Origin: a phage
Length of the DNA: 51,263 nucleotides
Reading direction: 5' to 3' (one strand)
Sequence record: PZ452599.1
Shown here: positions 1 to 51,263 of the stretch, in pieces
Layout of the letters: each line of letters begins with the position of its first letter
How positions within the stretch are numbered: position 1 is the first letter of the stretch
Notes under the pieces: generated by a model
Databases searched by the model: none
Seen by the model: the letters and a program-made list of their open reading frames with translations, nothing else
What the model was told of the DNA's origin: nothing
Translations under genes and position numbers: made by a program

Positions 1-1569
1 ATGATCATATGGGAAGATTTGACGGCGGCGCAAAAGCGAGCCATTAAAGAAATCAGTGAGCATTCATTCGAAAAGATGATCAGAATCTGGTTCCAATTAT
101 TGCAGGGGCAAAAATTCCAGAGCAACTGGCATTTTAGCTTATTGTGCAGTGAGGTAGAGAAGATCATCAATGGAGAGTCGCAGAATGTGATTTTCAACAT
201 TACGCCAGGTAGCGGCAAGACTGAGATTTTCTCGATCCACATGTCACCCTACGCGTCATTGAAAAGCCGGAAAGTGAGAAACCTTAACCTTTCGTTTAGT
301 GATGGCCTTGTCCAGCAAAACAGCAACCGGATAAAGGAGATTATCGGTTCTCCTGAGTGGCAAGAGCTATGGCCTGGAAAACTGGCAAAGGCGAGCGCTA
401 AAGATCTGATAGTCACCGAAGGCGGCAAGGTTAAATTGCAAGTTAACTCACGTTCTATTGGCGGCCAGGTAACAGGTTTGCGTGGCGGATATATGGATGA
501 TGGTTTTACTGGTATGCTGGTTCTTGACGATCCAGACAAGCCGGATGATATGCTTTCTAAGGTCAAGCGCGAGGCTATTCACATGCGGTTAAAAAACACA
601 GTGCGATCGCGTCGAATGAAAGACACCACGCCAATTGTTATGGTGCAACAGCGACTACACGTTAATGATTCCACCTGGTTCATGCTTAATGGCGGGATGG
701 GTGGTATTGAGTTTAAAGTCGTGAGCATTCCGGCGCTGGTTACGAAAGAATACCGCGAAACGCTTCCTGATTGGTTGAAGCCTGAATTTGATCGTGATGT
801 GCTGTCAAGTAAGCCAGTGATGATAGATGGCGTCGCTCATTATTCATTTTGGCCTGCGAAGGAAAGCGCGGAGGAGTTGCTTGCATTGCGCAATGCAGAT
901 CCTTACACGTTCGCCAGCCAATACCAACAGCAACCAATCGCGCTTGGCGGGAACGTGTTTAAAACAGAGTGGTTCCAGTATTACGGCAGCGGCGAAAAGT
1001 GCGCACTACCAAAACCGGATCGCTTTGAATACACATTTATTACTGGAGATACCGCGCAGAAGGCCGGAGAGCTTAACGACTATTCGGTTTTTTGTTATTG
1101 GGGGATGTATAAGAATCGCGTTTACTTCATTGATGGCATTCGCGGAAAGTGGGAAGCGCCGGATCTTGAATTAAATTTTATTGCCTTCGTTAACCAGTGC
1201 TGGAAGCGCAATAAGGAGTGTGGCAGCTTGCGACGTATCCACATTGAGGATAAGGCCAGCGGCACGGGTTTGATTCAGGGGGCCAAAAAGAAGATCCCGA
1301 TTGATATAAATCCCGTTCAGCGAAGCAATGACAAGGTAACGCGAGCAATGGACGCCGCGCCAGTAATGAGGGCCGGACGTGTGGCACTGCCAGAAAATCA
1401 CCCAATGCTGCCTGAGATACTGGCAGAGGTTGCAGCATTCACTTTTGATGATTCTCATCCCCATGATGATATTGTCGATAATATAGTTGATGCTGTTAAC
1501 GTCGAAATGAACTTGGCAGATGATCCGGTGGCAAGGATGAAAAAGCTGGCAGGTCTACGCAATAAATAG
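1..1569 (+). CDS. terL: terminase large subunit
   Basis: 522-aa ORF with Walker A-like NITPGSGKTE and Walker B-like MLVLDDPD; directly follows terS if window ends are joined; ATG at position 1. Confidence 0.8.
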   Translation: MIIWEDLTAAQKRAIKEISEHSFEKMIRIWFQLLQGQKFQSNWHFSLLCSEVEKIINGESQNVIFNITPGSGKTEIFSIHMSPYASLKSRKVRNLNLSFSDGLVQQNSNRIKEIIGSPEWQELWPGKLAKASAKDLIVTEGGKVKLQVNSRSIGGQVTGLRGGYMDDGFTGMLVLDDPDKPDDMLSKVKREAIHMRLKNTVRSRRMKDTTPIVMVQQRLHVNDSTWFMLNGGMGGIEFKVVSIPALVTKEYRETLPDWLKPEFDRDVLSSKPVMIDGVAHYSFWPAKESAEELLALRNADPYTFASQYQQQPIALGGNVFKTEWFQYYGSGEKCALPKPDRFEYTFITGDTAQKAGELNDYSVFCYWGMYKNRVYFIDGIRGKWEAPDLELNFIAFVNQCWKRNKECGSLRRIHIEDKASGTGLIQGAKKKIPIDINPVQRSNDKVTRAMDAAPVMRAGRVALPENHPMLPEILAEVAAFTFDDSHPHDDIVDNIVDAVNVEMNLADDPVARMKKLAGLRNK

Positions 1570-1595
1570 CACTAATTGCTAAAAAGTTATATAAT
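1564..1595 (+). promoter_or_regulatory. variant motif (TAGCACTAATTGCTAAAAAG) followed by TATAAT, between terL and portal
   Basis: Begins with terL stop TAG; TATAAT at about 1590-1595; a near-identical variant follows the kinase gene at 47321-47358. Confidence 0.35.
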
Positions 1596-1598
1596 CAA

Positions 1599-1622
1599 GG
1601 CTGGATTTTTCCAGCCTTTTTT
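1599..1622 (+). terminator. intrinsic terminator after terL
   Basis: Hairpin GGCTGG-ATTTTT-CCAGCC followed by T-run. Confidence 0.55.
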
Positions 1623-1639
1623 ATTATGGAGATTTGACG

Positions 1640-2932
1640 ATGAGTGAAAAAACAAGGCTAGTTAAGGCCGATGGATACAACGAGATTTTCAAGGGTAGCA
1701 AGGGCAATGGGCGTGTGGAGTTGCCTTTCTTTATGCAAGGGTTCGAATACACCACGCACGCTGATTTTTACATTCGCGACGGCCTAGCAAAACGAATTAT
1801 CGACGTTGTTCCAGAAGAAATGGTGACACCTGGATTTAATATTGATGGCGTGGAAGATGAGGAGAGTTTTAGATCTTTGTGGGATGAGAAGCGACTAAAC
1901 GATAAAATCATTGATGCGCTTTGCTGGTCGCGTCTTTTTGGTGGCGCTGCAATCGTGGCAATCGTTCAGGATGGCAGGGCATTAAAGTCACCTGTAGCGC
2001 CTGGTGCAATCCTTGAAGATGTTCGCGTTTACGATCGCTTTCAGGTTCGCGTAGAAAAGCGCGAAACTAATCCACGTAAGGTGCGATATGGTGAGCCATT
2101 AATTTACACCATTTCACCTGGTGCGGACTTGCCAGAATATCAGGTTCACTATTCGCGAGTCTGTATTATCGACGGTGAGCGGCTACCAAATCAGCGACGT
2201 CAGTCAAATGATGGTTGGGGTGAGTCAATCCTGAATAAGCGATTGGTTGAGGCTATTTGTGATTACAACTACTGCGAAAACTTAGCAACTCAATTGTTGC
2301 GACGTAAGCAACAGGCAGTATGGAAAGCTAAAGGACTTGCCGATCTTTGTGATGATGATGATGGTGTTAACGCCGCACGTTTGCGCCTTGCTCAAGTTGA
2401 TGATGAGGGTGGCGTAGGTCGTGCGATCGGCATTGATGCGGAAGATGAGGAATATGATGTTTTAAATTCTGATATTTCCGGCGTCGATTCATTCCTGGAA
2501 AAGAAGATGGATCGCATTGTATCTCTTTCCGGCATCCATGAAATCATCCTCAAAAACAAGAACGTTGGCGGTGTTAGCGCGAGCCAAAACACGGCGCTTG
2601 AAACCTTCTACAAGCTGATCGATCGAAAGCGAAAGGAAGAATACAAACCAATCCTTGAATTTCTGATCCCGTTCCTGATTCAAGAGGAAGAATGGAGTAT
2701 TCAGTTTGCGCCGTTAAGCGTTCCCAGCGAAAAGGACCAGGCCGAGATCTTGAACAAGAATATTGATTCTTTGAGCAAGGCTATTGACGGTCAATTCATG
2801 GATACAGAGGAGGCGCGCGACACATTGCGAGCCATTGCGCCTAACGTTAAACTAAAGGACGGCAATAACATTAAATTACCTGAGCAGGACGTAGAGCCGG
2901 AGCCAGGAACAACCGAGGGTAGCAATCAATGA
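1640..2932 (+). CDS. portal protein
   Basis: 430 aa immediately after terL; ATG 1640 with GGAG 8 nt upstream (track ORF begins at in-frame TTG 1634). Assignment by position and size. Confidence 0.65.
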   Translation: MSEKTRLVKADGYNEIFKGSKGNGRVELPFFMQGFEYTTHADFYIRDGLAKRIIDVVPEEMVTPGFNIDGVEDEESFRSLWDEKRLNDKIIDALCWSRLFGGAAIVAIVQDGRALKSPVAPGAILEDVRVYDRFQVRVEKRETNPRKVRYGEPLIYTISPGADLPEYQVHYSRVCIIDGERLPNQRRQSNDGWGESILNKRLVEAICDYNYCENLATQLLRRKQQAVWKAKGLADLCDDDDGVNAARLRLAQVDDEGGVGRAIGIDAEDEEYDVLNSDISGVDSFLEKKMDRIVSLSGIHEIILKNKNVGGVSASQNTALETFYKLIDRKRKEEYKPILEFLIPFLIQEEEWSIQFAPLSVPSEKDQAEILNKNIDSLSKAIDGQFMDTEEARDTLRAIAPNVKLKDGNNIKLPEQDVEPEPGTTEGSNQ

Positions 2933-3684
2933 TAGTGAAAGGCGTCGTTAAACAATGGCGCTTTCCTGAAGCAAGCGAGCGGCAATTGCGCCGCTCAATT
3001 CAGGAGGCGATAAGGGATCTTGTTGTGCTGATGCGCAGCAAAACAAAGGAAATGAAATTTGACGCGGACACCGAAGAAATCAACGCCGCAGAGGATGAGA
3101 TTAGTAGCTTCGCGTTAAAGCTAATAGCTGGCATCGCCGCATCACTTCCGGTTATCGGCCTTGCTGTTTATAAATTCAACGCAAAGCAATTTATTAACGT
3201 AGCGAAATCAACGGGAGGCAAGTCAAATTCCGCCGTTATCATCCTTATGGCTATTGGGGCCAATGCGAATGAGAGTTGGTATAGGACGCTATACGGTCAA
3301 TGGCATGACATGACGATCGCATCTCTTCAAAAACTATTTGGAAACATCGTGTCTGACTGGTCAACCAATATCAGATCGGCAAACTTTCGCGGAATGAGAG
3401 ATAGTCAGGTTAATGAATTGGCTGGTAAGAGGTTCGCAGTGTATAGCTCTTGGGGTAAGACAAGGGCTGAAAATATCATAGGCGCTTGGAATAGTAGACT
3501 CATGCGCCAGCGTCTTTATGATTCAAAAGTAACTCATTATTTTTGGCATGGTATGCTTGATGACAGAGAACGATTGCAGCATGTACAATGGGAAGGTAAG
3601 CGCATTGCGCTAGATTCTGAACATGATTTTCCTGGTGAGCCTTTCGGTTGTCGTTGTTGGGCCATACCAGACTGGAACAGTTAA
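2929..3684 (+). CDS. minor head / head morphogenesis protein
   Basis: 250 aa; ATGA start-stop overlap with portal; position between portal and scaffold-like gene. Confidence 0.5.
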   Translation: MIVKGVVKQWRFPEASERQLRRSIQEAIRDLVVLMRSKTKEMKFDADTEEINAAEDEISSFALKLIAGIAASLPVIGLAVYKFNAKQFINVAKSTGGKSNSAVIILMAIGANANESWYRTLYGQWHDMTIASLQKLFGNIVSDWSTNIRSANFRGMRDSQVNELAGKRFAVYSSWGKTRAENIIGAWNSRLMRQRLYDSKVTHYFWHGMLDDRERLQHVQWEGKRIALDSEHDFPGEPFGCRCWAIPDWNS

Positions 3685-3694
3685 GAGGTGTTAA

Positions 3695-4810
3695 ATGAAG
3701 GCAAAACAAAGATTTGATAGCGCCAAAGTAAAGGCGCACTTTGATGATAACGGGTTTTTAGTTGATCGCCCTATCGTGGCGCGAATTGGTTTACAAGTCT
3801 ATCAGACTCCCTTCGGTGAGCGCAGAGAATTTCGTCCGGCGTCCGAAGTATTCAAGGCCGACTCACTCGCCACCTTCGCAGGGAAGCCAGTCACGGTTGG
3901 TCACGTTACGGTAACTCCAGAAAACGCCGAAAAGGTTGTGGTTGGTTCTTGTGCTGGCGCTGGTGTGCCGAACGGGATCGGCGTAGAGGTTCCGTTAAGC
4001 ATTTACTCAAAACGAGCAATCGAAAGCGCGAAGAAGCGAGACACGGCTGAAATTTCAGTTGGTTATACCTCGGTTGATATTGATAAACCTGGCTGGGGCA
4101 ATAATAAAACTGGTGAGTACGTTTTCGATGAGGATGTTAGCGAAGACTGGAAACCGGATTCTCCTGATTGGGTTAAGTTTGATGCAATCCAGACTGAAAT
4201 CAAGGTAAACCACATCGCGTTAGTCTTCCGAGGTCGTGCTGGTATTGCAAAATTAAACCTTGATAGTCAGCAAGATTTTCCGTATAGTGACGAAGTTATT
4301 AACAACAAAGAGGATCAAACCATGACTGTAAAAATTAAACTGGATGGCGCTGTAGAATTTGATGTTCCGAAAGCAGTTGCGGATCACATTGAATCACTGA
4401 AAGCTGATGCAAAAGCACAGAAAGAAAAGGCGGACGGCCTGGAAGCTGAGCGAGATGCACTGCAAACCAAAGTAGATGGCATTCAGGATCAGATTGATGC
4501 CGCAGTCAAGAAAGCCAAAGAAGATGCCGCGCAACATGCTCAATTAGTAGCAGACGCTAAAGAGTTAGGAATCAAGTGCGACGGCCTGGATGCGAAAGCA
4601 ATCAAGGTTGCATACATCAAAGAAGTTATGGGCAATGACGTTTCCGATAAAACTGATGCCTATATCGAAACAGCTTTCGACATCGCCAAAAACTCTGATA
4701 AAATGGCGGCGCAGCGTAAGAGCATTAAGGGTGACTCTTTCGCGAATGAAAAACATGATGAAGCAGGTTCTAAGCTGAATCCTAACGCTCGTTTTGAGAA
4801 ACTGAAATAA
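3695..4810 (+). CDS. putative prohead protease / scaffolding protein
   Basis: 371 aa; GAGGTG RBS; C-terminal coiled-coil-like A/K/E/D-rich segment; position before capsid genes. Confidence 0.45.
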   Translation: MKAKQRFDSAKVKAHFDDNGFLVDRPIVARIGLQVYQTPFGERREFRPASEVFKADSLATFAGKPVTVGHVTVTPENAEKVVVGSCAGAGVPNGIGVEVPLSIYSKRAIESAKKRDTAEISVGYTSVDIDKPGWGNNKTGEYVFDEDVSEDWKPDSPDWVKFDAIQTEIKVNHIALVFRGRAGIAKLNLDSQQDFPYSDEVINNKEDQTMTVKIKLDGAVEFDVPKAVADHIESLKADAKAQKEKADGLEAERDALQTKVDGIQDQIDAAVKKAKEDAAQHAQLVADAKELGIKCDGLDAKAIKVAYIKEVMGNDVSDKTDAYIETAFDIAKNSDKMAAQRKSIKGDSFANEKHDEAGSKLNPNARFEKLK

Positions 4811-4822
4811 GGAGTAATTAAA

Positions 4823-5332
4823 ATGGCTAAAATTGGAGCAAGTTATTTTGACACTATGGCGCGTGCGCTTCCTGGTCAGGTATCCGACACGTCAGCATAT
4901 AACATCGACGGCGCTTGCGTTCTTGACAAGGAAGACGGCATCCCAATCCTGGTTGGCGTGGCTGTTAAGCTAAAAGGCGTTGACTCAATGGGTAATAAGC
5001 TGATCGACGCTATTTCTGGTGGTGGTGATGTTCCTTATGGCGTTGGCGTTCGTTCGCACTTTCAAACTACGGCTGATAATGGTCGAATGGTTTATGAGGC
5101 TGGCGGCGGAATCAACGTTATGACTGAGGGCCGTGTCTGGATGATTGGCGATGATTCCGATAAAAGCAAAAAGCCAGAATATCGTGAGCCTGTAAAAATT
5201 GATGAAAACTCTGGCAAGGTGAAAAGTGCTGGCGCTATCAATACAAACTGGGTTTACACTGGCGATAAAACCACTTTTGGAACTGGCAATAATATGTTGA
5301 CTTTGTTTGAAGTTCAGGTCTTCCCAAGCTAA
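4823..5332 (+). CDS. capsid-accessory (decoration-like) protein, paralog A
   Basis: 169 aa; AAGGAG RBS; shares YNIDG and RGVW/EGRVW motifs with the next gene; occupies the lambda gpD-equivalent position before the major capsid gene. Confidence 0.4.
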   Translation: MAKIGASYFDTMARALPGQVSDTSAYNIDGACVLDKEDGIPILVGVAVKLKGVDSMGNKLIDAISGGGDVPYGVGVRSHFQTTADNGRMVYEAGGGINVMTEGRVWMIGDDSDKSKKPEYREPVKIDENSGKVKSAGAINTNWVYTGDKTTFGTGNNMLTLFEVQVFPS

Positions 5333-5338
5333 AATCAA

Positions 5339-5362
5339 GGCGCTCGCTTGAGCGCCTTTTTT
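5339..5362 (+). terminator. intrinsic terminator between the two capsid-accessory paralogs
   Basis: Hairpin GGCGCTC...GAGCGCC followed by TTTTTT. Confidence 0.6.
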
Positions 5363-5382
5363 ATTATGTAAGGAGAAATGAA

Positions 5383-5922
5383 ATGGCTAAAGATTATTCA
5401 TCTATTATGGGTCTTTCTTGCCCTGGTTGTTTGGTTGATTCTACTCGCTACAATATTGATGGTACTGGCGTTTGTGGTTCTGAATCGATCATTGCTGGTA
5501 AGGTTGTTTTCTTTAAGGAGAGAATCGGCGGTTACAACATATTTGTTGACCACAAAGAGGAGGACGCTGTGGTTGCGGGTGTTGCGCTAAGGAGCAACAT
5601 AACAACGACAGTTAACGAGGAAGACGGGTATTCCGACTACAAGGAAGGAGACGCCATCAACATTTTGACAAGAGGTGTTGTATGGTGTGTAACTCAAACA
5701 ATTGAATCTCCCCCTGAGCATGGGGATCTTGTTTATGTTAACAATGATGGTTTTGTAGCAAAGAGTGATGGCGATGAAATCGTCGATGGCTGGATTTTTA
5801 CTGGTGACTTCTACAAGTTTGATGAAACAATAAACATAGTCGGAGTCAGAATAACGCCGCTTTATCATAGAAAATATCTTCTCACTGGTGCGATCATTGA
5901 GGCTGAAAATGGATACATATAG
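5383..5922 (+). CDS. capsid-accessory (decoration-like) protein, paralog B
   Basis: 179 aa; ATG 5383 is 9 nt from AAGGAG; tandem paralog of 4823-5332; ends at TAG 5920-5922 with an open in-frame continuation. Confidence 0.4.
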   Translation: MAKDYSSIMGLSCPGCLVDSTRYNIDGTGVCGSESIIAGKVVFFKERIGGYNIFVDHKEEDAVVAGVALRSNITTTVNEEDGYSDYKEGDAINILTRGVVWCVTQTIESPPEHGDLVYVNNDGFVAKSDGDEIVDGWIFTGDFYKFDETINIVGVRITPLYHRKYLLTGAIIEAENGYI

Positions 5923-6165
5923 GGAACAGAGACGATTGATAACGTCCAATTAAAGGTGACAGTTGTTCCGACTTGGGCCGATGACAAAACTGGTCAGTGG
6001 ACAATTACAAATCCACAAGATCCAATGGTTGCCAGTGTTAGTCGAACAGGCCTTGTTGTTCCTACTGGTGTTGGAGGTAGAGTTAACGTCAACTGGACTG
6101 CTAATGATGGTTCTGGAGTTGCTGACCAGTTTGATATTGTATTTACGAAAACCGCTGGCGAATAA
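5923..6165 (+). CDS. in-frame Ig-like extension downstream of TAG (candidate readthrough product of 5383-5922)
   Basis: No stop between TAG 5920-5922 and TAA 6163-6165 in the same frame; translated segment (VQLKVTVVPTW...WTITNPQDPMVASVSRTGLVVPTGVGGRVNVNWT) resembles a bacterial Ig-like domain; only a weak GTG at 5956 for independent initiation. Confidence 0.35.
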   Translation, partial: GTETIDNVQLKVTVVPTWADDKTGQWTITNPQDPMVASVSRTGLVVPTGVGGRVNVNWTANDGSGVADQFDIVFTKTAGE

Positions 6166-6190
6166 CTAATAGCATAAAAAAACATTGCAC

Positions 6191-6210
6191 GTTTAACAAA
6201 AAGTGCTATC
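6191..6210. promoter_or_regulatory. reverse-oriented motif copy (GTTTAACAAAAAGTGCTATC) upstream of major capsid gene
   Basis: Located between the Ig-like ORF and terminator 6217-6241; function and direction unresolved. Confidence 0.3.
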
Positions 6211-6216
6211 ATCTAG

Positions 6217-6241
6217 GCCGTTACATTTAACGGCCTTTTTT
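6217..6241 (+). terminator. intrinsic terminator upstream of major capsid gene
   Basis: Hairpin GGCCGTT-ACATTT-AACGGCC followed by TTTTTT. Confidence 0.6.
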
Positions 6242-6255
6242 ATGGAGGAAGCAAA

Positions 6256-7227
6256 ATGGCTAAAAAATATGATGAACTAGATGCTACGATTGTGGCGAAT
6301 CATTTGCAGATTCAGGGTGTTAAGTCCGACGCTTCTGATATGGGTATTTGGACCGCTCAAGAGCTACACAAGATCCGCTCTACCGCATACGAGAAAGAGT
6401 ATCCGGCAGGTTCCGCGCTTCGCGTATTCCCTGTAACAAACGAGCTTTCTGATACTGACAAGACTTTCGAATATCAGACTTTTGATAAGGTTGGCTACGC
6501 GAAAATTATCGCCGACTACACCGATGATCTGCCGACTGTGGACGCGTTGATGACTTCTGAGTTTGGCAAAGTGTTCCGCCTGGGTAACGCTTATCTGATC
6601 TCCATTGATGAGATTAAAGCAGGTCAGCGAACTGGCAAGAGCCTGTCAACTCGCAAGGCTAACGCTGCGCAAAATGCACATGATCAGTTGATTAACTTCC
6701 TGGTGTTCAAAGGTTCCAAGCCTCACAAGATCGTTTCCGTTTTCGATCATCCTAACCTTACGAAAATTGTTTCTAAAGGCTGGATGAGCCAGGACGGCAA
6801 TACCAAGTTCCCGGAAGTGGCAAGCGATGAACTGGAGGCCGCAATCGAAACGATCGAGGAAGTAACCAAAGGTCAGCACCGCGCGACCAACATCCTGATC
6901 CCGCCGTCCATGCGTAAAGTCCTAACGGTTCGAATGGAAAATACCACTGAAAGTTATCTGGAATACTTCCAGAAGCAAAACGGCGGTATCACTATCGACT
7001 CTATCGCAGAGCTTGAGGATATTGACGGCAAAGGTACGAAAGGTTGCTTGGTTTACGAAAAAGATCCAATGAACATGAGCATTGAGATTCCAGAAGCGTT
7101 TAACATGCTTCCGGCGCAGCCAAAAGACCTGCATTTCAAAGTTCCTTGCACTTCCAAGTGTACTGGCCTTACGATTTATCGTCCGTTTACGATGGTGCTT
7201 ATTACTGGCTTGAAAAAGTCAGCTTAA
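6256..7227 (+). CDS. major capsid protein
   Basis: 323 aa; GGAGG RBS; preceded and followed by intrinsic terminators; size and position typical of siphovirus major capsid. Confidence 0.7.
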   Translation: MAKKYDELDATIVANHLQIQGVKSDASDMGIWTAQELHKIRSTAYEKEYPAGSALRVFPVTNELSDTDKTFEYQTFDKVGYAKIIADYTDDLPTVDALMTSEFGKVFRLGNAYLISIDEIKAGQRTGKSLSTRKANAAQNAHDQLINFLVFKGSKPHKIVSVFDHPNLTKIVSKGWMSQDGNTKFPEVASDELEAAIETIEEVTKGQHRATNILIPPSMRKVLTVRMENTTESYLEYFQKQNGGITIDSIAELEDIDGKGTKGCLVYEKDPMNMSIEIPEAFNMLPAQPKDLHFKVPCTSKCTGLTIYRPFTMVLITGLKKSA

Positions 7228-7238
7228 TCAGATAACAT

Positions 7239-7268
7239 GGGGAGCCTTAAGGGTTCCCCTTTTTTTTA
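7239..7268 (+). terminator. intrinsic terminator after major capsid gene
   Basis: GC-rich hairpin GGGGAGCC...GGGTTCCCC followed by T8. Confidence 0.65.
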
Positions 7269-7285
7269 TTTATGGAGTACACAAA

Positions 7286-7552
7286 ATGAGCAAAACTTTA
7301 AAACTTAAAGTAACTGGCATTTGCATGATTATTATGGACGGTAAGCGTTATCATCCTGGTGATGAAATTGAAATTGAATCTGAACGCATTAATGATTCCG
7401 CAATTGAATACCTGATCGCTCGCGGTGATGTGGAAGTTAAAGACAATTCCGAAATTAACGAGCAAATCAAGGCGAAAGCGGAGAAGAAGCGCAAAAAAGA
7501 TCCTACCGAGGGCAAGAGCCGCAAAGAGCTAGAGGACGGCGGCGAATATTAA
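7286..7552 (+). CDS. hypothetical protein, structural module
   Basis: 88 aa; GGAG RBS; lysine-rich C-terminus; flanked by terminators. Confidence 0.5.
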
Positions 7553-7557
7553 TAATT

Positions 7558-7576
7558 GGGGCGCTTATGCGCCCTT
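7558..7576 (+). terminator. terminator-like hairpin
   Basis: Hairpin GGGCGC-TTAT-GCGCCC followed by short T-run. Confidence 0.4.
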
Positions 7577-7598
7577 TGTCACATCTGGAGAAAACAAA

Positions 7599-8018
7599 AT
7601 GGTAGATGAATTTTACACAGACGCTGAAATCATGCAGCAAATCGTAAAGTTAGCGCCGCCAATGCAACAAGTTGATCCCGATTTAATTGTGGCATGGATT
7701 GAGCTTGCTAAAGAGTTTGTTTGCAAAAAACGGTTTAAAAACTCATACCCTAAAGCGGTTGCGCTTTACACTCTTCACCTTATGACCTTAGACGGGGCAA
7801 TGAAACAGGAAGGTGAAAGCGTAGAAAGCTACTCCCGCCGCGTTGCCTCGTTCACTCTGACTGGTGAGTTTAGTCAGACGTTTGATCGAATTTCTTCCGA
7901 TACAAGCGGAAAGCAGATCCGACAAACGCCGTGGGGCAAAATGTACGAAGTGTTAAACCGTAAGCACGGTGGCGGCTTTGGCCTTGTGACTGGATTGCGC
8001 CGGAGATGCTGCCGATGA
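7599..8018 (+). CDS. putative head-tail connector / adaptor
   Basis: 139 aa; GGAG RBS; position between capsid and tail genes. Confidence 0.45.
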
Positions 8019-8386
8019 ACTACAATGAGATTGCAAGAATGGCTACGGCTGGGATTAACTTTTTCAGCGATGCTAACGGTATGTTTAAGTGCATCACGCA
8101 GCAGGGAGGGGTTGAGATTATCGGCGGAGAGGAAGTTACCAAGCCGGAGATTTCAGTGATGATAAAGGGGCTTGTTAGATCTCCGAGGACTAGAGAGGTT
8201 GACGGTGAAGCAATCCGAGTAACCGACAAGTTGGGGATATTCACCAATGAAACTGAGATCAAAAATGGTTATCAGATTGAAATTGATGGCGAACGTTATG
8301 TTGTCGTTGAAGCAAGGCCAGTCAGGCAGACTAACATCACGGCGGCTTATCGTCCGATATTAAGGAGGATTGCTGTGCATGGCTGA
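8015..8386 (+). CDS. putative head closure / head-tail joining protein
   Basis: 123 aa from ATG 8015 (ATGA overlap with upstream stop; GGAG 10 nt upstream); track start 8006 lacks RBS spacing. Confidence 0.45.
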
Positions 8387-8822
8387 TAACTATAAGATCA
8401 GGGAATTTCACGGTGATATAAGCAGGTGGATTGATTCAGTAAGCAGCGGCCTTGTTGATTGCGTTGAAATGTTCGCGACAAACGTCCACGAGGATCTTGT
8501 AAATCGCTCGCCAGTTGATACGGGCCGATATAAAGCCAACTGGCAGATAACAGCAAACAAGCCGCCGCTATATGCGCTCAACCAATACGATCGCGATGGT
8601 AGTAAAACCATTGCAGAAGGTAAGCGAGCAATATATGCAATTATGCGTGGCGGTGGCGCTGTGCGGTCAATCTATTTTTCAAACATGCTCATTTACGCAA
8701 ACGCGCTTGAATACGGGCATTCAAAACAAGCGCCGTCCGGCGTACTTGGAATCGTGGCGGTAAAGCTGCGATCTTATATGGCTAAGGCAATAAAGGATTC
8801 GAGGGCAAAAAATGCACTATGA
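8379..8822 (+). CDS. tail completion protein (HK97 gp10-like)
   Basis: 147 aa from ATG 8379 with AAGGAGG 9 nt upstream; DTGRYKANW motif typical of gp10-like neck proteins. Confidence 0.5.
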   Translation: MADNYKIREFHGDISRWIDSVSSGLVDCVEMFATNVHEDLVNRSPVDTGRYKANWQITANKPPLYALNQYDRDGSKTIAEGKRAIYAIMRGGGAVRSIYFSNMLIYANALEYGHSKQAPSGVLGIVAVKLRSYMAKAIKDSRAKNAL

Positions 8823-9213
8823 TTTAATGTTGGCGGCAAGAAAGGCGCTGGCGGCTGAATATGAATCACGATTTAAGATAGCCTATGAAAACGTTGATTT
8901 TGTGCCGCCTGGAGATGGTTCTATGTGGTTAAAATTTAACTACATGGAAGCGGACACGGATCGCATATCTCTTGATAGAAAATGTGTTTCTTACATCGGT
9001 TTGGTTCAGGTTGGAATTGTTATTCCTCCTGGTGGTGGCACTGATAAAGCGCGTTTGCTGGCTAAAGAGATTGCGAGATTTTTCTATGATGGTAGAATGT
9101 TTGAAACTGGCTATATTAGCGAGGGAGCAAACGTCCACGCATTACTAAAAAGTGAAACAGGTTGGTTCTTGCCGATCCGTTTCAGTGTTAGGCTTGACAC
9201 AAAGGAGGAATAA
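8812..9213 (+). CDS. putative tail terminator / tail assembly protein
   Basis: 133 aa; overlaps upstream gene by 11 nt; position immediately before major tail gene. Confidence 0.4.
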   Translation: MHYDLMLAARKALAAEYESRFKIAYENVDFVPPGDGSMWLKFNYMEADTDRISLDRKCVSYIGLVQVGIVIPPGGGTDKARLLAKEIARFFYDGRMFETGYISEGANVHALLKSETGWFLPIRFSVRLDTKEE

Positions 9214-9215
9214 TC

Positions 9216-9878
9216 ATGCACTTGCCTAATGGTTCTCAAATTTTCATCGGCGTTAATATGGGTGAGCCAATTAGCGCGACTCAAATCAGCAATGCTGATA
9301 ATCCTGTTTTTACAACCGAAAACACTCAAAGCATCAAAAAAGGCGCTTATGTTCTTATTGAAACATCTTCTTGGGGAAAACTTGTTAGTCGAGTGCTTCG
9401 AGTTAAGGAAGTATCAGATAATGTAAGTGTTACTCTTGAGGGTGTTAGCACTAAAGATACAAACGTATTTCCAGAAGGACAGAACACAGCAACTTTCCGA
9501 GAAGTGAAATCTTGGGTAGAGGTTCCTTGCGTACAGGATCTTGCGCAGGACGGCGGCGAGCAACAGTATTACACTTATCAGTGTTTGGCTGATGACCAGG
9601 AACAGCAGTTGCCGACCTACAAGAGCGCCGTTTCTCTTACCTATACTTTCGCGCATGAATATGATAATCCGATTTATCCGATCTTGCGCGAGGCTGAGGA
9701 ATCCGGCGACGTAACCGCTTTGCGTATGTACGTGCCGAAAGCTAAAGAGATGCGTTGCTGGGCTGGCGTATTGTCTTTTAATGACATTCCGCAAACCACT
9801 ATGAACGAAATGGAAACTGTTTCCCTTTCCGTATCTCTGAAAGGTCGATTCACGTTCTTACCTTCTGACGTTAAGTAA
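9216..9878 (+). CDS. major tail protein
   Basis: 220 aa; AAAGGAGG RBS; followed by strong terminator; precedes chaperone and tape measure genes. Confidence 0.6.
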   Translation: MHLPNGSQIFIGVNMGEPISATQISNADNPVFTTENTQSIKKGAYVLIETSSWGKLVSRVLRVKEVSDNVSVTLEGVSTKDTNVFPEGQNTATFREVKSWVEVPCVQDLAQDGGEQQYYTYQCLADDQEQQLPTYKSAVSLTYTFAHEYDNPIYPILREAEESGDVTALRMYVPKAKEMRCWAGVLSFNDIPQTTMNEMETVSLSVSLKGRFTFLPSDVK

Positions 9879-9883
9879 AACAA

Positions 9884-9905
9884 GGGGCGTTGCGCCCCTT
9901 TTTTC
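9884..9905 (+). terminator. intrinsic terminator after major tail gene
   Basis: Hairpin GGGGCG-TTG-CGCCCC followed by T7. Confidence 0.7.
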
Positions 9906-9943
9906 ATTCCTGTAAAATCAATCTATCAAATAAATTAATTCCA

Positions 9944-9963
9944 CTTTTAACAAAAAGTGCTAT
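9944..9963. promoter_or_regulatory. reverse-oriented motif copy abutting RBS of tail chaperone gene
   Basis: CTTTTAACAAAAAGTGCTAT immediately followed by AAGGAGA and ATG 9978; contains TGCTATAAG resembling an extended -10. Confidence 0.3.
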
Positions 9964-9977
9964 AAGGAGATCTTGAG

Positions 9978-10295
9978 ATGGCAAAGATGAAACTAACGTT
10001 AGGCCCACTGCCTGATTTTAAACTGCCTGTTTCTTTCGTGCTTCCAAATGGTGATGAGCAAGTTATTGTTTTCACTGTGCGCCACAAGAAGGCAAGCGAG
10101 ATTCACGAACGATACACGGCAGAAAAGCCGATGAGCGACGTAGAAATGATCACCTTCCTTGCTTCCGGTTGGGATCTGGAAGATGAATTTAACGAGGAAA
10201 ACGTTGCTAAATTGCTGGATTATTACCCTTCTGCGTCATTATCGCTGACTGGTCATTATATGAAAGCACTTGCGGGGCAGCGGGTAAAAAACTAA
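9978..10295 (+). CDS. tail assembly chaperone (lambda gpG-like)
   Basis: 105 aa; AAGGAGA RBS; ends with slippery A_AAA_AAC directly before its TAA; -1 frame stays open to 10612. Confidence 0.7.
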   Translation: MAKMKLTLGPLPDFKLPVSFVLPNGDEQVIVFTVRHKKASEIHERYTAEKPMSDVEMITFLASGWDLEDEFNEENVAKLLDYYPSASLSLTGHYMKALAGQRVKN

Positions 10296-10612
10296 AGCGG
10301 GCGGTTTACCTGTTTTACCTCAAGCCGCCAACTGACGCACAATTAGAGGCCGTCGGCCTATCCCGTTCAGACTACGAAGGGGAGGAGCCGCCGGAGGTAA
10401 TTTTTGATGAATCAATGTTTCAATCTTGGGATCTGTTTTGCGCCATGCAGACGCAATGGAGATCGACTAGCGGCAGCGTGTATGGGTTCGACTATAACGT
10501 TTTGCCCATGCTTTTTGACATTTACAAGATTGATGATCGTGAGATGGCGCTAAATGATTTGCGCATCATGGAACAAAAGGCGCTAGAAATGATTCATTCA
10601 AACAAAACATAA
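9978..10612 (+). CDS. tail assembly chaperone frameshift product (gpGT-like; -1 shift at 10286-10292)
   Basis: -1 frame open from 10211 to 10612 overlapping the end of G; slippery heptamer AAAAAAC at 10286-10292; canonical position before the tape measure gene. Confidence 0.6.
10286..10292 (+). other. -1 programmed frameshift slippery heptamer A_AAA_AAC
   Basis: Heptamer sits in zero frame immediately before G stop codon 10293-10295; -1 frame is open through 10612. Confidence 0.6.
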
Positions 10613-10632
10613 GCGCCGCGAGGCGCTTTTTT
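10612..10632 (+). terminator. intrinsic terminator / attenuator between chaperone and tape measure genes
   Basis: Hairpin GCGCC-GCGA-GGCGC followed by TTTTTT. Confidence 0.5.
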
Positions 10633-10651
10633 AATATCTGGAGGTTTTAAA

Positions 10652-13333
10652 ATGGCTGAAAAATACGCTGGCCTAACGCTAGGCGTTGACGTGTCGCAGG
10701 TCAACAATGCTGTTAAATCATTGCAGCAATTCAAGAAGGCAAACGACGACGCAAAAAAAAGCGTTAATGAATTTGTTGATTCTGAGGTTGTGGCCCGACA
10801 GCAAGCAAAACAGCTTGCCGAAGAACTGGCGCGCCAGAAAGCAGAATTTAAGAAAATCCAGGAGTCAATTGATCCCACCGCATCAAAGATGGATAAGCTG
10901 AGAAAGGCAGCGACACAGCTTGATGCGCTATGGAAAAAGGGCGTTGTTCCTGATCAGACTTTTTTTGAGCTTGGGGCAATTCTTGAGACGCAGCAAAACA
11001 AGCTGATCGCAACAAAAAAAGCGATGACAGAGGAAGGCCGCGCGGCGCTTGAGGAATCAAAGAACAAGGCGCGCGCAGCGGAAGAGGCTAAAAAATTCGT
11101 CCAGGCTTTGCGTGAGCAGGAAGAAGCAGCAGGAAAAAGCAAGTCTGAATTGCTGGAAATGAAAGCGGCACAGCTTGGAGTTAGCCAGGAGGCAGCACCT
11201 TACATCGCAAGGCTGAAAGAGCAGGAAAAGCAGATCCAGAAACTTGGGATTTCTACAGGCCAATACAAACAAGCAATGGCGCAATTGCCAATGCAGATCA
11301 CAGACGTGGTGACTTCACTTGCTTCTGGTATGCCAGTTTGGTTGGTCGCAGTCCAGCAGGGTGGACAGATCAAGGATTCTTTTGGTGGTGCATCCAATGC
11401 TTTAAAAGCGTTGCTATCTTTCCTGAATCCGGTAAACGTGGCGTTTGGTTTGCTTTCCGGCACGCTGGCAATTGCTGCATATAATGCCCACAAAGCACAG
11501 ACAGAGCTTGAGGCAATTAAAAAAACCGTTCAGGAAACAACTGGCTTGAGTGGTGAGTTTGCCGAAAAGATTGCTATAGGAATCCAGGAGCTTTCCGACA
11601 AGACAGGCGAAAGCGCCGAAGATCTGGCAAAGGCTTACATCACCACGAAAGACGGCGCGAGCGAGGCGATTAAAAAACTGGTTGACGTTGGAATGACTTA
11701 TGATGACGCGAAAAAGAAAGTCAACGAGTACAAGTGCGCGTCTAGCTTTGTCAGCTTGAATAACGAAATTGCAAACCACAAAAACAAAGTCCTTGAGTTG
11801 GGCGAGTCGTGGTATGAAGTTTTGAAAGCTAAGCGTGATTACGCTTCCCCGTCCGGCGGCCTGTTAGGTAAAGAGCTTGGCTATGTTAATCCTATGCTTA
11901 AGTTTGCACTTAACACTTATGAAGACATTGGAAAGGTCGTAAAAGATGCGAATAAGGACATGGCGGAGCGAGCGGAGCGAATCGACAAAGAAAACCTGTC
12001 ATTAAACAGAGTGAGAGCGGCGCAAGAGGCTTTAAACAAAGCCATTGAGGATCAGAAGGGCGTGGCGCGTTCGGCTGATGAAGAACTGAAAAAGCGCGCG
12101 GCTGAAAACGTGGAGTTCAGACGCAAAGAGCTTGAGGAGATCAAGAAGCAGGAGCAGAAAAAGAAAGAGGCTAAAGGGGGAATAGTTCGCGGCCCTACTG
12201 AGCAGCTTGATAAAGAGTTGTACGTTTTAAAAGCGCAACTGGAAACTCTTAAAGAGCATCGCACTGTTAACGATGTTATTTCTCGCCAGCGTAAATCTTT
12301 ATGGAGCATCGAAAAGCAAATCGAGATCCTGGAGAATGCGCAGAGCAAGCGTAAATTGACCGGAGCGGAACAGGCGCTACTAAACGAGCAAAAAGCCGTT
12401 CTTGAAATGGCAAGACAAAAAGCGGAGCTAGGGGATCAGATTGTTTTGCAGGAGCGCAAAAACAAGCTGGAGCAAGATAGTCTTAAGTTTATCCGTGAAA
12501 CGGAGGCGGCTATTGATGCGATTGGCCTTAAGCAACTTGGCTACACTGAAAAGCAGATCGAGCGTGAGCTAGAGTTACGCAAGCTGCGCACCGACTACGA
12601 GGCGCAAGGCGGAAGCGTTAGCGACGAAGTTTTTCAGCAAATGGAGACGAAACTTAAGCTGTATTACCAGGCACAAGACGAGGCGCAAGGCAACTGGTTA
12701 GCCGGAGCAAAGAACGCATGGGAGCTATTCGCGGAAGATGCAAACAATGCCTATGGCAATGTTCAGCAGATTGCAAGCGAGGCGTTAAACGGCCTTACAA
12801 ACCAATTAGCGAATTTTATCGCTACTGGCAAGGCAAACTTTAAAGACTTCTCGACGGCTATCATCAAAATGATTATTCAGATGATCACGAAAATGGTTGT
12901 CTTTAATGCGTTATCTGGCCTGATGGGTGGTCAAACCTGGACGATGGGGAGCTTGCTTAAGAATATTGGCGGATTTGCTGGCGGTGGATACACTGGCGAT
13001 GGCGGGAAGTATGAGCCAGCCGGAATTGTTCATAAGGGTGAATTTGTCATGACGAAGGAGGCAACGCAGCGTATCGGAGTAGGCAACTTGTACCGCATGA
13101 TGCGAGGCTATGCTAACGGCGGCGTTGTTGGTGGTTCCGGCTATACTGGCGGTGGCACTGTCACTGGTGGAGCACCTCAATTTAACATCGGTGGGATTGA
13201 TGTTAGCATCAATAACGGCAATGATCCGAAGGGTATCGAAACTGGTGTTAAGATGATCTTTACTGATATGATTAGACGTTCCTGTATGCAGGGCGGGGAG
13301 GTTTACGAATTTGTTATGAGCAAGCGAGGTTGA
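10652..13333 (+). CDS. tail tape measure protein
   Basis: 893 aa; GGAGG RBS; long coiled-coil-rich sequence, Gly-rich C-terminus; position after G/GT. Confidence 0.85.
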   Translation: MAEKYAGLTLGVDVSQVNNAVKSLQQFKKANDDAKKSVNEFVDSEVVARQQAKQLAEELARQKAEFKKIQESIDPTASKMDKLRKAATQLDALWKKGVVPDQTFFELGAILETQQNKLIATKKAMTEEGRAALEESKNKARAAEEAKKFVQALREQEEAAGKSKSELLEMKAAQLGVSQEAAPYIARLKEQEKQIQKLGISTGQYKQAMAQLPMQITDVVTSLASGMPVWLVAVQQGGQIKDSFGGASNALKALLSFLNPVNVAFGLLSGTLAIAAYNAHKAQTELEAIKKTVQETTGLSGEFAEKIAIGIQELSDKTGESAEDLAKAYITTKDGASEAIKKLVDVGMTYDDAKKKVNEYKCASSFVSLNNEIANHKNKVLELGESWYEVLKAKRDYASPSGGLLGKELGYVNPMLKFALNTYEDIGKVVKDANKDMAERAERIDKENLSLNRVRAAQEALNKAIEDQKGVARSADEELKKRAAENVEFRRKELEEIKKQEQKKKEAKGGIVRGPTEQLDKELYVLKAQLETLKEHRTVNDVISRQRKSLWSIEKQIEILENAQSKRKLTGAEQALLNEQKAVLEMARQKAELGDQIVLQERKNKLEQDSLKFIRETEAAIDAIGLKQLGYTEKQIERELELRKLRTDYEAQGGSVSDEVFQQMETKLKLYYQAQDEAQGNWLAGAKNAWELFAEDANNAYGNVQQIASEALNGLTNQLANFIATGKANFKDFSTAIIKMIIQMITKMVVFNALSGLMGGQTWTMGSLLKNIGGFAGGGYTGDGGKYEPAGIVHKGEFVMTKEATQRIGVGNLYRMMRGYANGGVVGGSGYTGGGTVTGGAPQFNIGGIDVSINNGNDPKGIETGVKMIFTDMIRRSCMQGGEVYEFVMSKRG

Positions 13334-13335
13334 TA

Positions 13336-13686
13336 ATGAAGCTGGATCAGTTTAAGTGGTGTACGCAGGTTCAGAACGGCGGCGGGGCAATGACGTCATC
13401 GAATAACGATCGAGAGATTGCATTCGGTAACGGATACACACAGGTAGCATCTGGAGGTTTTAACACAATCCGGCGAGAGTTTAGCATTGTTTACGCTGGG
13501 ATTGATTACAGAGATGTTGTCAAGTTCCTGAATGAGCACAGGCTAAAGCCTTTCTTGTGGATCATGCCTGATGGAAGCCCTGGATTGTTCAGGGTGAAAA
13601 GCGGCAGCGTCGGCCTTACTCCACTGTCGCCAACCGTTCAGGAAGTAAAAGCTACTTTTACGGAGCAATTTACATCAATGCAATAA
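13336..13686 (+). CDS. minor tail protein (lambda gpM-like)
   Basis: 116 aa from ATG 13336; immediately after tape measure; followed by terminator. Confidence 0.75.
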   Translation: MKLDQFKWCTQVQNGGGAMTSSNNDREIAFGNGYTQVASGGFNTIRREFSIVYAGIDYRDVVKFLNEHRLKPFLWIMPDGSPGLFRVKSGSVGLTPLSPTVQEVKATFTEQFTSMQ

Positions 13687-13690
13687 TTTA

Positions 13691-13715
13691 AAGCCGCCTT
13701 TGTGCGGCTTTTTTC
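13691..13715 (+). terminator. intrinsic terminator after gpM-like gene
   Basis: Hairpin AGCCGC-CTTTGT-GCGGCT followed by TTTTTT. Confidence 0.6.
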
Positions 13716-13748
13716 TTGATGTTACAATGAGCAAAAAGGAGGTAGAAA

Positions 13749-14510
13749 ATGGCTAATAAAGAATCAGGTAGAGTTGAATTTGAGAACTGCCTACAAAGTT
13801 TGTACCCAGGAGAAATTATAACGCTTGTAGAGATTGACGGGACGAAGTTCGGGGCAAATATTTACCGATTTCACAATGAGAACATTTCTTATACTGCCGA
13901 AGAATTAATGCAAGCGCAGCAAACCGGAATCTTGCCGCCGAAAGATATTATTTTTCAGGGTGAGGTTTACGGAGCGCGGCCTTTCGGTGTGAGCGGGATT
14001 AACTTCACAAGTAACGGCAGGGCAGATAAGCCTCAACTTATAGTGTCAAACCTTGACAGCAGGGTTAGCGCCATGATCAGAAATTACAATGGCATGATGC
14101 AAGCAAAGGTGACTTTCTGGATTACGGCAAAGGAATTTATAGGAGAAGGCGGAGCAATCAAAGATGGCGCTTACAGAAAATTGGTTTATTACATTGAGCG
14201 CCCAAGCCAGTATAATAGAGAGGTGGCGAAATTTGATCTGACGTCGCCTTACGATATGGATGGATTGATGATCCCGCCGCGCATCACTCAAAGCGTTTGC
14301 TATTGGGCGCAAAGGGGGTGGTACAGGAGCGGAAAGGGTTGCTCTTATAACGGATCGGCAATGTTCGATAAAGACAATAAGCCAGTAACAGATCCATCAC
14401 AAGACTATTGCGCAGGAACTGTAACGGCTTGCAAATTGAGATTCGGTCAGCAAAACGAGTTGGATTTCGGCGGTTGCGCGGTGGCGTCACTGCTACGGAG
14501 GAATCAATAA
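13749..14510 (+). CDS. minor tail protein (lambda gpL-like)
   Basis: 253 aa; AAGGAGG RBS; C-terminal cysteine cluster as in gpL. Confidence 0.75.
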   Translation: MANKESGRVEFENCLQSLYPGEIITLVEIDGTKFGANIYRFHNENISYTAEELMQAQQTGILPPKDIIFQGEVYGARPFGVSGINFTSNGRADKPQLIVSNLDSRVSAMIRNYNGMMQAKVTFWITAKEFIGEGGAIKDGAYRKLVYYIERPSQYNREVAKFDLTSPYDMDGLMIPPRITQSVCYWAQRGWYRSGKGCSYNGSAMFDKDNKPVTDPSQDYCAGTVTACKLRFGQQNELDFGGCAVASLLRRNQ

Positions 14511-15241
14511 TGATTAGTGCAAAAATTAAACTTGAAATAATGCAGCACGTTAAAGAGGAATACCCTAAAGAGGCTTGCGGCGTCATAACTCAAAAGTCAC
14601 GGGTACAGAAATATCACCGCATAACCAACGTGCATGACGATCCAGAAAATCATTTTGAAATGGACGCCGTAGAATACGCTGAATCGCTCGACAAAGGCGA
14701 ATTAATCGCGGTGGTGCATTCCCATTGCGGGGATGGTGCTAGTACGATACCGAGCGCGCACGACTCATGTATGTGCGATGAAATGGGTGTATCGTGGATT
14801 ATAGTTTCATGGCCCGAAGGTGATATGAGAATTGTCGAGCCGCAGGAGAGGCCGCTTATCGGTCGCCCGTGGTCGCTGGGGTCGTTCGATTGCTGGGGTC
14901 TTATCATGGCGTGGCATAAACAGCACGGAGTAGTATTGAATGACTTCCGAAAGCCTTACGAGTGGTGGAAGTCAGAATATGGTGAAAATCTTTACCAGGA
15001 TAATTATTTGAAAGAGGGATTTGTTGAAACTAACGAGCCTCCAAAACCTGGTGATATGGTGATTATGCAGCTATCATCGCCAGTCTGGAATCATGCTGGG
15101 ATTTATTTGGGTAACAATCAGCTATTACATCATGCGTTTGGAAAGCTATCTCGCATTGACTTGTATTCTGGATGGTATCAGGAGCACACTGTAAAAATTT
15201 GCCGACATAAGGATCTGAAATATGACATTGAAAGTAATTAA
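14510..15241 (+). CDS. tail assembly protein (lambda gpK-like; JAB/MPN plus NlpC/P60-like)
   Basis: 243 aa from ATG 14510 (TAATG overlap with L); HSHCGDGASTIPSAHD JAMM-like motif and DCWGL Cys/His motif. Confidence 0.8.
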   Translation: MISAKIKLEIMQHVKEEYPKEACGVITQKSRVQKYHRITNVHDDPENHFEMDAVEYAESLDKGELIAVVHSHCGDGASTIPSAHDSCMCDEMGVSWIIVSWPEGDMRIVEPQERPLIGRPWSLGSFDCWGLIMAWHKQHGVVLNDFRKPYEWWKSEYGENLYQDNYLKEGFVETNEPPKPGDMVIMQLSSPVWNHAGIYLGNNQLLHHAFGKLSRIDLYSGWYQEHTVKICRHKDLKYDIESN

Positions 15242-15818
15242 GCTATCTGGTTCCCTGGGTCGTAGGTTTGGCGTCTTTCACAAAATGGCGGTTGACTCAT
15301 ACCCCGAAGCAATACGCGCGTTATCTTCCCAGGTTGAAGGGTTCAAAGACTACATGCAAAGCGAAGTAGGATCACGCATGAAGTATGCTGTATTCGTTGA
15401 CGGTAAAAACATTGGTCAGCATGATGAAAAATCATGGAAGTGCGCGCGAGAGGTTCGAATAGTTCCTGTTCCAACTGGCTCTAAGTCCGGCGGCCTGTTC
15501 AATGTTGTTTTTGGTGCTGTAATTATGGCTACTGCTTTCATTACTGGCGGTGCAAGCCTGGCGGCTATGGGCGCTTTTGCATCTTCCGCATTTATGATGG
15601 GTGGTGCTATCGCGCTTGGCGGTGTCATGCAAATGATCTCGCCGCAGCAGGGTGGAATGAAACTGCAAAGCCAATCAGCAGAAAACAAGCCTTCTTACGC
15701 TTTCGGCGGCGCAGTAAATACCACGGCGGCAGGTTATCCGGTTCCTTTGCCATATGGATATAGGACAGTAGGCGGCGCGATCTGGTCGGCTGGCAGCTAC
15801 GCAGAAGATAAAGCATAA
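15222..15818 (+). CDS. tail assembly protein (lambda gpI-like)
   Basis: 198 aa; overlaps K by 20 nt; Gly/Ala-rich hydrophobic C-terminal half as in gpI. Confidence 0.7.
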   Translation: MTLKVIKLSGSLGRRFGVFHKMAVDSYPEAIRALSSQVEGFKDYMQSEVGSRMKYAVFVDGKNIGQHDEKSWKCAREVRIVPVPTGSKSGGLFNVVFGAVIMATAFITGGASLAAMGAFASSAFMMGGAIALGGVMQMISPQQGGMKLQSQSAENKPSYAFGGAVNTTAAGYPVPLPYGYRTVGGAIWSAGSYAEDKA

Positions 15819-15823
15819 AAAAA

Positions 15824-15848
15824 TACCCGCCTTGCGCGGGTATTTTTG
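15824..15848 (+). terminator. intrinsic terminator after gpI-like gene
   Basis: Hairpin TACCCGC-CTTG-CGCGGGTA followed by TTTTT; TATAAT-like element follows at about 15857. Confidence 0.6.
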
Positions 15849-15896
15849 TGCCTTTATAATGTGCAAACCAAGAAACAGCACAAAAGGTTAAAAGTC

Positions 15897-18800
15897 ATGG
15901 CTAAATATATGATAAGTGGCAGTAAAGGGGGCGGTCAAAAGCCCTACGTGCCAAAAGAGATGGAAGATAACCTGATCTCGATAAATAAGATTAAAGTTTT
16001 GCTTGCTGTATCTGATGGCGAGTGCGATCCAAATTTCACGTTGCGCGATCTTTATCTTGATGATGTTCCGGTTATTGCCAGCGATGGCACTGTTAACTAC
16101 GAGGGAGTTACGGCTGAATATCGACCAGGTACGCAGACGCAAGATTACATCCAGGGGTTTACTGACACATCAAGCGAGGTGACAGTTTCGCGAGATATTA
16201 CAGCAGACAATCCTTATGTTATATCTGTAACAAATAAAAATCTTTCTGCGATCAGAATCAAAATTCTGATGCCAGTTGGCATTAAGACAGAGGATAACGG
16301 CGATCTTGTTGGCGTAAGGGTTCAATATGCCGTAGATATGGCTGTTGATGGCGGTTCTTATAACGAGGTTATGAGAGATGTAATTGACGGCAAGACGAGA
16401 TCAGGATATGACCGCAGCAGAAGGATTGATCTTCCTAAGTTTGATGAGCGCGTTTTAATCAGAGTCAAGCGACTGACTCCAGACAGCACATCTTCAAAGG
16501 TGACTGATAAAATCAAACTGCAAAGTTACGCTGAGGTTGTGGATGCAAAATTCCGTTATCCTCTGACTGGCCTTGTATTCGTAGAATTTGACAGCGAATT
16601 GTTTCCTACGCAAATCCCTAACATTTCTATAAAAAAGAAATGGAAGATTATTAATGTGCCAAGCAACTATGATCCAATATCAAGAGAATATCACGGGTCA
16701 TGGGATGGGACTTTTAAAAAAGCGTGGTCAAATAATCCTGCTTGGGTTCTTTATGATCTGGTAACGAATCAGCGTTATGGGCTTGACCAGCGAGAGTTAG
16801 GAATACAGATCGACAAGTGGAGCTTATACGAGGCTGGCGTTTACTGTGATCAGAAAGTTCCAGACGGTAAGGGCGGTACAGAGCCTCGCTACCTATGCGA
16901 TATGGTGATCCAGAATCAGGTTGAGGCTTATCAGCTAATCCGTGACATTTGCTCAATCTTTCGCGGAATGAGCTTTTGGAATGGTGAGAGCTTATCAATC
17001 GTGATTGATAAGCCGCGCGATCCATCATACGTGTTTACTAATGAAAACGTCATCAACGGTGATTTTCAGTACACAACCGCAAGCGAAAAAAGCATGTACA
17101 CGCAGTGTAACGTGACGTTTGACGACGAACAAAACATGTATCAGCAGGACGTAGAGGGGGTTTTTGACACTGAGGCGGCATTACGATTTGGATACAATCC
17201 AACAAGCATTACAGCGATCGGGTGTACACGCAGGAGCGAAGCGAATCGTCGAGGTCGGTGGGTTTTGAAAACAAACCTTAGAAGCACTACTGTAAACTTT
17301 GCTACCGGACTAGAGGGGATGATTCCATCAATAGGTGATGTGATTGCTATCGCTGATAATTTTCAGAGCAGCAATCTAACGTTAAATCTTTCGGGACGAG
17401 TAATGGAAGTTTCAGGCTTGCAAGTTTTCGTTCCGTTTAAAGTTGATGCGCGTCCTGGTGATTTTATTATCATCAATAAGCCGGACGGCAAGCCAGTTAA
17501 GCGAACGATCTCAAAGGTGAGCGCAGACGGAAAAACCATTGAGTTAAATATTGGCTTTGGTTTTGATGTTAAGCCTGATACTGTTTTTGCGATTGACCGT
17601 ACTGACCTTGCGTTGCAGCAATACGTTGTGACAACTATCAGCAAGGGTGATGACGAAAACGAGTTTACCTATTCAATCACGGCTGTGGAGTACGATCCGA
17701 ACAAATACGACGAGATTGATTATGGCGTAAACATTGATGACAGGCCTACTTCAATTGTTCAGCCTGACGTGATGGAAGCGCCGGAGAATGTTCAGATCTC
17801 ATCTTATTCTCGCGTCGTGCAGGGTGTTAGCGTTGAAACTATGGTTGTTTCATGGGATAAGGTTCCTTACGCATCGCTTTATGAAATGCAGTGGCGAAAA
17901 GGTGATGGCAACTGGCTGAATACGCCGCAGACAGCTAACAAAGAGATAGAGGTAGAAGGAATTTACTCAGGGAACTATCAAGTAAGGGTTAGATCTGTTT
18001 CTGCAAGTGGGAACACCTCCCCGTGGTCAAAGATTGCAACCGCCACCCTGACAGGTAAAGTTGGCGAGCCAGGAGCGCCGATTAATCTTACAGCTTCTGA
18101 TAATGAAGTTTTTGGCATTCGTGTTAAATGGGGTATGCCGGAAGGATCAGGCGATACGGCTTACATTGAGCTTCACCAATCGCCAGACGGAACGGTTGAA
18201 AACTCAAGCCTGCTTACGCTGATTCCATATCCTCAATATGAGTATTGGCATAGCACGTTACCAGCGGGTCAAGTTGTATGGTATAGAATCCGTAGCGTTG
18301 ACAGGATCGGCAATGTTTCCGGCTGGACTGACTTTGTTCGCGGCATGGCGTCAGATGATGTTGAATCTGTTTTAGGCGACATTCTGGACAAGATTTTTGA
18401 TACCGAAGCGGGTCAAGAAATCAAAGAGAACGCCATAGACAGTGCCAACAAAATCAAAGACCAGGCGCAATCAATCATCCAGAACGCATTGGCAAACGAT
18501 GCTGATGTGAAATGGACGCGAGTACAAAACGGAAAGCGCAAGGCTGAATATGGTCACGCTCTTGAGCTTATCGCCAACGAAACGGAGGCGCGAGTAACTC
18601 AAATCGAAGAGTTAAAGGCTTCAATTGATGACGATATAGTTTCAAGTATCAAAACCGTTCAGGAAGCGATTGCCAACGAAGCAGAGACGCGAGCTACTCA
18701 AGTTCAGCAGCTTGATTCTAAATTTACGAAGGAAATAGACGGCGTAAAACGAGATACGGCTGCAAGTATTGGTGAGGTAAGGCAAACCATTGCTAATGAA

Positions 18801-19475
18801 TCAGAAGCGCGTGCTCAGGCAGTTCAGCAGCTTGACGCTAAGTTTACGAAAGAGATAAACGACCTTGACGAAGTGATCAAAACCGAAGTCGAGGCTAACA
18901 TCTCAGAAGTGAAACAGGCGATCGCTAATGAGACAGAGGCAAGGGTTCAGGCCGACCAGTCTTTAACAGCTAAATTCGGAGACGTTGAGTCAGCACTAGC
19001 AGAAAAACTTGATTCGTGGGCTAACGTTGATTCGGTTGGCGCTAAGTACGCTATGAAATTGGGCCTTACTTACAAGGGGCAGAAGTACAGCGCAGGAATG
19101 GTAATGCAGCTATCGCAATCGTCGCAGGGGTTGATCTCACAAATCCTTTTCGATGCTAACAGGTTCGCGATCATGACTAGCTCTACTGGCGGTACGTTTA
19201 CATTGCCGTTTGTAGTAGAAAATAACCAGGTGTTTATCAACAGTTTGTTGGTGAAAAACGGGTCCATTACTAACGCAATGATTGGTAACGTGATTCAGTC
19301 AAATAACTTTGTTCAGAATCAGCAAGGATGGAGGCTTGATAAAAATGGTAACTTTGAGAACTACGGAACGAGAGCGGGAGAAGGAGCTACAAAATTCACT
19401 AACGAAGGCTTAAAAGTGAAAGATGCAAATGGACGATTGAGAGTTGAGATAGGGAGAATAACCGGAAGTTGGTAA
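15897..19475 (+). CDS. tail tip / central fiber protein (lambda gpJ-like host specificity protein)
   Basis: 1192 aa from ATG 15897; NPAWVLYDLV gpJ-like motif; C-terminal IANExEAR tandem repeats; followed by bidirectional terminator. Confidence 0.85.
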   Translation: MAKYMISGSKGGGQKPYVPKEMEDNLISINKIKVLLAVSDGECDPNFTLRDLYLDDVPVIASDGTVNYEGVTAEYRPGTQTQDYIQGFTDTSSEVTVSRDITADNPYVISVTNKNLSAIRIKILMPVGIKTEDNGDLVGVRVQYAVDMAVDGGSYNEVMRDVIDGKTRSGYDRSRRIDLPKFDERVLIRVKRLTPDSTSSKVTDKIKLQSYAEVVDAKFRYPLTGLVFVEFDSELFPTQIPNISIKKKWKIINVPSNYDPISREYHGSWDGTFKKAWSNNPAWVLYDLVTNQRYGLDQRELGIQIDKWSLYEAGVYCDQKVPDGKGGTEPRYLCDMVIQNQVEAYQLIRDICSIFRGMSFWNGESLSIVIDKPRDPSYVFTNENVINGDFQYTTASEKSMYTQCNVTFDDEQNMYQQDVEGVFDTEAALRFGYNPTSITAIGCTRRSEANRRGRWVLKTNLRSTTVNFATGLEGMIPSIGDVIAIADNFQSSNLTLNLSGRVMEVSGLQVFVPFKVDARPGDFIIINKPDGKPVKRTISKVSADGKTIELNIGFGFDVKPDTVFAIDRTDLALQQYVVTTISKGDDENEFTYSITAVEYDPNKYDEIDYGVNIDDRPTSIVQPDVMEAPENVQISSYSRVVQGVSVETMVVSWDKVPYASLYEMQWRKGDGNWLNTPQTANKEIEVEGIYSGNYQVRVRSVSASGNTSPWSKIATATLTGKVGEPGAPINLTASDNEVFGIRVKWGMPEGSGDTAYIELHQSPDGTVENSSLLTLIPYPQYEYWHSTLPAGQVVWYRIRSVDRIGNVSGWTDFVRGMASDDVESVLGDILDKIFDTEAGQEIKENAIDSANKIKDQAQSIIQNALANDADVKWTRVQNGKRKAEYGHALELIANETEARVTQIEELKASIDDDIVSSIKTVQEAIANEAETRATQVQQLDSKFTKEIDGVKRDTAASIGEVRQTIANESEARAQAVQQLDAKFTKEINDLDEVIKTEVEANISEVKQAIANETEARVQADQSLTAKFGDVESALAEKLDSWANVDSVGAKYAMKLGLTYKGQKYSAGMVMQLSQSSQGLISQILFDANRFAIMTSSTGGTFTLPFVVENNQVFINSLLVKNGSITNAMIGNVIQSNNFVQNQQGWRLDKNGNFENYGTRAGEGATKFTNEGLKVKDANGRLRVEIGRITGSW
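18560..18980 (+). repeat. imperfect tandem repeats of about 123 bp (3-4 units) inside gpJ-like gene
   Basis: Repeated IANE(T/A/S)EAR...QQLD(S/A)KFTKEI units; clearest pair near 18666-18740 and 18789-18863. Confidence 0.65.
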
Positions 19476-19509
19476 AAAAAAAGGGGGCATAGCCCCCTTT
19501 AATTTTAAT
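19474..19509. terminator. bidirectional intrinsic terminator between convergent gpJ-like gene and leftward operon
   Basis: A9, hairpin GGGGGC-ATA-GCCCCC, then T-rich run. Confidence 0.7.
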
Positions 19510-20119
19510 CATAATGTGATGAATTTATAACCAAAACAGATGAAGCCGTGTAAATACCAACAGGACCAGAAGTTTGTGCAACCTGCCTAGATAAAGAATA
19601 TACCCCGTTGCCATACGCGGCAGCTTGAGACTCAAATATCATGAATCCACCTAAAGACGGATTACGCACAGAGTTTAAAGCTGTTAGTGATGGCATGATG
19701 GCGCAAGGGTATCCCAAGTTAACGTCAAAAGTGATCCCGCTTACAGATACAAGTTTTGCATCCAAAGGCTTCATCTTTCCATGATAAACCATCTCACCAT
19801 TAGCATTATAAAAAGCTATTCCGTGACTACCAGGAGGAGTAACCATATTGCTAAAAGCATAAACAAATACCTCACCTTGATTGTCTGACTTTTCTATCTT
19901 TATTGCGTGCTTCCCACCATTATTAAACTGAGTAAATGCTATGTATGATTTTGATGTTAATCTTACAAAAAAGAAGCACGGTCTATTTATTGGTATAGAA
20001 GTATTAAAAACGGTTCCTGTTCTTGCTGATATTTTCCCTTTATCTATAAGGTTAACAGGAGTGAAATCTGGACTTAACCACAATGATCCGTCTGGTTTTT
20101 TTATGCTCATCCCGTACAT
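19505..20119 (-). CDS. hypothetical protein; candidate receptor-binding protein (two-repeat)
   Basis: 204 aa from ATG 20119 (GGGGG 6 nt upstream); contains two copies of a ~60-100 aa unit also found in the upstream gene; lies between gpJ-like gene and Cor-like lipoprotein. Confidence 0.35.
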   Translation of the reverse strand: MYGMSIKKPDGSLWLSPDFTPVNLIDKGKISARTGTVFNTSIPINRPCFFFVRLTSKSYIAFTQFNNGGKHAIKIEKSDNQGEVFVYAFSNMVTPPGSHGIAFYNANGEMVYHGKMKPLDAKLVSVSGITFDVNLGYPCAIMPSLTALNSVRNPSLGGFMIFESQAAAYGNGVYSLSRQVAQTSGPVGIYTASSVLVINSSHYD

Positions 20120-20121
20120 TA

Positions 20122-20400
20122 TTACCCCCAAAAAGTATATATATATCTTGAGTCAGATCCAGAAAGTCCGCTCCATGTAACAGTATCACCGCTTACACCT
20201 AAACTTGGAGCGCCAGGATCTCCTCCGCGCCACGAACTCATTCCAACATATATTGCTTTCAACGACTTACCTGGCGGCCTGTTTGAGTAGGTCTTACTGC
20301 CAGATGATTGAGTAAATTTATCCAAGAAAAAAACTGGAGTTAAAAGGCCAGTAACATTTCTACCTTGCTCATCATATATTGCATACCCATATTCAGCCAT
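20122..20400 (-). CDS. hypothetical protein; candidate receptor-binding locus component
   Basis: 92 aa; GAGGTG RBS; start overlaps lipoprotein stop; YGYAIYDEQG motif repeated in downstream gene. Confidence 0.35.
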   Translation of the reverse strand: MAEYGYAIYDEQGRNVTGLLTPVFFLDKFTQSSGSKTYSNRPPGKSLKAIYVGMSSWRGGDPGAPSLGVSGDTVTWSGLSGSDSRYIYTFWG

Positions 20401-20674
20401 TTTTGCACCTCAAATCAATGAATTTTCTTTCATCTTGCCAACGGTTGATAAATTTAACTTCTTTATTGTCAACGCTCAACCTGTATTGCTTTTGGCTGAA
20501 TCTGTTTTCGCGGACAGCATTAATTTTAACTTCATGGAATCCGTTAACAGGGAATGTTTTAACGTTAAATTTTGCCGTGCAATCGATCTCCTTGAAGTTA
20601 CCAGTAGGCGAATAAGAACATCCGGTCAGAGCGGCTACGGTGGATATAACTGCGATTAATTTTTTCATCTTCAA
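20393..20674 (-). CDS. outer-membrane lipoprotein, Cor/Llp-like superinfection exclusion candidate
   Basis: 93 aa; signal peptide with lipobox LTGC (MKMKKLIAVISTVAALTGC); first gene of leftward operon driven by a motif-type promoter. Confidence 0.55.
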   Translation of the reverse strand: MKMKKLIAVISTVAALTGCSYSPTGNFKEIDCTAKFNVKTFPVNGFHEVKINAVRENRFSQKQYRLSVDNKEVKFINRWQDERKFIDLRCKNG

Positions 20675-20699
20675 TACCCCTTAGTTGTTGTTGGCTGTA

Positions 20700-20743
20700 A
20701 CTATACACGATCCGGCAAGCCGAGTTTAGCAAAAAGTGCTACT
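20700..20743 (-). promoter_or_regulatory. motif-type promoter (variant GTAGCACTTTTTGCTAAAC plus TATAGT) for lipoprotein operon
   Basis: Motif reverse-complemented on + strand at 20725-20743; -10-like hexamer 18-19 nt downstream on the - strand. Confidence 0.45.
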
Positions 20744-21112
20744 TGTTATTTTTTGTTTTCAGGTGTTATCGGATTTAAGACGGCGTAAATTTAGCGCAAA
20801 TTTTAACCAACATAAGAACAATAAATAATCAATAAAATAGGTATATACATATAAAATCAATAGTTTATTTATTTATGTATGTGTATTTGTTTTTTCTTGT
20901 TATCTGTGTTTCTTGTGGTTTTGGTTGTTTGTGGTGATTTTTCTTTCTGAGTATCTGTGTGTGCCATCATTCATGTGTATGTATATAATCCTGCGTATCT
21001 GAGAGAACAGAGGAACAAGAAAAATAACACATATTAATCATTAATTTACGTGTCAGATTTGTTTTCTTGTCATCTGAGAACGTTTAGAAAACAGAAAAAA
21101 ACAAAACAACTA

Positions 21113-21140
21113 TTGACTAAATCAACCAAATGGCTACAAT
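21113..21140 (+). promoter_or_regulatory. sigma70-like promoter (TTGACT, 16 nt spacer, TACAAT) for the recombination operon
   Basis: Hexamers at 21113-21118 and 21135-21140, about 30 nt upstream of the RBS of gene 21171; A-rich GAACAAGAAAAA box upstream. Confidence 0.55.
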
Positions 21141-21170
21141 GCACACACAAAGCAACGAGGAGCATTAAAG

Positions 21171-22226
21171 ATGAGTGATTTTAACGCCTATACTAGCGAA
21201 GAAATGAGCAATGAGCTTTATCATGATCCTAACGCGTGGACGGCTGAATACGTCAGCGGTTCCAGCCTGGCGGAGATTTACAGCACTTGCCCTGCGTACT
21301 GGAAGTACAAGCCTCGCCAGGAAACCAAAGCACTTGTTTTCGGTACGCAGTCGCATACCAATTTTGAAAGCAAGGAGTTATTCGAAAAAACATATCGCCG
21401 CGCACCGTCGCAGGATGATTTTAAAGATCTGATCACAAGTCAAACGGCGTTGGCCTCAAAGCTGAAATCTTTTGGCCTGAAAGGTACAACGGGTAAGCAA
21501 TACCCCGAATTGCTGGAAATGCTGTACAAGTGCGGTGAGGATCTCAATGTATGGTGGCTTATCGAAATGATGGCAGAATGCCAGGCCGCAGCGGAAGGCG
21601 TGCAGTTAATCGACGCGAAAGATTATGATGCCTGTGTAGCGATGCGGCGCGTACTTGAGGCAATACCTGAGCATAATGCTTGCATGAATAGCCCAACCGC
21701 GCAGCGTGAAATGTCAATATTCGGGATCATCAATGGCGTAAAAGTTAAAGTGCGCCTTGATCACGTTGACGTAAACAAGGATGTAAAGGCCACAATCATT
21801 AACGGTTACGACGAAAAAGGCCGACCTATTTATGAAGAAGTCATCTATCCAGAAGCTGTGATTATAACTGACTATAAAACAACGGTTAGCGCAAATCCGG
21901 TTGACTTCCAGCGTCTGGCTTACAATCACGGCTATTATCTCAAAATGGCTTTGCAACATGATTTATTCAAAAAGGCGTATCCAGACGAGGAAAGACCAGT
22001 AATTGTGAGATTGCTTGCTCAAGAGAAGAAAGAGCCTTACTTGCCGCTCGCATTCCGAATGAACATTGAGCAATTGAAGATCGGGCGTATCCAGTACATG
22101 AGCGTGATCAACAAGTTCAACGTTTGCCAACAGTTAGATGAATGGCCTTCGTATGCAAACGGACAACCAGAAATTGATCTTGATACTCCTGATTGGGTGC
22201 GCGCTCAATTCAGGCAGTATCTATAA
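21171..22226 (+). CDS. putative recombination exonuclease (PD-(D/E)XK superfamily)
   Basis: 351 aa; GAGGAG RBS; RLDHVD...IITDYKTT nuclease-like motifs; first gene after a sigma70-like promoter; upstream of Erf-like and SSB genes. Confidence 0.55.
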   Translation: MSDFNAYTSEEMSNELYHDPNAWTAEYVSGSSLAEIYSTCPAYWKYKPRQETKALVFGTQSHTNFESKELFEKTYRRAPSQDDFKDLITSQTALASKLKSFGLKGTTGKQYPELLEMLYKCGEDLNVWWLIEMMAECQAAAEGVQLIDAKDYDACVAMRRVLEAIPEHNACMNSPTAQREMSIFGIINGVKVKVRLDHVDVNKDVKATIINGYDEKGRPIYEEVIYPEAVIITDYKTTVSANPVDFQRLAYNHGYYLKMALQHDLFKKAYPDEERPVIVRLLAQEKKEPYLPLAFRMNIEQLKIGRIQYMSVINKFNVCQQLDEWPSYANGQPEIDLDTPDWVRAQFRQYL

Positions 22227-22301
22227 CAAACTAAACAAATAGCTAAACTTTTATAATGGTTGGTGATATAATTCGCCAACCAGATAACAGGAGAATGAGA
22301 A

Positions 22302-22559
22302 ATGACAGACAAAGACAATGCCACATTATTGCATTTAGAACGATTCATTGATCGAGTAACTATTGCAATGAAAGAATTTATTAAGCCGATGAACATTAAA
22401 GAGTCGGAAGAAATGAAGACTTACATCAAGGACGTGGTTGCATCCATTGACAACGTTATCCTTGTTGCAACGATGAGCAAGGGAAACAAAGAGCGCGAGA
22501 GGTTGGTTACTGAATCAACAGAAGAATTTATTAAAATGATTGAAAGCGAGAAGGAATAA
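22302..22559 (+). CDS. hypothetical protein
   Basis: 85 aa; AGGAG RBS 9 nt upstream. Confidence 0.5.
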   Translation: MTDKDNATLLHLERFIDRVTIAMKEFIKPMNIKESEEMKTYIKDVVASIDNVILVATMSKGNKERERLVTESTEEFIKMIESEKE

Positions 22560-23216
<657 letters not shown>

Positions 23217-23221
23217 TAAAC

Positions 23222-23243
23222 GGGGCGCTTGCGCCCCTTTTGT
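23222..23243 (+). terminator. intrinsic terminator / attenuator between Erf-like and ssb
   Basis: Hairpin GGGGCGC-TTG-CGCCCC followed by TTTT. Confidence 0.5.
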
Positions 23244-23259
23244 CATAGGAGAAAACAAA

Positions 23260-23712
23260 ATGCACGTTATTACAGGTGAGATCAGAAAAGAGCCAAAGGT
23301 AAAGCAAATGCCTAACGGCAGCACGCTATATGTTGTTGAGCTTTCCGAGCGATACAAAGACCGAGAGGGAAATTGGCAGTATACAAACTATGTGTTTTTC
23401 TTTAACGCGAAAACAGACGGCCTGAATGGTTGGTATGCTGAGGCTTTCCAAGTAGGAAAGGTTATTTCTGTTTCCTGCGATACCTTGCGAGTTGAAACGC
23501 GAGAATACAACGGAAAGATTTACAGCACCGTGCAGCCTGGCGGATTTGCAAACCTGCTATTTAGCCAGCGCGGAGAAAGCCAGCAACAATATCAGCAGCG
23601 AACGCAAGGAGGCTGGGGGCAACCACAACAGCAACAGCAACAAAATACTCAACAGCAGCCACAGCAAAGCAATCAGCCGCCGATTGACTTTGACGATGAT
23701 ATACCATTCTAA
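23260..23712 (+). CDS. ssb: single-stranded DNA-binding protein
   Basis: 150 aa from ATG 23260 (GGAG RBS); Q/P-rich linker and canonical acidic tail DFDDDIPF. Confidence 0.85.
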   Translation: MHVITGEIRKEPKVKQMPNGSTLYVVELSERYKDREGNWQYTNYVFFFNAKTDGLNGWYAEAFQVGKVISVSCDTLRVETREYNGKIYSTVQPGGFANLLFSQRGESQQQYQQRTQGGWGQPQQQQQQNTQQQPQQSNQPPIDFDDDIPF

Positions 23713-23715
23713 TAA

Positions 23716-23748
23716 CAAAAAGCCCCGCATATGCGGGGCATTTTTATT
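23716..23748. terminator. bidirectional intrinsic terminator between ssb and lateral fiber gene
   Basis: A-run, hairpin GCCCCGC-ATAT-GCGGGGC, T-run. Confidence 0.7.
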
Positions 23749-26047
23749 TGAGATCAACAAGTTTTGCAACCATCGACTTTAATTCGTCAACCTCACTTCT
23801 TAGCGATCGCAATTCCTCCTCCTGCTCTTTGCAAACTTGCAATATGTATGCAGTTACCGCTGAGTAGTCAACTTGTAGAAATCTTTCCTTCCCAATAAGT
23901 TCGCTACCGTCTTTTGTTGGGCCATGCAATTGCTGATAATCCTCAAAAGAACTAATAGCCTCCGGCACAACCTCCATGATCTCTTGAGCTATAACTCCAG
24001 CATAAGGCATACCATCTTTCTTTAACGTGTATGTATACCCACTAACTTTCTCAAGACCTAGCCTTGCATTTTCAATTGGTTTAATGTCAGTTTTCAAATC
24101 TCTGTCTGACCCATGGTTAAATGCTGTTGCGTTCACAGGTCCGTTAACTTGCAGGTGTTTAGAGTTATTTGAGTTTAACTGAGCATAGAACACCCATCCA
24201 GGGCCGTTATCGAAACCCCACTCAATAACCGACTGACGATCTGACCCGTTGCCCCACAACTTGAAGGTTGCCGGGTGTGACGAGTTGCCATCGTTCAGCA
24301 TTTTGAAATACTTACCACTCGGTCGGTCTATCTCCAAACTCGCCGCCTGTACATATGCTTTCCCCGCGAAATTCTTAGTTCCGAGTACGACGCCGTCGGT
24401 GATCAATTCAACCCTAGAAGACGTGATGTCGTTCAGAAACAGGGCGCTCGTTCCGGTGTCCTTCCCTAAAAACCAAAGACGTGTGCCTGCGGAGTTGTAC
24501 CCTGTTACATGCAGTGGTTGGTTGTTTGTTGACGCTGTTCCGTCGATACGAAAACCGCCATTGGCTGTTGTAACTTTAAGGCTGGGTACGGTCATAGCGA
24601 ATGCGCCACTGGCCGCAAGGCCGTTATACGCGATCAGCTTGTTGTCATACGCAAACTCACCATTGTCGCGCATTTGTAGCGCTTTCTGCGACGTCCTGTT
24701 GCGAATGCCAACATCAGATCCGCCAACAAACATCTCAACAATTCTAGACCCGCTTTTAGCTCTTACATAAGCATTAAATTCAGGAGACGACCCCGCGTTA
24801 TACAACTCGTACCATTGCGACCAGTTGCCAGTAGCAGCGTTACTAAGCCATCGCATAAAACGACGCCCGCTGCTGAATGTTGTATACGTCTGTATGCAGC
24901 TTTTAGGATCGTTAGCGCCAGTGCGCTGAACAAGTAGGCAGCCTGCCGCCTGAATGGGATAATTACGCTCCGGCGTTGCGCTGGCAGACGTGCTAGTATA
25001 ATAAAATCCAGCCTTATCGCCCTGAAGAACGTTAAGATCTTCGCTTACCAACGATGCCTGTCGCTCGTGCATTGCCTGAAGGTTTTTTCTCGCGCCCTGG
25101 TCGTTCGATGCGCCTGTCCCGCCGTCCCCGATCGCCACGTCACCGTTAGCACCCAGCTTCGCCAGTTCAATGGCGCCCACATTTCCAGATGAGCCGTTAA
25201 TCGCGGCATTGTTTCCAGCGAAAACCTTCACGCGAGATGTCTGGTAGTCAACGTTAAACGCAAAAAATGTGTCACCAGCCCCGCCGCACACCCCTGGACC
25301 ATACCTGAACGGCGTCATATCGCCAGAAGGGAACTGCGTAATATCATCGACGCGCCAGAATCCTCCTTTGACAGTATCGCGCAACCGCTTGAGCATATCC
25401 CTTACGCCAGTCGGCGCAGGTAATGTTACACCCGCATACGGCACTCTATTTTGAGCTTCTGAACTTTCAGCAGCAGCCGCTGCGCGATCAGCTTCTGTTT
25501 TAGCCTTGTTTGCACTGTTTGCAGCATTAGTTTCAGATGTTTTGGCGTTTGTCTCAGAAGTCTTCGCGGCACTAGCCGAGTTAGCAGCATTAGTTTCCGA
25601 TGTTTTAGCGTTTGTCTCAGAAGTCTTCGCAGCGCTGGCGCTTTGTTTTGCTGATTCAGCGCCTTGTTTCACCTGATTTACAAGATCTTTCAACCCATCA
25701 AGATCGAAATCTTTAAAAAATTCAAGTGCGTCAGCGATCTCCGTTTCCTTGCTTTGATAGTAACGCAGTGTTTCCGCTACGTCCTGCGCCAGCCCGTCAA
25801 CCGTTAACGAGTCATGAAGCAAGATCAGGTAATTTGTCTTTTGGACTACCGCGCCGCCAGTAGTAATTGCGCGAATGCTTGTATCGCTAATCACCTCTGT
25901 AATCACAGCAGCTTGCAAAGGTTGAGTAAGAAAGAAAATAGTTGCACCTGGGCGAATCAATGTTAATTGCTCACGCCATTTTGTATCGTAACCAGTTACA
26001 TAACCTTGCGCGTCCATAGACGCTTGGCCTTGTCTGTAAATCGCCAT
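23744..26047 (-). CDS. lateral tail fiber with C-terminal intramolecular chaperone (S74-like) domain
   Basis: 767 aa from ATG 26047 (GGAGG RBS); tandem [22 protein letters not shown] repeat; C-terminal [13 protein letters not shown] with [11 protein letters not shown]...VDYSAV resembling auto-cleaving chaperone domains of tail fibers. Confidence 0.7.
25521..25646 (-). repeat. tandem 63-bp direct repeat (2 copies) inside lateral fiber gene
   Basis: 25521-25583 and 25584-25646 are about 90 percent identical; encode [22 protein letters not shown] twice. Confidence 0.8.
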
Positions 26048-26065
26048 TTGTAAAATCCTCCTAAA

Positions 26066-26097
26066 TAGCACTTTTTGCTAATGACAATGCAGATAAT
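26066..26097 (+). promoter_or_regulatory. motif copy (variant TAGCACTTTTTGCTAATGAC) adjacent to lateral fiber start
   Basis: Plus-oriented copy whose reverse complement abuts the fiber RBS; GATAAT at 26092-26097; direction of action unresolved. Confidence 0.35.
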
Positions 26098-26112
26098 AGC
26101 ATTTTCAAGTGT

Positions 26113-26138
26113 AAAAAAAAACCCCGCATAAGCGGGGC
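26113..26138 (-). terminator. intrinsic terminator after primase gene
   Basis: Hairpin CCCCGC-ATAA-GCGGGG preceded on + strand by A9 (T-run on - strand). Confidence 0.6.
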
Positions 26139-26153
26139 AATACTAGCGGAGTT

Positions 26154-27083
26154 TTATAGCAGTGATTCAGGCTTGTAGATTTTTCTTTCTACACCCTGTT
26201 TAAAATTATCGTTAACAGGCATCATTATGTCAAGCCCTCTTTCCTCTGCCGCGATTATCACATCACGATCATCTTTCCGGCAGACTACGCGCATCCTTCT
26301 TTCTCCTTTATATCTATGCGCAACCATTTCAAGATTTGAAGGAGTAAAGCAAGCCCACACCTCTTGACCAGTTGATAAATGAACATGCTGGGAATCAACC
26401 CAATCAAGGCACAAATAGATCGTCTTATCCGTGCTACCTGTTTTAACAACAGATCCGCGCGTGTAGTCGCGAGCTAAAAACCAATCCTTTCCATCCTCAT
26501 CAATGAAAAGCACGTTACACATTTCATCATCCAGCCCGTCATCATGCACCAGGTGACAAGGTAGCGCGTGAATGTATCGACCATCCTTGACGCCGCAATC
26601 ATAATGACAATCTTCCGGCGGATATATCCCCTCATAAACGCTTAAGGGTGTGCGATCGAATTTTAATGTTTTTGCCATCACTTTTTCGCAGCATTCATGA
26701 CTTGCCTGTTTCCCGAACGAGTAGCCAGAAGAACGTGAAGCGCGTTTGTTTGCTCTGATCCTGTAATCCTGCGGCACTTTGCCGAGGAAGCGGCCCAAAA
26801 TGTTGATGGCCTCGCTGTAAGGTTCGCCAGTCAATTTCATTAACCAACCGATTCCAGTGTCGTTACCGCACACGTTGCAGATCGCGCCGCCGTCGCCCTC
26901 TTCGTTTAGCTTATCAGTCCATCTAAAACGATCCTTACCGCCGCAGTGTGGGCAAGGCTGATGCTTTTTGTTGAAAACATCGCTATGCAGTCCGCAAATG
27001 CTTTGTAGCGCTTCACGCCATAACCCCTTCATATATGGCAAAACATCTTCTTTCTGATAGGTCATAAAGTTTTCAGTATTCAT
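26154..27083 (-). CDS. DNA primase (zinc-ribbon plus TOPRIM-like)
   Basis: 309 aa from ATG 27083 (GAGG RBS); CPHCGG...CNVCG zinc ribbon; acidic TOPRIM-like C-terminal region. Confidence 0.6.
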   Translation of the reverse strand: MNTENFMTYQKEDVLPYMKGLWREALQSICGLHSDVFNKKHQPCPHCGGKDRFRWTDKLNEEGDGGAICNVCGNDTGIGWLMKLTGEPYSEAINILGRFLGKVPQDYRIRANKRASRSSGYSFGKQASHECCEKVMAKTLKFDRTPLSVYEGIYPPEDCHYDCGVKDGRYIHALPCHLVHDDGLDDEMCNVLFIDEDGKDWFLARDYTRGSVVKTGSTDKTIYLCLDWVDSQHVHLSTGQEVWACFTPSNLEMVAHRYKGERRMRVVCRKDDRDVIIAAEERGLDIMMPVNDNFKQGVERKIYKPESLL

Positions 27084-27137
27084 GGCAAACCTCAATAAAA
27101 AGCCCAGCAAATATTATCATTTCGCTGGGCCTTATCA

Positions 27138-27614
27138 TTAGCTATTCGTGCTGTTATCACCTTTGTAGAATCGTCCGCCTGGTTCGTAGTCTGAATTTTT
27201 GACTACGCGCAACATTTCGTATTTGTCGCAACGGGTAGTAAGTGGCTTGCCGTTAGAGTCAAACCGCAGATCTGGACGACAAAATGATGCGCGGTATCCT
27301 TTGCATCCATTATATTTGTAGTCGTTATGCACCTTTTGTGCTCCGGAGGCTGAAATCATACCACGCTTTCGCCATTGGTTAACGACTTGCTGAGATACGC
27401 GCAGACGTCGAGCCATAGCAGGAACACCGCCGTAATACTCGATCAGAATGTCAAGGCGAGATTTCAGGCTTGCTTTTACCTCATCTCGCAGGATAAGAAA
27501 TCCGGTTCGGTGTTTTCGTGGCTTTTTGTCTTTACCTCTTCGCGTTCCGTTGTTACCGTTAATAGTGCGCTTGTCGATCTCACCCGTAGACACTGCAATT
27601 CGTGCATCTTTCAT
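27138..27614 (-). CDS. putative HTH DNA-binding protein
   Basis: 158 aa; GAGGTG RBS; central helix-turn-helix-like segment ARRLRVSQQVVNQWRKRG; start abuts a motif copy. Confidence 0.45.
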   Translation of the reverse strand: MKDARIAVSTGEIDKRTINGNNGTRRGKDKKPRKHRTGFLILRDEVKASLKSRLDILIEYYGGVPAMARRLRVSQQVVNQWRKRGMISASGAQKVHNDYKYNGCKGYRASFCRPDLRFDSNGKPLTTRCDKYEMLRVVKNSDYEPGGRFYKGDNSTNS

Positions 27615-27626
27615 CTAGTCACCTCA

Positions 27627-27669
27627 TAGCATTTTTTGTTAAAACAGTTTATTGTAATGAGTCTATTAT
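27627..27669 (+). promoter_or_regulatory. motif-type promoter for helicase operon in divergent region
   Basis: TAGCATTTTTTGTTAAAAC at 27627-27645, 18-nt spacer, TATTAT 27664-27669; the same motif abuts the RBS of divergent gene 27138-27614. Confidence 0.5.
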
Positions 27670-27701
27670 ATACTCCAAATGGCATTTTTTAAAGGTTTAA
27701 G

Positions 27702-29699
27702 ATGATTCCAAATATCGAAAAACAAATATCAGCGTTAGGCGAGTCAGTAATAAAAAGCATCCAAGAGCGATTCACGGTTGGCAATATAGTGCCTTATCCT
27801 TATCAGTGCGTTGCGTATGCCGAGATCGCAAAGCGCATGAAAAACTATGAGCATCCTTTCTTTGTTAAGGCTTCTGTGTCGGCTGGTAAAACATTGATGT
27901 TTGCGATGGTTGCGGCGCAATGCCGCAAGATGGGATTGAAAATGATGGTCCTTGCTCGCCAGGCTGAAATTGTTGATCAGGATTCAGAAGAGATCAGCAA
28001 TCTTGGCGTGCCAAACTCAATCTATTGCGCCGGACTGAAAACAAAAAGCGCATACTTTCCGATCGTAGTCGGTTCTGAGGGCACTGTAGTAAACGGATTG
28101 TTTAAGTCGTTAGGTGATTATGTTCCGCACGTTATCGGTATTGATGAATGTCACCAGGTGGATTGGGAGGATCTCGCTGATGCGATAGAAAATAATGAAT
28201 CTTACCAGCAGATGACCACTAAGAAGGATTTGCCTGTACTGATTGGAGAAGAACAGCAATTTGATTCCAATGGCGATCCAATGTTCGGAACAGGGCGCAC
28301 ACAGTACACCGTAATAATCATGGAAATGATGCGCAGGTGTCGCGAGGCATACGGGCACGAATTGCGAATATTCGGTATGACTGGATCTGAGTTTCGCGGC
28401 GTGGTTCCAATACTGGTTGAAGATAAGAACAAAAAGGGATTCTGGCGTGAGCAGGTGACTAACATAGACACAAACTACTTAATCAAATTTGGCTCGGTAG
28501 TGCCAACAAATTTCGGCGACGTAGGCGATCTGGGGTATGACCTTTCAGAGTTCGAAGCCAGTAGCGAGGATGGCGTTTCAGACTTTGACGCTAAAACATT
28601 GCGCAAGATGGAAGAAAAGATCCATCAAGACGCAACAATGACACAGAAAATCATGGCTAAAGTCCATGAGATATGCAAAGACAGGAACGGAGTTTTAGTT
28701 ACATGCGCAGGGGAAAGACACTGCAAGGAGGCCGCCGCCGCACTGCCGCCAGGCGTTGAATACAGGATCATAACTGGCAAGACTGGAGATAATCAGCGTA
28801 AAGAGTGGCTGAGGGAGGCATACGAGGGAAAAGTAAAATACATCTTCCAGGTACAGGCGCTTACCACTGGCGTTAACGTTCCGTTTTGGGATACTTCGGT
28901 AATACTGAGAAAGATAGGATCTCTAACATTGCTTATCCAGCTTTTGGGGCGCGGTATGCGACTGCTTAAGCAATGGCACATTGAGCAGGGATTCAAGAAA
29001 AAAGACCATCTTGTATTGGATTTTGCCGGTACTATGGATGAGTTAGGGGATTTGTATTTCGATCCAATCCTTGAGCAAGCGCAATTCCAAAAGAGATTTA
29101 CAAACGGGAAAGAGCCTAAGACTTGTCCGATATGTGGAACGCTAAACAGCTTTTACGCTCGCCGATGTATGCACGTAGACGATAACGGGAAGAGATGCGA
29201 GCATTTTTGGACTTACAGAATTTGCGAGGACCAGGTAGATCCGAGAACGAAAAAGATAATCAAGCGCGGTTGCGGAACAAAAAACGACGTAGTGGCGAGA
29301 GTATGCCGTTGTTGCGATATTTCTCTTGTCGATCCTAACGAGAAGTTAAGCGGCAAGCACTACACCAAAAACGATTGGTGCAACGTTAAATCTTTCCGCG
29401 TTGATATGACGAAAAACCAGAAAGGAATTGTTTTTTGCTATGAGCTTGAGGCCAACGGCGACACGTTCAAGGCATACGAAAGATTTTTCCCTGAGTCAGA
29501 AAGCAACATTTGCCGGACGATATGGAGAAAAATAGCATTGCAGCACATACCGGATCGCAAGATTGCTGGTATGGTGGCGAGCTATAGAAATGCGCGTAAA
29601 ATAATGTCATACGCTCATCACATCATGCCTCCTGTACGCGTAACGCATCGCAAAAACGGCAAAGGTGAGGATAACATTGCAAAACGGGAGTTTGTTTAA
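27702..29699 (+). CDS. SF2 DNA helicase (DExH-box) with C-terminal Cys-rich zinc-finger region
   Basis: 665 aa; Walker A SVSAGKT, Walker B GIDECHQ; C-terminal CPICG...CxxC clusters. Confidence 0.75.
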   Translation: MIPNIEKQISALGESVIKSIQERFTVGNIVPYPYQCVAYAEIAKRMKNYEHPFFVKASVSAGKTLMFAMVAAQCRKMGLKMMVLARQAEIVDQDSEEISNLGVPNSIYCAGLKTKSAYFPIVVGSEGTVVNGLFKSLGDYVPHVIGIDECHQVDWEDLADAIENNESYQQMTTKKDLPVLIGEEQQFDSNGDPMFGTGRTQYTVIIMEMMRRCREAYGHELRIFGMTGSEFRGVVPILVEDKNKKGFWREQVTNIDTNYLIKFGSVVPTNFGDVGDLGYDLSEFEASSEDGVSDFDAKTLRKMEEKIHQDATMTQKIMAKVHEICKDRNGVLVTCAGERHCKEAAAALPPGVEYRIITGKTGDNQRKEWLREAYEGKVKYIFQVQALTTGVNVPFWDTSVILRKIGSLTLLIQLLGRGMRLLKQWHIEQGFKKKDHLVLDFAGTMDELGDLYFDPILEQAQFQKRFTNGKEPKTCPICGTLNSFYARRCMHVDDNGKRCEHFWTYRICEDQVDPRTKKIIKRGCGTKNDVVARVCRCCDISLVDPNEKLSGKHYTKNDWCNVKSFRVDMTKNQKGIVFCYELEANGDTFKAYERFFPESESNICRTIWRKIALQHIPDRKIAGMVASYRNARKIMSYAHHIMPPVRVTHRKNGKGEDNIAKREFV

Positions 29700-30118
29700 T
29701 GGCTATAACTGATAAAGGCGATTATCTTGAGTTTTACGAAAGGGATCCAACCGACACGAGAAGGGAAGTTAATCACCAGATAGATAGTTTTCAGTGGTTG
29801 ACTTATGCTCATCCTTATTTGCTGGCGTGGCATACGGTAAACGAGAATGAGAAGTCTAAAGCAACGGCGATGATTGATCAGCAGTCCGGCTTGGTTAAGG
29901 GAGTAAGCGATTTCATCATCCTGATTGGTTTAAACGGAAAATACCCCTTTGCAGCGATTGAGATCAAACGAGTGAATAAATCAGGCAAGGGGAAAGCATC
30001 ACCAGTCAGCGATGAACAAAAGGCTTTTTTGCGTCGCGTTCGCAGCTTAGGAGGATTCGCTGCGGTAGCCTACGGATTCAATCAGTTTAAGTTGGCTATT
30101 GAATACATGCTTAAATAG
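29699..30118 (+). CDS. VRR-NUC domain nuclease
   Basis: 139 aa; TAATG overlap with helicase; GVSDFIILIG...AIEIK PD-(D/E)XK-like motif. Confidence 0.55.
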   Translation: MAITDKGDYLEFYERDPTDTRREVNHQIDSFQWLTYAHPYLLAWHTVNENEKSKATAMIDQQSGLVKGVSDFIILIGLNGKYPFAAIEIKRVNKSGKGKASPVSDEQKAFLRRVRSLGGFAAVAYGFNQFKLAIEYMLK

Positions 30119-30158
30119 CACTTTTTGTTAAAACTGGCGCGATGGATTGCGCCATAAT
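30116..30158 (+). promoter_or_regulatory. motif-type promoter (motif, 18-nt hairpin spacer, CATAAT)
   Basis: TAGCACTTTTTGTTAAAAC 30116-30134; spacer hairpin GGCGC...GCGCC; CATAAT 30153-30158; upstream of dam. Confidence 0.5.
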
Positions 30159-30198
30159 TCAATAACACGAGATGGCTTTTAATAGCGGAGAAATGAAA

Positions 30199-30924
30199 AT
30201 GGCTAAAGATATTTTAGATAAAGACACCCATGACGCATTCGTTAGCTTTGAGCAGTTGGAGAGAGAAACGTTTATAGGGAATGCCCTTGCAACTGGAGGC
30301 CATTACCAGGCAGTAAAGCCAAATCAATATTATAAGGTAAGCGGAAACCGATACGCTGGAAGCACTACGCCGGACGTTGTGCGAGATATGTGGAGCACGC
30401 CTCAAGAGATCGTGGAGTGGATGGAATCAGAATTTGGTGAATACGATCTCGACGCGGCAGCAAGCCAGGAAAACGCAGTTTGCGAGAAGTTCTATAGCAA
30501 GGAGACAAACTGCTTAAAGCGTTGGTGGGGTAGCAACAAGCACGTATGGCTTAACCCGCCGTACAGCAACCCAACTCCATTTATCAAGAAAGCAATTGAG
30601 CAAATGGAGCACAACAACCAAATTGATGTTTTGTTGCCAGCAGACAACTCTACAGCATGGTTTTATGAGGCGCAGAAAAACGCGGCTGAAATTATCTGGA
30701 TCACTGGCGAGGTTTACGAAGAGGGTGGAGTAGAATACTCCCGCACCGGAAGAATTGCCTTTGTGTCTGGATTGACTGGTGAGCCTGTGCAGGGCAACAA
30801 CAAGGGAAGCGTGATTTTTGTCATGCGCAAACTTAAAGAAGGCGAGGAGCAGAAAACGCGATACGTTAAGATCAGCGATATTTGCCCTTCTGTAACCGAA
30901 CGTCGCGCACGCAAACGGAGCTAA
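30199..30924 (+). CDS. dam: DNA N6-adenine methyltransferase (phage Dam-like)
   Basis: 241 aa from ATG 30199 (GGAG 9 nt upstream); catalytic NPPY motif (VWLNPPYSN). Confidence 0.7.
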   Translation: MAKDILDKDTHDAFVSFEQLERETFIGNALATGGHYQAVKPNQYYKVSGNRYAGSTTPDVVRDMWSTPQEIVEWMESEFGEYDLDAAASQENAVCEKFYSKETNCLKRWWGSNKHVWLNPPYSNPTPFIKKAIEQMEHNNQIDVLLPADNSTAWFYEAQKNAAEIIWITGEVYEEGGVEYSRTGRIAFVSGLTGEPVQGNNKGSVIFVMRKLKEGEEQKTRYVKISDICPSVTERRARKRS

Positions 30925-30928
30925 CACG

Positions 30929-31186
30929 ATGGAAAAAGAGAGAAGCGTTTATTTAAATGAAACTGGCGAGTGGTTGTTATTTCGTGCTATGGTGTGCGAT
31001 GCACTTGATAAAAACCCTAACGTGAAAAAAATGATTGATTGCGATCCGTGGGAATTTTCAAGCGCATTAGATATGAGCTTTGAGGAGACAAGAAAACTCC
31101 CGCTTGAAAAATGGCACGAACAAATCAGAAATGACATGCAAGAGTTTGTCGATTCGTGGAATTTTCAGCACGGAATGATCCACTAA
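30929..31186 (+). CDS. hypothetical protein
   Basis: 85 aa; stop is followed directly by a motif copy. Confidence 0.5.
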   Translation: MEKERSVYLNETGEWLLFRAMVCDALDKNPNVKKMIDCDPWEFSSALDMSFEETRKLPLEKWHEQIRNDMQEFVDSWNFQHGMIH

Positions 31187-31229
31187 TAGCACTTTTTGTT
31201 AAAACGCCCGGCCTAGTGTCGGGCATAAT
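31187..31229 (+). promoter_or_regulatory. motif-type promoter
   Basis: Motif 31187-31205; spacer hairpin GCCCG...CGGGC; CATAAT 31224-31229; upstream of gene 31262. Confidence 0.5.
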
Positions 31230-31261
31230 TATTTCAACGAAGCAAACATGAGGAAATAAAA

Positions 31262-31441
31262 ATGGTGGTATTCGATAAACGCGCTTTTAATCTTGCTCAA
31301 GAAGCAGCAAAAGGTTCAGTAGAGGGCGGTTCAAAGGAAGGATTCCAGTTTGATTGGGAGATCGCAATGTTTTTACTGAAAGTTGCATACGGTCACGCGC
31401 CAATTGAACAAGCGGAGGCATATTATAAGCATGAAGGTTGA
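31262..31441 (+). CDS. hypothetical small protein (59 aa, not in ORF track)
   Basis: ATG 31262 with GAGGA RBS, downstream of motif promoter 31187-31229; stop overlaps next start. Confidence 0.5.
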   Translation: MVVFDKRAFNLAQEAAKGSVEGGSKEGFQFDWEIAMFLLKVAYGHAPIEQAEAYYKHEG

Positions 31442-31673
31442 GCAAGGGAGAGATGCGGTATGGAATCACGCTAAAGAATGCGGTATTGCCGACGATATAA
31501 AGAAGATCGCGCAATACTTTGATATTGCAGATGTGAGCATAATTAGCGGCGACAAGATGACTTTCCTCAAGGAAAGGCCGCGAAAAATGGTAAGAGTTCC
31601 AGCAGTTCCAACAAAAATTGATTTCAAAGAGGCAATGGCTAAAATCCGAGAGCCTCGCAAATATTATAAATGA
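31431..31673 (+). CDS. hypothetical protein
   Basis: 80 aa from ATG 31431; overlaps upstream stop (coupling); track start 31383 lies inside the preceding gene. Confidence 0.45.
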   Translation: MKVEQGRDAVWNHAKECGIADDIKKIAQYFDIADVSIISGDKMTFLKERPRKMVRVPAVPTKIDFKEAMAKIREPRKYYK

Positions 31674-31767
31674 GGATAGTTATCATGTGGCGCTTGTTTG
31701 TTCTACCGTTACCCGTTATCATCGCTGTTACAGTTATGTACCATATAGTGATGAGATAGGTAGCAGA

Positions 31768-32883
31768 ATGAAAAATGTAAAAATTACAGATGAGCAATTC
31801 AAGATCGAACGGGCGGCAGGTAAGACATATAAACAGATCGCTCAAGAGTACGGAATGAATGTGAGAAGCGTCGAGCGTCGCGCGGCGCGTCTTGCAAAGC
31901 AAGGACAGTTATCGACCATCGGAGCGCCTGGTTTTGGTGTTCATGGTGAGTCAGTAATGACTGACAAAGAAGGAAATATAATCCTCAAGTGGACCAAAAC
32001 CAGCAAGGATAAAGAGCAATTAGAGGCACTGATGCGCGCAGCTATGGAGGCGTTTAGCGAGGAAGTGCCGCGATTAGATCCAGTTCCATTGCAGGAGCGT
32101 AACTATAATGAAACGCTTTCATTGTATCCGATCTTTGACATGCACTTAGGCGCTATGGCCCATAAGCACGAATGCGGCGAAAATTGGGATACTGCTACGG
32201 CGGAGCGCGTTATGAATAACTTTATCGACTATGCTTTGATGTGCGCACCGGACAGCGAAAAGGCTGTTATCCTGATTGGTGGCGATATGCTGCATAGCGA
32301 CGGCCTTGAGGCGGTGACACCTGCAAGCGGTCACGTACTTGATCAAGATAGCCGATATGCAAAATTGGTTTACGTTGCAATCCGCGCAATGCGTCGCGCA
32401 ATTAATAAAATGCTGTTAAAGCATAAACATGTTGAGGTCCAGATCGTAGAGGGCAATCACGACCAATCAGGAATGATTTGGCTACGCGCAGCGATGGCGG
32501 CAGCATATGAGAACGAGCCGCGCGTTTACGTTGATGTTTCTCCTCGCGTTGTTCACCACACGCAATACGGAAAAACTTTCCTTGCGTACCATCACGGGCA
32601 CACAGTGCGCAAACCTGAGACTTTGCTAATGATGTGCGCGTCAGATTGGCGGGAGGACTTCGGAAACTCAAAAACGATGTATGCGCACGTAGGGCACTGG
32701 CATCACCAGACCGTAACAGAAACGTCGCTTGGCATCGTGGAGGTGCATAGCACCCTGGCGGCAAAAGACGCATACGCCGCGCGAGGTGGCTGGAGATCTC
32801 GACGCCGTGCAGCGGTTATCATTTACGACAAAGAGCATGGAGAAGTGGGGCGATTTGTTCACTATCCAGAAATGATGAATTGA
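31768..32883 (+). CDS. metallophosphoesterase with N-terminal HTH-like domain
   Basis: 371 aa from ATG 31768; calcineurin-like motifs DMH, GDMLHSD, GNHDQ, GHWHH; N-terminal KTYKQIAQEYGMNVRSVERRAARL HTH-like segment. Confidence 0.6.
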   Translation: MKNVKITDEQFKIERAAGKTYKQIAQEYGMNVRSVERRAARLAKQGQLSTIGAPGFGVHGESVMTDKEGNIILKWTKTSKDKEQLEALMRAAMEAFSEEVPRLDPVPLQERNYNETLSLYPIFDMHLGAMAHKHECGENWDTATAERVMNNFIDYALMCAPDSEKAVILIGGDMLHSDGLEAVTPASGHVLDQDSRYAKLVYVAIRAMRRAINKMLLKHKHVEVQIVEGNHDQSGMIWLRAAMAAAYENEPRVYVDVSPRVVHHTQYGKTFLAYHHGHTVRKPETLLMMCASDWREDFGNSKTMYAHVGHWHHQTVTETSLGIVEVHSTLAAKDAYAARGGWRSRRRAAVIIYDKEHGEVGRFVHYPEMMN

Positions 32884-32929
32884 TGAATTTTTATTTAAAT
32901 CAATGACAAATTAAATCAAAAACTTGCAA

Positions 32930-32960
32930 AGGGGCGGCGTTTGTCGCCTCTTTTTTTTGT
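32930..32960 (+). terminator. intrinsic terminator after metallophosphoesterase gene
   Basis: GC-rich short hairpin followed by T8. Confidence 0.5.
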
Positions 32961-33029
32961 TTAATTTTTTTACCATGTGCGTTTATCATGCGGTCAATAT
33001 ATTGACTTTAATTAATATGGAGAATAAAA

Positions 33030-33245
33030 ATGAAAGATTTTATTAACGCAGCTACCGCCGGATCTGGCGGTTCATCTATCGCAAGCGCCGCTACAGGGCA
33101 GTTAACCATTGCTATTGCTAGCTTTGTTTTAATGGCTGCATTCGGTGCATGGGGCGCTTACCTTCGCTGGCGTGATAGTAAAAAATTCCACGAGGCGATC
33201 GAAAAAGGTGATATTCAAAAAGCTATTGAGATCAGGGGCAAGTAA
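33030..33245 (+). CDS. holin (pinholin-like, two TMDs)
   Basis: 71 aa; GGAG RBS; Gly/Ala/Ser-rich weak TMD1 plus hydrophobic TMD2 and charged C-terminus; directly upstream of endolysin. Confidence 0.6.
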
Positions 33246-33736
33246 TGAGCATAAAGAACAGGGTAGCGGCTGCGGCCTTTGGCGTTGCGGTTGCCTTGAC
33301 TTCTCCACTTCTTGAAGAGATCGAAGGGGTAAGATACAAGCCATACAAAGATATTGCGGGGGTATGGACGGTTTGCGCAGGAATCACCGGACCAGATGTT
33401 ATCCTGGGGAAAACGTACACTAAAAAAGAGTGTGATGCTTTGTTGGCTAAACATATCCAGGTTGCTAAAAAAGAAGTTGACAAGCAGGTTAAGGTTGACA
33501 TTCCTGATAGTATGCGTGCAGCAATGTACTCATTCACTTATAATGCAGGCGTGGGAGCTTTCAGAAATTCAACAATGCTGAAACTCATCAACCAGGGGAA
33601 ATTAAACGAGGCTTGCGATCAGCTTTATCGTTGGACGTATTACCATAACCCCAAAACAGGAAAGCGCGAGAAGTCTAAAGGCTTACTTAACAGGCGCAAG
33701 GTCGAATACAAATATTGCACGATGGATCTGAAATGA
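33245..33736 (+). CDS. SAR endolysin (T4/lambda-type lysozyme)
   Basis: 163 aa; TAATG overlap with holin; N-terminal weakly hydrophobic SAR-like segment; catalytic E-8aa-D-5aa-T triad. Confidence 0.7.
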
Positions 33737-34128
33737 TGAAGAAATTTTTACTTACACCAATCGCAATGGCGGTGATCTTGTCTGGATGTTCAAGCGTTAT
33801 GCCACTGACCGGATTAATCGGCAGTAAGCCGGAAATCACAGCACAGGCTGGCGCGGAGAACGTGAAGCAGACAGTTGGCATTACAGCAAAGCATGACGCC
33901 AGCACAAAACAGAAAACCACAATAAAGGAATCTGCGGTTGACAAGGTGGACACGTCCAGCAAGAAGGATTTCACAACATCAACCATTCAGGCCAATACCA
34001 TCAAGGCAGACAAAATTCAGGTCGTGCAGGGTAATAACGGCAGATGGTACGATCCAATAATCATATGCGTGGTTGTGTTCATTGTGCTGATTTGTCTTTA
34101 CTGGAGGGAAAAGAAAAAGGAGGCTTAA
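33733..34128 (+). CDS. unimolecular spanin (u-spanin)
   Basis: 131 aa; N-terminal lipoprotein signal with lipobox ILSGC and C-terminal [19 protein letters not shown]; overlaps endolysin stop. Confidence 0.65.
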
Positions 34129-34146
34129 TGCCTCCTTTATTTTTAT
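34119..34146. terminator. bidirectional terminator after spanin gene
   Basis: Hairpin GGAGGC-TTAAT-GCCTCC (includes spanin stop) followed by T-rich run; convergent with leftward gene 34143-34367. Confidence 0.55.
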
Positions 34147-34367
34147 GTGTCGGGCCACATATGAGTTTCGTTTGTTGGCTTGTTCGATTCGTCGTAATGC
34201 CTTACTTCAATGCTGCAAGTGTCGCCGTACAGTTCTGCAATCTTGCGCTCATTTTCAACAGCCGATTGCTCACTCCATCCAAAATCCCTGTCATAAATTG
34301 TCGGGATTTCAGCAGAAGATCCGTTGTCATGATTATATACGCGAACTACTAAAAACTTGCTGGACAT
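34143..34367 (-). CDS. hypothetical protein
   Basis: 74 aa; AAAGG RBS; downstream of motif promoter 34404-34448. Confidence 0.5.
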   Translation of the reverse strand: MSSKFLVVRVYNHDNGSSAEIPTIYDRDFGWSEQSAVENERKIAELYGDTCSIEVRHYDESNKPTNETHMWPDT

Positions 34368-34403
34368 AATTTTACCTTTTGGTTGTTTCGTTTCGATGAA
34401 ACA

Positions 34404-34448
34404 AATATACCCGACAATAGGTCGGGCGTTTTAACAAAAAATGCTATT
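34404..34448 (-). promoter_or_regulatory. motif-type promoter
   Basis: Motif variant (AAAAAATGCTATT) 34428-34448; spacer hairpin CCCGAC...GTCGGG; TATATT -10; upstream of gene 34143-34367. Confidence 0.45.
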
Positions 34449-34638
34449 CCATGCGCTTTACCGTAACCAGTAATACACCATCATCATTGCATAAAACATG
34501 TTCAGTGGTGCTAAAAGCGAGCATATCTGAATAAAGTAGCGTAAGTAAAGCATGAATAAAATCCTCATGTGATATTGAATTTACGGCGCAGTGCTTCAAG
34601 ATCTTGTCTATTAGCTTTTGCCTGGAACAATTCATCAT
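34444..34638 (-). CDS. hypothetical protein (start uncertain)
   Basis: 64-aa ORF whose stop lies inside a motif copy as for other genes; overlaps 34565-34960 by 74 nt in another frame. Confidence 0.3.
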   Translation of the reverse strand: MMNCSRQKLIDKILKHCAVNSISHEDFIHALLTLLYSDMLAFSTTEHVLCNDDGVLLVTVKRME

Positions 34639-34960
34639 CGCCCATCTCCCCTATTCTAGCCATATCCCTGATCCAGTCGTTGCGCATACCATCCAGGCTA
34701 TACAATTCGAATCCGAAAGGCCGCTTTGACGATCCTTTGGACCAGTATTTTCCGCAGACCCCATCTATATAACCAGCCGTCATCATTCTTGCGCAAAATT
34801 CCTTAGATGCAAGGCTGGCGAACATTCGCGGCGTAAGTCCGGCGGCCCGTGCGATCCGCTCGCATTCTCTATGCTGATAGATAAATTTGGCTATGTGCTG
34901 CCTGTTAAACCAGTCGTATGACTCACACCATTTATACAGATCAAGCAAAAACATAATCAT
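34565..34960 (-). CDS. hypothetical protein
   Basis: 131 aa; ATGA overlap with upstream gene stop. Confidence 0.5.
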   Translation of the reverse strand: MIMFLLDLYKWCESYDWFNRQHIAKFIYQHRECERIARAAGLTPRMFASLASKEFCARMMTAGYIDGVCGKYWSKGSSKRPFGFELYSLDGMRNDWIRDMARIGEMGDDELFQAKANRQDLEALRRKFNIT

Positions 34961-36537
34961 CCCAGCAGTATTGGATTTACAAAAATAACACCATTAATCA
35001 CACAAACATAATTTCTCTCTTCCAGCATTGGCAGCAAGTGCCCTTCTATCCTCTTCATTACGCCAGCTTGACCAACGAAAGGTTTTACCTTTCTCGCTGA
35101 TTCGTACAGGGCGCGAATATTCAGAATCCCTTTATTAGCCTTGCCGTGTCTAGTGATCAATTCAATCAATTTACCCATTTCAGCATCATCACCAGCATAA
35201 CCAGAAGCATTGGCGGCGCTAATGTATGTTTTGCTCAATTCCTGAAACATGATCAGCGCCTCTTGCATTGTTTCCACGTCGATCTCTTTCGACTTCTGCG
35301 GGTATCCAGCAGGATTAAACCAGTTGCGGATAACATGCAGGACGGAAGCAAGCCTGATCACCTGTTTATCCATTTTACCAAGCGCACCGCGTAACATTGT
35401 ATGAGAATACTTTCCGCCGTCTGCAAGATGCGGTTCCATATCCTGACGAGCAATGTTTAGCACTCGCATAGCTGAACGGCTTATTTTCAGCGATATATTT
35501 GATTCGCTCATGATGTTATGCACCAATTGATAATATTGGGCCTTCAATTCAGAATCCACCGCCTCATAGGTAGAATCACCATTTTCATCAATGAATGAGC
35601 GACGGCCTAAGAATGATTCCTCGCGGACCAACAAAAAGCGCTCACTCACACCGATACCGCGCGATCCAGCGTCCATGATTCCGCTTATCGTTTCATCCTG
35701 GGCTATAACGCTCATACATCCAAGCGCGCGAAAACTCATGTTATTGTCAGCATTAGCACGGGCAATTGATACGTGACCATTATCCCACGCCTTAAGCACT
35801 AGCTCACTGTTAGTCTTCCTTTCGCTATTTGCATAGGTCAAGCCTAGCAGACTGTTAATACTTGTTGCTTCGTCAGATATTACGGCAAAGTTACCTTGCT
35901 TGTTGTTGATTTTCGCCAAGCCTTCTGGAGTGGTATCTGAAACAGGGAAAGTTATATCACACATCTTTTCCAGCTTCTCCTCCAGATCCTCTTTTTCCTG
36001 GTATAGAGATTCCATATCAGCGCCTGATCTTTCGCTTTTCATCTCCTTTGCAAGACCTGCCAACTTTGCCTGTATTTTCTTTCTTTCCTTGCGGCGTTGC
36101 TCGTTGATCTTCTCAACTTCCGCAATCATCGGAGCAATAGCCATGCTGTTGATCGCAGATTTACCAGTTGACGGCGGCTGGCTTGTAACGACGTAAAGCG
36201 CAGTCGGCTGATCTGTTCCGTGATAGTCAACCGTAAAGCGTCCAAGCATAGCGGCAGAAATGCAGCCGATAAAGTGCATGTAAGCCGATGATTCAGGGAA
36301 TTGAACGGATCGCGCAATGCTGCGTGATAGCTTGCCGACAACATCAATATCATTACCAAGAGAAATAACGGGGTAGCGATCGTGACCGCTATTTACATCC
36401 TTCACGTCGCCCCAAAAGCTGGACGACTGGCGATAGCCGTTAGCCTGAATTGATACGCGAACTGGTGAAAGGTTCTGGCTTTCAGCCATAGCGATTATTT
36501 GCTGTGGAGTTAATTTGTTCGTTTCTAATGAAAACAT
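34957..36537 (-). CDS. P-loop NTPase, putative replication-associated protein
   Basis: 526 aa; AAAGGAGA RBS; Walker A-like SQPPSTGKSA; large early gene on the same strand as primase. Confidence 0.5.
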   Translation of the reverse strand: MFSLETNKLTPQQIIAMAESQNLSPVRVSIQANGYRQSSSFWGDVKDVNSGHDRYPVISLGNDIDVVGKLSRSIARSVQFPESSAYMHFIGCISAAMLGRFTVDYHGTDQPTALYVVTSQPPSTGKSAINSMAIAPMIAEVEKINEQRRKERKKIQAKLAGLAKEMKSERSGADMESLYQEKEDLEEKLEKMCDITFPVSDTTPEGLAKINNKQGNFAVISDEATSINSLLGLTYANSERKTNSELVLKAWDNGHVSIARANADNNMSFRALGCMSVIAQDETISGIMDAGSRGIGVSERFLLVREESFLGRRSFIDENGDSTYEAVDSELKAQYYQLVHNIMSESNISLKISRSAMRVLNIARQDMEPHLADGGKYSHTMLRGALGKMDKQVIRLASVLHVIRNWFNPAGYPQKSKEIDVETMQEALIMFQELSKTYISAANASGYAGDDAEMGKLIELITRHGKANKGILNIRALYESARKVKPFVGQAGVMKRIEGHLLPMLEERNYVCVINGVIFVNPILLG

Positions 36538-36565
36538 TCGTTAGCTTCTCCTTTGTGGGCCGTAA

Positions 36566-36610
36566 ATTTTAACGGCCCAATACTACCCCGTTTTGTCAAA
36601 AAGTGCTATT
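36566..36610 (-). promoter_or_regulatory. motif-type promoter (variant with TTGACA)
   Basis: Motif 36590-36610 (- strand reads AATAGCACTTTTTGACAAAAC); spacer hairpin GGGCCGTT...AACGGCCC; TAAAAT -10; upstream of P-loop gene. Confidence 0.5.
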
Positions 36611-36827
36611 TGATCCGCTCTATTGCAACCAGAAGTCGATCAGGCTGGCGGTCGCTGTAGCATTCTCCTGTAATCCCATCCTTAAACGTAAAGTAAAGCG
36701 CCTTATGATATGAAAAACCAATCAGCCAACCTACCGCCGTTTTTTTGATGGGCCTGACTATATCGCCAGGCTTGAAAGTCTTTGTGGTAGAATGCGTTAC
36801 TTTGTAACGGTTCTCACTGTTTATCAC
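36606..36827 (-). CDS. hypothetical protein
   Basis: 73 aa; GTG start overlapping upstream stop (GTGA); stop inside motif copy. Confidence 0.4.
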   Translation of the reverse strand: MINSENRYKVTHSTTKTFKPGDIVRPIKKTAVGWLIGFSYHKALYFTFKDGITGECYSDRQPDRLLVAIERIK

Positions 36828-37210
36828 AGATATTTGCCCTCAAACAGATAACATCCGCCAGCAGAGAATCCGACCTCTTCACGGTACAGGTTCCAGCGGT
36901 CGCCGCACTCATCAAAAACATAACCCGCAACGCTTCCAAGCGGTCGCCCTTTCTCGATCTGGTATCGCTTGCCCTGCTTAAAGTGCTTTTTGCACGGCAT
37001 GTTATGATCTACAAACGTGCAAAGAACGGTTTTTGTGTTAATGGCGCGGTAATCATCTCGGTTTGCTGGAAGCCAGCGGCTACCCTTAACAAGCGTCTTA
37101 ACTTGGAACTCTTCCACCTCGATCACATCATCACTTCCTGCAATCTTCTGATAAACCTTTTTAAAACGGCCTTTCATCAATACGTTGGTTTCATTACAGA
37201 TAACATTCAT
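36824..37210 (-). CDS. hypothetical protein
   Basis: 128 aa; AAGGAGA RBS; downstream of motif promoter 37241-37284. Confidence 0.55.
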   Translation of the reverse strand: MNVICNETNVLMKGRFKKVYQKIAGSDDVIEVEEFQVKTLVKGSRWLPANRDDYRAINTKTVLCTFVDHNMPCKKHFKQGKRYQIEKGRPLGSVAGYVFDECGDRWNLYREEVGFSAGGCYLFEGKYL

Positions 37211-37240
37211 GATCAGATCTCCTTTGTTTGTTCGATGTGA

Positions 37241-37284
37241 TTATGCCAGGTTTTTACACCTGGCTTTTAACAAAAAGTGCTATT
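37241..37284 (-). promoter_or_regulatory. motif-type promoter
   Basis: Motif 37264-37284; spacer hairpin GCCAGG...CCTGGC; CATAAT -10; upstream of gene 36824-37210. Confidence 0.5.
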
Positions 37285-37990
37285 TTGAGTTTGACTCAAA
37301 GACGGCGCGAGCAAATCCGCGCGGAGTGAGGGAGCGGATCATCTTTGTGCGCGATGACTTACCGCCAGTTTTGGCCCAGCCTGGATTATCTTTGTCTTCC
37401 TCTTTCGGCAGGATTAAAGCGCGCGGAGGAATAACAAAGCCGTTGCCAGTCCAGAGGCACGTTTTCTTAAAATAGCGATCCCGTGCCGGAATAATATCAG
37501 GGAAGTCGGGATGTTTATCATCTTCCGGCAGATAGCCAGCGTAATCGCACGGATGGAACGTATAATCAGGCTTTCGCCATAACGTTGACAACTTGCCAAC
37601 CGGATTTTCGATCATGTAAGGAACACCGAAATAATCAGCTATATCAGCCGCGATTCTGCAAGTGTCGGCGGCCTCATCTTGGAACGATGGATTCTCAAGG
37701 CGTTTTTTGGCCCAATGGCGAGATCCGCTATTTGCAAGGTCGGTGCACGGCGGAAATGCCATAATAAAGTCAGGAATGCCCCATTCCTCCCAGCGCGCGC
37801 GGTGGTAAAATCTTTCATCAATCCAGACGTTAACGTATTCGATATTCTCATGCTGTATGCGCACTGACTGGTAATCACCGTGATCGCCGCCGTCAGCATT
37901 AAAGCAAATGCACTTATAGCCATTATCAGCCCAATCTTTAACGGCTTTACCAGATCCATCAAATAGGGAGAATATTAAACCTTTATACAT
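37280..37990 (-). CDS. DNA (cytosine-5)-methyltransferase-like protein
   Basis: 236 aa from ATG 37990 (GAGG 8 nt upstream); motif I FDGSG, motif IV FPPCTDLANSG, motif VI ENPVG. Confidence 0.6.
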   Translation of the reverse strand: MYKGLIFSLFDGSGKAVKDWADNGYKCICFNADGGDHGDYQSVRIQHENIEYVNVWIDERFYHRARWEEWGIPDFIMAFPPCTDLANSGSRHWAKKRLENPSFQDEAADTCRIAADIADYFGVPYMIENPVGKLSTLWRKPDYTFHPCDYAGYLPEDDKHPDFPDIIPARDRYFKKTCLWTGNGFVIPPRALILPKEEDKDNPGWAKTGGKSSRTKMIRSLTPRGFARAVFESNSK

Positions 37991-38000
37991 CGTCATTACC

Positions 38001-38225
38001 TCAAAACGGAAAACAGCTCGGACAACTAGGATCGAAATCGCATCCACAATCATTAACAATCATATTGGGATCTGCAAATATTGCGCTTGATTCAAGATCC
38101 ATATCCATATCACCTAAAGCCTCATCAAGAGTCTTAATTTTATATGCCACTTCAAGCGCCGCCTCTTTATTTAGTCCGGCATCTTCTGCCATTTGAAGGC
38201 GCTCAAAAAAACCGTCCTGACTCAT
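38001..38225 (-). CDS. small acidic protein (candidate DNA-mimic / anti-restriction)
   Basis: 74 aa, strongly D/E-rich with C-terminal CGCDFDPSCPSC; GGGAG RBS; ATGA-coupled to upstream membrane peptide; immediately upstream of the C5-MTase gene. Confidence 0.45.
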   Translation of the reverse strand: MSQDGFFERLQMAEDAGLNKEAALEVAYKIKTLDEALGDMDMDLESSAIFADPNMIVNDCGCDFDPSCPSCFPF

Positions 38226-38338
38226 CGCATAACTCCCTTAATAACAGCCAAGATAATAGCCAGGCCAGCAGCAGTAACCAAAAATCCAACCGCGCCAATA
38301 ATCGAATAAAAAAAGAAATCAATAGCTTTATCTATCAT
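38222..38338 (-). CDS. small membrane peptide (38 aa, not in ORF track)
   Basis: ATG 38338 with GAGGTG RBS; single hydrophobic helix; stop overlaps next ATG. Confidence 0.45.
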   Translation of the reverse strand: MIDKAIDFFFYSIIGAVGFLVTAAGLAIILAVIKGVMR

Positions 38339-38349
38339 TTTTCACCTCA

Positions 38350-38373
38350 TTTAAAAGGCGGCAAAACGCCGCC
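38350..38373 (-). terminator. intrinsic terminator
   Basis: Hairpin GGCGGC-AAAA-CGCCGCC with A-run on + strand (T-run on - strand) after gene 38381-38608. Confidence 0.5.
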
Positions 38374-38380
38374 AGATTAA

Positions 38381-38608
38381 TTAAAGAGCGCGCCAACTTT
38401 GAATATAGAAAGCGTTTTCTTCCAGTAATTCTTTTACCTGATCTTTATTGTATTTGCGCACCTTACCGCCTGGATGGATACCAATAAGATAGCCGCCTTT
38501 GCCCTCGGTGATAGTGATTTGGCTAATTCCGCAGGACTTATCAAGTTTTACAGCCACGCGGTGATGAGCGTCAATAGTTGCCATAATGTTTAAAACTTTT
38601 GCTTTCAT
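38381..38608 (-). CDS. hypothetical protein
   Basis: 75 aa; GAGGA RBS; followed by leftward intrinsic terminator. Confidence 0.5.
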   Translation of the reverse strand: MKAKVLNIMATIDAHHRVAVKLDKSCGISQITITEGKGGYLIGIHPGGKVRKYNKDQVKELLEENAFYIQSWRAL

Positions 38609-38716
38609 TTAAATATCCTCAATTGAAATATGAATGACGTGGCGCTCTTTTTCCGTCGCCGCCGTAATGGTCATTTGCAACCGCCACCATCCAAGCGTTT
38701 TTGAAAATAAATAGCC

Positions 38717-38929
38717 TCATTTCTTATTTTTCAGCTTAAATTTATGACCTGGAACACCAGCTCCAATATACCCATCGTTGTATTCCATTAAATAAAGGTG
38801 AAGACCATTATCTGAAATTACATGAGGATCTTCTTTGAGATTTCCCATTAGTGGATATTCTTTTCCGCGCGTAAATTTCCAAATTGAGTTATAAGTTTCT
38901 ACGCATTTAAGTTTTAATTGCTTTGCCAT
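38717..38929 (-). CDS. hypothetical protein
   Basis: 70 aa; TAATG-type overlap with upstream gene. Confidence 0.45.
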   Translation of the reverse strand: MAKQLKLKCVETYNSIWKFTRGKEYPLMGNLKEDPHVISDNGLHLYLMEYNDGYIGAGVPGHKFKLKNKK

Positions 38930-39210
38930 TATGCGATCCCAGTTACGTTAAAACTTACAGCCTTTGTTGCGCTAAATACATAAGCATCAACAGCGCCGCC
39001 AAATACACGAATTTTACCCTGGCCGTACTGCGCATTCATATTTCGCCAAACCGTTCTATTAGAGCAGAATGCGCTACCAGTCTTAATAAGCGTATCCATC
39101 TCTTTTCTTAGATCGCGATAGTCCAGCCAGAATCTAAAGGCACGCTGTTTAATTCGCGCCGCCTTGATTTTTTCTCTTGCGCTATTGAAATCATTCTTTC
39201 CGTATGCCAT
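38929..39210 (-). CDS. hypothetical protein
   Basis: 93 aa; overlapping start/stop with neighbours. Confidence 0.45.
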   Translation of the reverse strand: MAYGKNDFNSAREKIKAARIKQRAFRFWLDYRDLRKEMDTLIKTGSAFCSNRTVWRNMNAQYGQGKIRVFGGAVDAYVFSATKAVSFNVTGIA

Positions 39211-39407
39211 TAAATGATCTCCATGTATGTTTCAAAGCCATTTAACTTGAACAGGCCGTTTTCACATTTGCGCACGTTCCAAGTTAGCCCTGAGTGGTAC
39301 GCCTCCATATCATCAAGGTCAATGGTGATTTCAGCACCTTTCTTAAACAAACCTTTTTCGTGAGACTTGTCGCGCTTAACAACTTTAACATCAACCTGAT
39401 TTTCCAT
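39210..39407 (-). CDS. hypothetical protein
   Basis: 65 aa from ATG 39407 (GAGGA 7 nt upstream); track start 39458 would lie inside promoter motif 39463-39483. Confidence 0.5.
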   Translation of the reverse strand: MENQVDVKVVKRDKSHEKGLFKKGAEITIDLDDMEAYHSGLTWNVRKCENGLFKLNGFETYMEII

Positions 39408-39438
39408 CTTTAAATCCTCGCTTGTTGTCGATGGGTGT

Positions 39439-39483
39439 AATATACCATTCAGGCGCACATAGTTTTTAACAAAAAGTGCTATT
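39439..39483 (-). promoter_or_regulatory. motif-type promoter with conserved leader
   Basis: Motif 39463-39483; TATATT -10; leader ACACCCATCGACAACAAGCGAGGA nearly identical to that at 39915-39944. Confidence 0.5.
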
Positions 39484-39769
39484 AAACAACTTTTCCAGTT
39501 AAAGAGATAAGTTGCCTTGTGATTTTGTGGCGGCGATACTGACGCTCGACAACAGGAAGGTTTTCACCGATTTGATGACCAAAACAGATCGGCAATTCAC
39601 CTTCAAGGGATCGGAAGCCACCAAATTCAAGATCCCGCACTGGCTTAGCGCGCCAGGCTTCAATAAATCCGCGCTCGTCACGAGTGATATAGCGGTATAT
39701 ATTCGGGAGGGGCAATTGTATCCCCTCAAAATCCACTGTGTCGGTGTAGCTGTAAAACTTAGAACTCAT
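39482..39769 (-). CDS. hypothetical protein
   Basis: 95 aa from ATG 39769; track start 39820 overlaps an upstream small gene; stop inside motif copy. Confidence 0.45.
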   Translation of the reverse strand: MSSKFYSYTDTVDFEGIQLPLPNIYRYITRDERGFIEAWRAKPVRDLEFGGFRSLEGELPICFGHQIGENLPVVERQYRRHKITRQLISLTGKVV

Positions 39770-39912
39770 AGTCAACAACTCCAAACTCGTTAACGATTTG
39801 CGCCTTATAGAAGCCACCATTTTTCGCCAGGTTGTAACAAGCGGCTAAGGTTTCAAATTCGCGCGCTTCCGGCTGGCTGTTTTCGTGTTCCCAGGTAATC
39901 AGAGTAACCATT
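39763..39912 (-). CDS. hypothetical small protein (49 aa, not in ORF track)
   Basis: ATG 39912 with GAGGA RBS, downstream of motif promoter 39945-39989; leader nearly identical to that of gene 39210-39407. Confidence 0.45.
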
Positions 39913-39944
39913 TTCAAATCCTCGCATTCGTTGTCGATGCGTGT

Positions 39945-39989
39945 AATGTACAGGAATACGAGGATTGAGTTTTAACAAAAAGTGCTATT
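39945..39989 (-). promoter_or_regulatory. motif-type promoter with conserved leader
   Basis: Motif 39969-39989; TACATT -10; leader ACACGCATCGACAACGAATGCGAGGA. Confidence 0.5.
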
Positions 39990-40252
39990 TAGTCCAGGAA
40001 TTCGATTTCACGCTCTCCAGTTAACGGATCCACAAGCCAGAATCCGAGCGGTTCGCCGTGAACACCGCCATAGAATCCAAGCGCTGTCAGATCTTCACCT
40101 TTAACGAATACCAGGTTTCCGCTACGGCTTACGTGAGACACGTTAACGATAACCGGAAATGTGCGATCCTTAAATGCAGGCCGCAGGGCGTAACATCCGT
40201 TGTTGAGCAAACGTGCTTTGCGCTTAACTGGAATAGGTGCATTAATTTTCAT
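39989..40252 (-). CDS. hypothetical protein
   Basis: 87 aa; AAGGAG RBS; stop inside motif copy. Confidence 0.5.
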   Translation of the reverse strand: MKINAPIPVKRKARLLNNGCYALRPAFKDRTFPVIVNVSHVSRSGNLVFVKGEDLTALGFYGGVHGEPLGFWLVDPLTGEREIEFLD

Positions 40253-40478
40253 GGTTATTACTCCTTATCGTAAAGATTTAAAGACGTATAGTTTATTGCG
40301 GTAACTATATATCCGCATTGTTATTTCTCGCAGTGCAATATATTCCTTCCTGTTTTCCGGCAGACTGGCGAGCAATAACAGGCAGTATTTATAAGCGCGG
40401 TCAAGATTTCTTTCCGTGCCCCTGCAATATCCCTTGTTGCGCCTGGAACGGTACAGCCATAACAATTTCTTGAACATT

Positions 40479-40688
40479 TCAGATACGCCCATACAGATCA
40501 CAGACTTCGTTGATAAAACAGCGTTGAGACTCTTTATCCTGCTTCTCAAACATCGCACGGCACTCATAGCGGTGATTATGCACGATGACAACAACCATAT
40601 TTTCAGGTGCTGACGGGTGACGCGCGGAAGCGTCGCAGATTGAAACATCCATACCCATCTCATGTGCTTTCTTGATCACATCCAACAT
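40479..40688 (-). CDS. hypothetical protein
   Basis: 69 aa from ATG 40688 (AGGAGA 7 nt upstream). Confidence 0.45.
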   Translation of the reverse strand: MLDVIKKAHEMGMDVSICDASARHPSAPENMVVVIVHNHRYECRAMFEKQDKESQRCFINEVCDLYGRI

Positions 40689-40942
40689 TTTTTCTTCTCC
40701 TGCAATAAGCAAACATCATTGATAAAATCAGCACGGCCCTTAATGTTGCTGATGTGGAACGTCTTTTCAGCGTACAGGCCATCACCTTCAATCACGATCA
40801 TTACGCGAGTCGGTTTATTCACGGGCGCACACGAAAAGAGTGGTCGCACCGGAAGAAATTTAGTAGCCACATCCAGGTTAGCCCTGGCGGCCCTGCAAAA
40901 TGCCTCCGCCAGATCCAAATCATTTTCGGTAATCACCGCCAT
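40676..40942 (-). CDS. hypothetical protein
   Basis: 88 aa; start overlaps upstream stop. Confidence 0.45.
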   Translation of the reverse strand: MAVITENDLDLAEAFCRAARANLDVATKFLPVRPLFSCAPVNKPTRVMIVIEGDGLYAEKTFHISNIKGRADFINDVCLLQEKKKCWM

Positions 40943-41214
40943 TACTTCTTGATCTCCTCACTGATAAATTTCAGCACCTGACGCAAGAAAACCTCGTTGT
41001 TGATAGTCGCTGGCAATTCTTCTTTCACTTCTTGCGGCAGATAGATATTGCCGTGCCAGGTCAAGCAATCGTAGTTGATACGATAAGAGCAAAGCCACTC
41101 GCAATCGTTATCTGCTTCCCAAATACAGAGTTGCAGAACATCGCCAAAATCTTCAACAGTCAGATCCAGACCGTGACGCTTAGCGAAATTGAAAGTGGTT
41201 TTGCTGATGTTCAT
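40942..41214 (-). CDS. hypothetical protein
   Basis: 90 aa; GGAG RBS; first gene downstream of motif promoter 41249-41293. Confidence 0.5.
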   Translation of the reverse strand: MNISKTTFNFAKRHGLDLTVEDFGDVLQLCIWEADNDCEWLCSYRINYDCLTWHGNIYLPQEVKEELPATINNEVFLRQVLKFISEEIKK

Positions 41215-41248
41215 TGCTATCTCCTGAGCGGTTCGTTTTGATGTGTGT

Positions 41249-41293
41249 AATGTACCCGATCAGACGACCTGAGTTTTAACAAAAAGTGCTATT
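41249..41293 (-). promoter_or_regulatory. motif-type promoter with conserved leader
   Basis: Motif 41273-41293; TACATT -10; leader ACACACATCAAAACGAACCG; upstream of gene 40942-41214. Confidence 0.5.
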
Positions 41294-41322
41294 TGACGGT
41301 TAGCGCCAGGATTGTGATCGAA

Positions 41323-41413
41323 ATAATCAGAAGTAATCATTCGTAATCAAATCACGTCAAAATGATGATTGCCTTTGCAAATTTGATGAGAAAAGTAATC
41401 ACGTTTAATCATT
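41323..41413. repeat. cluster of short GTAATCA / TAATCA iteron-like repeats
   Basis: At least five copies in 90 bp inside the 600-bp non-coding region; a related TTAATCATTAAT element occurs at about 21035-21047. Confidence 0.45.
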
Positions 41414-41831
41414 GGTTGCAGGGGAGATAGTGAAACCTTCCCCTCTTGCCTCACTTTTCCGCCTGGCTGTCAGTGGTTGTTATGTTCCGTTCCCACGTGT
41501 TTTTTTGTTGACCTTCCGCAAAATACGATAACAAAAAATAACAAACAATACCTATATAATACATTGAAAAATAAGGATTATTTATTTATATGTATCTATA
41601 TATTCTCTTTTGTTATCTTGGTTATTGTGGTATTTGGTGGGGGTATATAGTTTTTGTGTATCTGTATGTGTGTATGGGTATGTAGGGGCATATATATCTA
41701 TATGGCGCTTTCCGCGCGAAAACTTCGATAACAGGCAATGATAACATTGATTTATAAGGAAAAATAACGCCCATATTGTTATTGTGCCACCATATAAAAT
41801 TGATAAAACACGCGGGAACAAGAAAAAACAG

Positions 41832-41860
41832 TTGACACATTAAATAGCATTATTGATAAT
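41832..41860 (+). promoter_or_regulatory. sigma70 consensus-like promoter (TTGACA, 17 nt spacer, GATAAT) for the rightward early operon
   Basis: Hexamers at 41832-41837 and 41855-41860; GGAACAAGAAAAA box immediately upstream; RBS and ATG 41889 follow. Confidence 0.6.
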
Positions 41861-41888
41861 GCCCACACCTAACAACCAGGAGGCAGAA

Positions 41889-42353
41889 ATGAGCGAGCAA
41901 TCATTCACTGACACGCTGCGCCGTGCCGCTATTATGCTGGCTAACGGCGAGGAAGAGACGATCAAGATTCCTGACGCGTATTTGCAGGTCCACATGTTCG
42001 GCAAGAAGTCGGCAAGCAATCCGGCGGCCTACATTCGCCAGATCATGAGTCGAGTGCCAGAAGTCGCCGAGCGGGGGCGCGTATCCGTTACCCGTGGCGT
42101 TTACGGGCCGGAAGATGAAAACTTCGGTAGCACTTTCTACGAGGTGCGGATTGTTGAAGGTCGCCGCAAGGTTTACAACAAAGAGGCACTGGAAAGGGCA
42201 GTACGCCAGGCCAAGCGCAAAGTTGCAGAGGCGATCATTGATATGTCACCCAACCTGGCAAACTATGAGCCGGAAGAGTACGAAACATTATCAAAGGCCG
42301 TCGCTGACTTTCACGCGATGATCAAAAAAACTTTCCTGGAGGATGAGCAATGA
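41889..42353 (+). CDS. hypothetical early protein
   Basis: 154 aa from ATG 41889 (AGGAGG RBS); first gene after canonical promoter 41832-41860. Confidence 0.55.
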   Translation: MSEQSFTDTLRRAAIMLANGEEETIKIPDAYLQVHMFGKKSASNPAAYIRQIMSRVPEVAERGRVSVTRGVYGPEDENFGSTFYEVRIVEGRRKVYNKEALERAVRQAKRKVAEAIIDMSPNLANYEPEEYETLSKAVADFHAMIKKTFLEDEQ

Positions 42354-42613
42354 AAAAGGCATTAATCAGCGTTTTGGCGGCAATGGCATTCCTGACCGGA
42401 TGTAATGGTGATGGCGCTTACGTCGATGCGCAAATGGCTAACCCTTCCGATACTTACAACGTCAGAAAACTATTTACAGTTGATGGTTGCGATGTGTACA
42501 GGTTCAGCGATAGCCGATACGTGTACTTTACCAACTGCCAGGGTAGCGCAAACTGGTCAACTAACGAAGGTAAGTCGGTTGGTCACTACCAGAACACAAC
42601 AAACGTGAAATAG
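42350..42613 (+). CDS. lipoprotein (second; candidate superinfection exclusion or surface-modifying protein)
   Basis: 87 aa; ATGA coupling; signal peptide with lipobox FLTGC (MKKALISVLAAMAFLTGC). Confidence 0.55.
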   Translation: MKKALISVLAAMAFLTGCNGDGAYVDAQMANPSDTYNVRKLFTVDGCDVYRFSDSRYVYFTNCQGSANWSTNEGKSVGHYQNTTNVK

Positions 42614-42653
42614 CACTTTTTGTTAAAACGCCAGGTGCAAAGCCTGGCATAAT
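42611..42653 (+). promoter_or_regulatory. motif-type promoter
   Basis: Motif 42611-42629 (begins with stop codon of lipoprotein gene); spacer hairpin GCCAGG...CCTGGC; CATAAT 42648-42653. Confidence 0.5.
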
Positions 42654-42685
42654 AGCCTCATCGAAACGAGATTGAGGAAACAAAA

Positions 42686-42871
42686 ATGGCACGTCGCATC
42701 ACCAAAGACCTTAAAGTTCTTAACAAAGAAAACGTAGTTAAAATCCTGGTTATTTGGGGCTACAACGAAGAAACAGCAAAGCAGAAGGTAGAGGCAGGTT
42801 ATGACCTGGCTGTAAAAGCAATGCCAAACGACGACGCCAAAGGCATTGCAAACTATGTAGCTTTCTTTTAA
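42686..42871 (+). CDS. hypothetical protein
   Basis: 61 aa; GAGGAAA RBS; downstream of motif promoter 42611-42653. Confidence 0.5.
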   Translation: MARRITKDLKVLNKENVVKILVIWGYNEETAKQKVEAGYDLAVKAMPNDDAKGIANYVAFF

Positions 42872-42886
42872 TTAGCGGGTGAATAA

Positions 42887-43072
42887 ATGAAAACGAAATT
42901 AGTCCATAAATCAGAAATTAAGATCGGCGATACTGTGATTCACAACGGCGAGCTTAGAACGGTTGGCAAAGAGTCAATAAGCCACGATGAATTTATGGGG
43001 ATCTTGTTGTTCGGTGACTCTTATCGTCTTGGTTACAAGATGGTTGAGCTTGTGGAAGAGGTAAAATTCTAA
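42887..43072 (+). CDS. hypothetical protein
   Basis: 61 aa; GGGTG RBS; C-terminus VELVEEVKF resembles C-termini of 44364 and 44582 gene products. Confidence 0.45.
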   Translation: MKTKLVHKSEIKIGDTVIHNGELRTVGKESISHDEFMGILLFGDSYRLGYKMVELVEEVKF

Positions 43073-43073
43073 A

Positions 43074-43116
43074 TAGCACTTTTTGTTAAAACTCGAAAAC
43101 GATAACCAGGCATAAT
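43074..43116 (+). promoter_or_regulatory. motif-type promoter
   Basis: Motif 43074-43092; 18-nt spacer; CATAAT 43111-43116; upstream of gene 43172. Confidence 0.5.
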
Positions 43117-43171
43117 AAATCACATAGGGCGGCACGGCGTCACCCAGTTAAACCAATCAGGAGAAAGCACC

Positions 43172-44065
43172 ATGTTAAAACTTGCTGACATTAAATTCCC
43201 TATCACCTTCGAATCTCGCGGCATTGGTCATTACATTTTTACCGATGAAAAAACATGCCATAAGGTTGATATGAATAGCGACAAACTAAGCCCATCAACA
43301 ATGGAGATCCTGCACTTTATTGATGCGCACAATACGCATTACAACGCACTTAAAGACTATGGCTATGCAATGCCAGGCTACACATGTTTGCACTACAAGC
43401 CATATAAGGGCCAGGTGTTACCAGTGCGCTCACCGGAACGCGCAGAGATTCCGATGGTCAATATGAAAACCTGCGACTACAAAAAGCTGTGGTGCTTAAG
43501 TCTGGACAATATCAAGTATCCGATCACGTTCCACACGACTGGTAAGTCAACGATTCGCTACACATCGCGCGACAATGGCGTTTATAGCGATGGTACGAAA
43601 TCAGAGTTGAAAGTTGATTTCTTTGTCAACGGTCACAACAAATTCAATCCGCACAACGAAGAGGATAAAGTGTATTACGTGGAAGACATTACAAAACACT
43701 TGTTTGGAGAAACTCCATTCGGCGGCGGAAAGACGTCAATTCAAAAAATCATTGGCGAGGAGATCCACAAAGCGGCTGCCGAAATGAAAGCGCCTGGAGG
43801 CTGGCGTATTGATAAGAGCGCCTTTGCCTATCAAGAAATCGTAACGCAGGGCGCGATTGAAGATATGCCAGTTGCAGCCACGCTAAAAGGAGTCCGACTT
43901 GATGACGGCACATGGTATGAGTTAACGGCTACACCAAAGACGATCGAAATTCATGATGATGTTGTTATCCTTCTGCTTCACTACGGCGGCACTAAAAACC
44001 GGACTGTTGCAGGTGAGATCAGCATCAAGCGCGGAACGATGGTTAAGTGGAAGGTGAAGATTTGA
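43172..44065 (+). CDS. hypothetical protein with internal duplication
   Basis: 297 aa; AGGAGA RBS; two related segments (LADIKFPITFESRG... / LDNIKYPITFHTTG...). Confidence 0.55.
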   Translation: MLKLADIKFPITFESRGIGHYIFTDEKTCHKVDMNSDKLSPSTMEILHFIDAHNTHYNALKDYGYAMPGYTCLHYKPYKGQVLPVRSPERAEIPMVNMKTCDYKKLWCLSLDNIKYPITFHTTGKSTIRYTSRDNGVYSDGTKSELKVDFFVNGHNKFNPHNEEDKVYYVEDITKHLFGETPFGGGKTSIQKIIGEEIHKAAAEMKAPGGWRIDKSAFAYQEIVTQGAIEDMPVAATLKGVRLDDGTWYELTATPKTIEIHDDVVILLLHYGGTKNRTVAGEISIKRGTMVKWKVKI

Positions 44066-44141
44066 GTTTGCTCACTGCGGCGCACGTCGCCGCATGGATC
44101 GGATTGTTTGCCTACCTGTTTAGCTTTTATTGAGGTGAGAG

Positions 44142-44294
44142 ATGGCTACCTGGATTTTGCTGATTCTTATGATTGATGGCGGCGTTGACCATATCGAAAT
44201 GAATAGCCAGCAATCTTGCATTGAGGCACGAGAGCAGATCAAGAACAACAACAGGTTTTATGCGTACACTCACACGCTATGTATTAAGAAATAG
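44142..44294 (+). CDS. small membrane protein (50 aa, not in ORF track)
   Basis: ATG 44142 with GAGGTGAGAG RBS; N-terminal hydrophobic helix WILLILMI; stop TAG begins next motif copy. Confidence 0.45.
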   Translation: MATWILLILMIDGGVDHIEMNSQQSCIEAREQIKNNNRFYAYTHTLCIKK

Positions 44295-44333
44295 CACTTT
44301 TTGTTAAAACTCAAATGTGGGGCCAGGTATAAT
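44292..44333 (+). promoter_or_regulatory. motif-type promoter
   Basis: Motif 44292-44310; TATAAT 44328-44333 lies in the loop of hairpin GGGCC...GGCCC; upstream of gene 44364. Confidence 0.5.
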
Positions 44334-44363
44334 GGCCCTACTTTCAACGAAGGAGATAAAACG

Positions 44364-44582
44364 ATGTACATTAAAAAGAAGATGAAATGCGTTTCCGTTA
44401 ACTATGCTTGCTCTGGTATGTTCAAGCCTGGCGAAATCTATACAGCGCAAAAACTGAAATCATCAACCGGATCTTTTTACGTGAGCAATAGTAAGGGGCA
44501 TCGCATGTTCCTGAACGGCGGCGAAGGCACTAAGGTTATGGCACACGCTATGGTAATGGCTGAATTTGAGGAGGTGAAATAA
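44364..44582 (+). CDS. small protein of FxPGxxY family, paralog 1
   Basis: 72 aa from ATG 44364 (AAGGAG RBS); FKPGEIY...FLNGGEG and C-terminal AEFEEVK shared with next gene and HAD-protein C-terminus. Confidence 0.5.
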   Translation: MYIKKKMKCVSVNYACSGMFKPGEIYTAQKLKSSTGSFYVSNSKGHRMFLNGGEGTKVMAHAMVMAEFEEVK

Positions 44583-44815
44583 TGATCATTGAAAACAACT
44601 TTCTTTGCGTTAAGAGCAATCGACCATTCTTCACGCCTGGCAAGGTGTACCAGGGCAAGAAGGACACAAGAGATGGTCACTCTTATCATGTTCACTGCAA
44701 CAACGGATACAAGTTTTACCTTAACGGCGAGAATGGAACTGAGATCGTTGCTTTTGAAAACGTAGTTGCCGAGTTTGAGCAGCTTACAGACGCTGAATTT
44801 GAGGAAGTGAAATAA
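44582..44815 (+). CDS. small protein of FxPGxxY family, paralog 2
   Basis: 77 aa; TAATG overlap; FTPGKVY...YLNGENG; ends AEFEEVK. Confidence 0.5.
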   Translation: MIIENNFLCVKSNRPFFTPGKVYQGKKDTRDGHSYHVHCNNGYKFYLNGENGTEIVAFENVVAEFEQLTDAEFEEVK

Positions 44816-44817
44816 TC

Positions 44818-45027
44818 ATGGATCAGAACAAAACAGCAAAATATAAATTCACTGACGACTACGGAGACACTATCGACGTTTATCAGCGTGGGAATCAGAT
44901 CTTTATAGATGGCACTTTCGAATATGGCCGGATGCCAGACTTTCGGGGAATACTTTCGGCAGATAGCGCGCGACGCATGGCGAACGTGTTAAATAAACTG
45001 GCGGCAAAGATTGAGGCGATGCAATGA
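44818..45027 (+). CDS. hypothetical protein
   Basis: 69 aa; tightly packed after paralog 2. Confidence 0.45.
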   Translation: MDQNKTAKYKFTDDYGDTIDVYQRGNQIFIDGTFEYGRMPDFRGILSADSARRMANVLNKLAAKIEAMQ

Positions 45028-45815
45028 AAAAATACACTTTCGAACTGTGGGGCAAGAAGTACGAATTAATCACCAGCAAGCCGATTGTTATCGTTGATCT
45101 GGACGGCACGCTATCGGAAGGATCGCATCGTTTGCATTTGCTGCCAACTGAAAACTTGCACCTTACGGAATCGTGGCGCGAGTTTAACAGGGCCGCCGCC
45201 GGAGATTCACCGATTAAAAGCACTATCGCGGTTATTAACGGTTTATGGGTGTCGGGATTTGCCATCGTCATCTTGACCGGACGCAGCGACGAGGTTCGCT
45301 ATGAAACCTGCAAATGGTTGAATGAGAACGGCGTGAAGTTTGACGAAATCATCATGCGCCGCCAGGAGGACAACCGAAAGGATACGGTTATTAAAGAAGA
45401 AGCCTTGCGCGCTATTGGCCTGGACAACATTGTTTGCGCCTTTGACGATTCGCCGAACGTGGTTAAGCACTTCCGCAGCTTGGGGATCACAACCTATCAG
45501 GTCACGGAATACGACAAGCCACACGCTCACATACAATCTCACGGCGTGGATGAATTGAAGTCAAAAATCGAATGCGAAGGCGAGCACTGTTTTAGTGTGG
45601 TTGATGGTAAATGTTTGCGTTGCGGCGTGGAATCAATCAAGATCACGAAGCGCGCCCGATTCGTCGGCAGCAAAGACAGCCTGGTCAATGCCAGCTTTAT
45701 CAAAGGCAAGGTTTATGATGTTCATAGCCATGATAAAAACCGATTCTTTTTGTGGGATGAAAAAGGTTTTGGCTGGTGCTTTAAGCATGACGACGGCGAT
45801 TTTGTTAATGCGTAA
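45024..45815 (+). CDS. HAD-family phosphatase with C-terminal zinc-ribbon / FxPGxxY-like domain
   Basis: 263 aa; HAD motif I VIVDLDGTL, motif II ILTGRSD, motif IV FDDS; C-terminal CxxC...CxxC followed by FIKGKVYDV...FLWDEKG. Confidence 0.6.
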   Translation: MKKYTFELWGKKYELITSKPIVIVDLDGTLSEGSHRLHLLPTENLHLTESWREFNRAAAGDSPIKSTIAVINGLWVSGFAIVILTGRSDEVRYETCKWLNENGVKFDEIIMRRQEDNRKDTVIKEEALRAIGLDNIVCAFDDSPNVVKHFRSLGITTYQVTEYDKPHAHIQSHGVDELKSKIECEGEHCFSVVDGKCLRCGVESIKITKRARFVGSKDSLVNASFIKGKVYDVHSHDKNRFFLWDEKGFGWCFKHDDGDFVNA

Positions 45816-45858
45816 TAGCACTTTTTGTTAAAACATCTTAACGGGCTTGCGGTATAGT
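45816..45858 (+). promoter_or_regulatory. motif-type promoter
   Basis: Motif 45816-45834; TATAGT 45853-45858 inside hairpin GGGCTT...AAGCCC; upstream of gene 45890. Confidence 0.5.
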
Positions 45859-45889
45859 AAGCCCATCAACAACAAACGAGGATTAAATC

Positions 45890-46153
45890 ATGGCTAACAA
45901 GATCGAATTTTTCAAAGCGGTAGACATTATTGATGGCGCGCCTAGCTTCTTTGCGATCCATTCTATTGACGGCAAGGATATTGGGTACAACGTTATCCGT
46001 CGAGATGGAATCTCAAAACTTAGCGATCTGGTAGGACATATTGTGTCAAACGGGAAATGCGCATGGCCCGATTCGCAACGAGAGCCACGCCGCCGCGACA
46101 TGGTAGAGCCTGTTCTGCTTTACACTCTGGTAGTAGAAGGAGAAAATAAATGA
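45890..46153 (+). CDS. hypothetical protein
   Basis: 87 aa; GAGGA RBS; downstream of motif promoter 45816-45858. Confidence 0.5.
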   Translation: MANKIEFFKAVDIIDGAPSFFAIHSIDGKDIGYNVIRRDGISKLSDLVGHIVSNGKCAWPDSQREPRRRDMVEPVLLYTLVVEGENK

Positions 46154-46335
46154 TTTGGTTACTTGCTTTTTTGGTTGTTTTTCTTTACATTTCAGGCTTG
46201 TTTACGTTCCGCGCGTTGGTGAAATATTCTGACGCGACAGACAAAGACGATAAAATCGTTCTCGCTTTCTGGTTTGTTTGGGTGTGGTTAGCAATTTACG
46301 AGATCATCAGAGACAAACAGAAATTTGAGTGGTGA
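46150..46335 (+). CDS. small membrane protein (two predicted TMDs)
   Basis: 61 aa; ATGA coupling; hydrophobic LLAFLVVFLYISGLF and LAFWFVWVWLAIY segments. Confidence 0.45.
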   Translation: MIWLLAFLVVFLYISGLFTFRALVKYSDATDKDDKIVLAFWFVWVWLAIYEIIRDKQKFEW

Positions 46336-46391
46336 TTCTTGCTATGGCGCATTCATGCAGTGCGCCATGTTGAGAAAACCTAAAGGGGGAA

Positions 46392-46535
46392 ATGATGCGT
46401 AACTTTGAAAAAATCATTACCAAAAAGAAGCGTCGCGGGTACGATGAGCATGTGGAGTTTGTGAACAAACAGCGCAAGAAGCGCCATAGACGCGAAATGC
46501 TGCATAATATCAAATCACGCTATGGAGAAAACTAA
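46392..46535 (+). CDS. small basic protein (47 aa, not in ORF track)
   Basis: ATG 46392 with AGGGGG RBS; K/R-rich; stop abuts next ATG. Confidence 0.4.
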   Translation: MMRNFEKIITKKKRRGYDEHVEFVNKQRKKRHRREMLHNIKSRYGEN

Positions 46536-46727
46536 ATGCAATTGCCACCATTTGACAAAAAAAGCGAAGAGATTGCCAAAACTGCATGTCACCTTCGAGA
46601 GCTTGCCGACATGATAGAGCGCGGTCAGGTTATGATTGTCAATATGACGATCAAAAGCGAGAATAGAAATTTCAAGGTTTTAAGCGAGACAACAGAAATT
46701 ACCGTCTTGAAAGCAAGGGGAGAGTAA
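46536..46727 (+). CDS. hypothetical protein
   Basis: 63 aa; immediately after small basic ORF and before kinase. Confidence 0.45.
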   Translation: MQLPPFDKKSEEIAKTACHLRELADMIERGQVMIVNMTIKSENRNFKVLSETTEITVLKARGE

Positions 46728-46729
46728 TC

Positions 46730-47320
46730 ATGAAACGAGACATTATCATCCTTAATGGGCCTCCAGGTTGTGGAAAGGACACTATTGCAGCTTACCTAAC
46801 GGGCCATCGTTACCCTGCTGTCAAGGCGTCATTCAAACAGCCGATGTTCGATATTGCGTTTTCCATGCTGGGAGTGTACCGATACGATGAATTTATGGAC
46901 CTGTACAACGACCGAGAACAAAAAGAAAAGCCTCAAGTTATTTTGGGCGGCAAGTCACCTCGACAATTCATGATCTGGATTAGCGAGGATGTAATGAAGC
47001 CAGTTTTTGGAGATCACTATTTCGGGCGTCGAATGGTTGAAGAGATTCACGAGATGTACCGAGATTTGGCGGTTGTGATCAGTGATGGCGGATTCCCCGA
47101 AGAAATCAAACCGCTGGTTAAGGCAGGGCATGAAGTGCATATTTGCCGATTGCATCGCGACGGCTTCACGTTTGCTGGCGATTCGAGAGACTACATTGAC
47201 CTGAGCGGTTATCACTATCGAATCCATCACTATGACTTCCACTTGCAGGACGGCAAACCGGAACTGGCTGTAAACGAGATCGTCAATGCTGTCAAATGGA
47301 AACACACGCAGATTAAATAG
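46730..47320 (+). CDS. P-loop nucleotide/nucleoside-monophosphate kinase (T4 gp1 dNMP kinase-like)
   Basis: 196 aa; Walker A LNGPPGCGKDT; stop is followed by a variant motif copy. Confidence 0.55.
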   Translation: MKRDIIILNGPPGCGKDTIAAYLTGHRYPAVKASFKQPMFDIAFSMLGVYRYDEFMDLYNDREQKEKPQVILGGKSPRQFMIWISEDVMKPVFGDHYFGRRMVEEIHEMYRDLAVVISDGGFPEEIKPLVKAGHEVHICRLHRDGFTFAGDSRDYIDLSGYHYRIHHYDFHLQDGKPELAVNEIVNAVKWKHTQIK

Positions 47321-47358
47321 CACGAATTGCTAAACGCGGGGCGCAATGCCTCGCTATA
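47321..47358 (+). promoter_or_regulatory. variant motif (TAGCACGAATTGCTAAAC) followed by TATAAT
   Basis: Begins with kinase stop TAG; TATAAT at 47353-47358; upstream of gene 47391. Confidence 0.4.
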
Positions 47359-47390
47359 ATGCAAACACCAATCAACGAGAGGAAATCACA

Positions 47391-47771
47391 ATGGTTAACA
47401 TCAGAAAAATCCGCGTCGGCACTAAATTCTTAGTTACTTACGCAATTCCAGATAGCGGAATGAAGAAGGGCCAGATTGTTAAGGTTGATAGCAAAAGATT
47501 CGGAATCCCTGGTATCAATGGCTATCTAATCAATAGAGATCTTGGATTCGACGGCTTCGCTATCCGTGCGCTTGAGGGTATTGTTGCCACTCTTAAACGA
47601 ATCACTAATCATCGCGGCTGCCCAATCAAGACGATTAAAGCGCCAATAAATTACGGCAAACTGGATAATCGTCGAATCCGCCGCCTGGCGCGTAACGCGT
47701 TAAAATTCCGTGGCGTAGGCGATGATTTCTACTATGGATACAAGAGGATTGCGCGCAATGCTGGGAAATAA
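47391..47771 (+). CDS. hypothetical protein
   Basis: 126 aa from ATG 47391 (GAGAGG RBS), downstream of TATAAT at 47353-47358. Confidence 0.45.
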   Translation: MVNIRKIRVGTKFLVTYAIPDSGMKKGQIVKVDSKRFGIPGINGYLINRDLGFDGFAIRALEGIVATLKRITNHRGCPIKTIKAPINYGKLDNRRIRRLARNALKFRGVGDDFYYGYKRIARNAGK

Positions 47772-47870
47772 CAATAACGCAACGAATCCTAAGCCACCTT
47801 TTGATTTTCATTCCGCAATGATTGCGGTATTATCAATGCTACTTTTTCTTTATAGCATGAGGGCGCTACT

Positions 47871-48119
47871 ATGGTTTTTAACGCATTAAAACGACTGTTT
47901 AAGCCGGAATACCGGATCGTATTTTGCCGCGACTGTTCTACTTATCATGTGCAGCGACGCAGCTTAGGCGGCAATTGGCACTATGTTACAGATGACTTTT
48001 TCGGCATCATTGCCACTGAATTTAAGTATTACAGTGATGCTTATATGTACGTGAAGAAGCGCCACCGCTTACGCAAGTGTCGTTTTTCCGTGCTGATTCA
48101 CGTTAATGATTGTTACTGA
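47871..48119 (+). CDS. hypothetical Cys-containing basic protein
   Basis: 82 aa; GAGGG RBS; CRDC motif. Confidence 0.45.
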   Translation: MVFNALKRLFKPEYRIVFCRDCSTYHVQRRSLGGNWHYVTDDFFGIIATEFKYYSDAYMYVKKRHRLRKCRFSVLIHVNDCY

Positions 48120-48126
48120 GGTGAAA

Positions 48127-48309
48127 ATGAAAACTGGTATTATTATTCTTTTCCTGATCCTTTTCGGTAGCCATTTAACCATTAACTATGAGGGCATTAT
48201 GGCCTTTTGGGGCAACTTGATGGTTTTTGCCGCTGGTTCAATTACTGGCTACTCTGACGGGAAAAAGGACGGTGTTCGCAAGATGCTGATGGGACTTAAA
48301 CAAAAATAA
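48127..48309 (+). CDS. small membrane protein
   Basis: 60 aa from ATG 48127 (GAGGTG RBS); hydrophobic IIILFLILFG and LMVFAAGSITG segments. Confidence 0.45.
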   Translation: MKTGIIILFLILFGSHLTINYEGIMAFWGNLMVFAAGSITGYSDGKKDGVRKMLMGLKQK

Positions 48310-48320
48310 GGGGATCTGAA

Positions 48321-48611
48321 ATGGCAAACAAAACTTACCGCAAACTACTGGTTAACGCTTTTGAAAACATTGCGCAGTGTAACAAGTGGAACGACTCTAA
48401 ACACTCGCCAGTCACAATGAAGCGCGCCGGATTCAAAAATGCTCGTTCATGGGCGCGAGCTTTCGCAGCTTGCTATATGCCGGATGGTGGACTAGGAGCG
48501 ATGAACGATTTTTTGATCAACATGATAGAGGAAGCTGCGCGAGAGGATCGACCGCTGACACAGCGAGATTTTGACGACTTCGCGCGCGATGAGCTTTACT
48601 ATCTGAGCTAA
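48321..48611 (+). CDS. hypothetical protein
   Basis: 96 aa; AAGGGG RBS; stop followed by motif copy. Confidence 0.5.
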   Translation: MANKTYRKLLVNAFENIAQCNKWNDSKHSPVTMKRAGFKNARSWARAFAACYMPDGGLGAMNDFLINMIEEAAREDRPLTQRDFDDFARDELYYLS

Positions 48612-48654
48612 TAGCACTTTTTGTTAAAACTTCCGCAAGGGCATTTGATAAAGT
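48612..48654 (+). promoter_or_regulatory. motif-type promoter
   Basis: Motif 48612-48630; GATAAA-like -10 inside hairpin AAGGGCA...TGCCCTT; upstream of gene 48687. Confidence 0.45.
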
Positions 48655-48686
48655 GCCCTTATTGAAGCGAAACAGAGGAAAGCGCA

Positions 48687-48899
48687 ATGAAAATCAAAAT
48701 CACCAAAATCGACACCATCAACGGCGACGGATCAATCACTCTTGAGCAATGCGGTTTGGTTGTTGGTGATGTGCTGGAGGTTGACGGTCATTTCAGCGAC
48801 GGATCTTATTGTGTTATTGCGCCGCGTAACAGCGAGTTTATCAAGGCTGGCGATAATATTAGTGTTAACCATGACGAATGCGAGGTAGTAGAAGAATGA
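48687..48899 (+). CDS. hypothetical protein
   Basis: 70 aa; GAGGAAA RBS; downstream of motif promoter 48612-48654. Confidence 0.5.
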   Translation: MKIKITKIDTINGDGSITLEQCGLVVGDVLEVDGHFSDGSYCVIAPRNSEFIKAGDNISVNHDECEVVEE

Positions 48900-49159
48900 T
48901 CACGATTAACCTGTCAGAGCAGCAAGCGCGCATTATGTTAGCGGCCTTTGGTTGGCGAGATGATGACGGTATTCAGGCAACGGTTAAAATCCCTGAGACG
49001 GTAGCGCGTGAAGTTTTTAACCAGCTTGAACACGCATTTGTTCCTGTTGGCACTGATCAGGCAGAAACAGCGGCTTGGTTCGGAGAGAACGGATACAGAG
49101 ATCAGCAAGTCGAAAACTGGAAGCGCATAAACGAGACTATGGAGGAATCAGGTTTATGA
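48896..49159 (+). CDS. hypothetical protein
   Basis: 87 aa from ATG 48896; ATGA coupling. Confidence 0.45.
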   Translation: MITINLSEQQARIMLAAFGWRDDDGIQATVKIPETVAREVFNQLEHAFVPVGTDQAETAAWFGENGYRDQQVENWKRINETMEESGL

Positions 49160-49470
49160 TTTACATTCACTACTACCAAATCGGAACTAACGAGAACAAA
49201 AAAGAGCATCGTTTCATCCACGATGATTTTGACAAGGCAAAGGCCCAGCAACAGGTTTTAGGCGGCGTTATTCAGGCTTTTGAGCCTGTGGAAGATATTG
49301 AGTACCGCGAGCATTTAAAAGATGTTGTTATTGATGAGATCTCTTGCTTGATTGATGATATGACAAATCACGGCCCTGGTTCCCCGTGGGAAGATGCAGG
49401 ATCTGTAACGTGGGATAAGGCCAAAGTTAAGACGCTAAACAACTTTCGAGAGATTCTCGACGGTTTTTAA
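49156..49470 (+). CDS. hypothetical protein
   Basis: 104 aa from ATG 49156 (GGAGG RBS); ATGA coupling. Confidence 0.5.
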   Translation: MIYIHYYQIGTNENKKEHRFIHDDFDKAKAQQQVLGGVIQAFEPVEDIEYREHLKDVVIDEISCLIDDMTNHGPGSPWEDAGSVTWDKAKVKTLNNFREILDGF

Positions 49471-49540
49471 TTAAAAACGCATAGCCGTTAGAGCGCCTCA
49501 ATCGCATTCTAACGAGCTATTTTTCTGGTAAGGTGATTTA

Positions 49541-49669
49541 ATGGATGAGTACAAACAACCTTCGCAGTGGTGCAAAGAGAAGCAAGAAGAGGCACTGGAG
49601 CGCGGAGATGTGGAAGAAGCTATGAACTATTTCAAACTTGCGGAAGAATGGAAGGGGAGAGGATACTGA
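49541..49669 (+). CDS. hypothetical small acidic protein (42 aa, not in ORF track)
   Basis: ATG 49541 with AAGGTG RBS; stop overlaps next ATG; alternative to the RBS-less upstream extension of track ORF 49567-49899. Confidence 0.35.
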   Translation: MDEYKQPSQWCKEKQEEALERGDVEEAMNYFKLAEEWKGRGY

Positions 49670-49899
49670 TGTTCGGCATGAATGAGGCGCAATTCAACGC
49701 AGCTAAACGCCAGGCTAAAAAGTGCGGCGAGGCGATGAAAGCGGATGTGGAAAAGCGCGGGAAGTATGTTGATGAAGTAATGAAGGGCATCATTGCAGAA
49801 CACTACCAGCCAATCGCGCCAATGTTGACGATCACTCAATTCATTTGGCTATGTGGTTACTTGCGTGGACGTTGGGGGAACGCTTTCGACAGGGAATGA
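49669..49899 (+). CDS. hypothetical protein
   Basis: 76 aa from ATG 49669 (GGAGAGGA upstream); shorter form of track ORF 49567-49899. Confidence 0.45.
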   Translation: MFGMNEAQFNAAKRQAKKCGEAMKADVEKRGKYVDEVMKGIIAEHYQPIAPMLTITQFIWLCGYLRGRWGNAFDRE

Positions 49900-50061
49900 T
49901 TGACAACTCTTTCCTGATTGGTTAGCATGGCGTCGTTTACATAAGAGCGGCTTAGTCCGAACGCGTGACGCGATAGTCACACAGCAACGGCGATATGCAG
50001 GAGGTTTTTGCAATGCAAGATAATCCGTAAGACGTATCGCCTTTTTTAATGGAGATCCAAA

Positions 50062-50295
50062 ATGATTAAATACAAATTAACCGTTTCTTTCCGTGATACC
50101 GTTATTCATCCTTTCTACAATAGCTTTGTTAACAGCTTTACAGTAGAAGCGACAGAGGATCAGCTGGACGGTGACGAAACTTGCATTTCTATTGGAAATG
50201 TTGCTTACCCGATTCACAACATTACCAGCATTAAGCGTGAGGTTGTCGCTGATGAATTACAAAGTGAAGATGACGATCCGGCGAATGGGGCGTAA
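50062..50295 (+). CDS. hypothetical protein with acidic C-terminus
   Basis: 77 aa; GGAG RBS; preceded by hairpin plus T-run. Confidence 0.5.
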   Translation: MIKYKLTVSFRDTVIHPFYNSFVNSFTVEATEDQLDGDETCISIGNVAYPIHNITSIKREVVADELQSEDDDPANGA

Positions 50296-50437
50296 TTGCC
50301 AATCATGCAAACAGGAATATGAATGCGTAGTTGATGCTCTTGATGAACTGGAAGCAGTAGCAAAAGCAAAAGAGCAATCGGGCGCTAATCCTGAAACACA
50401 TCAATTTTCAATTAACCTTGTGAGGGCTTTACAATGA
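50252..50437 (+). CDS. hypothetical protein (start uncertain)
   Basis: 61 aa from ATG 50252 (GAGG 9 nt upstream); overlaps end of previous gene in another frame; ATGA-coupled to next gene; alternative starts at 50270 and 50285. Confidence 0.35.
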   Translation: MNYKVKMTIRRMGRNCQSCKQEYECVVDALDELEAVAKAKEQSGANPETHQFSINLVRALQ

Positions 50438-50658
50438 TCGCATTATCTTTCTGCATTGGTTTTATCATGGCTATCATTATCTTTTCCGTTGTCATGCGCT
50501 TTGCTTATAAGTTCGTGATTAATAAAGGTTGGTACGCTTCTGCAATCTGGAGCGAAAAACAAAAGAAATGGCTTGTACGTGGTCAATACCTGATGATCGG
50601 TAGCAAGATCCTAAATTCCATTCGAGCCAAAGATGGGAAAGTAAAATATACAGCTTAA
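50434..50658 (+). CDS. small membrane protein
   Basis: 74 aa; N-terminal TMD IALSFCIGFIMAIIIFSVV; followed by terminator. Confidence 0.5.
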   Translation: MIALSFCIGFIMAIIIFSVVMRFAYKFVINKGWYASAIWSEKQKKWLVRGQYLMIGSKILNSIRAKDGKVKYTA

Positions 50659-50662
50659 AAAT

Positions 50663-50688
50663 CACCCGCCGCACGGCGGGTTTTTTAT
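50663..50688 (+). terminator. intrinsic terminator before terS promoter
   Basis: Hairpin CCCGCCG-CAC-GGCGGG followed by TTTTTT. Confidence 0.65.
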
Positions 50689-50699
50689 TGCCCGTTGTT

Positions 50700-50708
50700 T
50701 GGTATAAT
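50700..50708 (+). promoter_or_regulatory. extended -10 promoter element (TGGTATAAT) upstream of terS
   Basis: TGnTATAAT at 50700-50708, between terminator 50663-50688 and terS RBS. Confidence 0.5.
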
Positions 50709-50736
50709 CAGGCATCTAACCAAAGGAGGATTAACA

Positions 50737-51263
50737 ATGGCTAAAAACGTTGAGCCTGCTGTAAAGGCATTAAATTTCAAAGAGTTATACAATAAAACTT
50801 ATGGCGATATTGTTACGCTAAACAACCGCCACAAGTACACGCCGGAACAGGTTTTTGATATGGCGATCCGCTATTTCACTTGGGCCGAAGAGAATCACAT
50901 CCAGGCGGCTGAAACTGCTTCCTTTCAGGGTGACGTGTACGAGAGCAGAGTTTACAAGCCTCGCGTTTTCACGGTTAACGGATTCAGCTTGTATCTCGGC
51001 GTGACTGAGGCCGCCGTAAGCAAATGGCGTAAAGAGCCTGGATTCTGCGATGTGATGGAGTTTGTTGATAAAGTAATTTACGAGCAAAAATTCCAGCTTG
51101 CGGCAAATAACATGATTAACGCTGGATTTATCGGTAAAGAGATCGGAGTAGAGAAGCCAGCAACAGTGAGCGTTGAAGCGAGCGCGGCAGCTAATGCAAG
51201 CATTGACGCAGTAACTGCCGATGAGGTGAAAGAGGCTGTGATTGATATTCTGGAGCAACTTTA
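50737..51263 (+). CDS. terS: terminase small subunit (3' end completed only if window ends are joined)
   Basis: AAAGGAGGA RBS; 175 codons to window end; final TA plus position 1 A forms TAA overlapping terL ATG; HTH-like FSLYLGVTEAAVSKW segment. Confidence 0.6.
   Translation, partial: MAKNVEPAVKALNFKELYNKTYGDIVTLNNRHKYTPEQVFDMAIRYFTWAEENHIQAAETASFQGDVYESRVYKPRVFTVNGFSLYLGVTEAAVSKWRKEPGFCDVMEFVDKVIYEQKFQLAANNMINAGFIGKEIGVEKPATVSVEASAAANASIDAVTADEVKEAVIDILEQL

What the first reader, a model, noticed from the sequence alone, without database searches (positions are those of the whole stretch)
41294..41888. 600-bp non-coding region with iteron-like GTAATCA repeats, GT-rich repeats and a consensus promoter: candidate origin / master control region
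The region contains five or more GTAATCA-type repeats (41323-41413), a hairpin (41421-41445), GT-rich repeats similar to those at 20880-20960, a GGAACAAGAAAAA box, and TTGACA-17-GATAAT. It lies between divergent early transcription units, and no replication initiator was recognised elsewhere, so an origin here is plausible.
Basis: inference. Interest (0 to 1): 0.5.

Follow-up and report, generated by a model that had tools for sequence, protein, structure and literature searches.

The report
Packaging start site plus early-promoter control region
This 675-bp gene-free stretch of a T1-like coliphage holds the site where DNA packaging most likely starts, two divergent early promoters, and an unusually AT- and GT-rich module of unknown role that is a candidate origin and occurs twice in the genome.

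Summary
The window is a complete Warwickvirus genome (Drexlerviridae, T1-like). Positions 41215-41888 are non-coding and lie between divergent early operons.

The TAATCA cluster (5 copies in 90 nt, 10-bp phased) is unique in the genome and far beyond chance. The TTGACA-17-GATAAT promoter is conserved family-wide. The GT-rich tract does resemble 20880-20960.

The TAATCA repeats and hairpin sit in a 186-bp block (41296-41481). That block is missing from the paralogous intergenic region at 20.7-21.2 kb and is 95-99% conserved in about 60 relatives. GenBank records of five relatives are opened within about 20 nt of its hairpin, three of them within 1 nt (window 41429|41430). The T1 and TLS record origins (TLS's set at its restriction-mapped pac site) and the SU57 PhageTerm end lie in the same intergenic region. 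I read this block as the pac (headful-packaging start) site, not as origin iterons.

The right half (41482-41830) has a paralogue upstream of the recE operon. Together they hold the genome's two AT-richest and two GT-richest segments, flanked by inverted ATAACAA arms. The same two loci are AT-richest in T1 and Klebsiella phage Sushi. Its function is unknown. It could be an origin or an early-promoter control element; I did not test either.

The parts
41249..41254 (-). -10 element (TACATT) of the leftward promoter P_L
   Evidence: It lies 19 nt downstream of the 19-nt box, as at the other ~19 boxes, each of which is followed by a (C/T)ATAAT-like hexamer.
41274..41292 (-). 19-nt phage promoter box ATAGCACTTTTTGTTAAAA, the upstream element of P_L
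   Evidence: Perfect match to the box. The pattern (<=3 mismatches) gives 23 hits in the window against 2.4 expected; about 20 are clear copies, most of them co-oriented with the gene downstream. It equals the 21-nt direct repeat described for TLS (PMC11447400).
41296..41481 (.). Proposed pac module (terminase recognition and first cut)
   Evidence: Absent from the paralogous intergenic region at 20.7 kb. The 41215-41480 query containing it is 95-99% identical in 59 relatives, and identity drops right after 41481. It holds the positions where records of relatives are opened.
41324..41349 (+). Three TAATCA repeats, 10-bp phased (left cluster)
41357..41392 (.). Central segment with TGATGA motifs and the small palindrome TTGC-N4-GCAA
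   Evidence: Sequence. T1 has similar ATGATGA / TGATT / TTGCA motifs around its record origin.
41396..41411 (+). Two TAATCA repeats, 10-bp phased (right cluster), ending 18 nt before the predicted cut
   Evidence: TTTAATCA or AATAATCA sits at a similar distance in Hanrivervirus and Tlsvirus.
41418..41449 (.). Imperfect hairpin and conserved block GGGGAGATA|GTGAAACC; predicted first packaging cut between 41429 and 41430 (about +-10 nt)
   Evidence: XY3 and PHB17 records open exactly at |GTGAAACC, G29-2 1 nt to the left, haarsle 8-9 nt to the left, YSP2 11 nt to the right. The fold is weak.
41482..41830 (.). AT/GT-rich module, paralogue of 20745-21110; exists as two alleles (~65-70% identical) among Warwickviruses
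41527..41541 (+). Left inverted arm GATAACAAAAAATAA
   Evidence: Inverted repeat I9, 87% complementary to 41603-41617. ATAACA occurs 7 times in 41460-41830 against 0.3 expected.
41551..41604 (.). AT-rich core CCTATATAATACATTGAAAAATAAGGATTATTTATTTATATGTATCTATATAT, containing a TATAAT at 41555-41560
   Evidence: It lies within the second AT-richest 100-nt window of the genome (41520-41619, 83% A+T). It is almost identical in both alleles. TTATTTATTTAT occurs only here and at 20865.
41603..41617 (+). Right inverted arm TTCTCTTTTGTTATC
   Evidence: I9.
41605..41690 (+). GT-rich tract (84% G+T)
   Evidence: The composition is conserved in allele B, IG_20k, haarsle, G29-2 and TLS.
41815..41827 (+). 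GGAACAAGAAAAA box
   Evidence: GGAACAAG occurs only at 41815 and 21012. It belongs to the RKAACAARA motif set, of which 5 of 13 genomic copies lie in the two modules.
41832..41860 (+). Rightward early promoter P_R, TTGACA-17-GATAAT
   Evidence: 11 of 12 consensus positions. A TTGAC(A/G/T) promoter sits at the same place in allele B, haarsle, G29-2, T1, TLS, SU57 and Sushi.
41878..41891 (+). Shine-Dalgarno AGGAGG and ATG of the first rightward gene (DUF7174, 154 aa)
20669..21171 (.). Paralogous intergenic region between the cor-like gene (-) and the recE-like exonuclease gene (+); it lacks the pac block

Best explanation
The region is the composite left-end control region typical of T1-like phages. 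I divide it into four parts.

1. **41215-41295, leftward promoter.** This promoter belongs to the phage's own class: a 19-nt box ATAGCACTTTTTGTTAAAA followed 19 nt later by TACATT.

2. **41296-41481, the pac site.** The P22-gp3-type small terminase is proposed to bind the helically phased TAATCA repeats, three on the left and two on the right of a central segment. The terminase then makes the first cut about 18 nt further right, at GGGGAGATA|GTGAAACC (41429|41430). Headful packaging proceeds rightward. This arrangement recalls the hexamer clusters of P1 pac and the pacL side of SPP1 pac.

3. **41482-41830, an AT/GT-rich module present twice per genome.** It consists of inverted ATAACAA arms, the most easily melted AT core, a GT-rich tract, a second TATATA run and (G/T)AACA repeats. 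Its role is inferred only. Most likely it is a binding platform for a genus-specific protein that either opens DNA (an origin) or controls the adjacent immediate-early promoter.

4. **41832-41860, consensus sigma-70 early promoter.** It drives the rightward early operon.

**What is shown:** the sequence anatomy, its statistics, the paralogy, the conservation pattern, the record break-points and the terminase family. **What is inferred:** terminase binding to TAATCA, the exact cut position, and the function of the AT/GT module.
For: **Identity and layout**
- The window is 97-98% identical to Warwickvirus genomes.
- In T1 the record origin and the annotated terminal redundancy (1-2800) lie in the same divergent intergenic region.
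- The TLS pac site was restriction-mapped, and TLS coordinate 1 lies in the equivalent TGATT-repeat block.
- The SU57 end, from PhageTerm plus a coverage step, is in the corresponding untranslated region.

**Record break-points at the conserved GGGGA..GTGAAAC block**
- XY3 and PHB17 open at the same nucleotide, G29-2 1 nt away, haarsle 8-9 nt away and YSP2 11 nt away.
- Korf et al. state that their contigs were linearised where most reads ended.

**The block is a discrete unit**
- It is absent from the paralogue.
- The query containing it is 95-99% identical in 59 relatives, and the flank to its right is replaced by a second allele.
- The TAATCA cluster is unique and non-random.
- TerS is PF16677 GP3_package, 30% identical to P22 gp3.

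**Promoters:**

**The AT/GT module**
- Extreme composition at both loci.
- The same two loci are AT-richest in T1 and in Sushi, where the recE operon is inverted.
- Inverted arms and motif enrichment.
Against: - I have no read-level or experimental data for this phage.
- Record origins can be conventions. How XY3, PHB17, haarsle and YSP2 were linearised is not documented in what I could read.
- T1 coordinate 1 and TLS coordinate 1 lie about 60 and 80 nt left of the conserved block, not on it.
- The hairpin is no more stable than shuffled sequence.
- TAATCA repeats are not conserved in T1, SU57 or PHB17. These carry TTGCA-type repeats instead, so the identity of the recognition element is a guess.
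- The repeats also lie at about -40 to -130 of P_L and could be activator or repressor sites.
- For the AT/GT module nothing separates an origin from promoter control.
Confidence: 0.62

Rival explanations
1. **Replication origin in the AT/GT module.** The AT-rich core (41551-41604) and its paralogue at about 20.8-20.9 kb, flanked by inverted ATAACAA-type arms, are the phage's origins. A genus-specific DNA-binding protein and/or transcription from the neighbouring promoters melts the core. The GT-rich non-template tract could stabilise an R-loop. The phage primase and DUF3987 helicase are then loaded.
For: - The two AT-richest and two GT-richest segments of the genome are these two loci.
- The same two loci are AT-richest in T1 and in Sushi.
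- Inverted arms flank the core, with genus-specific sequence: GATAACA here, GGTAAGAT/ATCTTACC in Sushi.
- ATAACA occurs 7 times against 0.3 expected.
- No origin has been identified in this family (TLS paper; SU57 paper).
- The phage encodes a primase and helicases but no recognised initiator.
Against: - No functional data exist.
- There are no DnaA boxes in either region; the genome has only 2. The only IHF consensus is in the 20.8-kb copy.
- The DUF3987 helicase is >=99.4% identical in phages carrying either allele of the module, so it does not co-vary with the arms.
- No similarity to plasmid origins.
- GC skew merely tracks gene orientation.
- The modules always sit upstream of a consensus early promoter, which equally suits a transcriptional role.
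Confidence: 0.3
2. **The first reader's version.** The GTAATCA repeats are iterons of a replication origin bound by an unrecognised initiator, with the hairpin and AT-rich DNA alongside.
For: The repeats are real, direct and phased at 10 bp. The region lies between divergent early operons.
Against: - The repeat block is the one part missing from the paralogous module.
- It is separated from the AT-rich core by more than 130 nt.
- It coincides with record break-points and mapped pac positions in relatives.
- No neighbouring protein co-varies with it.
Confidence: 0.08
3. **Purely transcriptional control region.** The TAATCA repeats are upstream activator or repressor sites for P_L. The ATAACAA/GAACAAG motifs are operators through which a phage regulator switches the two consensus immediate-early promoters. 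Candidates are the Cro/YdaS-like HTH protein at 27138-27614 or the DUF7174 product of the first rightward gene. The AT/GT tracts act as bendable or supercoil-absorbing spacer DNA.
For: - Both modules lie directly upstream of two of the few near-consensus sigma-70 promoters that fall in intergenic DNA (21113 and 41832).
- An HTH regulator is encoded.
Against: - Most motif copies lie 90-300 bp upstream of the promoter rather than over it.
- This reading does not explain why record ends cluster at the hairpin.
- Foldseek found no significant match for DUF7174.
- The 20.7-kb paralogue stays 91-97% conserved in all Warwickviruses, whichever allele of the 41-kb module and DUF7174 gene they carry.
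Confidence: 0.2
4. **Hidden small genes or a structured non-coding RNA.** The region encodes small proteins or a structured RNA.
For: Some depositors annotate short ORFs here. A conserved TATAAT at 41555-41560 could start a GU-rich transcript.
Against: - The annotated ORFs differ in strand and position between alleles and lack Shine-Dalgarno sequences.
- The curated BASEL record annotates none.
- Rfam finds nothing above threshold and ARAGORN finds nothing.
- An 84% G+T tract cannot form stable helices.
- No -35 element precedes the TATAAT.
Confidence: 0.05

Closest known systems
pac region at the left end of coliphage T1 (NC_005833; terminal redundancy annotated 1-2800) and of TLS (AY308796; pac restriction-mapped, PMC11447400)
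   Same: - Same position: the roughly 0.7-kb gap between the divergent early operons, about 9 kb upstream of the terminase genes.
- Same order of elements: leftward box promoter, TGATT/TAATCA/TTGCA-type repeats, GGGG..GTGAAAC-like block, TATATA/GT-rich DNA, (G/T)AACA repeats, TTGAC promoter.
- Homologous TerS: 54% identity to T1 and about 72% to its nearest relatives outside Warwickvirus.
   Different: - The repeat sequences differ: TAATCA here, GATTAC/TTGCA in T1, TGATTT in TLS.
- The T1 and TLS record origins lie 60-80 nt left of the block where five other records break.
- For this genus no pac mapping has been published that I could find.
P1 pac and SPP1 pac (from my own knowledge, not tested here)
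   Same: - P1 pac has clusters of a hexamer (TGATCA/G) on both sides of the cleavage zone.
- SPP1 pac has TerS-binding repeats (pacL) on the non-packaged side of the cut and a second site (pacR) on the packaged side.
- Here 3 + 2 phased hexamers lie on the non-packaged side of the predicted cut, and about 50 nt of conserved DNA lie on the packaged side.
   Different: - There is no sequence similarity.
- The P1 hexamers contain Dam sites; TAATCA does not.
- P22, SPP1 and P1 pac sites lie inside or next to the terminase genes. This one is about 9 kb away.
TLS 21-nt direct repeat aaATAGCACnnnTTGnTAAAA (PMC11447400)
   Same: The box at 41274-41292 on the minus strand is a perfect copy. About 20 copies occur in this genome, most of them co-oriented with the gene downstream, and about 60-75 nt upstream of the start codon for the copies that directly precede a gene.
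   Different: The TLS authors left the function open (stoperator, enhancer or UP element). Here each box is followed at 19-21 nt by a -10-like hexamer, so the box spans about -50 to -32. That suggests an activator-dependent promoter class. This is my inference.
Iteron-plus-AT-rich origins (lambda ori, SaPI ori, P4 ori/crr; SPP1 oriL/oriR as a two-copy precedent) (from my own knowledge)
   Same: Short repeats flank the most easily melted DNA. There are two paralogous copies per genome, and each sits next to strong promoters.
   Different: - No cognate initiator is identified.
- The arms are inverted single or double copies rather than arrays of four or more direct iterons.
- There are no DnaA boxes and no functional evidence.

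Membership tests
pac site of a headful-packaging phage | The phage encodes a headful-type small and large terminase | tested here: met
   TerS (50737-51263) matches PF16677 GP3_package and is 30% identical to P22 gp3. TerL (1-1569) matches Terminase_6C.
pac site of a headful-packaging phage | The physical left end of the first packaged genome maps to the site | tested here: inconclusive
   The evidence is indirect. Records of XY3 (same genus, identical local sequence), PHB17, G29-2, haarsle and YSP2 open within about 20 nt of 41430, three of them within 1 nt. T1, TLS and SU57 ends lie in the same region. There are no reads for this phage, and the linearisation methods are only partly documented.
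pac site of a headful-packaging phage | The site is unique in the genome | tested here: met
   The TAATCA cluster occurs once. The block is absent from the paralogous intergenic region.
pac site of a headful-packaging phage | TerS binds the site, and there is a submolar pac fragment or terminal redundancy | not testable with these tools
   This needs EMSA or footprinting and restriction or read-start analysis of virion DNA. It has been reported for T1 and TLS only.
Iteron-type replication origin | An array of direct repeats next to an AT-rich unwinding element | tested here: inconclusive
   The TAATCA repeats are phased but lie more than 130 nt from the AT core. The AT core itself is flanked by one inverted pair of ATAACAA arms plus scattered copies.
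Iteron-type replication origin | A cognate initiator that co-varies with the repeats | tested here: not met
   The DUF3987 helicase is >=99.4% identical in phages with either allele. The only co-varying gene is DUF7174, of unknown function, with weak winged-helix hints.
Iteron-type replication origin | Host initiator sites (DnaA boxes) | tested here: not met
   The pattern TTWTNCACA has 2 matches in the genome and none in either intergenic region.
Iteron-type replication origin | Replication starts there | not testable with these tools
   This needs marker-frequency sequencing, 2D gels or a plasmid replication assay.
Sigma-70 promoter | -35 and -10 hexamers with 16-18 nt spacing, correctly placed and conserved | tested here: met
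   TTGACA-17-GATAAT matches 11 of 12 positions and ends 28 nt upstream of the start codon. Equivalent promoters are present in eight relatives from four subfamilies.
TLS-type 21-nt repeat / phage box promoter | Match to aaATAGCACnnnTTGnTAAAA, intergenic, co-oriented with the gene downstream | tested here: met
   Zero mismatches at 41274-41292 on the minus strand, 60 nt upstream of the leftward ATG.

The most novel reading that the evidence does not exclude
The two paralogous AT/GT-rich modules (41482-41830 and 20745-21110) are the long-sought replication origins of T1-like phages. Each has inverted, genus-specific arms flanking the genome's most meltable DNA, followed by a GT-rich tract. They would be opened by a genus-specific binding protein and/or by transcription (an R-loop on the G-rich non-template strand). 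They would then be used by the phage primase and DUF3987 helicase without any classical initiator.
Probability: 0.3. Interest if true: 0.6.

Novelty: new member of a known kind. Interest (0 to 1): 0.4.

Why it matters
T1-like phages (Drexlerviridae) are common laboratory contaminants and therapy candidates. Their pac sequence has been placed only roughly, and only for T1 and TLS. Their origin of replication has never been identified.

This analysis gives a nucleotide-level prediction for the packaging cut and a candidate recognition element. Both would help with correct genome orientation, with engineering and with understanding transduction by these phages.

The analysis also separates out a twice-repeated, family-wide AT/GT-rich module with genus-specific inverted arms. 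That module is a concrete, testable candidate for the missing origin or for the switch that controls immediate-early transcription.

Tried and rejected
- **Rfam** (permissive search on the region, gathering thresholds on the whole window) and **ARAGORN**: nothing above threshold.
- **Plasmid collection search** with the right half: no match.
- **DnaA boxes and IHF consensus sites**: none in the 41-kb region.
- **Hairpin stability**: not different from shuffled sequence.
- **GC skew**: the cumulative skew turns wherever gene orientation turns (about 23, 28, 34 and 41 kb), so it is not independent evidence for an origin.
- **Helicase co-variation with the two alleles**: none.
- **First homology search with the window's DUF7174 protein**: only one cluster found.
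- **T1 genome paper**: not held in the library. Literature searches found no mapped origin or transcription start sites for T1-like phages. No paper on PHB17 was found.
- **First motif pattern GDAACAARAA**: it was mis-specified and uninformative. I replaced it with RKAACAARA.
- **Chi-like reading of the GT tract**: considered and dropped. There is no GCTGGTGG anywhere in the genome.

Full report
**What the window is.** The 700 nt around the finding are 97-98% identical to Escherichia phages NorthRox, MikeNSara, tiwna and PeterMerian (Bas05). All are Warwickvirus, Tempevirinae, Drexlerviridae, that is, T1-like siphoviruses. The window is a whole genome opened at the ATG of the large terminase gene. 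The small terminase gene occupies 50737-51263. The finding lies between the last leftward early gene (ATG at 41214, minus strand) and the first rightward early gene (ATG at 41889).

**Checking the observation.**
- TAATCA occurs at 41324, 41334, 41344, 41396 and 41406. Three of these copies are GTAATCA.
- This is the only place in the genome where any hexamer reaches five same-strand copies in 90 nt. None of 2000 simulated genomes exceeded three TAATCA per 90 nt. None of 200 simulations had any hexamer at five.
- The hairpin (41418-41449) exists but is no more stable than shuffled sequence.
- The promoter TTGACA-17-GATAAT (41832-41860) matches 11 of 12 consensus positions.
- The short ORFs in the region differ in strand and position between alleles, and the curated BASEL annotation leaves them out. 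The region is therefore non-coding.

**A paralogue at 20.7-21.2 kb.** The whole intergenic region between the cor-like gene and the recE-like exonuclease gene (20669-21171) aligns with the 41-kb region. The shared elements, in order, are:
- the leftward AAAAAGTGCTA box;
- TTGTTAT;
- an A-rich stretch;
- TTATTTATTTAT (only two copies in the genome);
- a GT-rich tract;
- a TATATA run;
- GGAACAAGAAAAA (GGAACAAG occurs only twice in the genome);
- a rightward TTGAC promoter.

The two loci hold the genome's two GT-richest 80-nt windows (87.5% and 84% G+T; mean 50%, sd 6.8%). They also hold its two AT-richest 100-nt windows (84% and 83% A+T). The one thing the 20.7-kb copy lacks is 41296-41470, the TAATCA repeats and the hairpin.

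**The left block looks like the pac site.** Three observations mark 41296-41481 as a separate unit.
1. It is the insertion relative to the paralogue.
2. The 41215-41480 query that contains it is 95-99% identical in 59 related records. Identity collapses right after 41481, where most relatives carry a second allele only about 65-70% identical.
3. It holds the points at which public records of relatives are opened.

The break-points are as follows.

| Record | Genus | Break |
|---|---|---|
| XY3 | Warwickvirus (locally identical sequence) | GGGGAGATA\|GTGAAACC |
| PHB17 | Changchunvirus | GAGGGGAATC\|GTGAAACC |
| G29-2 | Hanrivervirus | GAGGGGAT\|AGAGAAAC, 1 nt to the left |
| haarsle | Hanrivervirus | 8-9 nt to the left |
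| YSP2 | Tlsvirus | 11 nt to the right |

Further support comes from other records and papers.
- Korf et al. state that their contigs, which include G29-2, were linearised where most reads ended (PMC6563267).
- The T1 record begins about 60 nt left of its homologous GAGAGGGGGGAT block and annotates 1-2800 as the terminal repeat.
- The TLS pac site was restriction-mapped, and its coordinate 1 lies about 80 nt left of its GTGAAAAC (PMC11447400).
- The SU57 end, from PhageTerm plus a coverage step, is in the same untranslated region (PMC7718038).
- The phage has a P22-gp3-family small terminase.

I conclude that the first headful cut most likely falls at 41429|41430 (about +-10 nt). The TAATCA repeats, just to its left on the non-packaged side, are the likely terminase recognition element. 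TTTAATCA or AATAATCA sits at a similar distance in Hanrivervirus and Tlsvirus. T1, SU57 and PHB17 instead carry TTGCA-type repeats there, so the recognition element is inferred, not shown.

**Promoters.** P_R is conserved as a TTGAC(A/G/T)-16/18-(-10) promoter in both alleles and in haarsle, G29-2, T1, TLS, SU57 and Sushi. P_L belongs to a different class.
- The 19-nt box ATAGCACTTTTTGTTAAAA has about 20 clear copies (23 pattern hits against 2.4 expected), most of them co-oriented with the gene downstream.
- Each copy is followed 19-21 nt later by a (C/T)ATAAT-like hexamer.
- This is the 21-nt direct repeat reported for TLS.
- Its position, about -50 to -32, suggests an activator-dependent promoter class. 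That is my inference.

**The right half.**
- Inside 41482-41830 the AT-rich core (41551-41604) is nearly identical in both alleles.
- The core is flanked by an inverted pair, GATAACAAAAAATAA and TTCTCTTTTGTTATC (I9).
- ATAACA occurs 7 times against 0.3 expected.
- Five of the 13 genomic RKAACAARA sites lie in the two modules.
- The same two loci are the AT-richest in T1.
- They are also the AT-richest in Klebsiella phage Sushi (Webervirus), where the recE operon is inverted and the module has moved with it. There the arms are a different motif, ATCTTACC / GGTAAGAT.

So the architecture is family-wide: genus-specific inverted arms around the most meltable DNA, then a GT-rich tract, twice per genome, each upstream of a consensus early promoter. 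It fits an origin, and no origin is known for this family. It fits a control element for immediate-early promoters equally well.

Tests that could have separated these readings were negative or weak.
- No DnaA boxes and no plasmid-origin similarity.
- The DUF3987 helicase does not co-vary with the alleles.
- The DUF7174 protein does co-vary, but shows only weak winged-helix-like structural matches.
- GC skew follows gene orientation.

**Verdict.** The reading as a master control region is right, but the reading of the iteron-like repeats as an origin is probably wrong, because they mark the packaging start. The origin idea survives only for the AT-rich core, which I rate at roughly 0.3. The pac and promoter parts are ordinary for T1-like phages, so I file the region as a new member of a known kind. 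The duplicated AT/GT module is the part worth an experiment.

Noticed in passing
window, about 20 sites (e.g. 1566, 9945, 30115, 31186, 37265, 39464, 39970, 42610, 43073, 44291, 45815, 48611): The 19-nt box ATAGCACTTTTTGTTAAAA gives 23 pattern hits against 2.4 expected, about 20 of them clear copies. Most copies are co-oriented with the gene downstream. Each is followed 19-21 nt later by a (C/T)ATAAT-like hexamer, and often a GC-rich hairpin lies between the two. It looks like a phage-specific, activator-dependent promoter class. The TLS paper left its function open.
   Followed up: partly
window 20669-21171: This is a second divergent intergenic region, between the cor-like gene and the recE-like gene. 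It is a paralogue of the finding's region minus the pac block. It holds the genome's most GT-rich and most AT-rich windows and the only IHF consensus site (20855-20867) found in either region.
   Followed up: partly
window 41482-42353 versus L004-L007 (JLBYU19, mar002J2, tonnikala, G3B1): Warwickviruses carry two alleles of the right half of the intergenic region together with the first rightward gene (DUF7174; about 30% protein identity between alleles). The window's allele is about 72% identical to Hanrivervirus DNA, which suggests exchange between genera.
   Followed up: partly
L011 430-900 (phage XY3, MN781674): XY3 has an extra 100-codon gene inserted just upstream of the leftward first gene. 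The insertion carries its own copy of the box promoter and 5' leader, like a moron-type insertion made by duplicating the promoter module.
   Followed up: no
window 27138-27614 (-) and 34957-36537 (-): A Cro/YdaS-like HTH protein is encoded next to the primase gene. A DUF3987 helicase is >=99.4% identical across all Warwickviruses. These are the obvious candidates for the box-promoter activator and the replicative helicase.
   Followed up: partly
phage collection hits MG0656xx ('Campylobacter phage' A118, A139, E6 and others): Records labelled as Campylobacter jejuni phages share this T1-like intergenic DNA (71-91% identity) and TerS (about 72%). They look like T1-like coliphage-type genomes, so the host label may be wrong.
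   Followed up: no
whole window: GATC occurs 311 times in 51 kb, consistent with the Dam-like methylase. DnaA-box matches are few (2 against 6.2 expected). There is no Chi site (GCTGGTGG).
   Followed up: no
window 23581-23662: A local cluster of CAGCAA/ACAGCA hexamers (4 copies each) lies at the 3' end of the ORF at 23209-23712, the position of the SSB gene in PeterMerian. It is probably a Gln-rich coding repeat.
   Followed up: no

What the first reader, a model, noticed from the sequence alone, without database searches (positions are those of the whole stretch)
42350..42613. Second, unrelated lipoprotein gene in the rightward early operon
An 87-aa protein with lipobox FLTGC is encoded second in the operon driven by the canonical promoter at 41832-41860. 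The phage therefore has two lipoproteins besides the spanin, one expressed with the candidate receptor-binding locus and one early. This suggests two exclusion or envelope-modifying functions.
Basis: partly seen in the sequence, partly recalled or inferred. Interest (0 to 1): 0.45.

Follow-up and report, generated by a model that had tools for sequence, protein, structure and literature searches.

The report
Early DUF4884 lipoprotein of T1-like phage
The 87-codon gene is real and encodes a small lipid-anchored envelope protein of the uncharacterised DUF4884 family, an optional, swappable early gene of T1-like and many other phages whose job is unknown but does not track the phage's receptor-binding genes.

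Summary
Observation confirmed. ORF 42350-42613 (+) encodes an 87-aa protein with a textbook lipoprotein signal (MKK, hydrophobic core, L-T-G-C18). It is the second, translationally coupled gene behind a near-consensus sigma-70 promoter. The window is a complete Warwickvirus-like (Drexlerviridae) genome with exactly three lipobox genes: this one, a Cor-like exclusion lipoprotein in the cor cassette (20393-20668, -), and a u-spanin (33736-34128). The two small lipoproteins share only the signal peptide.

The protein belongs to Pfam DUF4884. Members are about 80-100 aa: lipobox, a tether of about 20 aa, then a conserved core (LFxxDGCxVYRFxD...YFTNCxG) with an even number of extra cysteines. The family occurs in early or accessory gene arrays of many unrelated phages, in Pseudomonas prophages, and as a chromosomal gene in Bacteroidota. 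No function, solved structure or fold match was found.

Among near-identical phages the mature domain exists as old allele classes. Synonymous sites are saturated between classes, and dN/dS is 0.01-0.12 within them. The classes are grafted onto a conserved signal-peptide sequence and reassort independently of the cor-cassette and tail-fibre alleles. In other relatives the slot holds a DNA methyltransferase instead.

Best reading: an accessory periplasmic lipoprotein acting on a conserved envelope target, not a receptor mask like Cor, Llp or Rtp45. The function remains inferred.

The parts
41832..41860 (+). Sigma-70-type promoter-like site, TTGACA-17 nt-GATAAT, in front of the operon.
   Evidence: Consensus scan gives 11 of 12 matches, the best in 40.8-45.5 kb. 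Sequence read. Function is inferred only.
41889..42353 (+). First gene of the operon: a 154-aa DUF7174 protein with no signal peptide. Its stop codon overlaps the lipoprotein start codon.
   Evidence: Pfam PF23796, E=7.7e-29. The same gene pair is found in Rtp as rtp1 and rtp3. Alleles of 99%, 60%, 30% and 26% identity reassort against the lipoprotein alleles.
42338..42343 (+). Shine-Dalgarno sequence GGAGGA, 6 nt upstream of the ATG.
   Evidence: Read directly from the sequence.
42350..42613 (+). DUF4884-family lipoprotein gene, 87 aa plus stop codon.
42350..42403 (+). Lipoprotein signal peptide and lipobox (residues 1-18; Cys18 at 42401-42403). The DNA is conserved at 97% even where the mature part is replaced.
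   Evidence: Identity profile against MikeNSara. pS is 0.08 here against 0.75-0.93 in the mature part.
42404..42610 (+). Mature domain, which behaves as a swappable allele cassette. It comprises a tether (residues 19-37), a conserved core L41 F42 D45 G46 C47 V49 Y50 R51 F52 D54 Y59 C63 G65, then G74 K75 and a variable tail.
   Evidence: 52-77% nucleotide identity against 97-100% in the flanks. Conserved columns. AF2 model shows a 4-5-strand antiparallel sheet, pLDDT 71.8.
42614..42685 (+). Conserved intergenic spacer with two predicted hairpins and no U-tract. It is the right-hand boundary of the cassette.
   Evidence: RNA fold gives -25.5 kcal/mol, z=-3.7. Identical in MikeNSara apart from one loop base.
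42686..42871 (+). Conserved 61-aa DUF7421 gene, the fixed right-hand neighbour used as an anchor for comparing the variable slot.
   Evidence: Pfam E=4e-42. 92-100% identity in 16 of the 17 IMG/VR loci, 79% in L102.
20393..20668 (-). For comparison: the Cor-like exclusion lipoprotein of the cor cassette. The rest of the cassette is 20122-20400 (phrog_557) and 19505-20131 (phrog_425).
   Evidence: PHROG 1119 'Cor superinfection exclusion protein', E=1.7e-6, plus the cassette partners. Below threshold for NCBIfam Cor. Cassette described in PMC13164509.
33736..34128 (+). For comparison: the unimolecular spanin, with a lipobox and a C-terminal transmembrane segment.
   Evidence: PHROG 1804 'Rz-like spanin', E=1e-46. 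Sequence.

Best explanation
ORF 42350-42613 is a functional accessory gene of a Warwickvirus-like T1-type coliphage.

Expression (inferred). Host RNA polymerase transcribes it from the promoter at 41832-41860. It is translated by coupling to the upstream DUF7174 gene.

Processing and location (inferred from established lipoprotein biology).
- The pre-protein is exported by Sec.
- Cys18 is diacylglycerylated by Lgt. The signal peptide is removed by signal peptidase II. Cys18 is then N-acylated by Lnt.
- Residue +2 is Asn, not Asp, so Lol should carry it to the inner leaflet of the outer membrane.
- There a tether of about 20 residues holds a small beta-sheet domain in the periplasm. A C47-C63 disulfide probably stabilises that domain.

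Function (inferred). The domain is a stand-alone module of the DUF4884 family. Its core is conserved from Bacteroidota chromosomes to phages of Escherichia, Serratia, Pseudomonas and Xanthomonas. I therefore propose that it binds a conserved periplasmic or outer-membrane component, not the phage's own receptor. I propose that the phage uses it early to condition or protect the envelope of the infected cell. The most likely version is interference with later envelope crossing by competing phages at a step that does not depend on the receptor, or with an envelope-level host response.

Shown here: gene reality, family membership, lipobox, the cassette-like allele structure, the absence of linkage to the host-recognition modules, and dispensability.

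Inferred: lipidation, outer-membrane sorting, the disulfide, early timing, and the whole of the biological role.
For: Gene and signal:
- ORF, ribosome-binding site, ATGA overlap and lipobox.
- Promoter-like site.

Family:
- Pfam DUF4884 above the gathering score.
- An exhaustive HMMER search of the mature domain finds 263 cluster representatives, almost all 80-100 aa.
- 864 hits with the family profile.
- Invariant or near-invariant C18, L41, F42, D45, G46, C47, V49, Y50, R51, F52, D54, Y59, C63, G65, G74 and K75.

Envelope location, from 163 family members:
- 147 have a clear lipobox.
- Asp at +2 occurs in only 4 of those 147.
- The tether is 18-32 aa, median 20.
- 133 of the 147 have 2 or 4 further cysteines.

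Selection:
- dN/dS is 0.12 within allele class B and 0.01 within class C.
- Between classes the synonymous sites are saturated in the mature part (pS 0.75-0.93), against pS 0.08 in the signal peptide.
- Divergence from MikeNSara is confined to 42404-42613, with flanks at 97-100% identity.

Accessory nature:
- The slot upstream of DUF7421 holds DUF7174 plus DUF4884 in some relatives.
- In others it holds DUF7174 plus an unrelated phrog_31863 protein.
- In others it holds a DNA methyltransferase.
- The gene is absent from the first 8 kb of T1.

Stand-alone, phage-borne module:
- It lies in arrays of small same-strand genes in large phage contigs.
- In a set of IMG/VR loci, no neighbour family occurs in more than about 14 loci.
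- Pseudomonas copies lie beside integrases and YqaJ-like exonucleases.

Independence from receptor recognition:
- Phages with 98.5% or greater identity in the cor-cassette protein and 97.8% in Cor carry alleles only 49-66% identical to this one.
- Phages that share this allele carry the 86-87% cassette allele.
- The nearest lateral tail fibres are in allele-C phages.
- Rtp, whose LptD-specific exclusion lipoprotein is Rtp45, also carries a DUF4884 lipoprotein, Rtp3.
Against: - No experiment on any family member was found.
- No fold or solved-structure match gives a mechanistic lead.
- The structure model has only moderate confidence: pLDDT 71.8, with the tail below 50.
- No partner gene is conserved, so the target is entirely hypothetical.
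- The linkage test has limited power. The two cor-cassette alleles compared are 85-87% identical and probably target the same receptor.
- The early operon as a whole is mosaic; the DUF7174 alleles reassort as well. The allele pattern may therefore reflect general recombination rather than conflict-driven polymorphism.
- Chromosomal, non-phage copies in Bacteroidota fit a housekeeping envelope role equally well.
- Asn at +2 is not a strict guarantee of outer-membrane sorting.
Confidence: 0.4

Rival explanations
1. Receptor-masking superinfection exclusion of the Cor/Llp/Rtp45 type. The lipoprotein would bind the periplasmic face of this phage's own outer-membrane receptor and so stop adsorption or triggering of homologous phages. 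This would make a second mask alongside Cor.
For: - Its general anatomy matches Llp and Rtp45: a small, probably outer-membrane-anchored periplasmic lipoprotein with a disulfide (papers read; family statistics).
- Early expression would suit exclusion.
- Allele classes could in principle match receptor variants.
Against: - It is not in the locus downstream of gpJ, where all characterised examples lie.
- Its mature domain is unrelated to the Cor-like protein.
- Its alleles are unlinked to cor-cassette and tail-fibre alleles.
- It is present in Rtp (LptD user) and in FhuA-cassette phages alike.
- The core is conserved across phages of different phyla and in Bacteroidota chromosomes. That is hard to reconcile with a receptor-specific binder.
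Confidence: 0.1
2. Counter-defence or host-takeover factor. The lipoprotein would neutralise an envelope-located host function. Candidates are an outer-membrane or periplasmic defence, an envelope-stress sensor, decoy vesicle release, or a periplasmic nuclease. It would not act on other phages.
For: - The same genomic slot carries a DNA methyltransferase, a typical anti-restriction cargo, in sister phages.
- It sits promoter-proximal in an operon of small accessory genes.
- Old allele classes kept under purifying selection resemble specificity polymorphisms.
- It is widespread in early-gene arrays of virulent phages.
Against: - No known anti-defence family matched. Pfam, PHROGs and NCBIfam give only DUF or unknown.
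- No envelope-located defence is known that it would plausibly target.
- The Pseudomonas prophage copies fit a lysogen-expressed protective function at least as well.
Confidence: 0.2
3. A captured cellular housekeeping lipoprotein. The phage copy would do what the chromosomal Bacteroidota DUF4884 protein does, some general envelope-maintenance or chaperone-like role. It would simply sustain envelope integrity until programmed lysis.
For: - 229 loci were found in species-representative genomes, most of the 80 listed being from Bacteroidota.
- In those loci examined for neighbours, the gene sits among housekeeping genes as a solitary gene.
- The core is highly conserved between the cellular and phage versions.
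Against: - Enterobacteria, the hosts of this phage, seem to lack a chromosomal copy. No Enterobacteriaceae appear among the 80 listed genome loci, and there are no plasmid hits.
- Deep allele polymorphism among near-identical phages is not expected for a housekeeping helper.
- Frequent replacement of the gene by unrelated cargo is not expected either.
Confidence: 0.15
4. A lysis-module accessory: an anti-spanin, a lysis-timing factor, or protection from lysis-from-without acting on peptidoglycan hydrolases.
For: - It is a periplasmic lipoprotein, like o-spanins and MliC-type lysozyme inhibitors.
Against: - It lies 8 kb from the lysis cassette, at the start of a separate promoter-driven operon.
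- It has no C-terminal transmembrane segment and no spanin family match.
Confidence: 0.05
5. A spurious or decaying ORF whose lipobox is a chance match.
For: The ORF is short, at 87 codons. The Pfam score is only just above threshold: 30.8 against 30.
Against: - Hundreds of homologues share an invariant lipobox Cys and core motif.
- Purifying selection acts within allele classes.
- It has a proper ribosome-binding site and translational coupling.
Confidence: 0.02

Closest known systems
Pfam DUF4884 (PF16225), overlapping PHROG 6360 and 902: small lipoproteins of unknown function. Examples are Rtp3 of phage Rtp, gp86 of Pseudomonas phage Dolphis, and the 'DUF4884 domain-containing protein' of the JLBYU and Henu8 coliphages.
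   Same: - The window protein passes the Pfam gathering score.
- It carries every near-invariant family residue and the lipobox.
- In Rtp the gene holds the same position, after a DUF7174 gene at the left end of the genome.
   Different: - Its mature domain is a distinct allele class: 81-91% identical to only six database phages and 45-66% to the rest.
- It has two post-lipid cysteines. The four-cysteine version (CGKxC) is found in about half the family.
Cor (T1, phi80, N15), Llp (T5) and Rtp45 (Rtp): receptor-masking superinfection-exclusion lipoproteins.
   Same: It is a small phage-encoded protein with a lipobox. It is probably anchored to the outer membrane, faces the periplasm and is disulfide-bonded (papers read).
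   Different: - Mature-domain similarity was tested only against this window's Cor-like family, and none was found.
- It is encoded 22 kb from the locus downstream of gpJ.
- It is not linked to the alleles of that locus.
- It coexists with a Cor or Rtp45 gene in the same genomes.
- Its core is conserved across hosts with different receptors.
Receptor-independent exclusion proteins acting at the envelope-crossing step. From my own knowledge: T4 Imm and Sp, P22 SieA (paper listed, not read), and the Ltp lipoprotein of Streptococcus phage TP-J34.
   Same: This is the functional class I consider most likely. These are early or prophage-expressed envelope proteins that do not depend on receptor identity. 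Ltp is likewise a lipoprotein.
   Different: No sequence or fold relationship to any of them was detected. No exclusion phenotype is known for any DUF4884 protein. This is analogy only.
Spanins: the o-spanin Rz1 and the u-spanin gp11 of T1.
   Same: An N-terminal lipobox.
   Different: It is not in the lysis cassette, has no C-terminal transmembrane segment and gives no spanin family hit. The true u-spanin of this phage is at 33736-34128.

Membership tests
Pfam DUF4884 (PF16225) | Score against the family HMM at or above the curated gathering threshold. | tested here: met
   30.8 bits against a cut-off of 30, E=2.5e-7. This is marginal with the Pfam model. All close and distant homologues returned carry PF16225.
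Pfam DUF4884 (PF16225) | Conserved core motif LFxxDGCxVYRFxD...YFTNCxG...GK in a protein of about 80-100 aa. | tested here: met
   L41, F42, D45, G46, C47, V49, Y50, R51, F52, D54, Y59, C63, G65, G74 and K75 are all present. They are invariant or at least 90% conserved in the 60- and 108-sequence alignments.
Bacterial lipoprotein (signal peptidase II substrate) | Positively charged n-region, an uncharged hydrophobic h-region, and a lipobox [LVI][ASTVI][GAS]C with the Cys at position 15-35. | tested here: met
   MKK, then ALISVLAAMAF, then L-T-G-C18. The Cys is invariant in the 108-sequence alignment and at least 90% conserved in the 60-sequence one. 147 of 163 members have a clear lipobox.
Bacterial lipoprotein (signal peptidase II substrate) | Actual lipid modification and globomycin-sensitive cleavage. 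| not testable with these tools
   Requires labelling or processing experiments.
Outer-membrane (Lol-sorted) lipoprotein of Enterobacteria | No Asp at position +2 after the lipid-modified Cys. | tested here: met
   Position +2 is Asn (C-N-G-D). Alleles B, C and Rtp3 have K, E and K there. Asp at +2 occurs in 4 of 147 family members. Sorting itself is inferred from the '+2 rule', which I cite from my own knowledge.
Cor/Llp/Rtp45-type receptor-masking exclusion lipoproteins | Homology of the mature domain to Cor. | tested here: not met
   BLASTP finds no alignment. hhalign aligns only the 20 signal-peptide columns. NCBIfam Cor and PHROG 1119 do not hit this protein. Llp and Rtp45 sequences were not compared directly.
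Cor/Llp/Rtp45-type receptor-masking exclusion lipoproteins | Encoded in the locus directly downstream of the gpJ-like tail-tip gene. | tested here: not met
   gpJ-like ORF at 15846-19475 and cor cassette at 19505-20668. This gene is at 42350.
Cor/Llp/Rtp45-type receptor-masking exclusion lipoproteins | Allele co-varies with the receptor-binding module or with receptor specificity. | tested here: not met
   All combinations of cassette allele (98.5% or above, or about 86%) with lipoprotein allele class (A, B, C) occur. There is no link to the lateral tail fibre. The gene is present in LptD-using Rtp. Power is limited because both cassette alleles probably target one receptor.
Cor/Llp/Rtp45-type receptor-masking exclusion lipoproteins | Expression blocks adsorption or infection by phages that use the same receptor. 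| not testable with these tools
   Needs efficiency-of-plating and adsorption assays.
Spanin (o- or u-spanin) | Located in the lysis cassette. For a u-spanin, a lipobox plus a C-terminal transmembrane segment. | tested here: not met
   No C-terminal hydrophobic segment and no spanin family hit. The real u-spanin is at 33736-34128.
YVTN/beta-propeller blade repeat | Significant sequence match of the family to propeller blades. | tested here: not met

The most novel reading that the evidence does not exclude
DUF4884 proteins are a pan-phage class of receptor-independent, periplasm-acting effector lipoproteins. They would be derived from, or shared with, a core Bacteroidota envelope lipoprotein. 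They would bind a conserved envelope machine to block envelope crossing by rival phages or to disarm an envelope-level host response. The old, freely reassorting allele classes on a constant signal-peptide 'handle' would then be specificity types kept by frequency-dependent selection. This would be an envelope counterpart of immunity or anti-defence cassettes.
Probability: 0.2. Interest if true: 0.6.

Novelty: new member of a known kind. Interest (0 to 1): 0.35.

Why it matters
Small phage lipoproteins are among the few phage 'dark matter' proteins with proven, structurally understood roles. Llp blocks FhuA and Rtp45 blocks LptDE.

This gene shows that T1-like phages carry a second lipoprotein type. 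It is unrelated to the first and not linked to the receptor-binding locus. It belongs to a family found across phages of several bacterial phyla, and no function has been assigned to it.

If it proves to be an exclusion or counter-defence factor, it would point to a conserved envelope vulnerability that many phages exploit. It would also matter for designing phage cocktails, because phages carrying it might exclude their cocktail partners.

As it stands, it is an ordinary hypothetical accessory gene with a clear, cheap experimental path.

Tried and rejected

3. Relationship to Cor. Tested with BLASTP and hhalign and rejected.

4. Conserved partner gene. Neighbour clustering in 80 bacterial loci and in the IMG/VR viral loci found only genus- or lineage-deep synteny. 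The DUF7174 pairing holds in Drexlerviridae but not in Serratia phage MTx.

5. Linkage to host-recognition modules. None was found for the cor cassette, Cor or the lateral tail fibre.

6. Plasmid-borne homologues, as would suit an entry-exclusion idea. None found.

7. Literature. There are no papers on DUF7174, DUF7421 or PF16225, and only annotation-table mentions of DUF4884. The Rtp genome paper is not held. A search for a transcriptome that would verify 'early' timing found nothing for this phage group.

8. T1 itself. The first 8 kb contain no DUF4884 gene. The rest of T1 was not examined.

Full report
**What the window is**

Megablast of 41.5-44.5 kb finds 157 phage records at 80-99% identity. 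Almost all are about 51-kb Escherichia and Shigella siphophages. The two nearest relatives I inspected belong to Drexlerviridae, Tempevirinae, genus Warwickvirus. The 51,263-bp window begins with a 522-aa ORF and runs through structural genes. It therefore appears to be a complete T1-like genome.

**Checking the observation**

- The N-terminus has two lysines, an 11-residue hydrophobic stretch, and L-T-G-C with the Cys at position 18. This satisfies the standard lipobox rule.
- A GGAGGA ribosome-binding site precedes the ATG.
- The ATG overlaps the TGA of the upstream 154-aa ORF at 41889-42353.
- A TTGACA-17-GATAAT site at 41832-41860 is the best promoter match in the region, at 11 of 12 positions. 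The scan as a whole is not enriched over shuffles.

My own lipobox scan of all ORFs finds three credible lipoprotein genes:

- this gene;
- 20393-20668 (-), which matches the PHROG 'Cor superinfection exclusion protein' and sits with the two other genes of the published cor cassette;
- the u-spanin at 33736-34128.

The two small lipoproteins are unrelated apart from the signal peptide. The factual part of the finding is therefore correct. 'Early' is an inference.

**What the protein is**

It passes the Pfam gathering score for DUF4884 and hits PHROGs of unknown function.

- An exhaustive HMMER search with the mature domain returns 263 cluster representatives. Nearly all are 80-100 aa.
- A profile search returns 864 proteins, all listed ones carrying PF16225.
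- Alignments show one architecture: signal peptide, lipobox Cys, a tether, then a core with near-invariant L41 F42 D45 G46 C47 V49 Y50 R51 F52 D54 Y59 C63 G65 G74 K75.

Across 163 members:

- at least 147 have a clear lipobox;
- only 4 of those 147 have Asp at +2;
- the tether is 18-32 residues, median 20;
- 133 of the 147 have two or four additional cysteines.

This is the signature of a lipid-anchored, disulfide-bonded periplasmic protein. In an enterobacterial host it would be sorted to the outer membrane.

**Where the family lives**

- In annotated phages: 116 records. Most are Drexlerviridae of several subfamilies. Others are Serratia phage MTx, Pseudomonas phage Dolphis and a 200-kb Xanthomonas phage.
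- In Rtp the homologue is Rtp3, the third gene from the left end of the genome, after a DUF7174 gene. This is the same arrangement as here.
- In metagenomic contigs and IMG/VR loci it sits in long arrays of small genes. In the IMG/VR set 71% of neighbours are on the same strand and the median neighbour is 91 aa. No partner recurs.
- In species-representative genomes there are 229 loci. Most of the 80 listed are Bacteroidota, where the gene is solitary among housekeeping genes with only genus-deep synteny. The Pseudomonas copies lie next to integrases and YqaJ-type exonucleases, so they are probably in prophages.
- No homologue is on a plasmid. None is in the first 8 kb of T1.

**How it evolves in this phage group**

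Against phage MikeNSara the flanks and the signal-peptide codons are 97-100% identical. Identity falls to 52-77% from the codon after Cys18 to the stop codon, then returns to 100%.

Three allele classes are seen on near-identical backbones:

- A, this window;
- B, MikeNSara-type;
- C, JLBYU26-type.

There is also a C/B chimera (L089).

Between classes, synonymous sites are saturated in the mature part (pS 0.75-0.93) but not in the signal peptide (pS 0.08). Within classes dN/dS is 0.12 for B and 0.01 for C.

These are therefore old, functionally constrained alleles moved about by recombination. The conserved signal-peptide sequence and the downstream spacer act as the joints.

The gene is dispensable. 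Upstream of the conserved DUF7421 gene, sister phages carry one of the following:

- DUF7174 plus this lipoprotein;
- DUF7174 plus an unrelated phrog_31863 protein;
- a 234-aa DNA methyltransferase.

**Test of the exclusion idea**

Characterised exclusion lipoproteins (Cor, Llp, Rtp45) are encoded next to the receptor-binding protein and bind that receptor from the periplasm (papers read). This gene differs on each point.

- Phages whose cor-cassette protein is at least 98.5% identical to the window's, and whose Cor is 97.8% identical, carry DUF4884 alleles only 49-66% identical. Examples are JLBYU07, JLBYU10, JLBYU26, BEK12A, Poky, tonijn and brachmannus.
- The phages that share allele A (MatMar, BEBK14, WaterSpirit, Jahat) carry the 86-87% cassette allele.
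- The nearest lateral tail fibres belong to allele-C phages.
- Rtp, which uses LptD and has Rtp45, also has Rtp3.

A receptor-matched mask is therefore unlikely. One caveat applies: the two cassette alleles probably recognise the same receptor, so the linkage test is not strong by itself.

**Most likely mechanism and its limits**

I commit to the following. The gene makes an outer-membrane-anchored periplasmic lipoprotein early in infection. Its conserved beta-sheet core engages a conserved envelope component. The benefit to the phage is conditional, which fits an accessory gene. The most plausible benefit is receptor-independent interference with later envelope crossing by competitors. Next most plausible is neutralising an envelope-level host response.

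My confidence differs by layer:

- about 0.85 that it is a genuine periplasmic lipoprotein of this family;
- about 0.4 for the envelope-effector reading as a whole;
- about 0.3 or less for exclusion specifically.

The rivals are counter-defence, a captured housekeeping function, a Cor-like mask and a lysis accessory. Each is listed with its test. None can be excluded without experiments.

**Novelty**

The family and the phage homologues are already in databases as 'DUF4884 domain-containing' or hypothetical proteins. No function has been published.

New here:

- the family-wide description as a lipoprotein;
- the predominance of phage and prophage contexts outside Bacteroidota;
- the cassette-like allele structure;
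- the independence from the host-recognition modules.

That makes this a new member of a known kind, namely small phage lipoproteins. It has modest but real follow-up value.

Noticed in passing
window 41889-42685, compared with L086-L102, L001 and L002: The head of this operon is a cargo hotspot. Upstream of the conserved DUF7421 gene, related phages carry one of three things: DUF7174 plus the DUF4884 lipoprotein, DUF7174 plus an unrelated phrog_31863 protein (L086, L097), or a 234-aa DNA methyltransferase (L090, L091, L093, L095, L096, L098-L101). The DUF7174 alleles (99%, 60%, 30% and 26% identity) reassort independently of the lipoprotein alleles.
   Followed up: partly
L089 2662-2928: A chimeric lipoprotein allele. 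Its N-terminal two-thirds are class C (as in JLBYU26) and its C-terminal tail is class B (TSWEVSKSNGK...TEYMTVDTK). This shows recombination inside the gene.
   Followed up: partly
window 43240-43360: A second local patch of divergence lies inside the 297-aa ORF 43172-44065 (phrog_7116, unknown function). Identity to MikeNSara is 67-80% there, against 97-100% on either side.
   Followed up: no
window 42614-42685: The spacer after the lipoprotein gene folds into two hairpins (-25.5 kcal/mol, z=-3.7) with no U-tract. It is conserved in MikeNSara. It could be an RNA-stability, processing or attenuation element, or simply a recombination joint.
   Followed up: partly
window 41215-41888, especially 41324-41411: The 670-bp AT-rich region between the divergent operons contains TAATCA repeated at exact 10-bp phasing, at 41324, 41334 and 41344 and again at 41396 and 41406. 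It also contains several inverted repeats. These may be operator or iteron-like sites.
   Followed up: no
window 19505-20668 (-): A complete three-gene cor cassette (phrog_425, phrog_557 and a Cor-like lipoprotein). A 2026 paper associates this cassette with use of FhuA as receptor. The 204-aa protein also has relatives in Stx-converting and Klebsiella phages (401 records).
   Followed up: partly
L006, L007, L010, L012, L019, L024, L030: The Pseudomonas genomic DUF4884 copies carry a conserved C-terminal extension of about 40 aa (…GGNHQAGNERQLSPHE…), which the window protein and the aligned Drexlerviridae alleles lack. They sit in prophage-like regions beside integrases.
   Followed up: partly
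phage records MG0656xx: Records named 'Campylobacter phage' with host C. jejuni match this E. coli T1-like genome at 80-99% nucleotide identity and share its genes. The host assignment looks doubtful.
   Followed up: no
L102 3001-3186: A 79%-identical DUF7421 homologue lies in a 164.7-kb viral contig. It is preceded by several small ORFs rich in hydrophobic stretches instead of the T1-like operon head.
   Followed up: no

What the first reader, a model, noticed from the sequence alone, without database searches (positions are those of the whole stretch)
42630..42653. Inverted repeats fill the spacer of most motif promoters and sometimes enclose the -10
Between the motif and the -10 hexamer most copies carry a 5-7 bp GC-rich inverted repeat with no following T-run: GCCAGG..CCTGGC at 42630-42648, GGCGC..GCGCC at 30136-30152, GCCCG..CGGGC at 31206-31223, and CCAGG..CCTGG at 37246-37263. 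In others the hairpin encloses the -10 itself (44317-44340, 45843-45864, 48636-48660; also 22264-22285 and 47805-47820). The stem sequences differ but the position is conserved, suggesting structure-dependent promoter function or a protein site with dyad symmetry.
Basis: seen in the sequence. Interest (0 to 1): 0.6.

Follow-up and report, generated by a model that had tools for sequence, protein, structure and literature searches.

The report
Promoter-embedded RNA hairpins in T1-like phage
In this T1-like coliphage, the repeated promoters that precede many small genes carry short GC-rich hairpins between the upstream motif and the transcription start; these hairpins covary across related phages and look like RNA structures belonging to the gene upstream, the same promoter-plus-stem-loop design already described in T4-like phages.

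Summary
The window is a T1-like phage (Drexlerviridae, Warwickvirus). Its 21-nt motif sits a fixed 18 nt upstream of a -10 hexamer. Nine of 16 copies carry a GC-rich stem of at least 5 bp in the next 36 nt, against 2.4% of background windows and 0 of 1000 shuffles.

In 528 distinct promoters from related phages, 44% have such a stem (background 3.8%). They fall in two positions: inside the spacer, or enclosing the -10 and ending at -1.

Stems covary strongly. G.T juxtapositions outnumber A.C 49:7, 36 of 48 tetraloops are GNRA and none is the reverse complement, and the sense strand folds better than the antisense. This excludes a protein dyad site, a symmetric cruciform and an antisense terminator.

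Promoters with no same-direction gene upstream lack hairpins (0/17 orthologues against 32/59). Hairpin-less promoters keep the same geometry.

The best reading is an RNA hairpin in read-through transcripts of the upstream gene, acting as attenuator or 3'-end protector, written into the free promoter positions. This matches the PeSL cassettes of T4-like phages and is undescribed for T1-like phages. Most hairpins lack a U-tract, so they are not canonical terminators. The function itself is inferred, not shown.

The parts
42609..42629 (+). 21-nt promoter motif AATAGCACTTTTTGTTAAAAC. It is itself a dyad, TAGCA-N5-TGTTA. The TAG/TAA at its start stops the upstream ORF 42350-42613.
42630..42648 (+). 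Class I hairpin filling the spacer: GCCAGGU-GCAAA-GCCUGGC, 7 bp including one U.G. The last C is the first base of the -10 CATAAT (42648-42653). The inferred start is the A at 42660.
   Evidence: -13.6 kcal/mol, z -3.0; orthologues have C-G in place of U.G
30135..30154 (+). Class I hairpin of promoter 30114 (motif 30114-30134; -10 CATAAT 30153-30158).
   Evidence: -11.9, z -2.9
31206..31224 (+). Class I hairpin of promoter 31185 (-10 CATAAT 31224-31229). It contains a G.U and is followed by the T-rich AUAAUUAUUUC; scored terminator-like.
   Evidence: -13.2, z -2.9; compensatory C-G to A-U in an orthologue
34409..34427 (-). Class I hairpin of the minus-strand promoter 34448-34428 (-10 TATATT 34404-34409). 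Paralogue of the 31206 hairpin; terminator-like tail.
   Evidence: -11.4, z -3.2
37246..37263 (-). Class I hairpin CCAGGU-GUAAAA-ACCUGG of the minus-strand promoter 37284-37264 (-10 CATAAT 37240-37245). Paralogue of the 42630 hairpin.
   Evidence: -9.5, z -3.7
36556..36579 (-). Class II hairpin UGGGCCGU-UAAAAUUU-ACGGCCCA enclosing the -10 TAAAAT of the minus-strand promoter 36610-36590.
   Evidence: -15.6, z -3.0; orthologues keep a hairpin with different stems
44317..44341 (+). Class II hairpin GUGGGGCCA-...-UGGCCCUAC (one G.U) enclosing TATAAT (44328-44333) of promoter 44290. Here the spacer is 17 nt.
   Evidence: -17.1, z -3.5
45843..45864 (+). Class II hairpin GGGCUU(GC)-...-(GU)AAGCCC enclosing TATAGT (45853-45858) of promoter 45814. 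The 3' arm ends at -1.
   Evidence: -14.9, z -4.3
48637..48660 (+). Class II hairpin AAGGGCA-...-UGCCCUU enclosing TAAAGT (48649-48654) of promoter 48610. The 3' arm ends at -1.
   Evidence: -14.2, z -4.2; covariation in 48 relatives
47337..47354 (+). Weaker class I hairpin with a G.U (CGGGGC-GCAAU-GCCUCG) in an extra motif copy at 47316-47336 (GAA/TGCTA variant; -10 TATAAT 47355-47360).
   Evidence: -9.2, z -1.1; not significant alone
22257..22282 (+). 10-bp hairpin whose 6-nt loop is exactly the -10 TATAAT, downstream of a degenerate motif-like sequence and upstream of the gene at 22302.
   Evidence: -16.9, z -6.7
27625..27681 (+). Motif promoter without a hairpin. It is divergent from the minus-strand gene 27138-27614, so no same-direction transcription comes in.
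   Evidence: z +0.1; 0 of 11 orthologues have a hairpin
41237..41293 (-). Motif promoter without a hairpin, first of the leftward operon. Its spacer looks like a decayed CCGGUC..GAUCGGG hairpin.
   Evidence: z +0.5; 0 of 6 orthologues have a hairpin
39933..39989 (-). Motif promoter without a hairpin despite a same-direction gene upstream. Many orthologues do carry one, so this is a loss or swap.

Best explanation
The dyads are hairpins of the sense-strand RNA, not DNA or protein sites.

Anatomy of one cassette:
- a 21-nt dyad motif, whose TAG/TAA is usually the stop codon of the upstream gene;
- 18 nt of free spacer;
- a -10 hexamer;
- a 6-nt discriminator;
- a conserved start A-UCGAAACGAGGA, then the start codon.

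The only unconstrained positions between the upstream stop codon and the transcription start are the spacer and the discriminator. That is exactly where the two hairpin classes sit: -30 to -12, or about -24 to -1.

Polymerases that start at the promoter never transcribe the hairpin. Only polymerases arriving from the upstream gene do. The hairpin therefore belongs to the 3' end of the upstream cistron.

Most likely it attenuates read-through and/or blocks 3' exonucleases, so that each small gene behaves as an insulated promoter-gene-hairpin cassette. The repeated cassettes also act as recombination linkers.

Shown here: the hairpins exist, are positioned, covary and are sense-strand specific. 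Inferred: the transcription start site, and the attenuator or stabiliser activity.
For: Enrichment:
- 9/16 in the window against 2.4% background.
- 232/528 distinct promoters in relatives against 3.8%.
- 68/163 after redundancy reduction.

Position:
- Two sharp classes. 5' arms start at 0-2 or 6-9 nt after the motif; 3' arms end at 17-19 or at 29 (= -1).
- An unbiased antidiagonal scan peaks at i+j = 35, 37 and 17-21.

Covariation:
- 48 sequences chosen on the loop only: 88.5% of cells paired, against 68% shuffled and 33-48% slid. 74 double-change cells against 20.6 expected; score 0.563 against 0.18; 0/500 shuffles.
- RNAalifold finds the same stem unprompted, with 6 pairs showing compensatory changes.
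- The class I family shows the same on a smaller scale.

Sense-strand specificity:
- Bridged G.T against A.C: 96 to 3 raw, 49 to 7 after de-duplicating stems.
- 36 of 48 four-nucleotide loops are GNRA, 0 are the reverse complement.
- Sense RNA is more stable than antisense in 28/33 class I and 32/35 class II representatives. The difference is -1.8 to -3.1 kcal/mol, against +1.1 to -0.3 in composition shuffles.

Link to upstream transcription:
- The stop codon of the upstream ORF lies inside or at the motif; it is the motif's TAG in 198/313 cases.
- Hairpins occur in 51% of promoters with a same-direction ORF of at least 60 codons upstream, against 22% without.
- Orthologues of window promoters: 32/59 against 0/17.

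Precedent: PeSL cassettes of the T4-like phages RB49/phi1 have the same anatomy. This includes the upstream stop codon, G-T pairs, and stem-loops 'most commonly between -35 and -10 or overlapping the -10', or just before the start. One such stem-loop cut lacZ read-through like rrnB T1 (PMC2839356).

Cassette behaviour: homology breakpoints with Poky, tunus and JLBYU07 often fall at cassettes, and tunus has an extra gene flanked by two motifs.
Against: - No transcript data exist for any T1-like phage in the searchable literature. The start site is inferred only from sigma-70 geometry.
- Most hairpins have no U-tract. Class II tails hold 1.2 T in 8 nt, and T-rich discriminators are not enriched behind class I stems. 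Canonical intrinsic termination cannot be the general mechanism.
- Attenuation versus stabilisation cannot be separated here.
- The association with an upstream ORF rests on crude ORF calls and related sequences. A stricter 'divergent' class was too small to test (10 cases).
- Three window promoters with upstream genes lack hairpins, so the element is dispensable.
- G.T pairs and GNRA-like loops are also fairly stable in single-stranded DNA, so a sense-strand ssDNA hairpin is not excluded.
Confidence: 0.6

Rival explanations
1. DNA-level, structure-dependent promoter. The spacer extrudes as a cruciform or non-template-strand hairpin. In class II this would present the -10 as a pre-melted loop, so that promoter strength depends on supercoiling.
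For: - Position is fixed relative to the -10.
- In class II the loop holds the -10, exactly so at 22257-22282.
- The TTGnTA-to--10 distance of 22 bp is too long for a normal -35.
- The sense strand is the non-template strand, so the G.T bias alone does not exclude a one-strand DNA hairpin.
Against: - 56% of promoters lack hairpins but keep identical geometry.
- Class I and class II interchange at orthologous promoters.
- Promoters without incoming transcription have none (0/17).
- A cruciform needs both strands, but the antisense strand would carry A.C mismatches.
- Stems of 5-8 bp with 4-12-nt loops extrude poorly (general knowledge).
Confidence: 0.12
2. All of them are ordinary Rho-independent terminators that happen to overlap promoters.
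For: - GC-rich stems with GNRA loops lie 16 or more nt after the upstream stop codon.
- 31206-31224 and 34409-34427 pass the terminator scan.
- In T4-like phage KP15 a motif-bearing cassette holds an ARNold-predicted terminator with a real T-run.
Against: - Class II, the larger class, is followed by AUCGAA (1.2 T in 8 nt).
- Class I tails are just the -10.
- There is no enrichment of T-rich discriminators.
Confidence: 0.1
3. The hairpins serve cassette recombination or mobility, as preferred crossover or nicking sites, rather than gene expression.
For: - Breakpoints fall at cassettes.
- One hairpin type (CCGGTCAG..GATCGGG) has spread to several promoters of one genome.
- A complete cassette sits in an unrelated T4-like phage.
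- PeSL crossovers were mapped in or beside the loop (PMC2839356).
Against: - Recombination acts on duplex DNA and would not favour G.T over A.C or GNRA over its complement.
- It does not explain the absence of hairpins at operon-first promoters.
Confidence: 0.08
4. Binding site of a dimeric protein (an operator inside the spacer, MerR-like), or an antisense-strand terminator that uses the motif's T-run.
For: - The spacers have dyad symmetry.
- On the opposite strand, class I stems are followed by GTTTTAAC.
Against: - Stem sequences differ between promoters and covary.
- Strand asymmetry favours the sense strand.
- No convergent genes need terminating.
Confidence: 0.03

Closest known systems
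PeSL / PmSL cassettes (promoter-early or promoter-middle stem-loops) of T4-like phages RB49, phi1, PST, nt-1 (Arbiol 2010 PMC2839356; Comeau 2014 PMC4122927)
   Same: - Repeated intergenic cassette that begins with the upstream stop codon and ends with the SD and start codon.
- GC-rich stem-loop with G-T pairs placed between the upstream element and the -10, over the -10, or just before the start.
- Clustered among small ORFs.
- Sits at indel or replacement breakpoints.
   Different: - The host phage is a T1-like siphovirus.
- The upstream element is a 21-nt dyad motif centred near -42, not a consensus -35.
- Stems are varied rather than polyG/polyC.
- Covariation and strand bias are shown here, but no reporter assay has been done.
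Rho-independent terminators
   Same: GC-rich hairpin, frequent GNRA tetraloops, located shortly after a stop codon.
   Different: No U-tract in most copies. The 3' flank is a -10 hexamer or the conserved leader.
3'-terminal stabiliser hairpins (REP-type or intercistronic stem-loops that stop PNPase/RNase II)
   Same: A stable hairpin without a U-tract between cistrons. It is dispensable and variable in sequence.
   Different: Not a repeated sequence family. It is embedded in a promoter. The activity is untested.
The 21-nt intergenic repeat of phage TLS (PMC11447400, 2024)
   Same: The same motif, aaATAGCACnnnTTGnTAAAA, oriented with transcription about 76 nt before start codons.
   Different: That paper leaves the function open and, in the abstract, transcriptional-elements section and discussion passage read here, mentions neither the fixed -10, the motif's own dyad, nor the spacer hairpins.
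Annotated 'putative middle promoter' overlapping 'putative terminator' in Klebsiella phage KP15 (GU295964.1)
   Same: One KP15 promoter is a complete T1-type cassette. Its neighbour has the motif variant, a terminator hairpin and the same leader.
   Different: T4-like genome. In the neighbour the motif-to--10 distance is about 30 nt and a true T-run is present.

Membership tests
PeSL-type promoter/stem-loop cassette | [quoted passage not shown] | tested here: met
   The stop codon lies in or at the motif in most cases, and is the motif's TAG in 198/313. The leader and SD are conserved.
PeSL-type promoter/stem-loop cassette | Stable stem-loop between the upstream promoter element and the -10, over the -10, or just before the start; G-T pairs allowed | tested here: met
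PeSL-type promoter/stem-loop cassette | Near-consensus sigma-70 -35 and -10 with 17-bp spacing | tested here: not met
   The -10 is present at a fixed position. TTGnTA lies 22 bp away. A 21-nt dyad motif replaces the -35.
PeSL-type promoter/stem-loop cassette | Located among small variable ORFs and at indel or replacement breakpoints | tested here: met
   About 10 of 28 internal homology ends fall in cassettes that cover about 7% of the region. tunus has an extra gene between two motifs. Only three relatives were compared.
PeSL-type promoter/stem-loop cassette | The stem-loop reduces downstream expression (terminator or attenuator assay) | not testable with these tools
   Needs a reporter assay or Term-seq.
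Rho-independent terminator | U-rich tract directly 3' of the stem | tested here: not met
   Class II tails hold 1.2 T in 8 nt and class I tails 3.5. Only 2 of 9 window hairpins pass the scan.
MerR-type spacer operator | One conserved dyad sequence inside a 19-20-bp -35/-10 spacer | tested here: not met
   Stems differ and covary. The spacing is 22 bp from TTGnTA.
N4-type hairpin promoter | 5-7-bp stem with a conserved 3-nt loop read by a phage RNA polymerase | tested here: not met
   Loops are 4-12 nt and variable. The TLS authors found no RNA polymerase gene in phage TLS (PMC11447400). The window's genes were not scanned for one.
lambda-type nut/boxB | The same short hairpin with a GNRA-like pentaloop repeated in one phage, with boxA | tested here: not met
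   Loops and stems differ between copies. Class II loops contain the -10. There is no Rfam hit in the window.

The most novel reading that the evidence does not exclude
The hairpins act at the promoter itself. A non-template-strand hairpin would display the -10 hexamer as a ready-melted loop (class II) or shorten the overlong distance between the motif and the -10 (class I). That would make these activator-type promoters sensitive to supercoiling or to passage of an upstream polymerase, a structure-gated promoter class in a dsDNA phage that uses host RNA polymerase.
Probability: 0.08. Interest if true: 0.8.

Novelty: new member of a known kind. Interest (0 to 1): 0.45.

Why it matters
T1 is a classical phage whose transcription signals are still undefined. 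A 2024 paper lists the function of the 21-nt repeat as an open question.

This analysis shows three things:
- The repeat is the upstream half of a promoter with a fixed -10.
- The free promoter positions are used to encode covarying RNA hairpins for the gene upstream.
- The whole unit behaves like the mobile promoter/stem-loop cassettes of T4-like phages, and is even found inside one.

It gives concrete, cheap experiments (end-mapping, reporter assays). It also explains how dense arrays of small phage genes can be both insulated from each other and shuffled.

Tried and rejected
- Canonical terminator reading. I looked for U-tract enrichment behind class I stems (T-rich discriminators in 33% against 25% of hairpin-less promoters, not significant), so this was rejected as a general mechanism.
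- Covariation of the unusual -12 C of CATAAT with a G at the start of the spacer. It is clear in some families but weak overall (OR 2.2, P 0.04), so it is not used as evidence.
- A strict 'divergent promoter' class across all loci. Only 10 cases, several of them mis-called small genes; no significant difference.
- Rfam scan of the window: no hit.
- Literature: an exact-motif search found nothing. No transcript-mapping paper for Drexlerviridae turned up. The T1-like taxonomy paper gives only promoter and terminator counts.
- A second IMG/VR scan anchored on the 48610 spacer gave only 14 loci. Covariation sets were therefore built from the first 120 loci.
- Sigma-54, an extended -10 inside the motif, and the MotA box were considered by eye for the motif and dropped. 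The key bases or spacings do not fit; this is reasoning only, not a test.

Full report
**What the window is.** Region 41-49 kb is 93-97% identical to Escherichia phages NorthRox, MikeNSara, tonijn, vB_EcoS-95, Poky and others. These belong to Drexlerviridae, Tempevirinae, Warwickvirus. The gene order follows the annotated phage FritzSarasin.

**The promoters.** The 21-mer AATAGCACTTTTTGTTAAAAC occurs 16 times with at most 3 mismatches, on both strands; none is expected by chance. A looser pattern finds about 20 copies.
- Every copy is followed after 18 nt (once 17) by a -10-like hexamer such as CATAAT, TATAAT, TATAGT or TAAAGT.
- Six nucleotides later comes a conserved A-TCGAAACGAGGA leader.
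- In 528 distinct copies from 120 IMG/VR loci of T1-like phages, the hexamer at that position is TATAGT (105), CATAAT (93), TATTAT (73) and so on.
- The motif was published for phage TLS as a 21-nt repeat of unknown function (PMC11447400).
- The transcription start is my inference from sigma-70 geometry. No mapping data were found.

**Check of the observation.** All listed dyads exist, with small coordinate offsets.
- As RNA, the nine hairpin regions fold at -9.5 to -17.1 kcal/mol with z -2.9 to -4.3. Six other copies show no structure.
- Nine of 16 copies have a perfect stem of at least 5 bp with at least 4 GC in the 34 nt after the motif. Background in the window is 2.4% (P 3e-11), and no set of 1000 shuffles exceeded 2.
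- In relatives, 232/528 distinct promoters (44%) pass the same rule (scored over 36 nt), against 3.8% of random windows. After redundancy reduction it is 68/163.
- Even promoters failing the rule fold better than shuffles (-8.4 against -4.2 kcal/mol). The strict count is therefore an underestimate.

**Anatomy.** There are two sharp classes.
- Class I lies inside the spacer. The 5' arm starts 0-2 nt after the motif, and the 3' arm ends at the first one or two bases of the -10.
- Class II encloses the -10. The 5' arm starts 6-9 nt after the motif, and the 3' arm usually ends exactly at -1.
- Hairpins rarely reach into the transcribed leader.
- An unbiased scan of all promoters for excess complementarity peaks on the same antidiagonals.

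**Covariation.** Orthologous and paralogous sets show many compensatory changes.
- Examples: AAGGCCA/TGGCCTT, AAGGGCA/TGCCCTT, AAGCCCA/TGGGCTT, AAGAGGCA/TGCCTCTT and AAGGCACA/TGTGCCTT, all around a conserved loop. Another is TACCCG..CGGGTA against TGCCCG..CGGGCA.
- On 48 sequences chosen by the loop alone, 88.5% of cells pair. Shuffled controls give 68% and slid partners 33-48%. There are 74 double-change cells against 20.6 expected; 0/500 shuffles reach this.
- RNAalifold recovers the stem unprompted.
- A smaller class I set gives the same picture in two adjacent registers.
- Part of this variation comes from swapping whole hairpins between cassettes. The point changes inside otherwise similar hairpins are the stronger evidence.

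**Which molecule.** The signal is strand-specific.
- Mismatches flanked by pairs are G.T far more often than A.C: 96 to 3 raw, 49 to 7 after de-duplicating stems.
- Of 48 four-nucleotide loops, 36 are GNRA and none is the reverse complement.
- The sense RNA is more stable than the antisense in 28/33 class I and 32/35 class II representatives. Composition shuffles do not reproduce the difference.
- This rules out a protein dyad site, a symmetric cruciform and an antisense terminator.
- It fits an RNA of the sense strand. A sense-strand DNA hairpin fits less economically.

**Whose RNA.** The hairpins lie upstream of the inferred start, so only transcripts from the upstream gene contain them.
- That gene's stop codon is usually the TAG or TAA at the start of the motif (198/313 at the TAG). 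The hairpin therefore begins 16 or more nt after the stop.
- In the window, all nine hairpin promoters follow a same-direction gene. Four of the seven without a hairpin do not.
- Across relatives, hairpins occur in 51% of promoters with a same-direction upstream ORF of at least 60 codons and in 22% without.
- For orthologues of the window's promoters the figures are 32/59 against 0/17. The two operon-first promoters, 27625 and 41293, account for the 17. The 41293 spacer looks like a decayed hairpin.
- These counts use crude ORF calls and related sequences. A stricter class was too small to test.

**What it does.** Canonical termination is unlikely in general.
- Class II tails are AUCGAA (1.2 T in 8 nt). 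Class I tails are just the -10. T-rich discriminators are not enriched.
- Only 31206-31224 and 34409-34427 look terminator-like.
- I therefore commit to a hairpin that marks the 3' end of the upstream cistron, as an attenuator without a full U-tract and/or an exonuclease barrier. This is inferred, not shown.
- Frequent loss, gain and class switching at orthologous promoters fit a useful but dispensable element.

**Comparison with what is known.** PeSL cassettes of the T4-like phages RB49/phi1 have the same parts in the same order.
- Those parts are the upstream stop codon, the promoter, a stem-loop with G-T pairs, and then the SD and start codon. [quoted passage not shown]
- One such stem-loop lowered lacZ expression like rrnB T1.
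- PeSLs also mediate gene shuffling (PMC2839356; PMC4122927).
- Here too, homology breakpoints with Poky, tunus and JLBYU07 often fall at cassettes, and tunus carries an extra gene between two motifs.
- The main difference is the promoter type. A 21-nt motif, itself a dyad TAGCA-N5-TG(C/T)TA centred near -42, replaces the -35.
- I found no description of these hairpins for T1-like phages.

**Verdict.** The feature is real, non-random and under selection for pairing. It is a new member of a known kind, the promoter/stem-loop cassette. Interest is moderate.

Noticed in passing
window 42609-42629 and all other motif copies: The 21-nt motif is itself an inverted repeat, TAGCA-N5-TG(C/T)TA, with a variable centre. 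Its middle lies near -42 from the inferred start, the classic position of a dimeric class II activator. RNAalifold pairs these columns in all 48 sequences, with no covariation.
   Followed up: partly
window 27138-27614 (-): The 158-aa ORF next to the divergent motif promoter 27625 has a weak Cro/YdaS-like helix-turn-helix (Pfam E 1e-6, just under the cutoff). It is annotated 'putative transcriptional regulator' in FritzSarasin. It is a candidate binder of the motif; untested.
   Followed up: partly
all motif copies; e.g. window 42611-42613: The TAG (or an overlapping TAA/TGA) at the start of the motif is the stop codon of the upstream gene in most cassettes (198/313 at the TAG). Recombination between motifs would therefore always restore a stop.
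   Followed up: yes
L014 / L132 (Klebsiella phage KP15, GU295964.1, about 10000-10087 and 10386-10425): A complete T1-type cassette sits in a T4-like Slopekvirus: exact motif, class II hairpin, TATAGT, TACCCC, ATCGAAAC. It is annotated 'putative middle promoter'. The neighbouring promoter has a motif variant, an ARNold terminator and the same leader. Only about 90 nt resemble the window. This points to cassette transfer across phage families.
   Followed up: partly
window 6190-6210 (-) and 9944-9964 (-): Two motif copies point against the plus-strand structural genes. The 9964 copy has an AU-rich hairpin (z -4.9) and runs into a bidirectional terminator about 25 nt after its -10. It could make only a tiny RNA or act in some other way.
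   Followed up: no
window, about 7 nt after each -10 (e.g. 42660-42675): The leader is conserved: A-TCGA(A/C)AACGAGGA, starting at the inferred +1 and running into the Shine-Dalgarno.
   Followed up: no
window 39500-51263 against L128-L130: Homology with close relatives breaks at or next to motif cassettes (42595, 41294, 44289, 45814, 43137/43155, 39908). Phage tunus has an extra gene bracketed by two motifs.
   Followed up: partly
window 1565-1630 (+): A degenerate motif copy after the large terminase gene is followed by a textbook terminator, AAGGCTGGA-TTTT-TCCAGCCTT plus a T-run (z -5.5). Here the hairpin is a real terminator.
   Followed up: partly
L001-L127, several promoters per genome: One spacer hairpin type, CCGGTCAG.G.GATCGGG, with a conserved G.T, precedes several different genes in some relatives. 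This suggests gene conversion of whole cassettes.
   Followed up: no

What the first reader, a model, noticed from the sequence alone, without database searches (positions are those of the whole stretch)
44364..47320. HAD phosphatase whose C-terminal domain is shared with two free-standing small proteins, near a P-loop kinase
Protein 45024-45815 has all HAD motifs, then a CxxC..CxxC ribbon and a segment (FIKGKVYDV...FLWDEKG) resembling the tandem small proteins 44364-44582 and 44582-44815 (FKPGEIY...FLNGGEG; FTPGKVY...YLNGENG; both ending AEFEEVK). A P-loop kinase lies 900 bp downstream. Phosphatase plus kinase recall the two halves of a polynucleotide kinase / 3'-phosphatase used in nucleic-acid end healing, and the shared small domain could be the substrate-targeting module. 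I do not recognise this domain.
Basis: inference. Interest (0 to 1): 0.55.

Follow-up and report, generated by a model that had tools for sequence, protein, structure and literature searches.

The report
Phage phosphatase carrying a Gp54-like barrel
In a T1-like coliphage, a kinase-less relative of the T4 Pnkp 3'-phosphatase carries a small SH3-like beta-barrel that is probably related to two upstream tandem small proteins; those fold like Gp54 of phage Bas11, a known trigger of the CapRel defence protein, while the nearby kinase is an ordinary T4 gp1-type dNMP kinase rather than half of a split polynucleotide kinase.

Summary
The window is a nearly complete T1-like phage genome (Drexlerviridae, Warwickvirus-like).

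**HAD protein (45024-45815).** It is a kinase-less homologue of the T4 Pnkp 3'-phosphatase domain, and the T4 catalytic residues align with identical or equivalent residues. After the core come a 27-aa Cys4 knuckle (CX4C...CX2C, not CxxC..CxxC) and a ~60-aa barrel. Both are optional modules among near-identical relatives.

**Shared domain.**
- Direct sequence comparison of the HAD tail with the small proteins is not significant.
- An independent model of the tail is a five-stranded SH3-like barrel, with Gp54 third of 48,164 chains.
- All strands coincide in a sequence-only alignment.
- Profile matches link the two through a 128-aa window protein (phrog_2684).

I judge the shared domain probable, not proven.

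**Kinase.** It aligns end to end with T4 gp1 dNMP kinase and matches T4 Pnk only at the P-loop. The closest relative has no annotated ligase. The split-PNKP reading is not supported, although HAD-then-kinase order is conserved across Drexlerviridae.

The parts
44290..44333 (+). Promoter-like element ahead of the sm1-sm2-p69-HAD unit: conserved 21-nt repeat AATAGCACTTTTTGTTAAAAC, then an 18-nt spacer and TATAAT
   Evidence: The repeat occurs 16 times in the window, co-oriented with the genes, against 0 expected. Aligned copies are each followed by a -10-like hexamer, an RBS and an ATG. Promoter scan: TTAAAA-18-TATAAT.
44364..44582 (+). sm1, 72 aa: free-standing six-stranded beta-barrel of Gp54(Bas11) type
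44582..44815 (+). sm2, 77 aa: tandem paralogue of sm1, start overlapping the sm1 stop (TAATG)
   Evidence: BLASTP against sm1 E=2e-14. Conserved in many T1-like phages.
44559..44598 (+). Junction repeat copy 1 (encodes AEFEEVK and holds the SD for sm2); copy 2 lies at 44792-44831
   Evidence: Direct repeat family D1, 83% identity over 40 nt; sequence read.
44818..45027 (+). p69, 69 aa, unknown function, syntenic partner of the HAD gene (phrog_14011)
   Evidence: Homologous to Tls gp10 (E=1e-8), which lies immediately after Tls pnkP; phrog_14011.
45024..45815 (+). HAD protein, 263 aa: Pnkp-type 3'-phosphatase core + Cys4 knuckle + beta-barrel
   Evidence: PF25109 1e-20 and phrog_415 3e-65. PDB hits to the T4 Pnkp phosphatase domain and to Pnkp1. 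hhalign against T4 Pnkp residues 202-298, probability 96.6%.
45084..45509 (+). HAD core (residues 21-162) holding D25, D27, T85, R87, D120, K124, D141, D142
   Evidence: Pfam match boundaries. Residue equivalences with T4 D165, D167, S211, R213, D254, K258, D277, D278. Roles of D165, D167, S211, K258 and D278 from PMC3592404.
45549..45629 (+). 27-aa insertion with C184-x4-C189...C197-x2-C200 (putative zinc knuckle)
   Evidence: Present in the window, BEK12A, G29-2 and P0002. Absent from Kalemo, vB_EcoS-95 and P0001. Precise indel between HGV and ESIK.
45630..45812 (+). C-terminal five-stranded SH3-like beta-barrel (residues 203-263)
45814..45834 (+). Next copy of the 21-nt promoter-associated repeat, starting at the HAD stop codon; it heads the unit that ends with the kinase
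45890..46727 (+). Four small ORFs of unknown function between HAD and kinase (87, 61, 47 and 63 aa; the 61-aa one is hydrophobic)
   Evidence: ORF list. phrog_25318 and phrog_16293, unknown function. Homologues annotated in relatives.
46730..47320 (+). T4 gp1-type deoxynucleoside monophosphate kinase, 196 aa (P-loop GPPGCGKDT)
   Evidence: phrog_139 4e-51. T4 gp1 falls in the same PHROG over the same profile region. hhalign against T4 gp1: 175 columns, E=1.6e-5. Against T4 Pnkp: P-loop only. 1463 phage records hold a homologue.
39210..39407 (-). Window's orthologue of Gp54(Bas11), 65 aa
   Evidence: phmmer against 9axb_A, 1.1e-14; phrog_7421; sits directly downstream of a promoter repeat.
38717..38929 (-). 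70-aa further member of the sm barrel family
   Evidence: Small-family HMM E=2.7e-5 among 588 window ORFs. hhalign P=6e-5, probability 65%.
36824..37210 (-). 128-aa protein (phrog_2684); its C-terminal half (about 36824-37054) bridges the sm family and the HAD barrel
   Evidence: hhalign to the sm family P=3.3e-4 and to the HAD barrel P=2.5e-4 to 8e-4. The HAD protein is its best non-self hit among 76 window ORFs. phrog_2684 1.8e-42.

Best explanation
This is part of the early region of a T1-like coliphage. Each short transcription unit starts at a conserved promoter-like repeat.

**Unit 1 (sm1, sm2, p69, HAD).** The phosphatase is a kinase-less homologue of the T4 Pnkp DxDxT 3'-phosphatase. 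By homology, D25 would form the aspartyl-phosphate, D27 would act as the acid/base, T85 and K124 would hold the phosphate, and D25 and D142 would hold Mg2+. The likely substrates are 3'-phosphate ends of DNA or RNA, or 3'-nucleotides.

**Appended modules.** Two optional modules follow the core: a 27-aa Cys4 knuckle and a five-stranded SH3-like beta-barrel. sm1 and sm2 are tandem paralogues that adopt the rare six-stranded Gp54(Bas11) barrel. The HAD barrel is most probably a version of the same phage barrel superfamily that lacks strand 6. Its closest relatives are the C-terminal half of phrog_2684 proteins and a free-standing 63-aa ORF of phage BEK12A. I infer that the barrel is a binding module that directs the phosphatase to a nucleic-acid or protein partner.

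**Unit 2 (ends with the kinase).** The kinase is a T4 gp1-type dNMP kinase. HAD-then-kinase order is ancestral in Drexlerviridae. The pair therefore most likely serves phage DNA and nucleotide metabolism: cleaning 3'-phosphate termini or 3'-nucleotides, and rephosphorylating dNMPs for phage DNA synthesis. It is not a split polynucleotide kinase-phosphatase.

**Shown:** family assignments, residue conservation, folds, modularity, synteny.

**Inferred:** substrates, the barrel's role, and common ancestry of the HAD barrel with sm1 and sm2.
For: **HAD.** PF25109 1e-20, phrog_415 3e-65. PDB hits to the T4 Pnkp phosphatase domain and to Pnkp1. hhalign probability 96.6% with catalytic residues aligned (residue roles from PMC3592404).

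**Modularity.** Relatives show core only (Tls, Stevie, 187 aa), core + knuckle (G29-2, 206 aa), core + barrel (Kalemo, vB_EcoS-95, 236 aa) and core + knuckle + barrel (window, BEK12A).

**HAD barrel.**
- pLDDT 84.6 from an alignment that held no sm or Gp54 sequence.
- Gp54 ranks 3rd of 48,164 chains, with the lowest rmsd among the top three hits.
- 22 of 24 strand residues coincide with sm1 strands in a sequence-only alignment.
- Profile chain: sm to p128c P=3.3e-4; p128c to HAD barrel P=2.5e-4 to 8e-4.
- HAD-barrel HMM finds AKS96_57 at E=1.6e-4 and a free-standing BEK12A ORF at 1.5e-3 among 705 ORFs.

**Kinase.** phrog_139 4e-51, shared with T4 gp1. 175-column alignment to gp1 (gp1 sequence verified against 1DEK). 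Only the P-loop matches T4 Pnkp.

**Synteny.** Overlapping HAD and kinase genes in Webervirus; Tls pnkP...dmk; T1-like Sfin-1 with one 36-aa ORF between them (PMC6714547).

**No ligase** in the relative's full annotation.
Against: - No enzymatic data exist for any member of this HAD or kinase lineage found here. The substrate (polynucleotide end or mononucleotide) is inferred from homology.
- The direct sm-to-HAD-barrel sequence signal is weak: P=0.0012 to 0.019, and the HAD ranks only 8th with the small-family HMM.
- The HAD barrel model matches ordinary SH3 domains as well as it matches Gp54. Only two of its five AF2 models are confident.
- Gp54 itself shows no sequence similarity to any of the other barrels (P>0.1), so 'one superfamily' rests on fold.
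- HAD and kinase lie in separate promoter-headed units, with four unrelated small ORFs between them.
Confidence: 0.55

Rival explanations
1. Split Pnkp. The HAD 3'-phosphatase and the downstream P-loop kinase together heal 2',3'-cyclic-phosphate/5'-OH breaks made by anticodon nucleases or similar defences, with the barrel guiding them to broken tRNA or DNA.
For: The HAD core is a genuine Pnkp-type phosphatase. HAD-then-kinase order is conserved, with overlapping genes in Webervirus. Many records label the HAD protein 'polynucleotide kinase'.
Against: The kinase aligns over its full length with T4 gp1 dNMP kinase and only over the P-loop with T4 Pnkp. It gives no hit to phrog_505 or 1LTQ. No RNA or DNA ligase is annotated in the closest complete relative. 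The GenBank 'polynucleotide kinase' labels are transferred from the phosphatase-domain match alone (notes).
Confidence: 0.1
2. The HAD C-terminal domain is a generic SH3/KOW/Tudor-like barrel acquired independently. Its resemblance to sm1 and sm2 is convergence on a common small fold plus a few chance motif matches, so there is no shared domain in the evolutionary sense.
Against: The sequence-only alignment is colinear and places all five strands and the loop helix in register. The transitive links are each at P<1e-3. The HAD protein is the best non-self hit of the p128 profile, and sm2 is the best non-self hit of the combined HAD-barrel plus AKS96_57 HMM (E=0.016), within the same genome. A free-standing homologue sits right after the BEK12A HAD gene. 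sm-type barrels recur next to the HAD/kinase module (Tls gp15 after dmk).
Confidence: 0.3
3. The HAD enzyme is a mononucleotide phosphatase (a class B acid-phosphatase-like 5'/3'-nucleotidase). It works against or alongside the dNMP kinase to set nucleotide pools, as the 5'-deoxyribonucleotidase and dNMP kinase of phage T5 do (T5 biology recalled from memory, not checked here), and has no role at polynucleotide ends.
For: A second Pfam match to PF03767, HAD IIIB acid phosphatase, at 1.2e-9. Conserved pairing with a dNMP kinase. [quoted passage not shown]
Against: The best matches by far are the Pnkp-type families (PF25109, phrog_415, PDB 4xrp, 1ltq). The segment between motifs I and II is short, as in T4 Pnkp (sequence reading), which I take from general knowledge of HAD enzymes to suit polymer ends. 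A fused binding barrel and zinc knuckle are easier to explain for a macromolecular substrate.
Confidence: 0.2

Closest known systems
T4 polynucleotide kinase-phosphatase (Pnkp/PseT), C-terminal DxDxT 3'-phosphatase domain (PDB 1LTQ, 5UJ0; Pfam PF25109 HAD_PNKP)
   Same: Same HAD family above the Pfam threshold. The nucleophile, acid/base, phosphate-binding and Mg2+-binding residues are conserved.
   Different: There is no N-terminal P-loop kinase domain: the protein starts 20 residues before motif I. It carries a C-terminal Cys4 knuckle and a beta-barrel that T4 Pnkp lacks. The closest relative has no annotated partner RNA ligase.
Gp54 of Escherichia phage Bas11 (PDB 9AXB; Zhang et al., Nature 2024, PMC11578894)
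   Different: Only 15% identity, with no detectable sequence relationship (P=0.5). They fall in different PHROGs. Nothing is known about CapRel activation by sm1 or sm2, and even close Gp54 homologues do not activate it. The HAD-fused copy lacks strand 6.
T4 gp1 deoxynucleoside monophosphate kinase (PDB 1DEK)
   Same: Same PHROG (139) over the same profile region. GKD(T) P-loop. End-to-end profile alignment of 175 columns.
   Different: Much more compact: 196 against 241 aa, lacking the large T4 insertion. The PDB sequence-profile search reaches 1DEK only at E=0.7. Substrate range is untested.
SH3-like small beta-barrels (SH3, KOW, Tudor, FeoA)
   Different: No Pfam SH3-type family matches. 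No proline-peptide-binding signature was examined. The context is a phage phosphatase.

Membership tests
HAD_PNKP (Pnkp-type DxDxT 3'-phosphatase) | Profile match above the curated threshold | tested here: met
   PF25109: 74.8 bits against a cut-off of 27.6, E=1e-20, residues 21-162. phrog_415 3e-65.
HAD_PNKP (Pnkp-type DxDxT 3'-phosphatase) | Motif I DxDxT nucleophile and acid/base; Ser/Thr and Lys phosphate contacts; Asp Mg2+ ligand | tested here: met
   D25-L-D27-G-T, T85, K124 and D142 align with T4 D165, D167, S211, K258 and D278. Roles from PMC3592404.
HAD_PNKP (Pnkp-type DxDxT 3'-phosphatase) | 3'-phosphatase activity on polynucleotide ends | not testable with these tools
   Needs an enzyme assay.
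Bifunctional Pnkp end-healing system (T4 PseT type) | Polynucleotide 5'-kinase domain of the T4 Pnk type, fused or encoded nearby | tested here: not met
   The HAD protein has no N-terminal kinase domain. The nearby kinase matches T4 Pnkp only over 23 P-loop residues. It gives no hit to phrog_505 or 1LTQ.
Bifunctional Pnkp end-healing system (T4 PseT type) | Partner ligase to seal healed ends | tested here: not met
   No ligase among the 89 annotated features of the closest complete relative, vB_EcoS-95. The window's own ORFs were not all scanned individually.
T4 gp1-type dNMP kinase (phrog_139) | Full-length profile match and GxxGxGKD(T/S) P-loop | tested here: met
   phrog_139 4.2e-51 over profile positions 81-261; T4 gp1 matches positions 83-261. 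hhalign 175 columns, E=1.6e-5, probability 79%. GPPGCGKDT read from the sequence.
T4 gp1-type dNMP kinase (phrog_139) | dNMP to dNDP phosphotransfer activity | not testable with these tools
   Needs an enzyme assay.
Gp54(Bas11)-type six-stranded beta-barrel | Six strands, prominent loop between strands 1 and 2, structural match to 9AXB clearly above SH3 domains | tested here: met
Gp54(Bas11)-type six-stranded beta-barrel | Same criterion applied to the HAD C-terminal domain | tested here: inconclusive
Gp54(Bas11)-type six-stranded beta-barrel | Detectable sequence homology to Gp54 | tested here: not met
   hhalign P=0.5 (sm), 0.12 (HAD barrel), 0.22 (p128c), 0.27 (70-aa protein). Only ORF 39210-39407 is a sequence orthologue.
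sm barrel family (phrog_9122/10169) | Significant profile match of the HAD C-terminal domain | tested here: inconclusive
   Direct: HMM 1.3-8.1 bits, hhalign P=0.0012 to 0.019. Transitive through phrog_2684: P=3.3e-4 and 2.5e-4 to 8e-4, HMM E=1.6e-4. A search of 1.84 billion representative proteins with the sm profile retrieved no HAD fusion.

The most novel reading that the evidence does not exclude
T1-like phages carry a diversified multigene family of Gp54-type barrels. I count at least five or six copies in this genome: the Gp54 orthologue, the 70-aa protein, the p128 C-terminal half, sm1, sm2 and the HAD tail. In this reading they are binding modules for host or immune components. The HAD-fused copy would recruit a 3'-end phosphatase to a defence-related target, for example tRNA 3' ends pyrophosphorylated by CapRel-type toxSAS enzymes or 3'-phosphate ends left by defence nucleases. 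The fusion would then be a clue to the unknown natural function of the CapRel trigger Gp54.
Probability: 0.07. Interest if true: 0.8.

Novelty: new variant of a known kind. Interest (0 to 1): 0.42.

Why it matters
The two enzymes are ordinary and already annotated in relatives, although the HAD protein is often mislabelled 'polynucleotide kinase' when it has no kinase domain.

The barrel is the new part. Gp54 of Bas11 is a structurally unusual protein of unknown function. It is known only as a direct trigger of the CapRelSJ46 immunity protein, and the paper describing it does not mention paralogues.

This analysis adds three points:
- The same rare fold is predicted for other early proteins of these phages.
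- The barrels appear to form a family with several copies per genome.
- A related barrel is fused, as an optional module, to a 3'-end phosphatase.

Together these give testable leads to what the barrels do: binding assays, phosphatase targeting, and trials on tRNA 3'-pyrophosphate.

The analysis also corrects the annotation. This is a kinase-less 3'-phosphatase plus a gp1-type dNMP kinase, not a PNKP.

Tried and rejected
- **Pairwise BLASTP of sm1 and sm2 against the HAD protein.** Nothing for sm1; E=0.008 for sm2 in a different register.
- **Pfam and NCBIfam on ten barrel sequences.** No family found.
- **Word-indexed homologue searches.** They returned only close T1-like relatives.
- **Full HMMER search of 1.84 billion representative proteins with the sm profile.** It gave 21 hits. 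The small ones are all close relatives of sm1, sm2 or Tls gp15. The large repetitive proteins matched only through short repeat units (for example the repeat units of P0042), which I judged not informative. No HAD fusion was retrieved.
- **PDB sequence searches with the sm profile and the 70-aa protein.** No link to 9AXB. The link appeared only by structure.
- **PDB profile search for the kinase.** Only P-loop-level hits; 1DEK at E=0.7. This was resolved by profile-profile comparison and PHROG co-membership.
- **Tls gp19 as another fusion context for the sm barrel.** Only a partial 32-residue match, and it was not reproduced in Stevie, so I dropped it.
- **The 21-nt repeat as a recombination boundary or terminator.** Aligned copies look like promoter upstream halves.
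- **Literature search for work on the T1-like HAD enzyme.** Only annotation-level statements were found.

Full report
**Identity of the window**

The region matches T1-like coliphages at 92-97% DNA identity: vB_EcoS-95, Kalemo, SECphi27, BEK12A and others. These are classified as Drexlerviridae, Tempevirinae, Warwickvirus or Hanrivervirus. At 51,263 bases the window is close to a complete genome of this type.

**The HAD protein (45024-45815, 263 aa)**

- It matches Pfam PF25109 (HAD_PNKP) at 1e-20, 74.8 bits against a cut-off of 27.6. It matches phrog_415 at 3e-65.
- Its only solved relatives by sequence are the phosphatase domains of T4 Pnkp and of Capnocytophaga Pnkp1.
- A profile comparison with T4 Pnkp aligns residues 76-162 with T4 202-298 at 96.6% probability.
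- Together with the motif I alignment, this gives D25/D27/T85/R87/D120/K124/D141/D142 = T4 D165/D167/S211/R213/D254/K258/D277/D278.
- For T4, Asp165 is the phosphoryl acceptor, Asp167 the acid/base, Ser211 and Lys258 contact the phosphate, and Asp165 and Asp278 bind Mg2+ (PMC3592404).
- The protein starts only 20 residues before motif I, so there is no kinase domain. The common GenBank label 'polynucleotide kinase' is a transfer from the phosphatase match (notes).

**A modular C-terminus**

Aligning relatives shows four architectures.

| Architecture | Examples | Length |
|---|---|---|
| Core only | Tls, Stevie | 187 aa |
| Core + 27-aa Cys4 insertion | G29-2, P0002 | 206 aa for G29-2; P0002 is a 100-aa fragment |
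| Core + C-terminal domain | Kalemo, vB_EcoS-95 and about 25 records | 236 aa |
| Core + insertion + domain | this window, BEK12A, BEK26 | 263-264 aa |

- The insertion is DELKSKIECEGEHCFSVVDGKCLRCGV, residues 176-202. It sits exactly between HGV and ESIK and carries CX4C...CX2C, not CxxC..CxxC.
- The window's version combines a barrel identical to Kalemo's with a knuckle 92% identical to that of G29-2. The gene looks mosaic.

**The two small proteins**

- sm1 (44364-44582) and sm2 (44582-44815) are real paralogues: 34% identity, E=2e-14. Their genes overlap (TAATG), and sm1 has a good RBS.
- The family is narrow at sequence level. A full HMMER search of 1.84 billion representative proteins gave 21 hits. 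The small ones are close relatives of sm1, sm2 or Tls gp15. tblastn also finds Tls gp15 and two tandem copies in Edwardsiella phage PVN06.
- No Pfam or NCBIfam family matches. The PHROGs are of unknown function.
- The shared AEFEEVK tail is encoded by a DNA repeat, GCTGAATTTGAGGAGGTGAAATAA, at 44559 and 44792. The repeat contains the Shine-Dalgarno sequence of the following gene.
- In sm2 the repeat follows the domain's own AEFEQ, so it is partly a junction element.
- Database variants include an sm1-leader/sm2 hybrid (P0011) and an internal duplication (P0015), which suggests recombination between the copies.

**Fold of the small proteins**

- AlphaFold2 on a 16-sequence alignment gave pLDDT 94.7 for sm1. 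The model has six strands and a long loop between strands 1 and 2.
- Its function is unknown and it is non-essential. It directly activates the CapRelSJ46 defence protein (PMC11578894).
- That paper does not mention paralogues (the term does not occur in its text).
- The window has its own Gp54 orthologue on the minus strand (39210-39407; phmmer 1.1e-14 to 9AXB).

**Is the HAD tail the same domain?**

Direct sequence tests are weak:
- BLASTP gives nothing, or E=0.008 in another register.
- The small-family HMM gives 1.3-8.1 bits and ranks the HAD 8th of 588 window ORFs.
- hhalign gives P=0.0012 to 0.019, but colinear over 56-57 columns.

Three other lines support a relationship.

1. *A bridge family.*
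   - The C-terminal half of the 128-aa window protein (36824-37210, phrog_2684) matches the sm profile at P=3.3e-4 and the HAD tail at P=2.5e-4 to 8e-4.
   - The HAD is its best non-self hit among 76 window ORFs.
   - An HMM built from HAD tails alone finds the Rogunavirus homologues AKS96_57 and Phagiculus_40 at E=1.6e-4 and 3.5e-4.
   - The same HMM finds a free-standing 63-aa ORF immediately downstream of the BEK12A HAD gene at E=1.5e-3, among 705 ORFs.
   - In these window-wide scans unrelated ORFs begin at about P=0.01 to 0.02, as expected for 76 targets. The P-values therefore look calibrated.
2. *An independent model.*
   - The model of the 63-aa tail was built without any sm or Gp54 sequence in its alignment.
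   - It reached pLDDT 84.6 in the best model; the others ranged from 78.5 down to 54.7.
   - It shows strand 1, a helical loop, then strands 2 to 5.
3. *Register.*
   - The sequence-only hhalign alignment places 22 of the 24 strand residues of the tail on strand residues of sm1, and the loop helices coincide too.
   - However, FFLWDEKG pairs with FYVSNSKG, not with FLNGGEG.

The tail ends where strand 5 ends, so it lacks strand 6.

I put common ancestry with the sm and p128 barrels at roughly 60-65%. The alternative is an unrelated SH3-like barrel.

Foldseek against BFVD shows the fold is common among small uncharacterised phage proteins. One example is a 62-aa protein of the T1-like Klebsiella phage GH-K3, at 38% identity in the structural alignment.

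**The kinase (46730-47320)**

- It matches phrog_139 (deoxynucleoside monophosphate kinase) at 4e-51.
It matches the same PHROG over the same profile positions.
- T4 gp1 aligns with a six-member profile of the window's family over 175 columns (E=1.6e-5, probability 79%).
- The same profile matches T4 Pnkp only over the first 23 residues, the P-loop.
- Homologues occur in 1463 phage records and are widely annotated as dNMP kinase.
- The closest relative's complete annotation lists no RNA or DNA ligase and no polymerase.

The split-PNKP reading is therefore not supported.

**Gene organisation**

- A 21-nt sequence, AATAGCACTTTTTGTTAAAAC, occurs 16 times in the window within 3 mismatches. It is always co-oriented with the genes, against 0 expected by chance.
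- Aligned copies are followed, after 17-18 nt that often form a hairpin, by a -10-like hexamer, then an RBS and a start codon. They look like the upstream halves of conserved phage promoters.
- One copy precedes sm1. One starts at the HAD stop codon. A degenerate copy (71% identity, found by the repeat search) sits at the kinase stop codon.
- HAD and kinase are therefore each the last gene of two consecutive short units.
- HAD-then-kinase order is nevertheless conserved across the family.
  - The genes overlap in Klebsiella Webervirus, next to an SbcD-like exonuclease.
  - They are separated by one 36-aa ORF in T1-like Sfin-1 (PMC6714547).
  - They are separated by four small genes in Tls and Stevie.
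- sm-type barrels and the p69 family stay near this module. Tls gp15 follows dmk. Tls gp10, a p69 homologue at E=1e-8, follows pnkP.

**Most likely function**

*Shown:* a catalytically intact Pnkp-type 3'-phosphatase core, optional knuckle and barrel modules, a gp1-type dNMP kinase, and conserved synteny.

*Inferred:*
- The phosphatase removes 3'-phosphates from DNA or RNA ends or from 3'-nucleotides.
- The kinase feeds dNMPs into phage DNA synthesis.
- Because the phage depends on host polymerase and ligase, I infer the pair serves DNA and nucleotide metabolism during infection.
- The barrel acts as a binding module. By the fusion argument, the free-standing barrels might act in trans with the same enzyme or target.

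None of this can be tested in silico.

**Speculative reading**

This one is low in probability but cannot be excluded. Gp54 binds a tRNA-3'-pyrophosphorylating immunity protein, and a barrel of the same fold class is fused to a 3'-end phosphatase. The family may therefore be involved in interactions with such defences.

**Verdict**

- The PNKP interpretation is not supported.
- The enzymes are ordinary and already annotated.
- The barrel family and its fusion to the phosphatase are a modestly novel variant worth a targeted experiment.

Noticed in passing
window, 16 sites, e.g. 30114, 31185, 42609, 43072, 44290, 45814, 48610 (+) and 39969, 41273 (-): A 21-nt sequence, AATAGCACTTTTTGTTAAAAC, occurs 16 times within 3 mismatches (0 expected), always co-oriented with the genes. 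Each copy is followed, after 17-18 nt that often form a GC-rich hairpin, by a -10-like hexamer, an RBS and an ATG. These look like conserved phage promoters heading many short early transcription units.
   Followed up: partly
window 39210-39407 (-): Orthologue of the CapRelSJ46 trigger Gp54(Bas11) (phmmer 1.1e-14 to 9AXB). It has V7, A25, K47 and F53 where Bas11 has A7, I25, Q47 and W53. The Bas11 paper ties A7V and I25V to loss of activation, so this copy is probably not a CapRel trigger.
   Followed up: partly
window 38717-38929 (-), 36824-37210 (-), 36606-36827 (-): Further probable members of the small-barrel family on the opposite strand. The 70-aa protein matches at hhalign P=6e-5, the C-terminal half of the 128-aa phrog_2684 protein at P=3e-4, and a 73-aa protein marginally at P=0.007.
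   Followed up: partly
window 44818-45027 (+); L006 1445-1633: The 69-aa protein between sm2 and the HAD gene is homologous to Tls gp10 (E=1e-8), which lies immediately after Tls pnkP. This small protein therefore stays next to the phosphatase gene on either side. Its function is unknown.
   Followed up: partly
L002 (BEK12A) 2795-2986: BEK12A has an extra 63-aa ORF directly after its HAD gene. The ORF matches the HAD C-terminal barrel HMM at E=1.5e-3, so it is a free-standing copy next to the fused one.
   Followed up: partly
proteins P0011, P0015 (metagenomic relatives of 44301-44815): P0011 joins the upstream leader of sm1 to the body of sm2, which looks like deletion by recombination between the paralogues. 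P0015 has an internal MFKPG duplication.
   Followed up: no
L010 (Klebsiella Webervirus) 845-3079: In Webervirus an SbcD/Mre11-like 'DNA repair exonuclease', the HAD phosphatase (169 aa, no tail) and the dNMP kinase are contiguous, and the last two genes overlap. In the Warwickvirus relative vB_EcoS-95 the exonuclease gene lies about 12 kb from the HAD gene.
   Followed up: no
window 43172-44065 (+): The 297-aa protein upstream (phrog_7116, matched in two stretches) seems to contain an internal duplication: IKFPITFESRG... and IKYPITFHTTG.... Function unknown.
   Followed up: no
protein P0042 and other large hits: The sm profile weakly matches single repeat units (NGQYLCAEGGGGREV..ANR....WE.F) of large repetitive proteins. 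The repeat looks fascin- or beta-trefoil-like to me, from memory and not tested. I judged this a short-motif resemblance, not homology.
   Followed up: no
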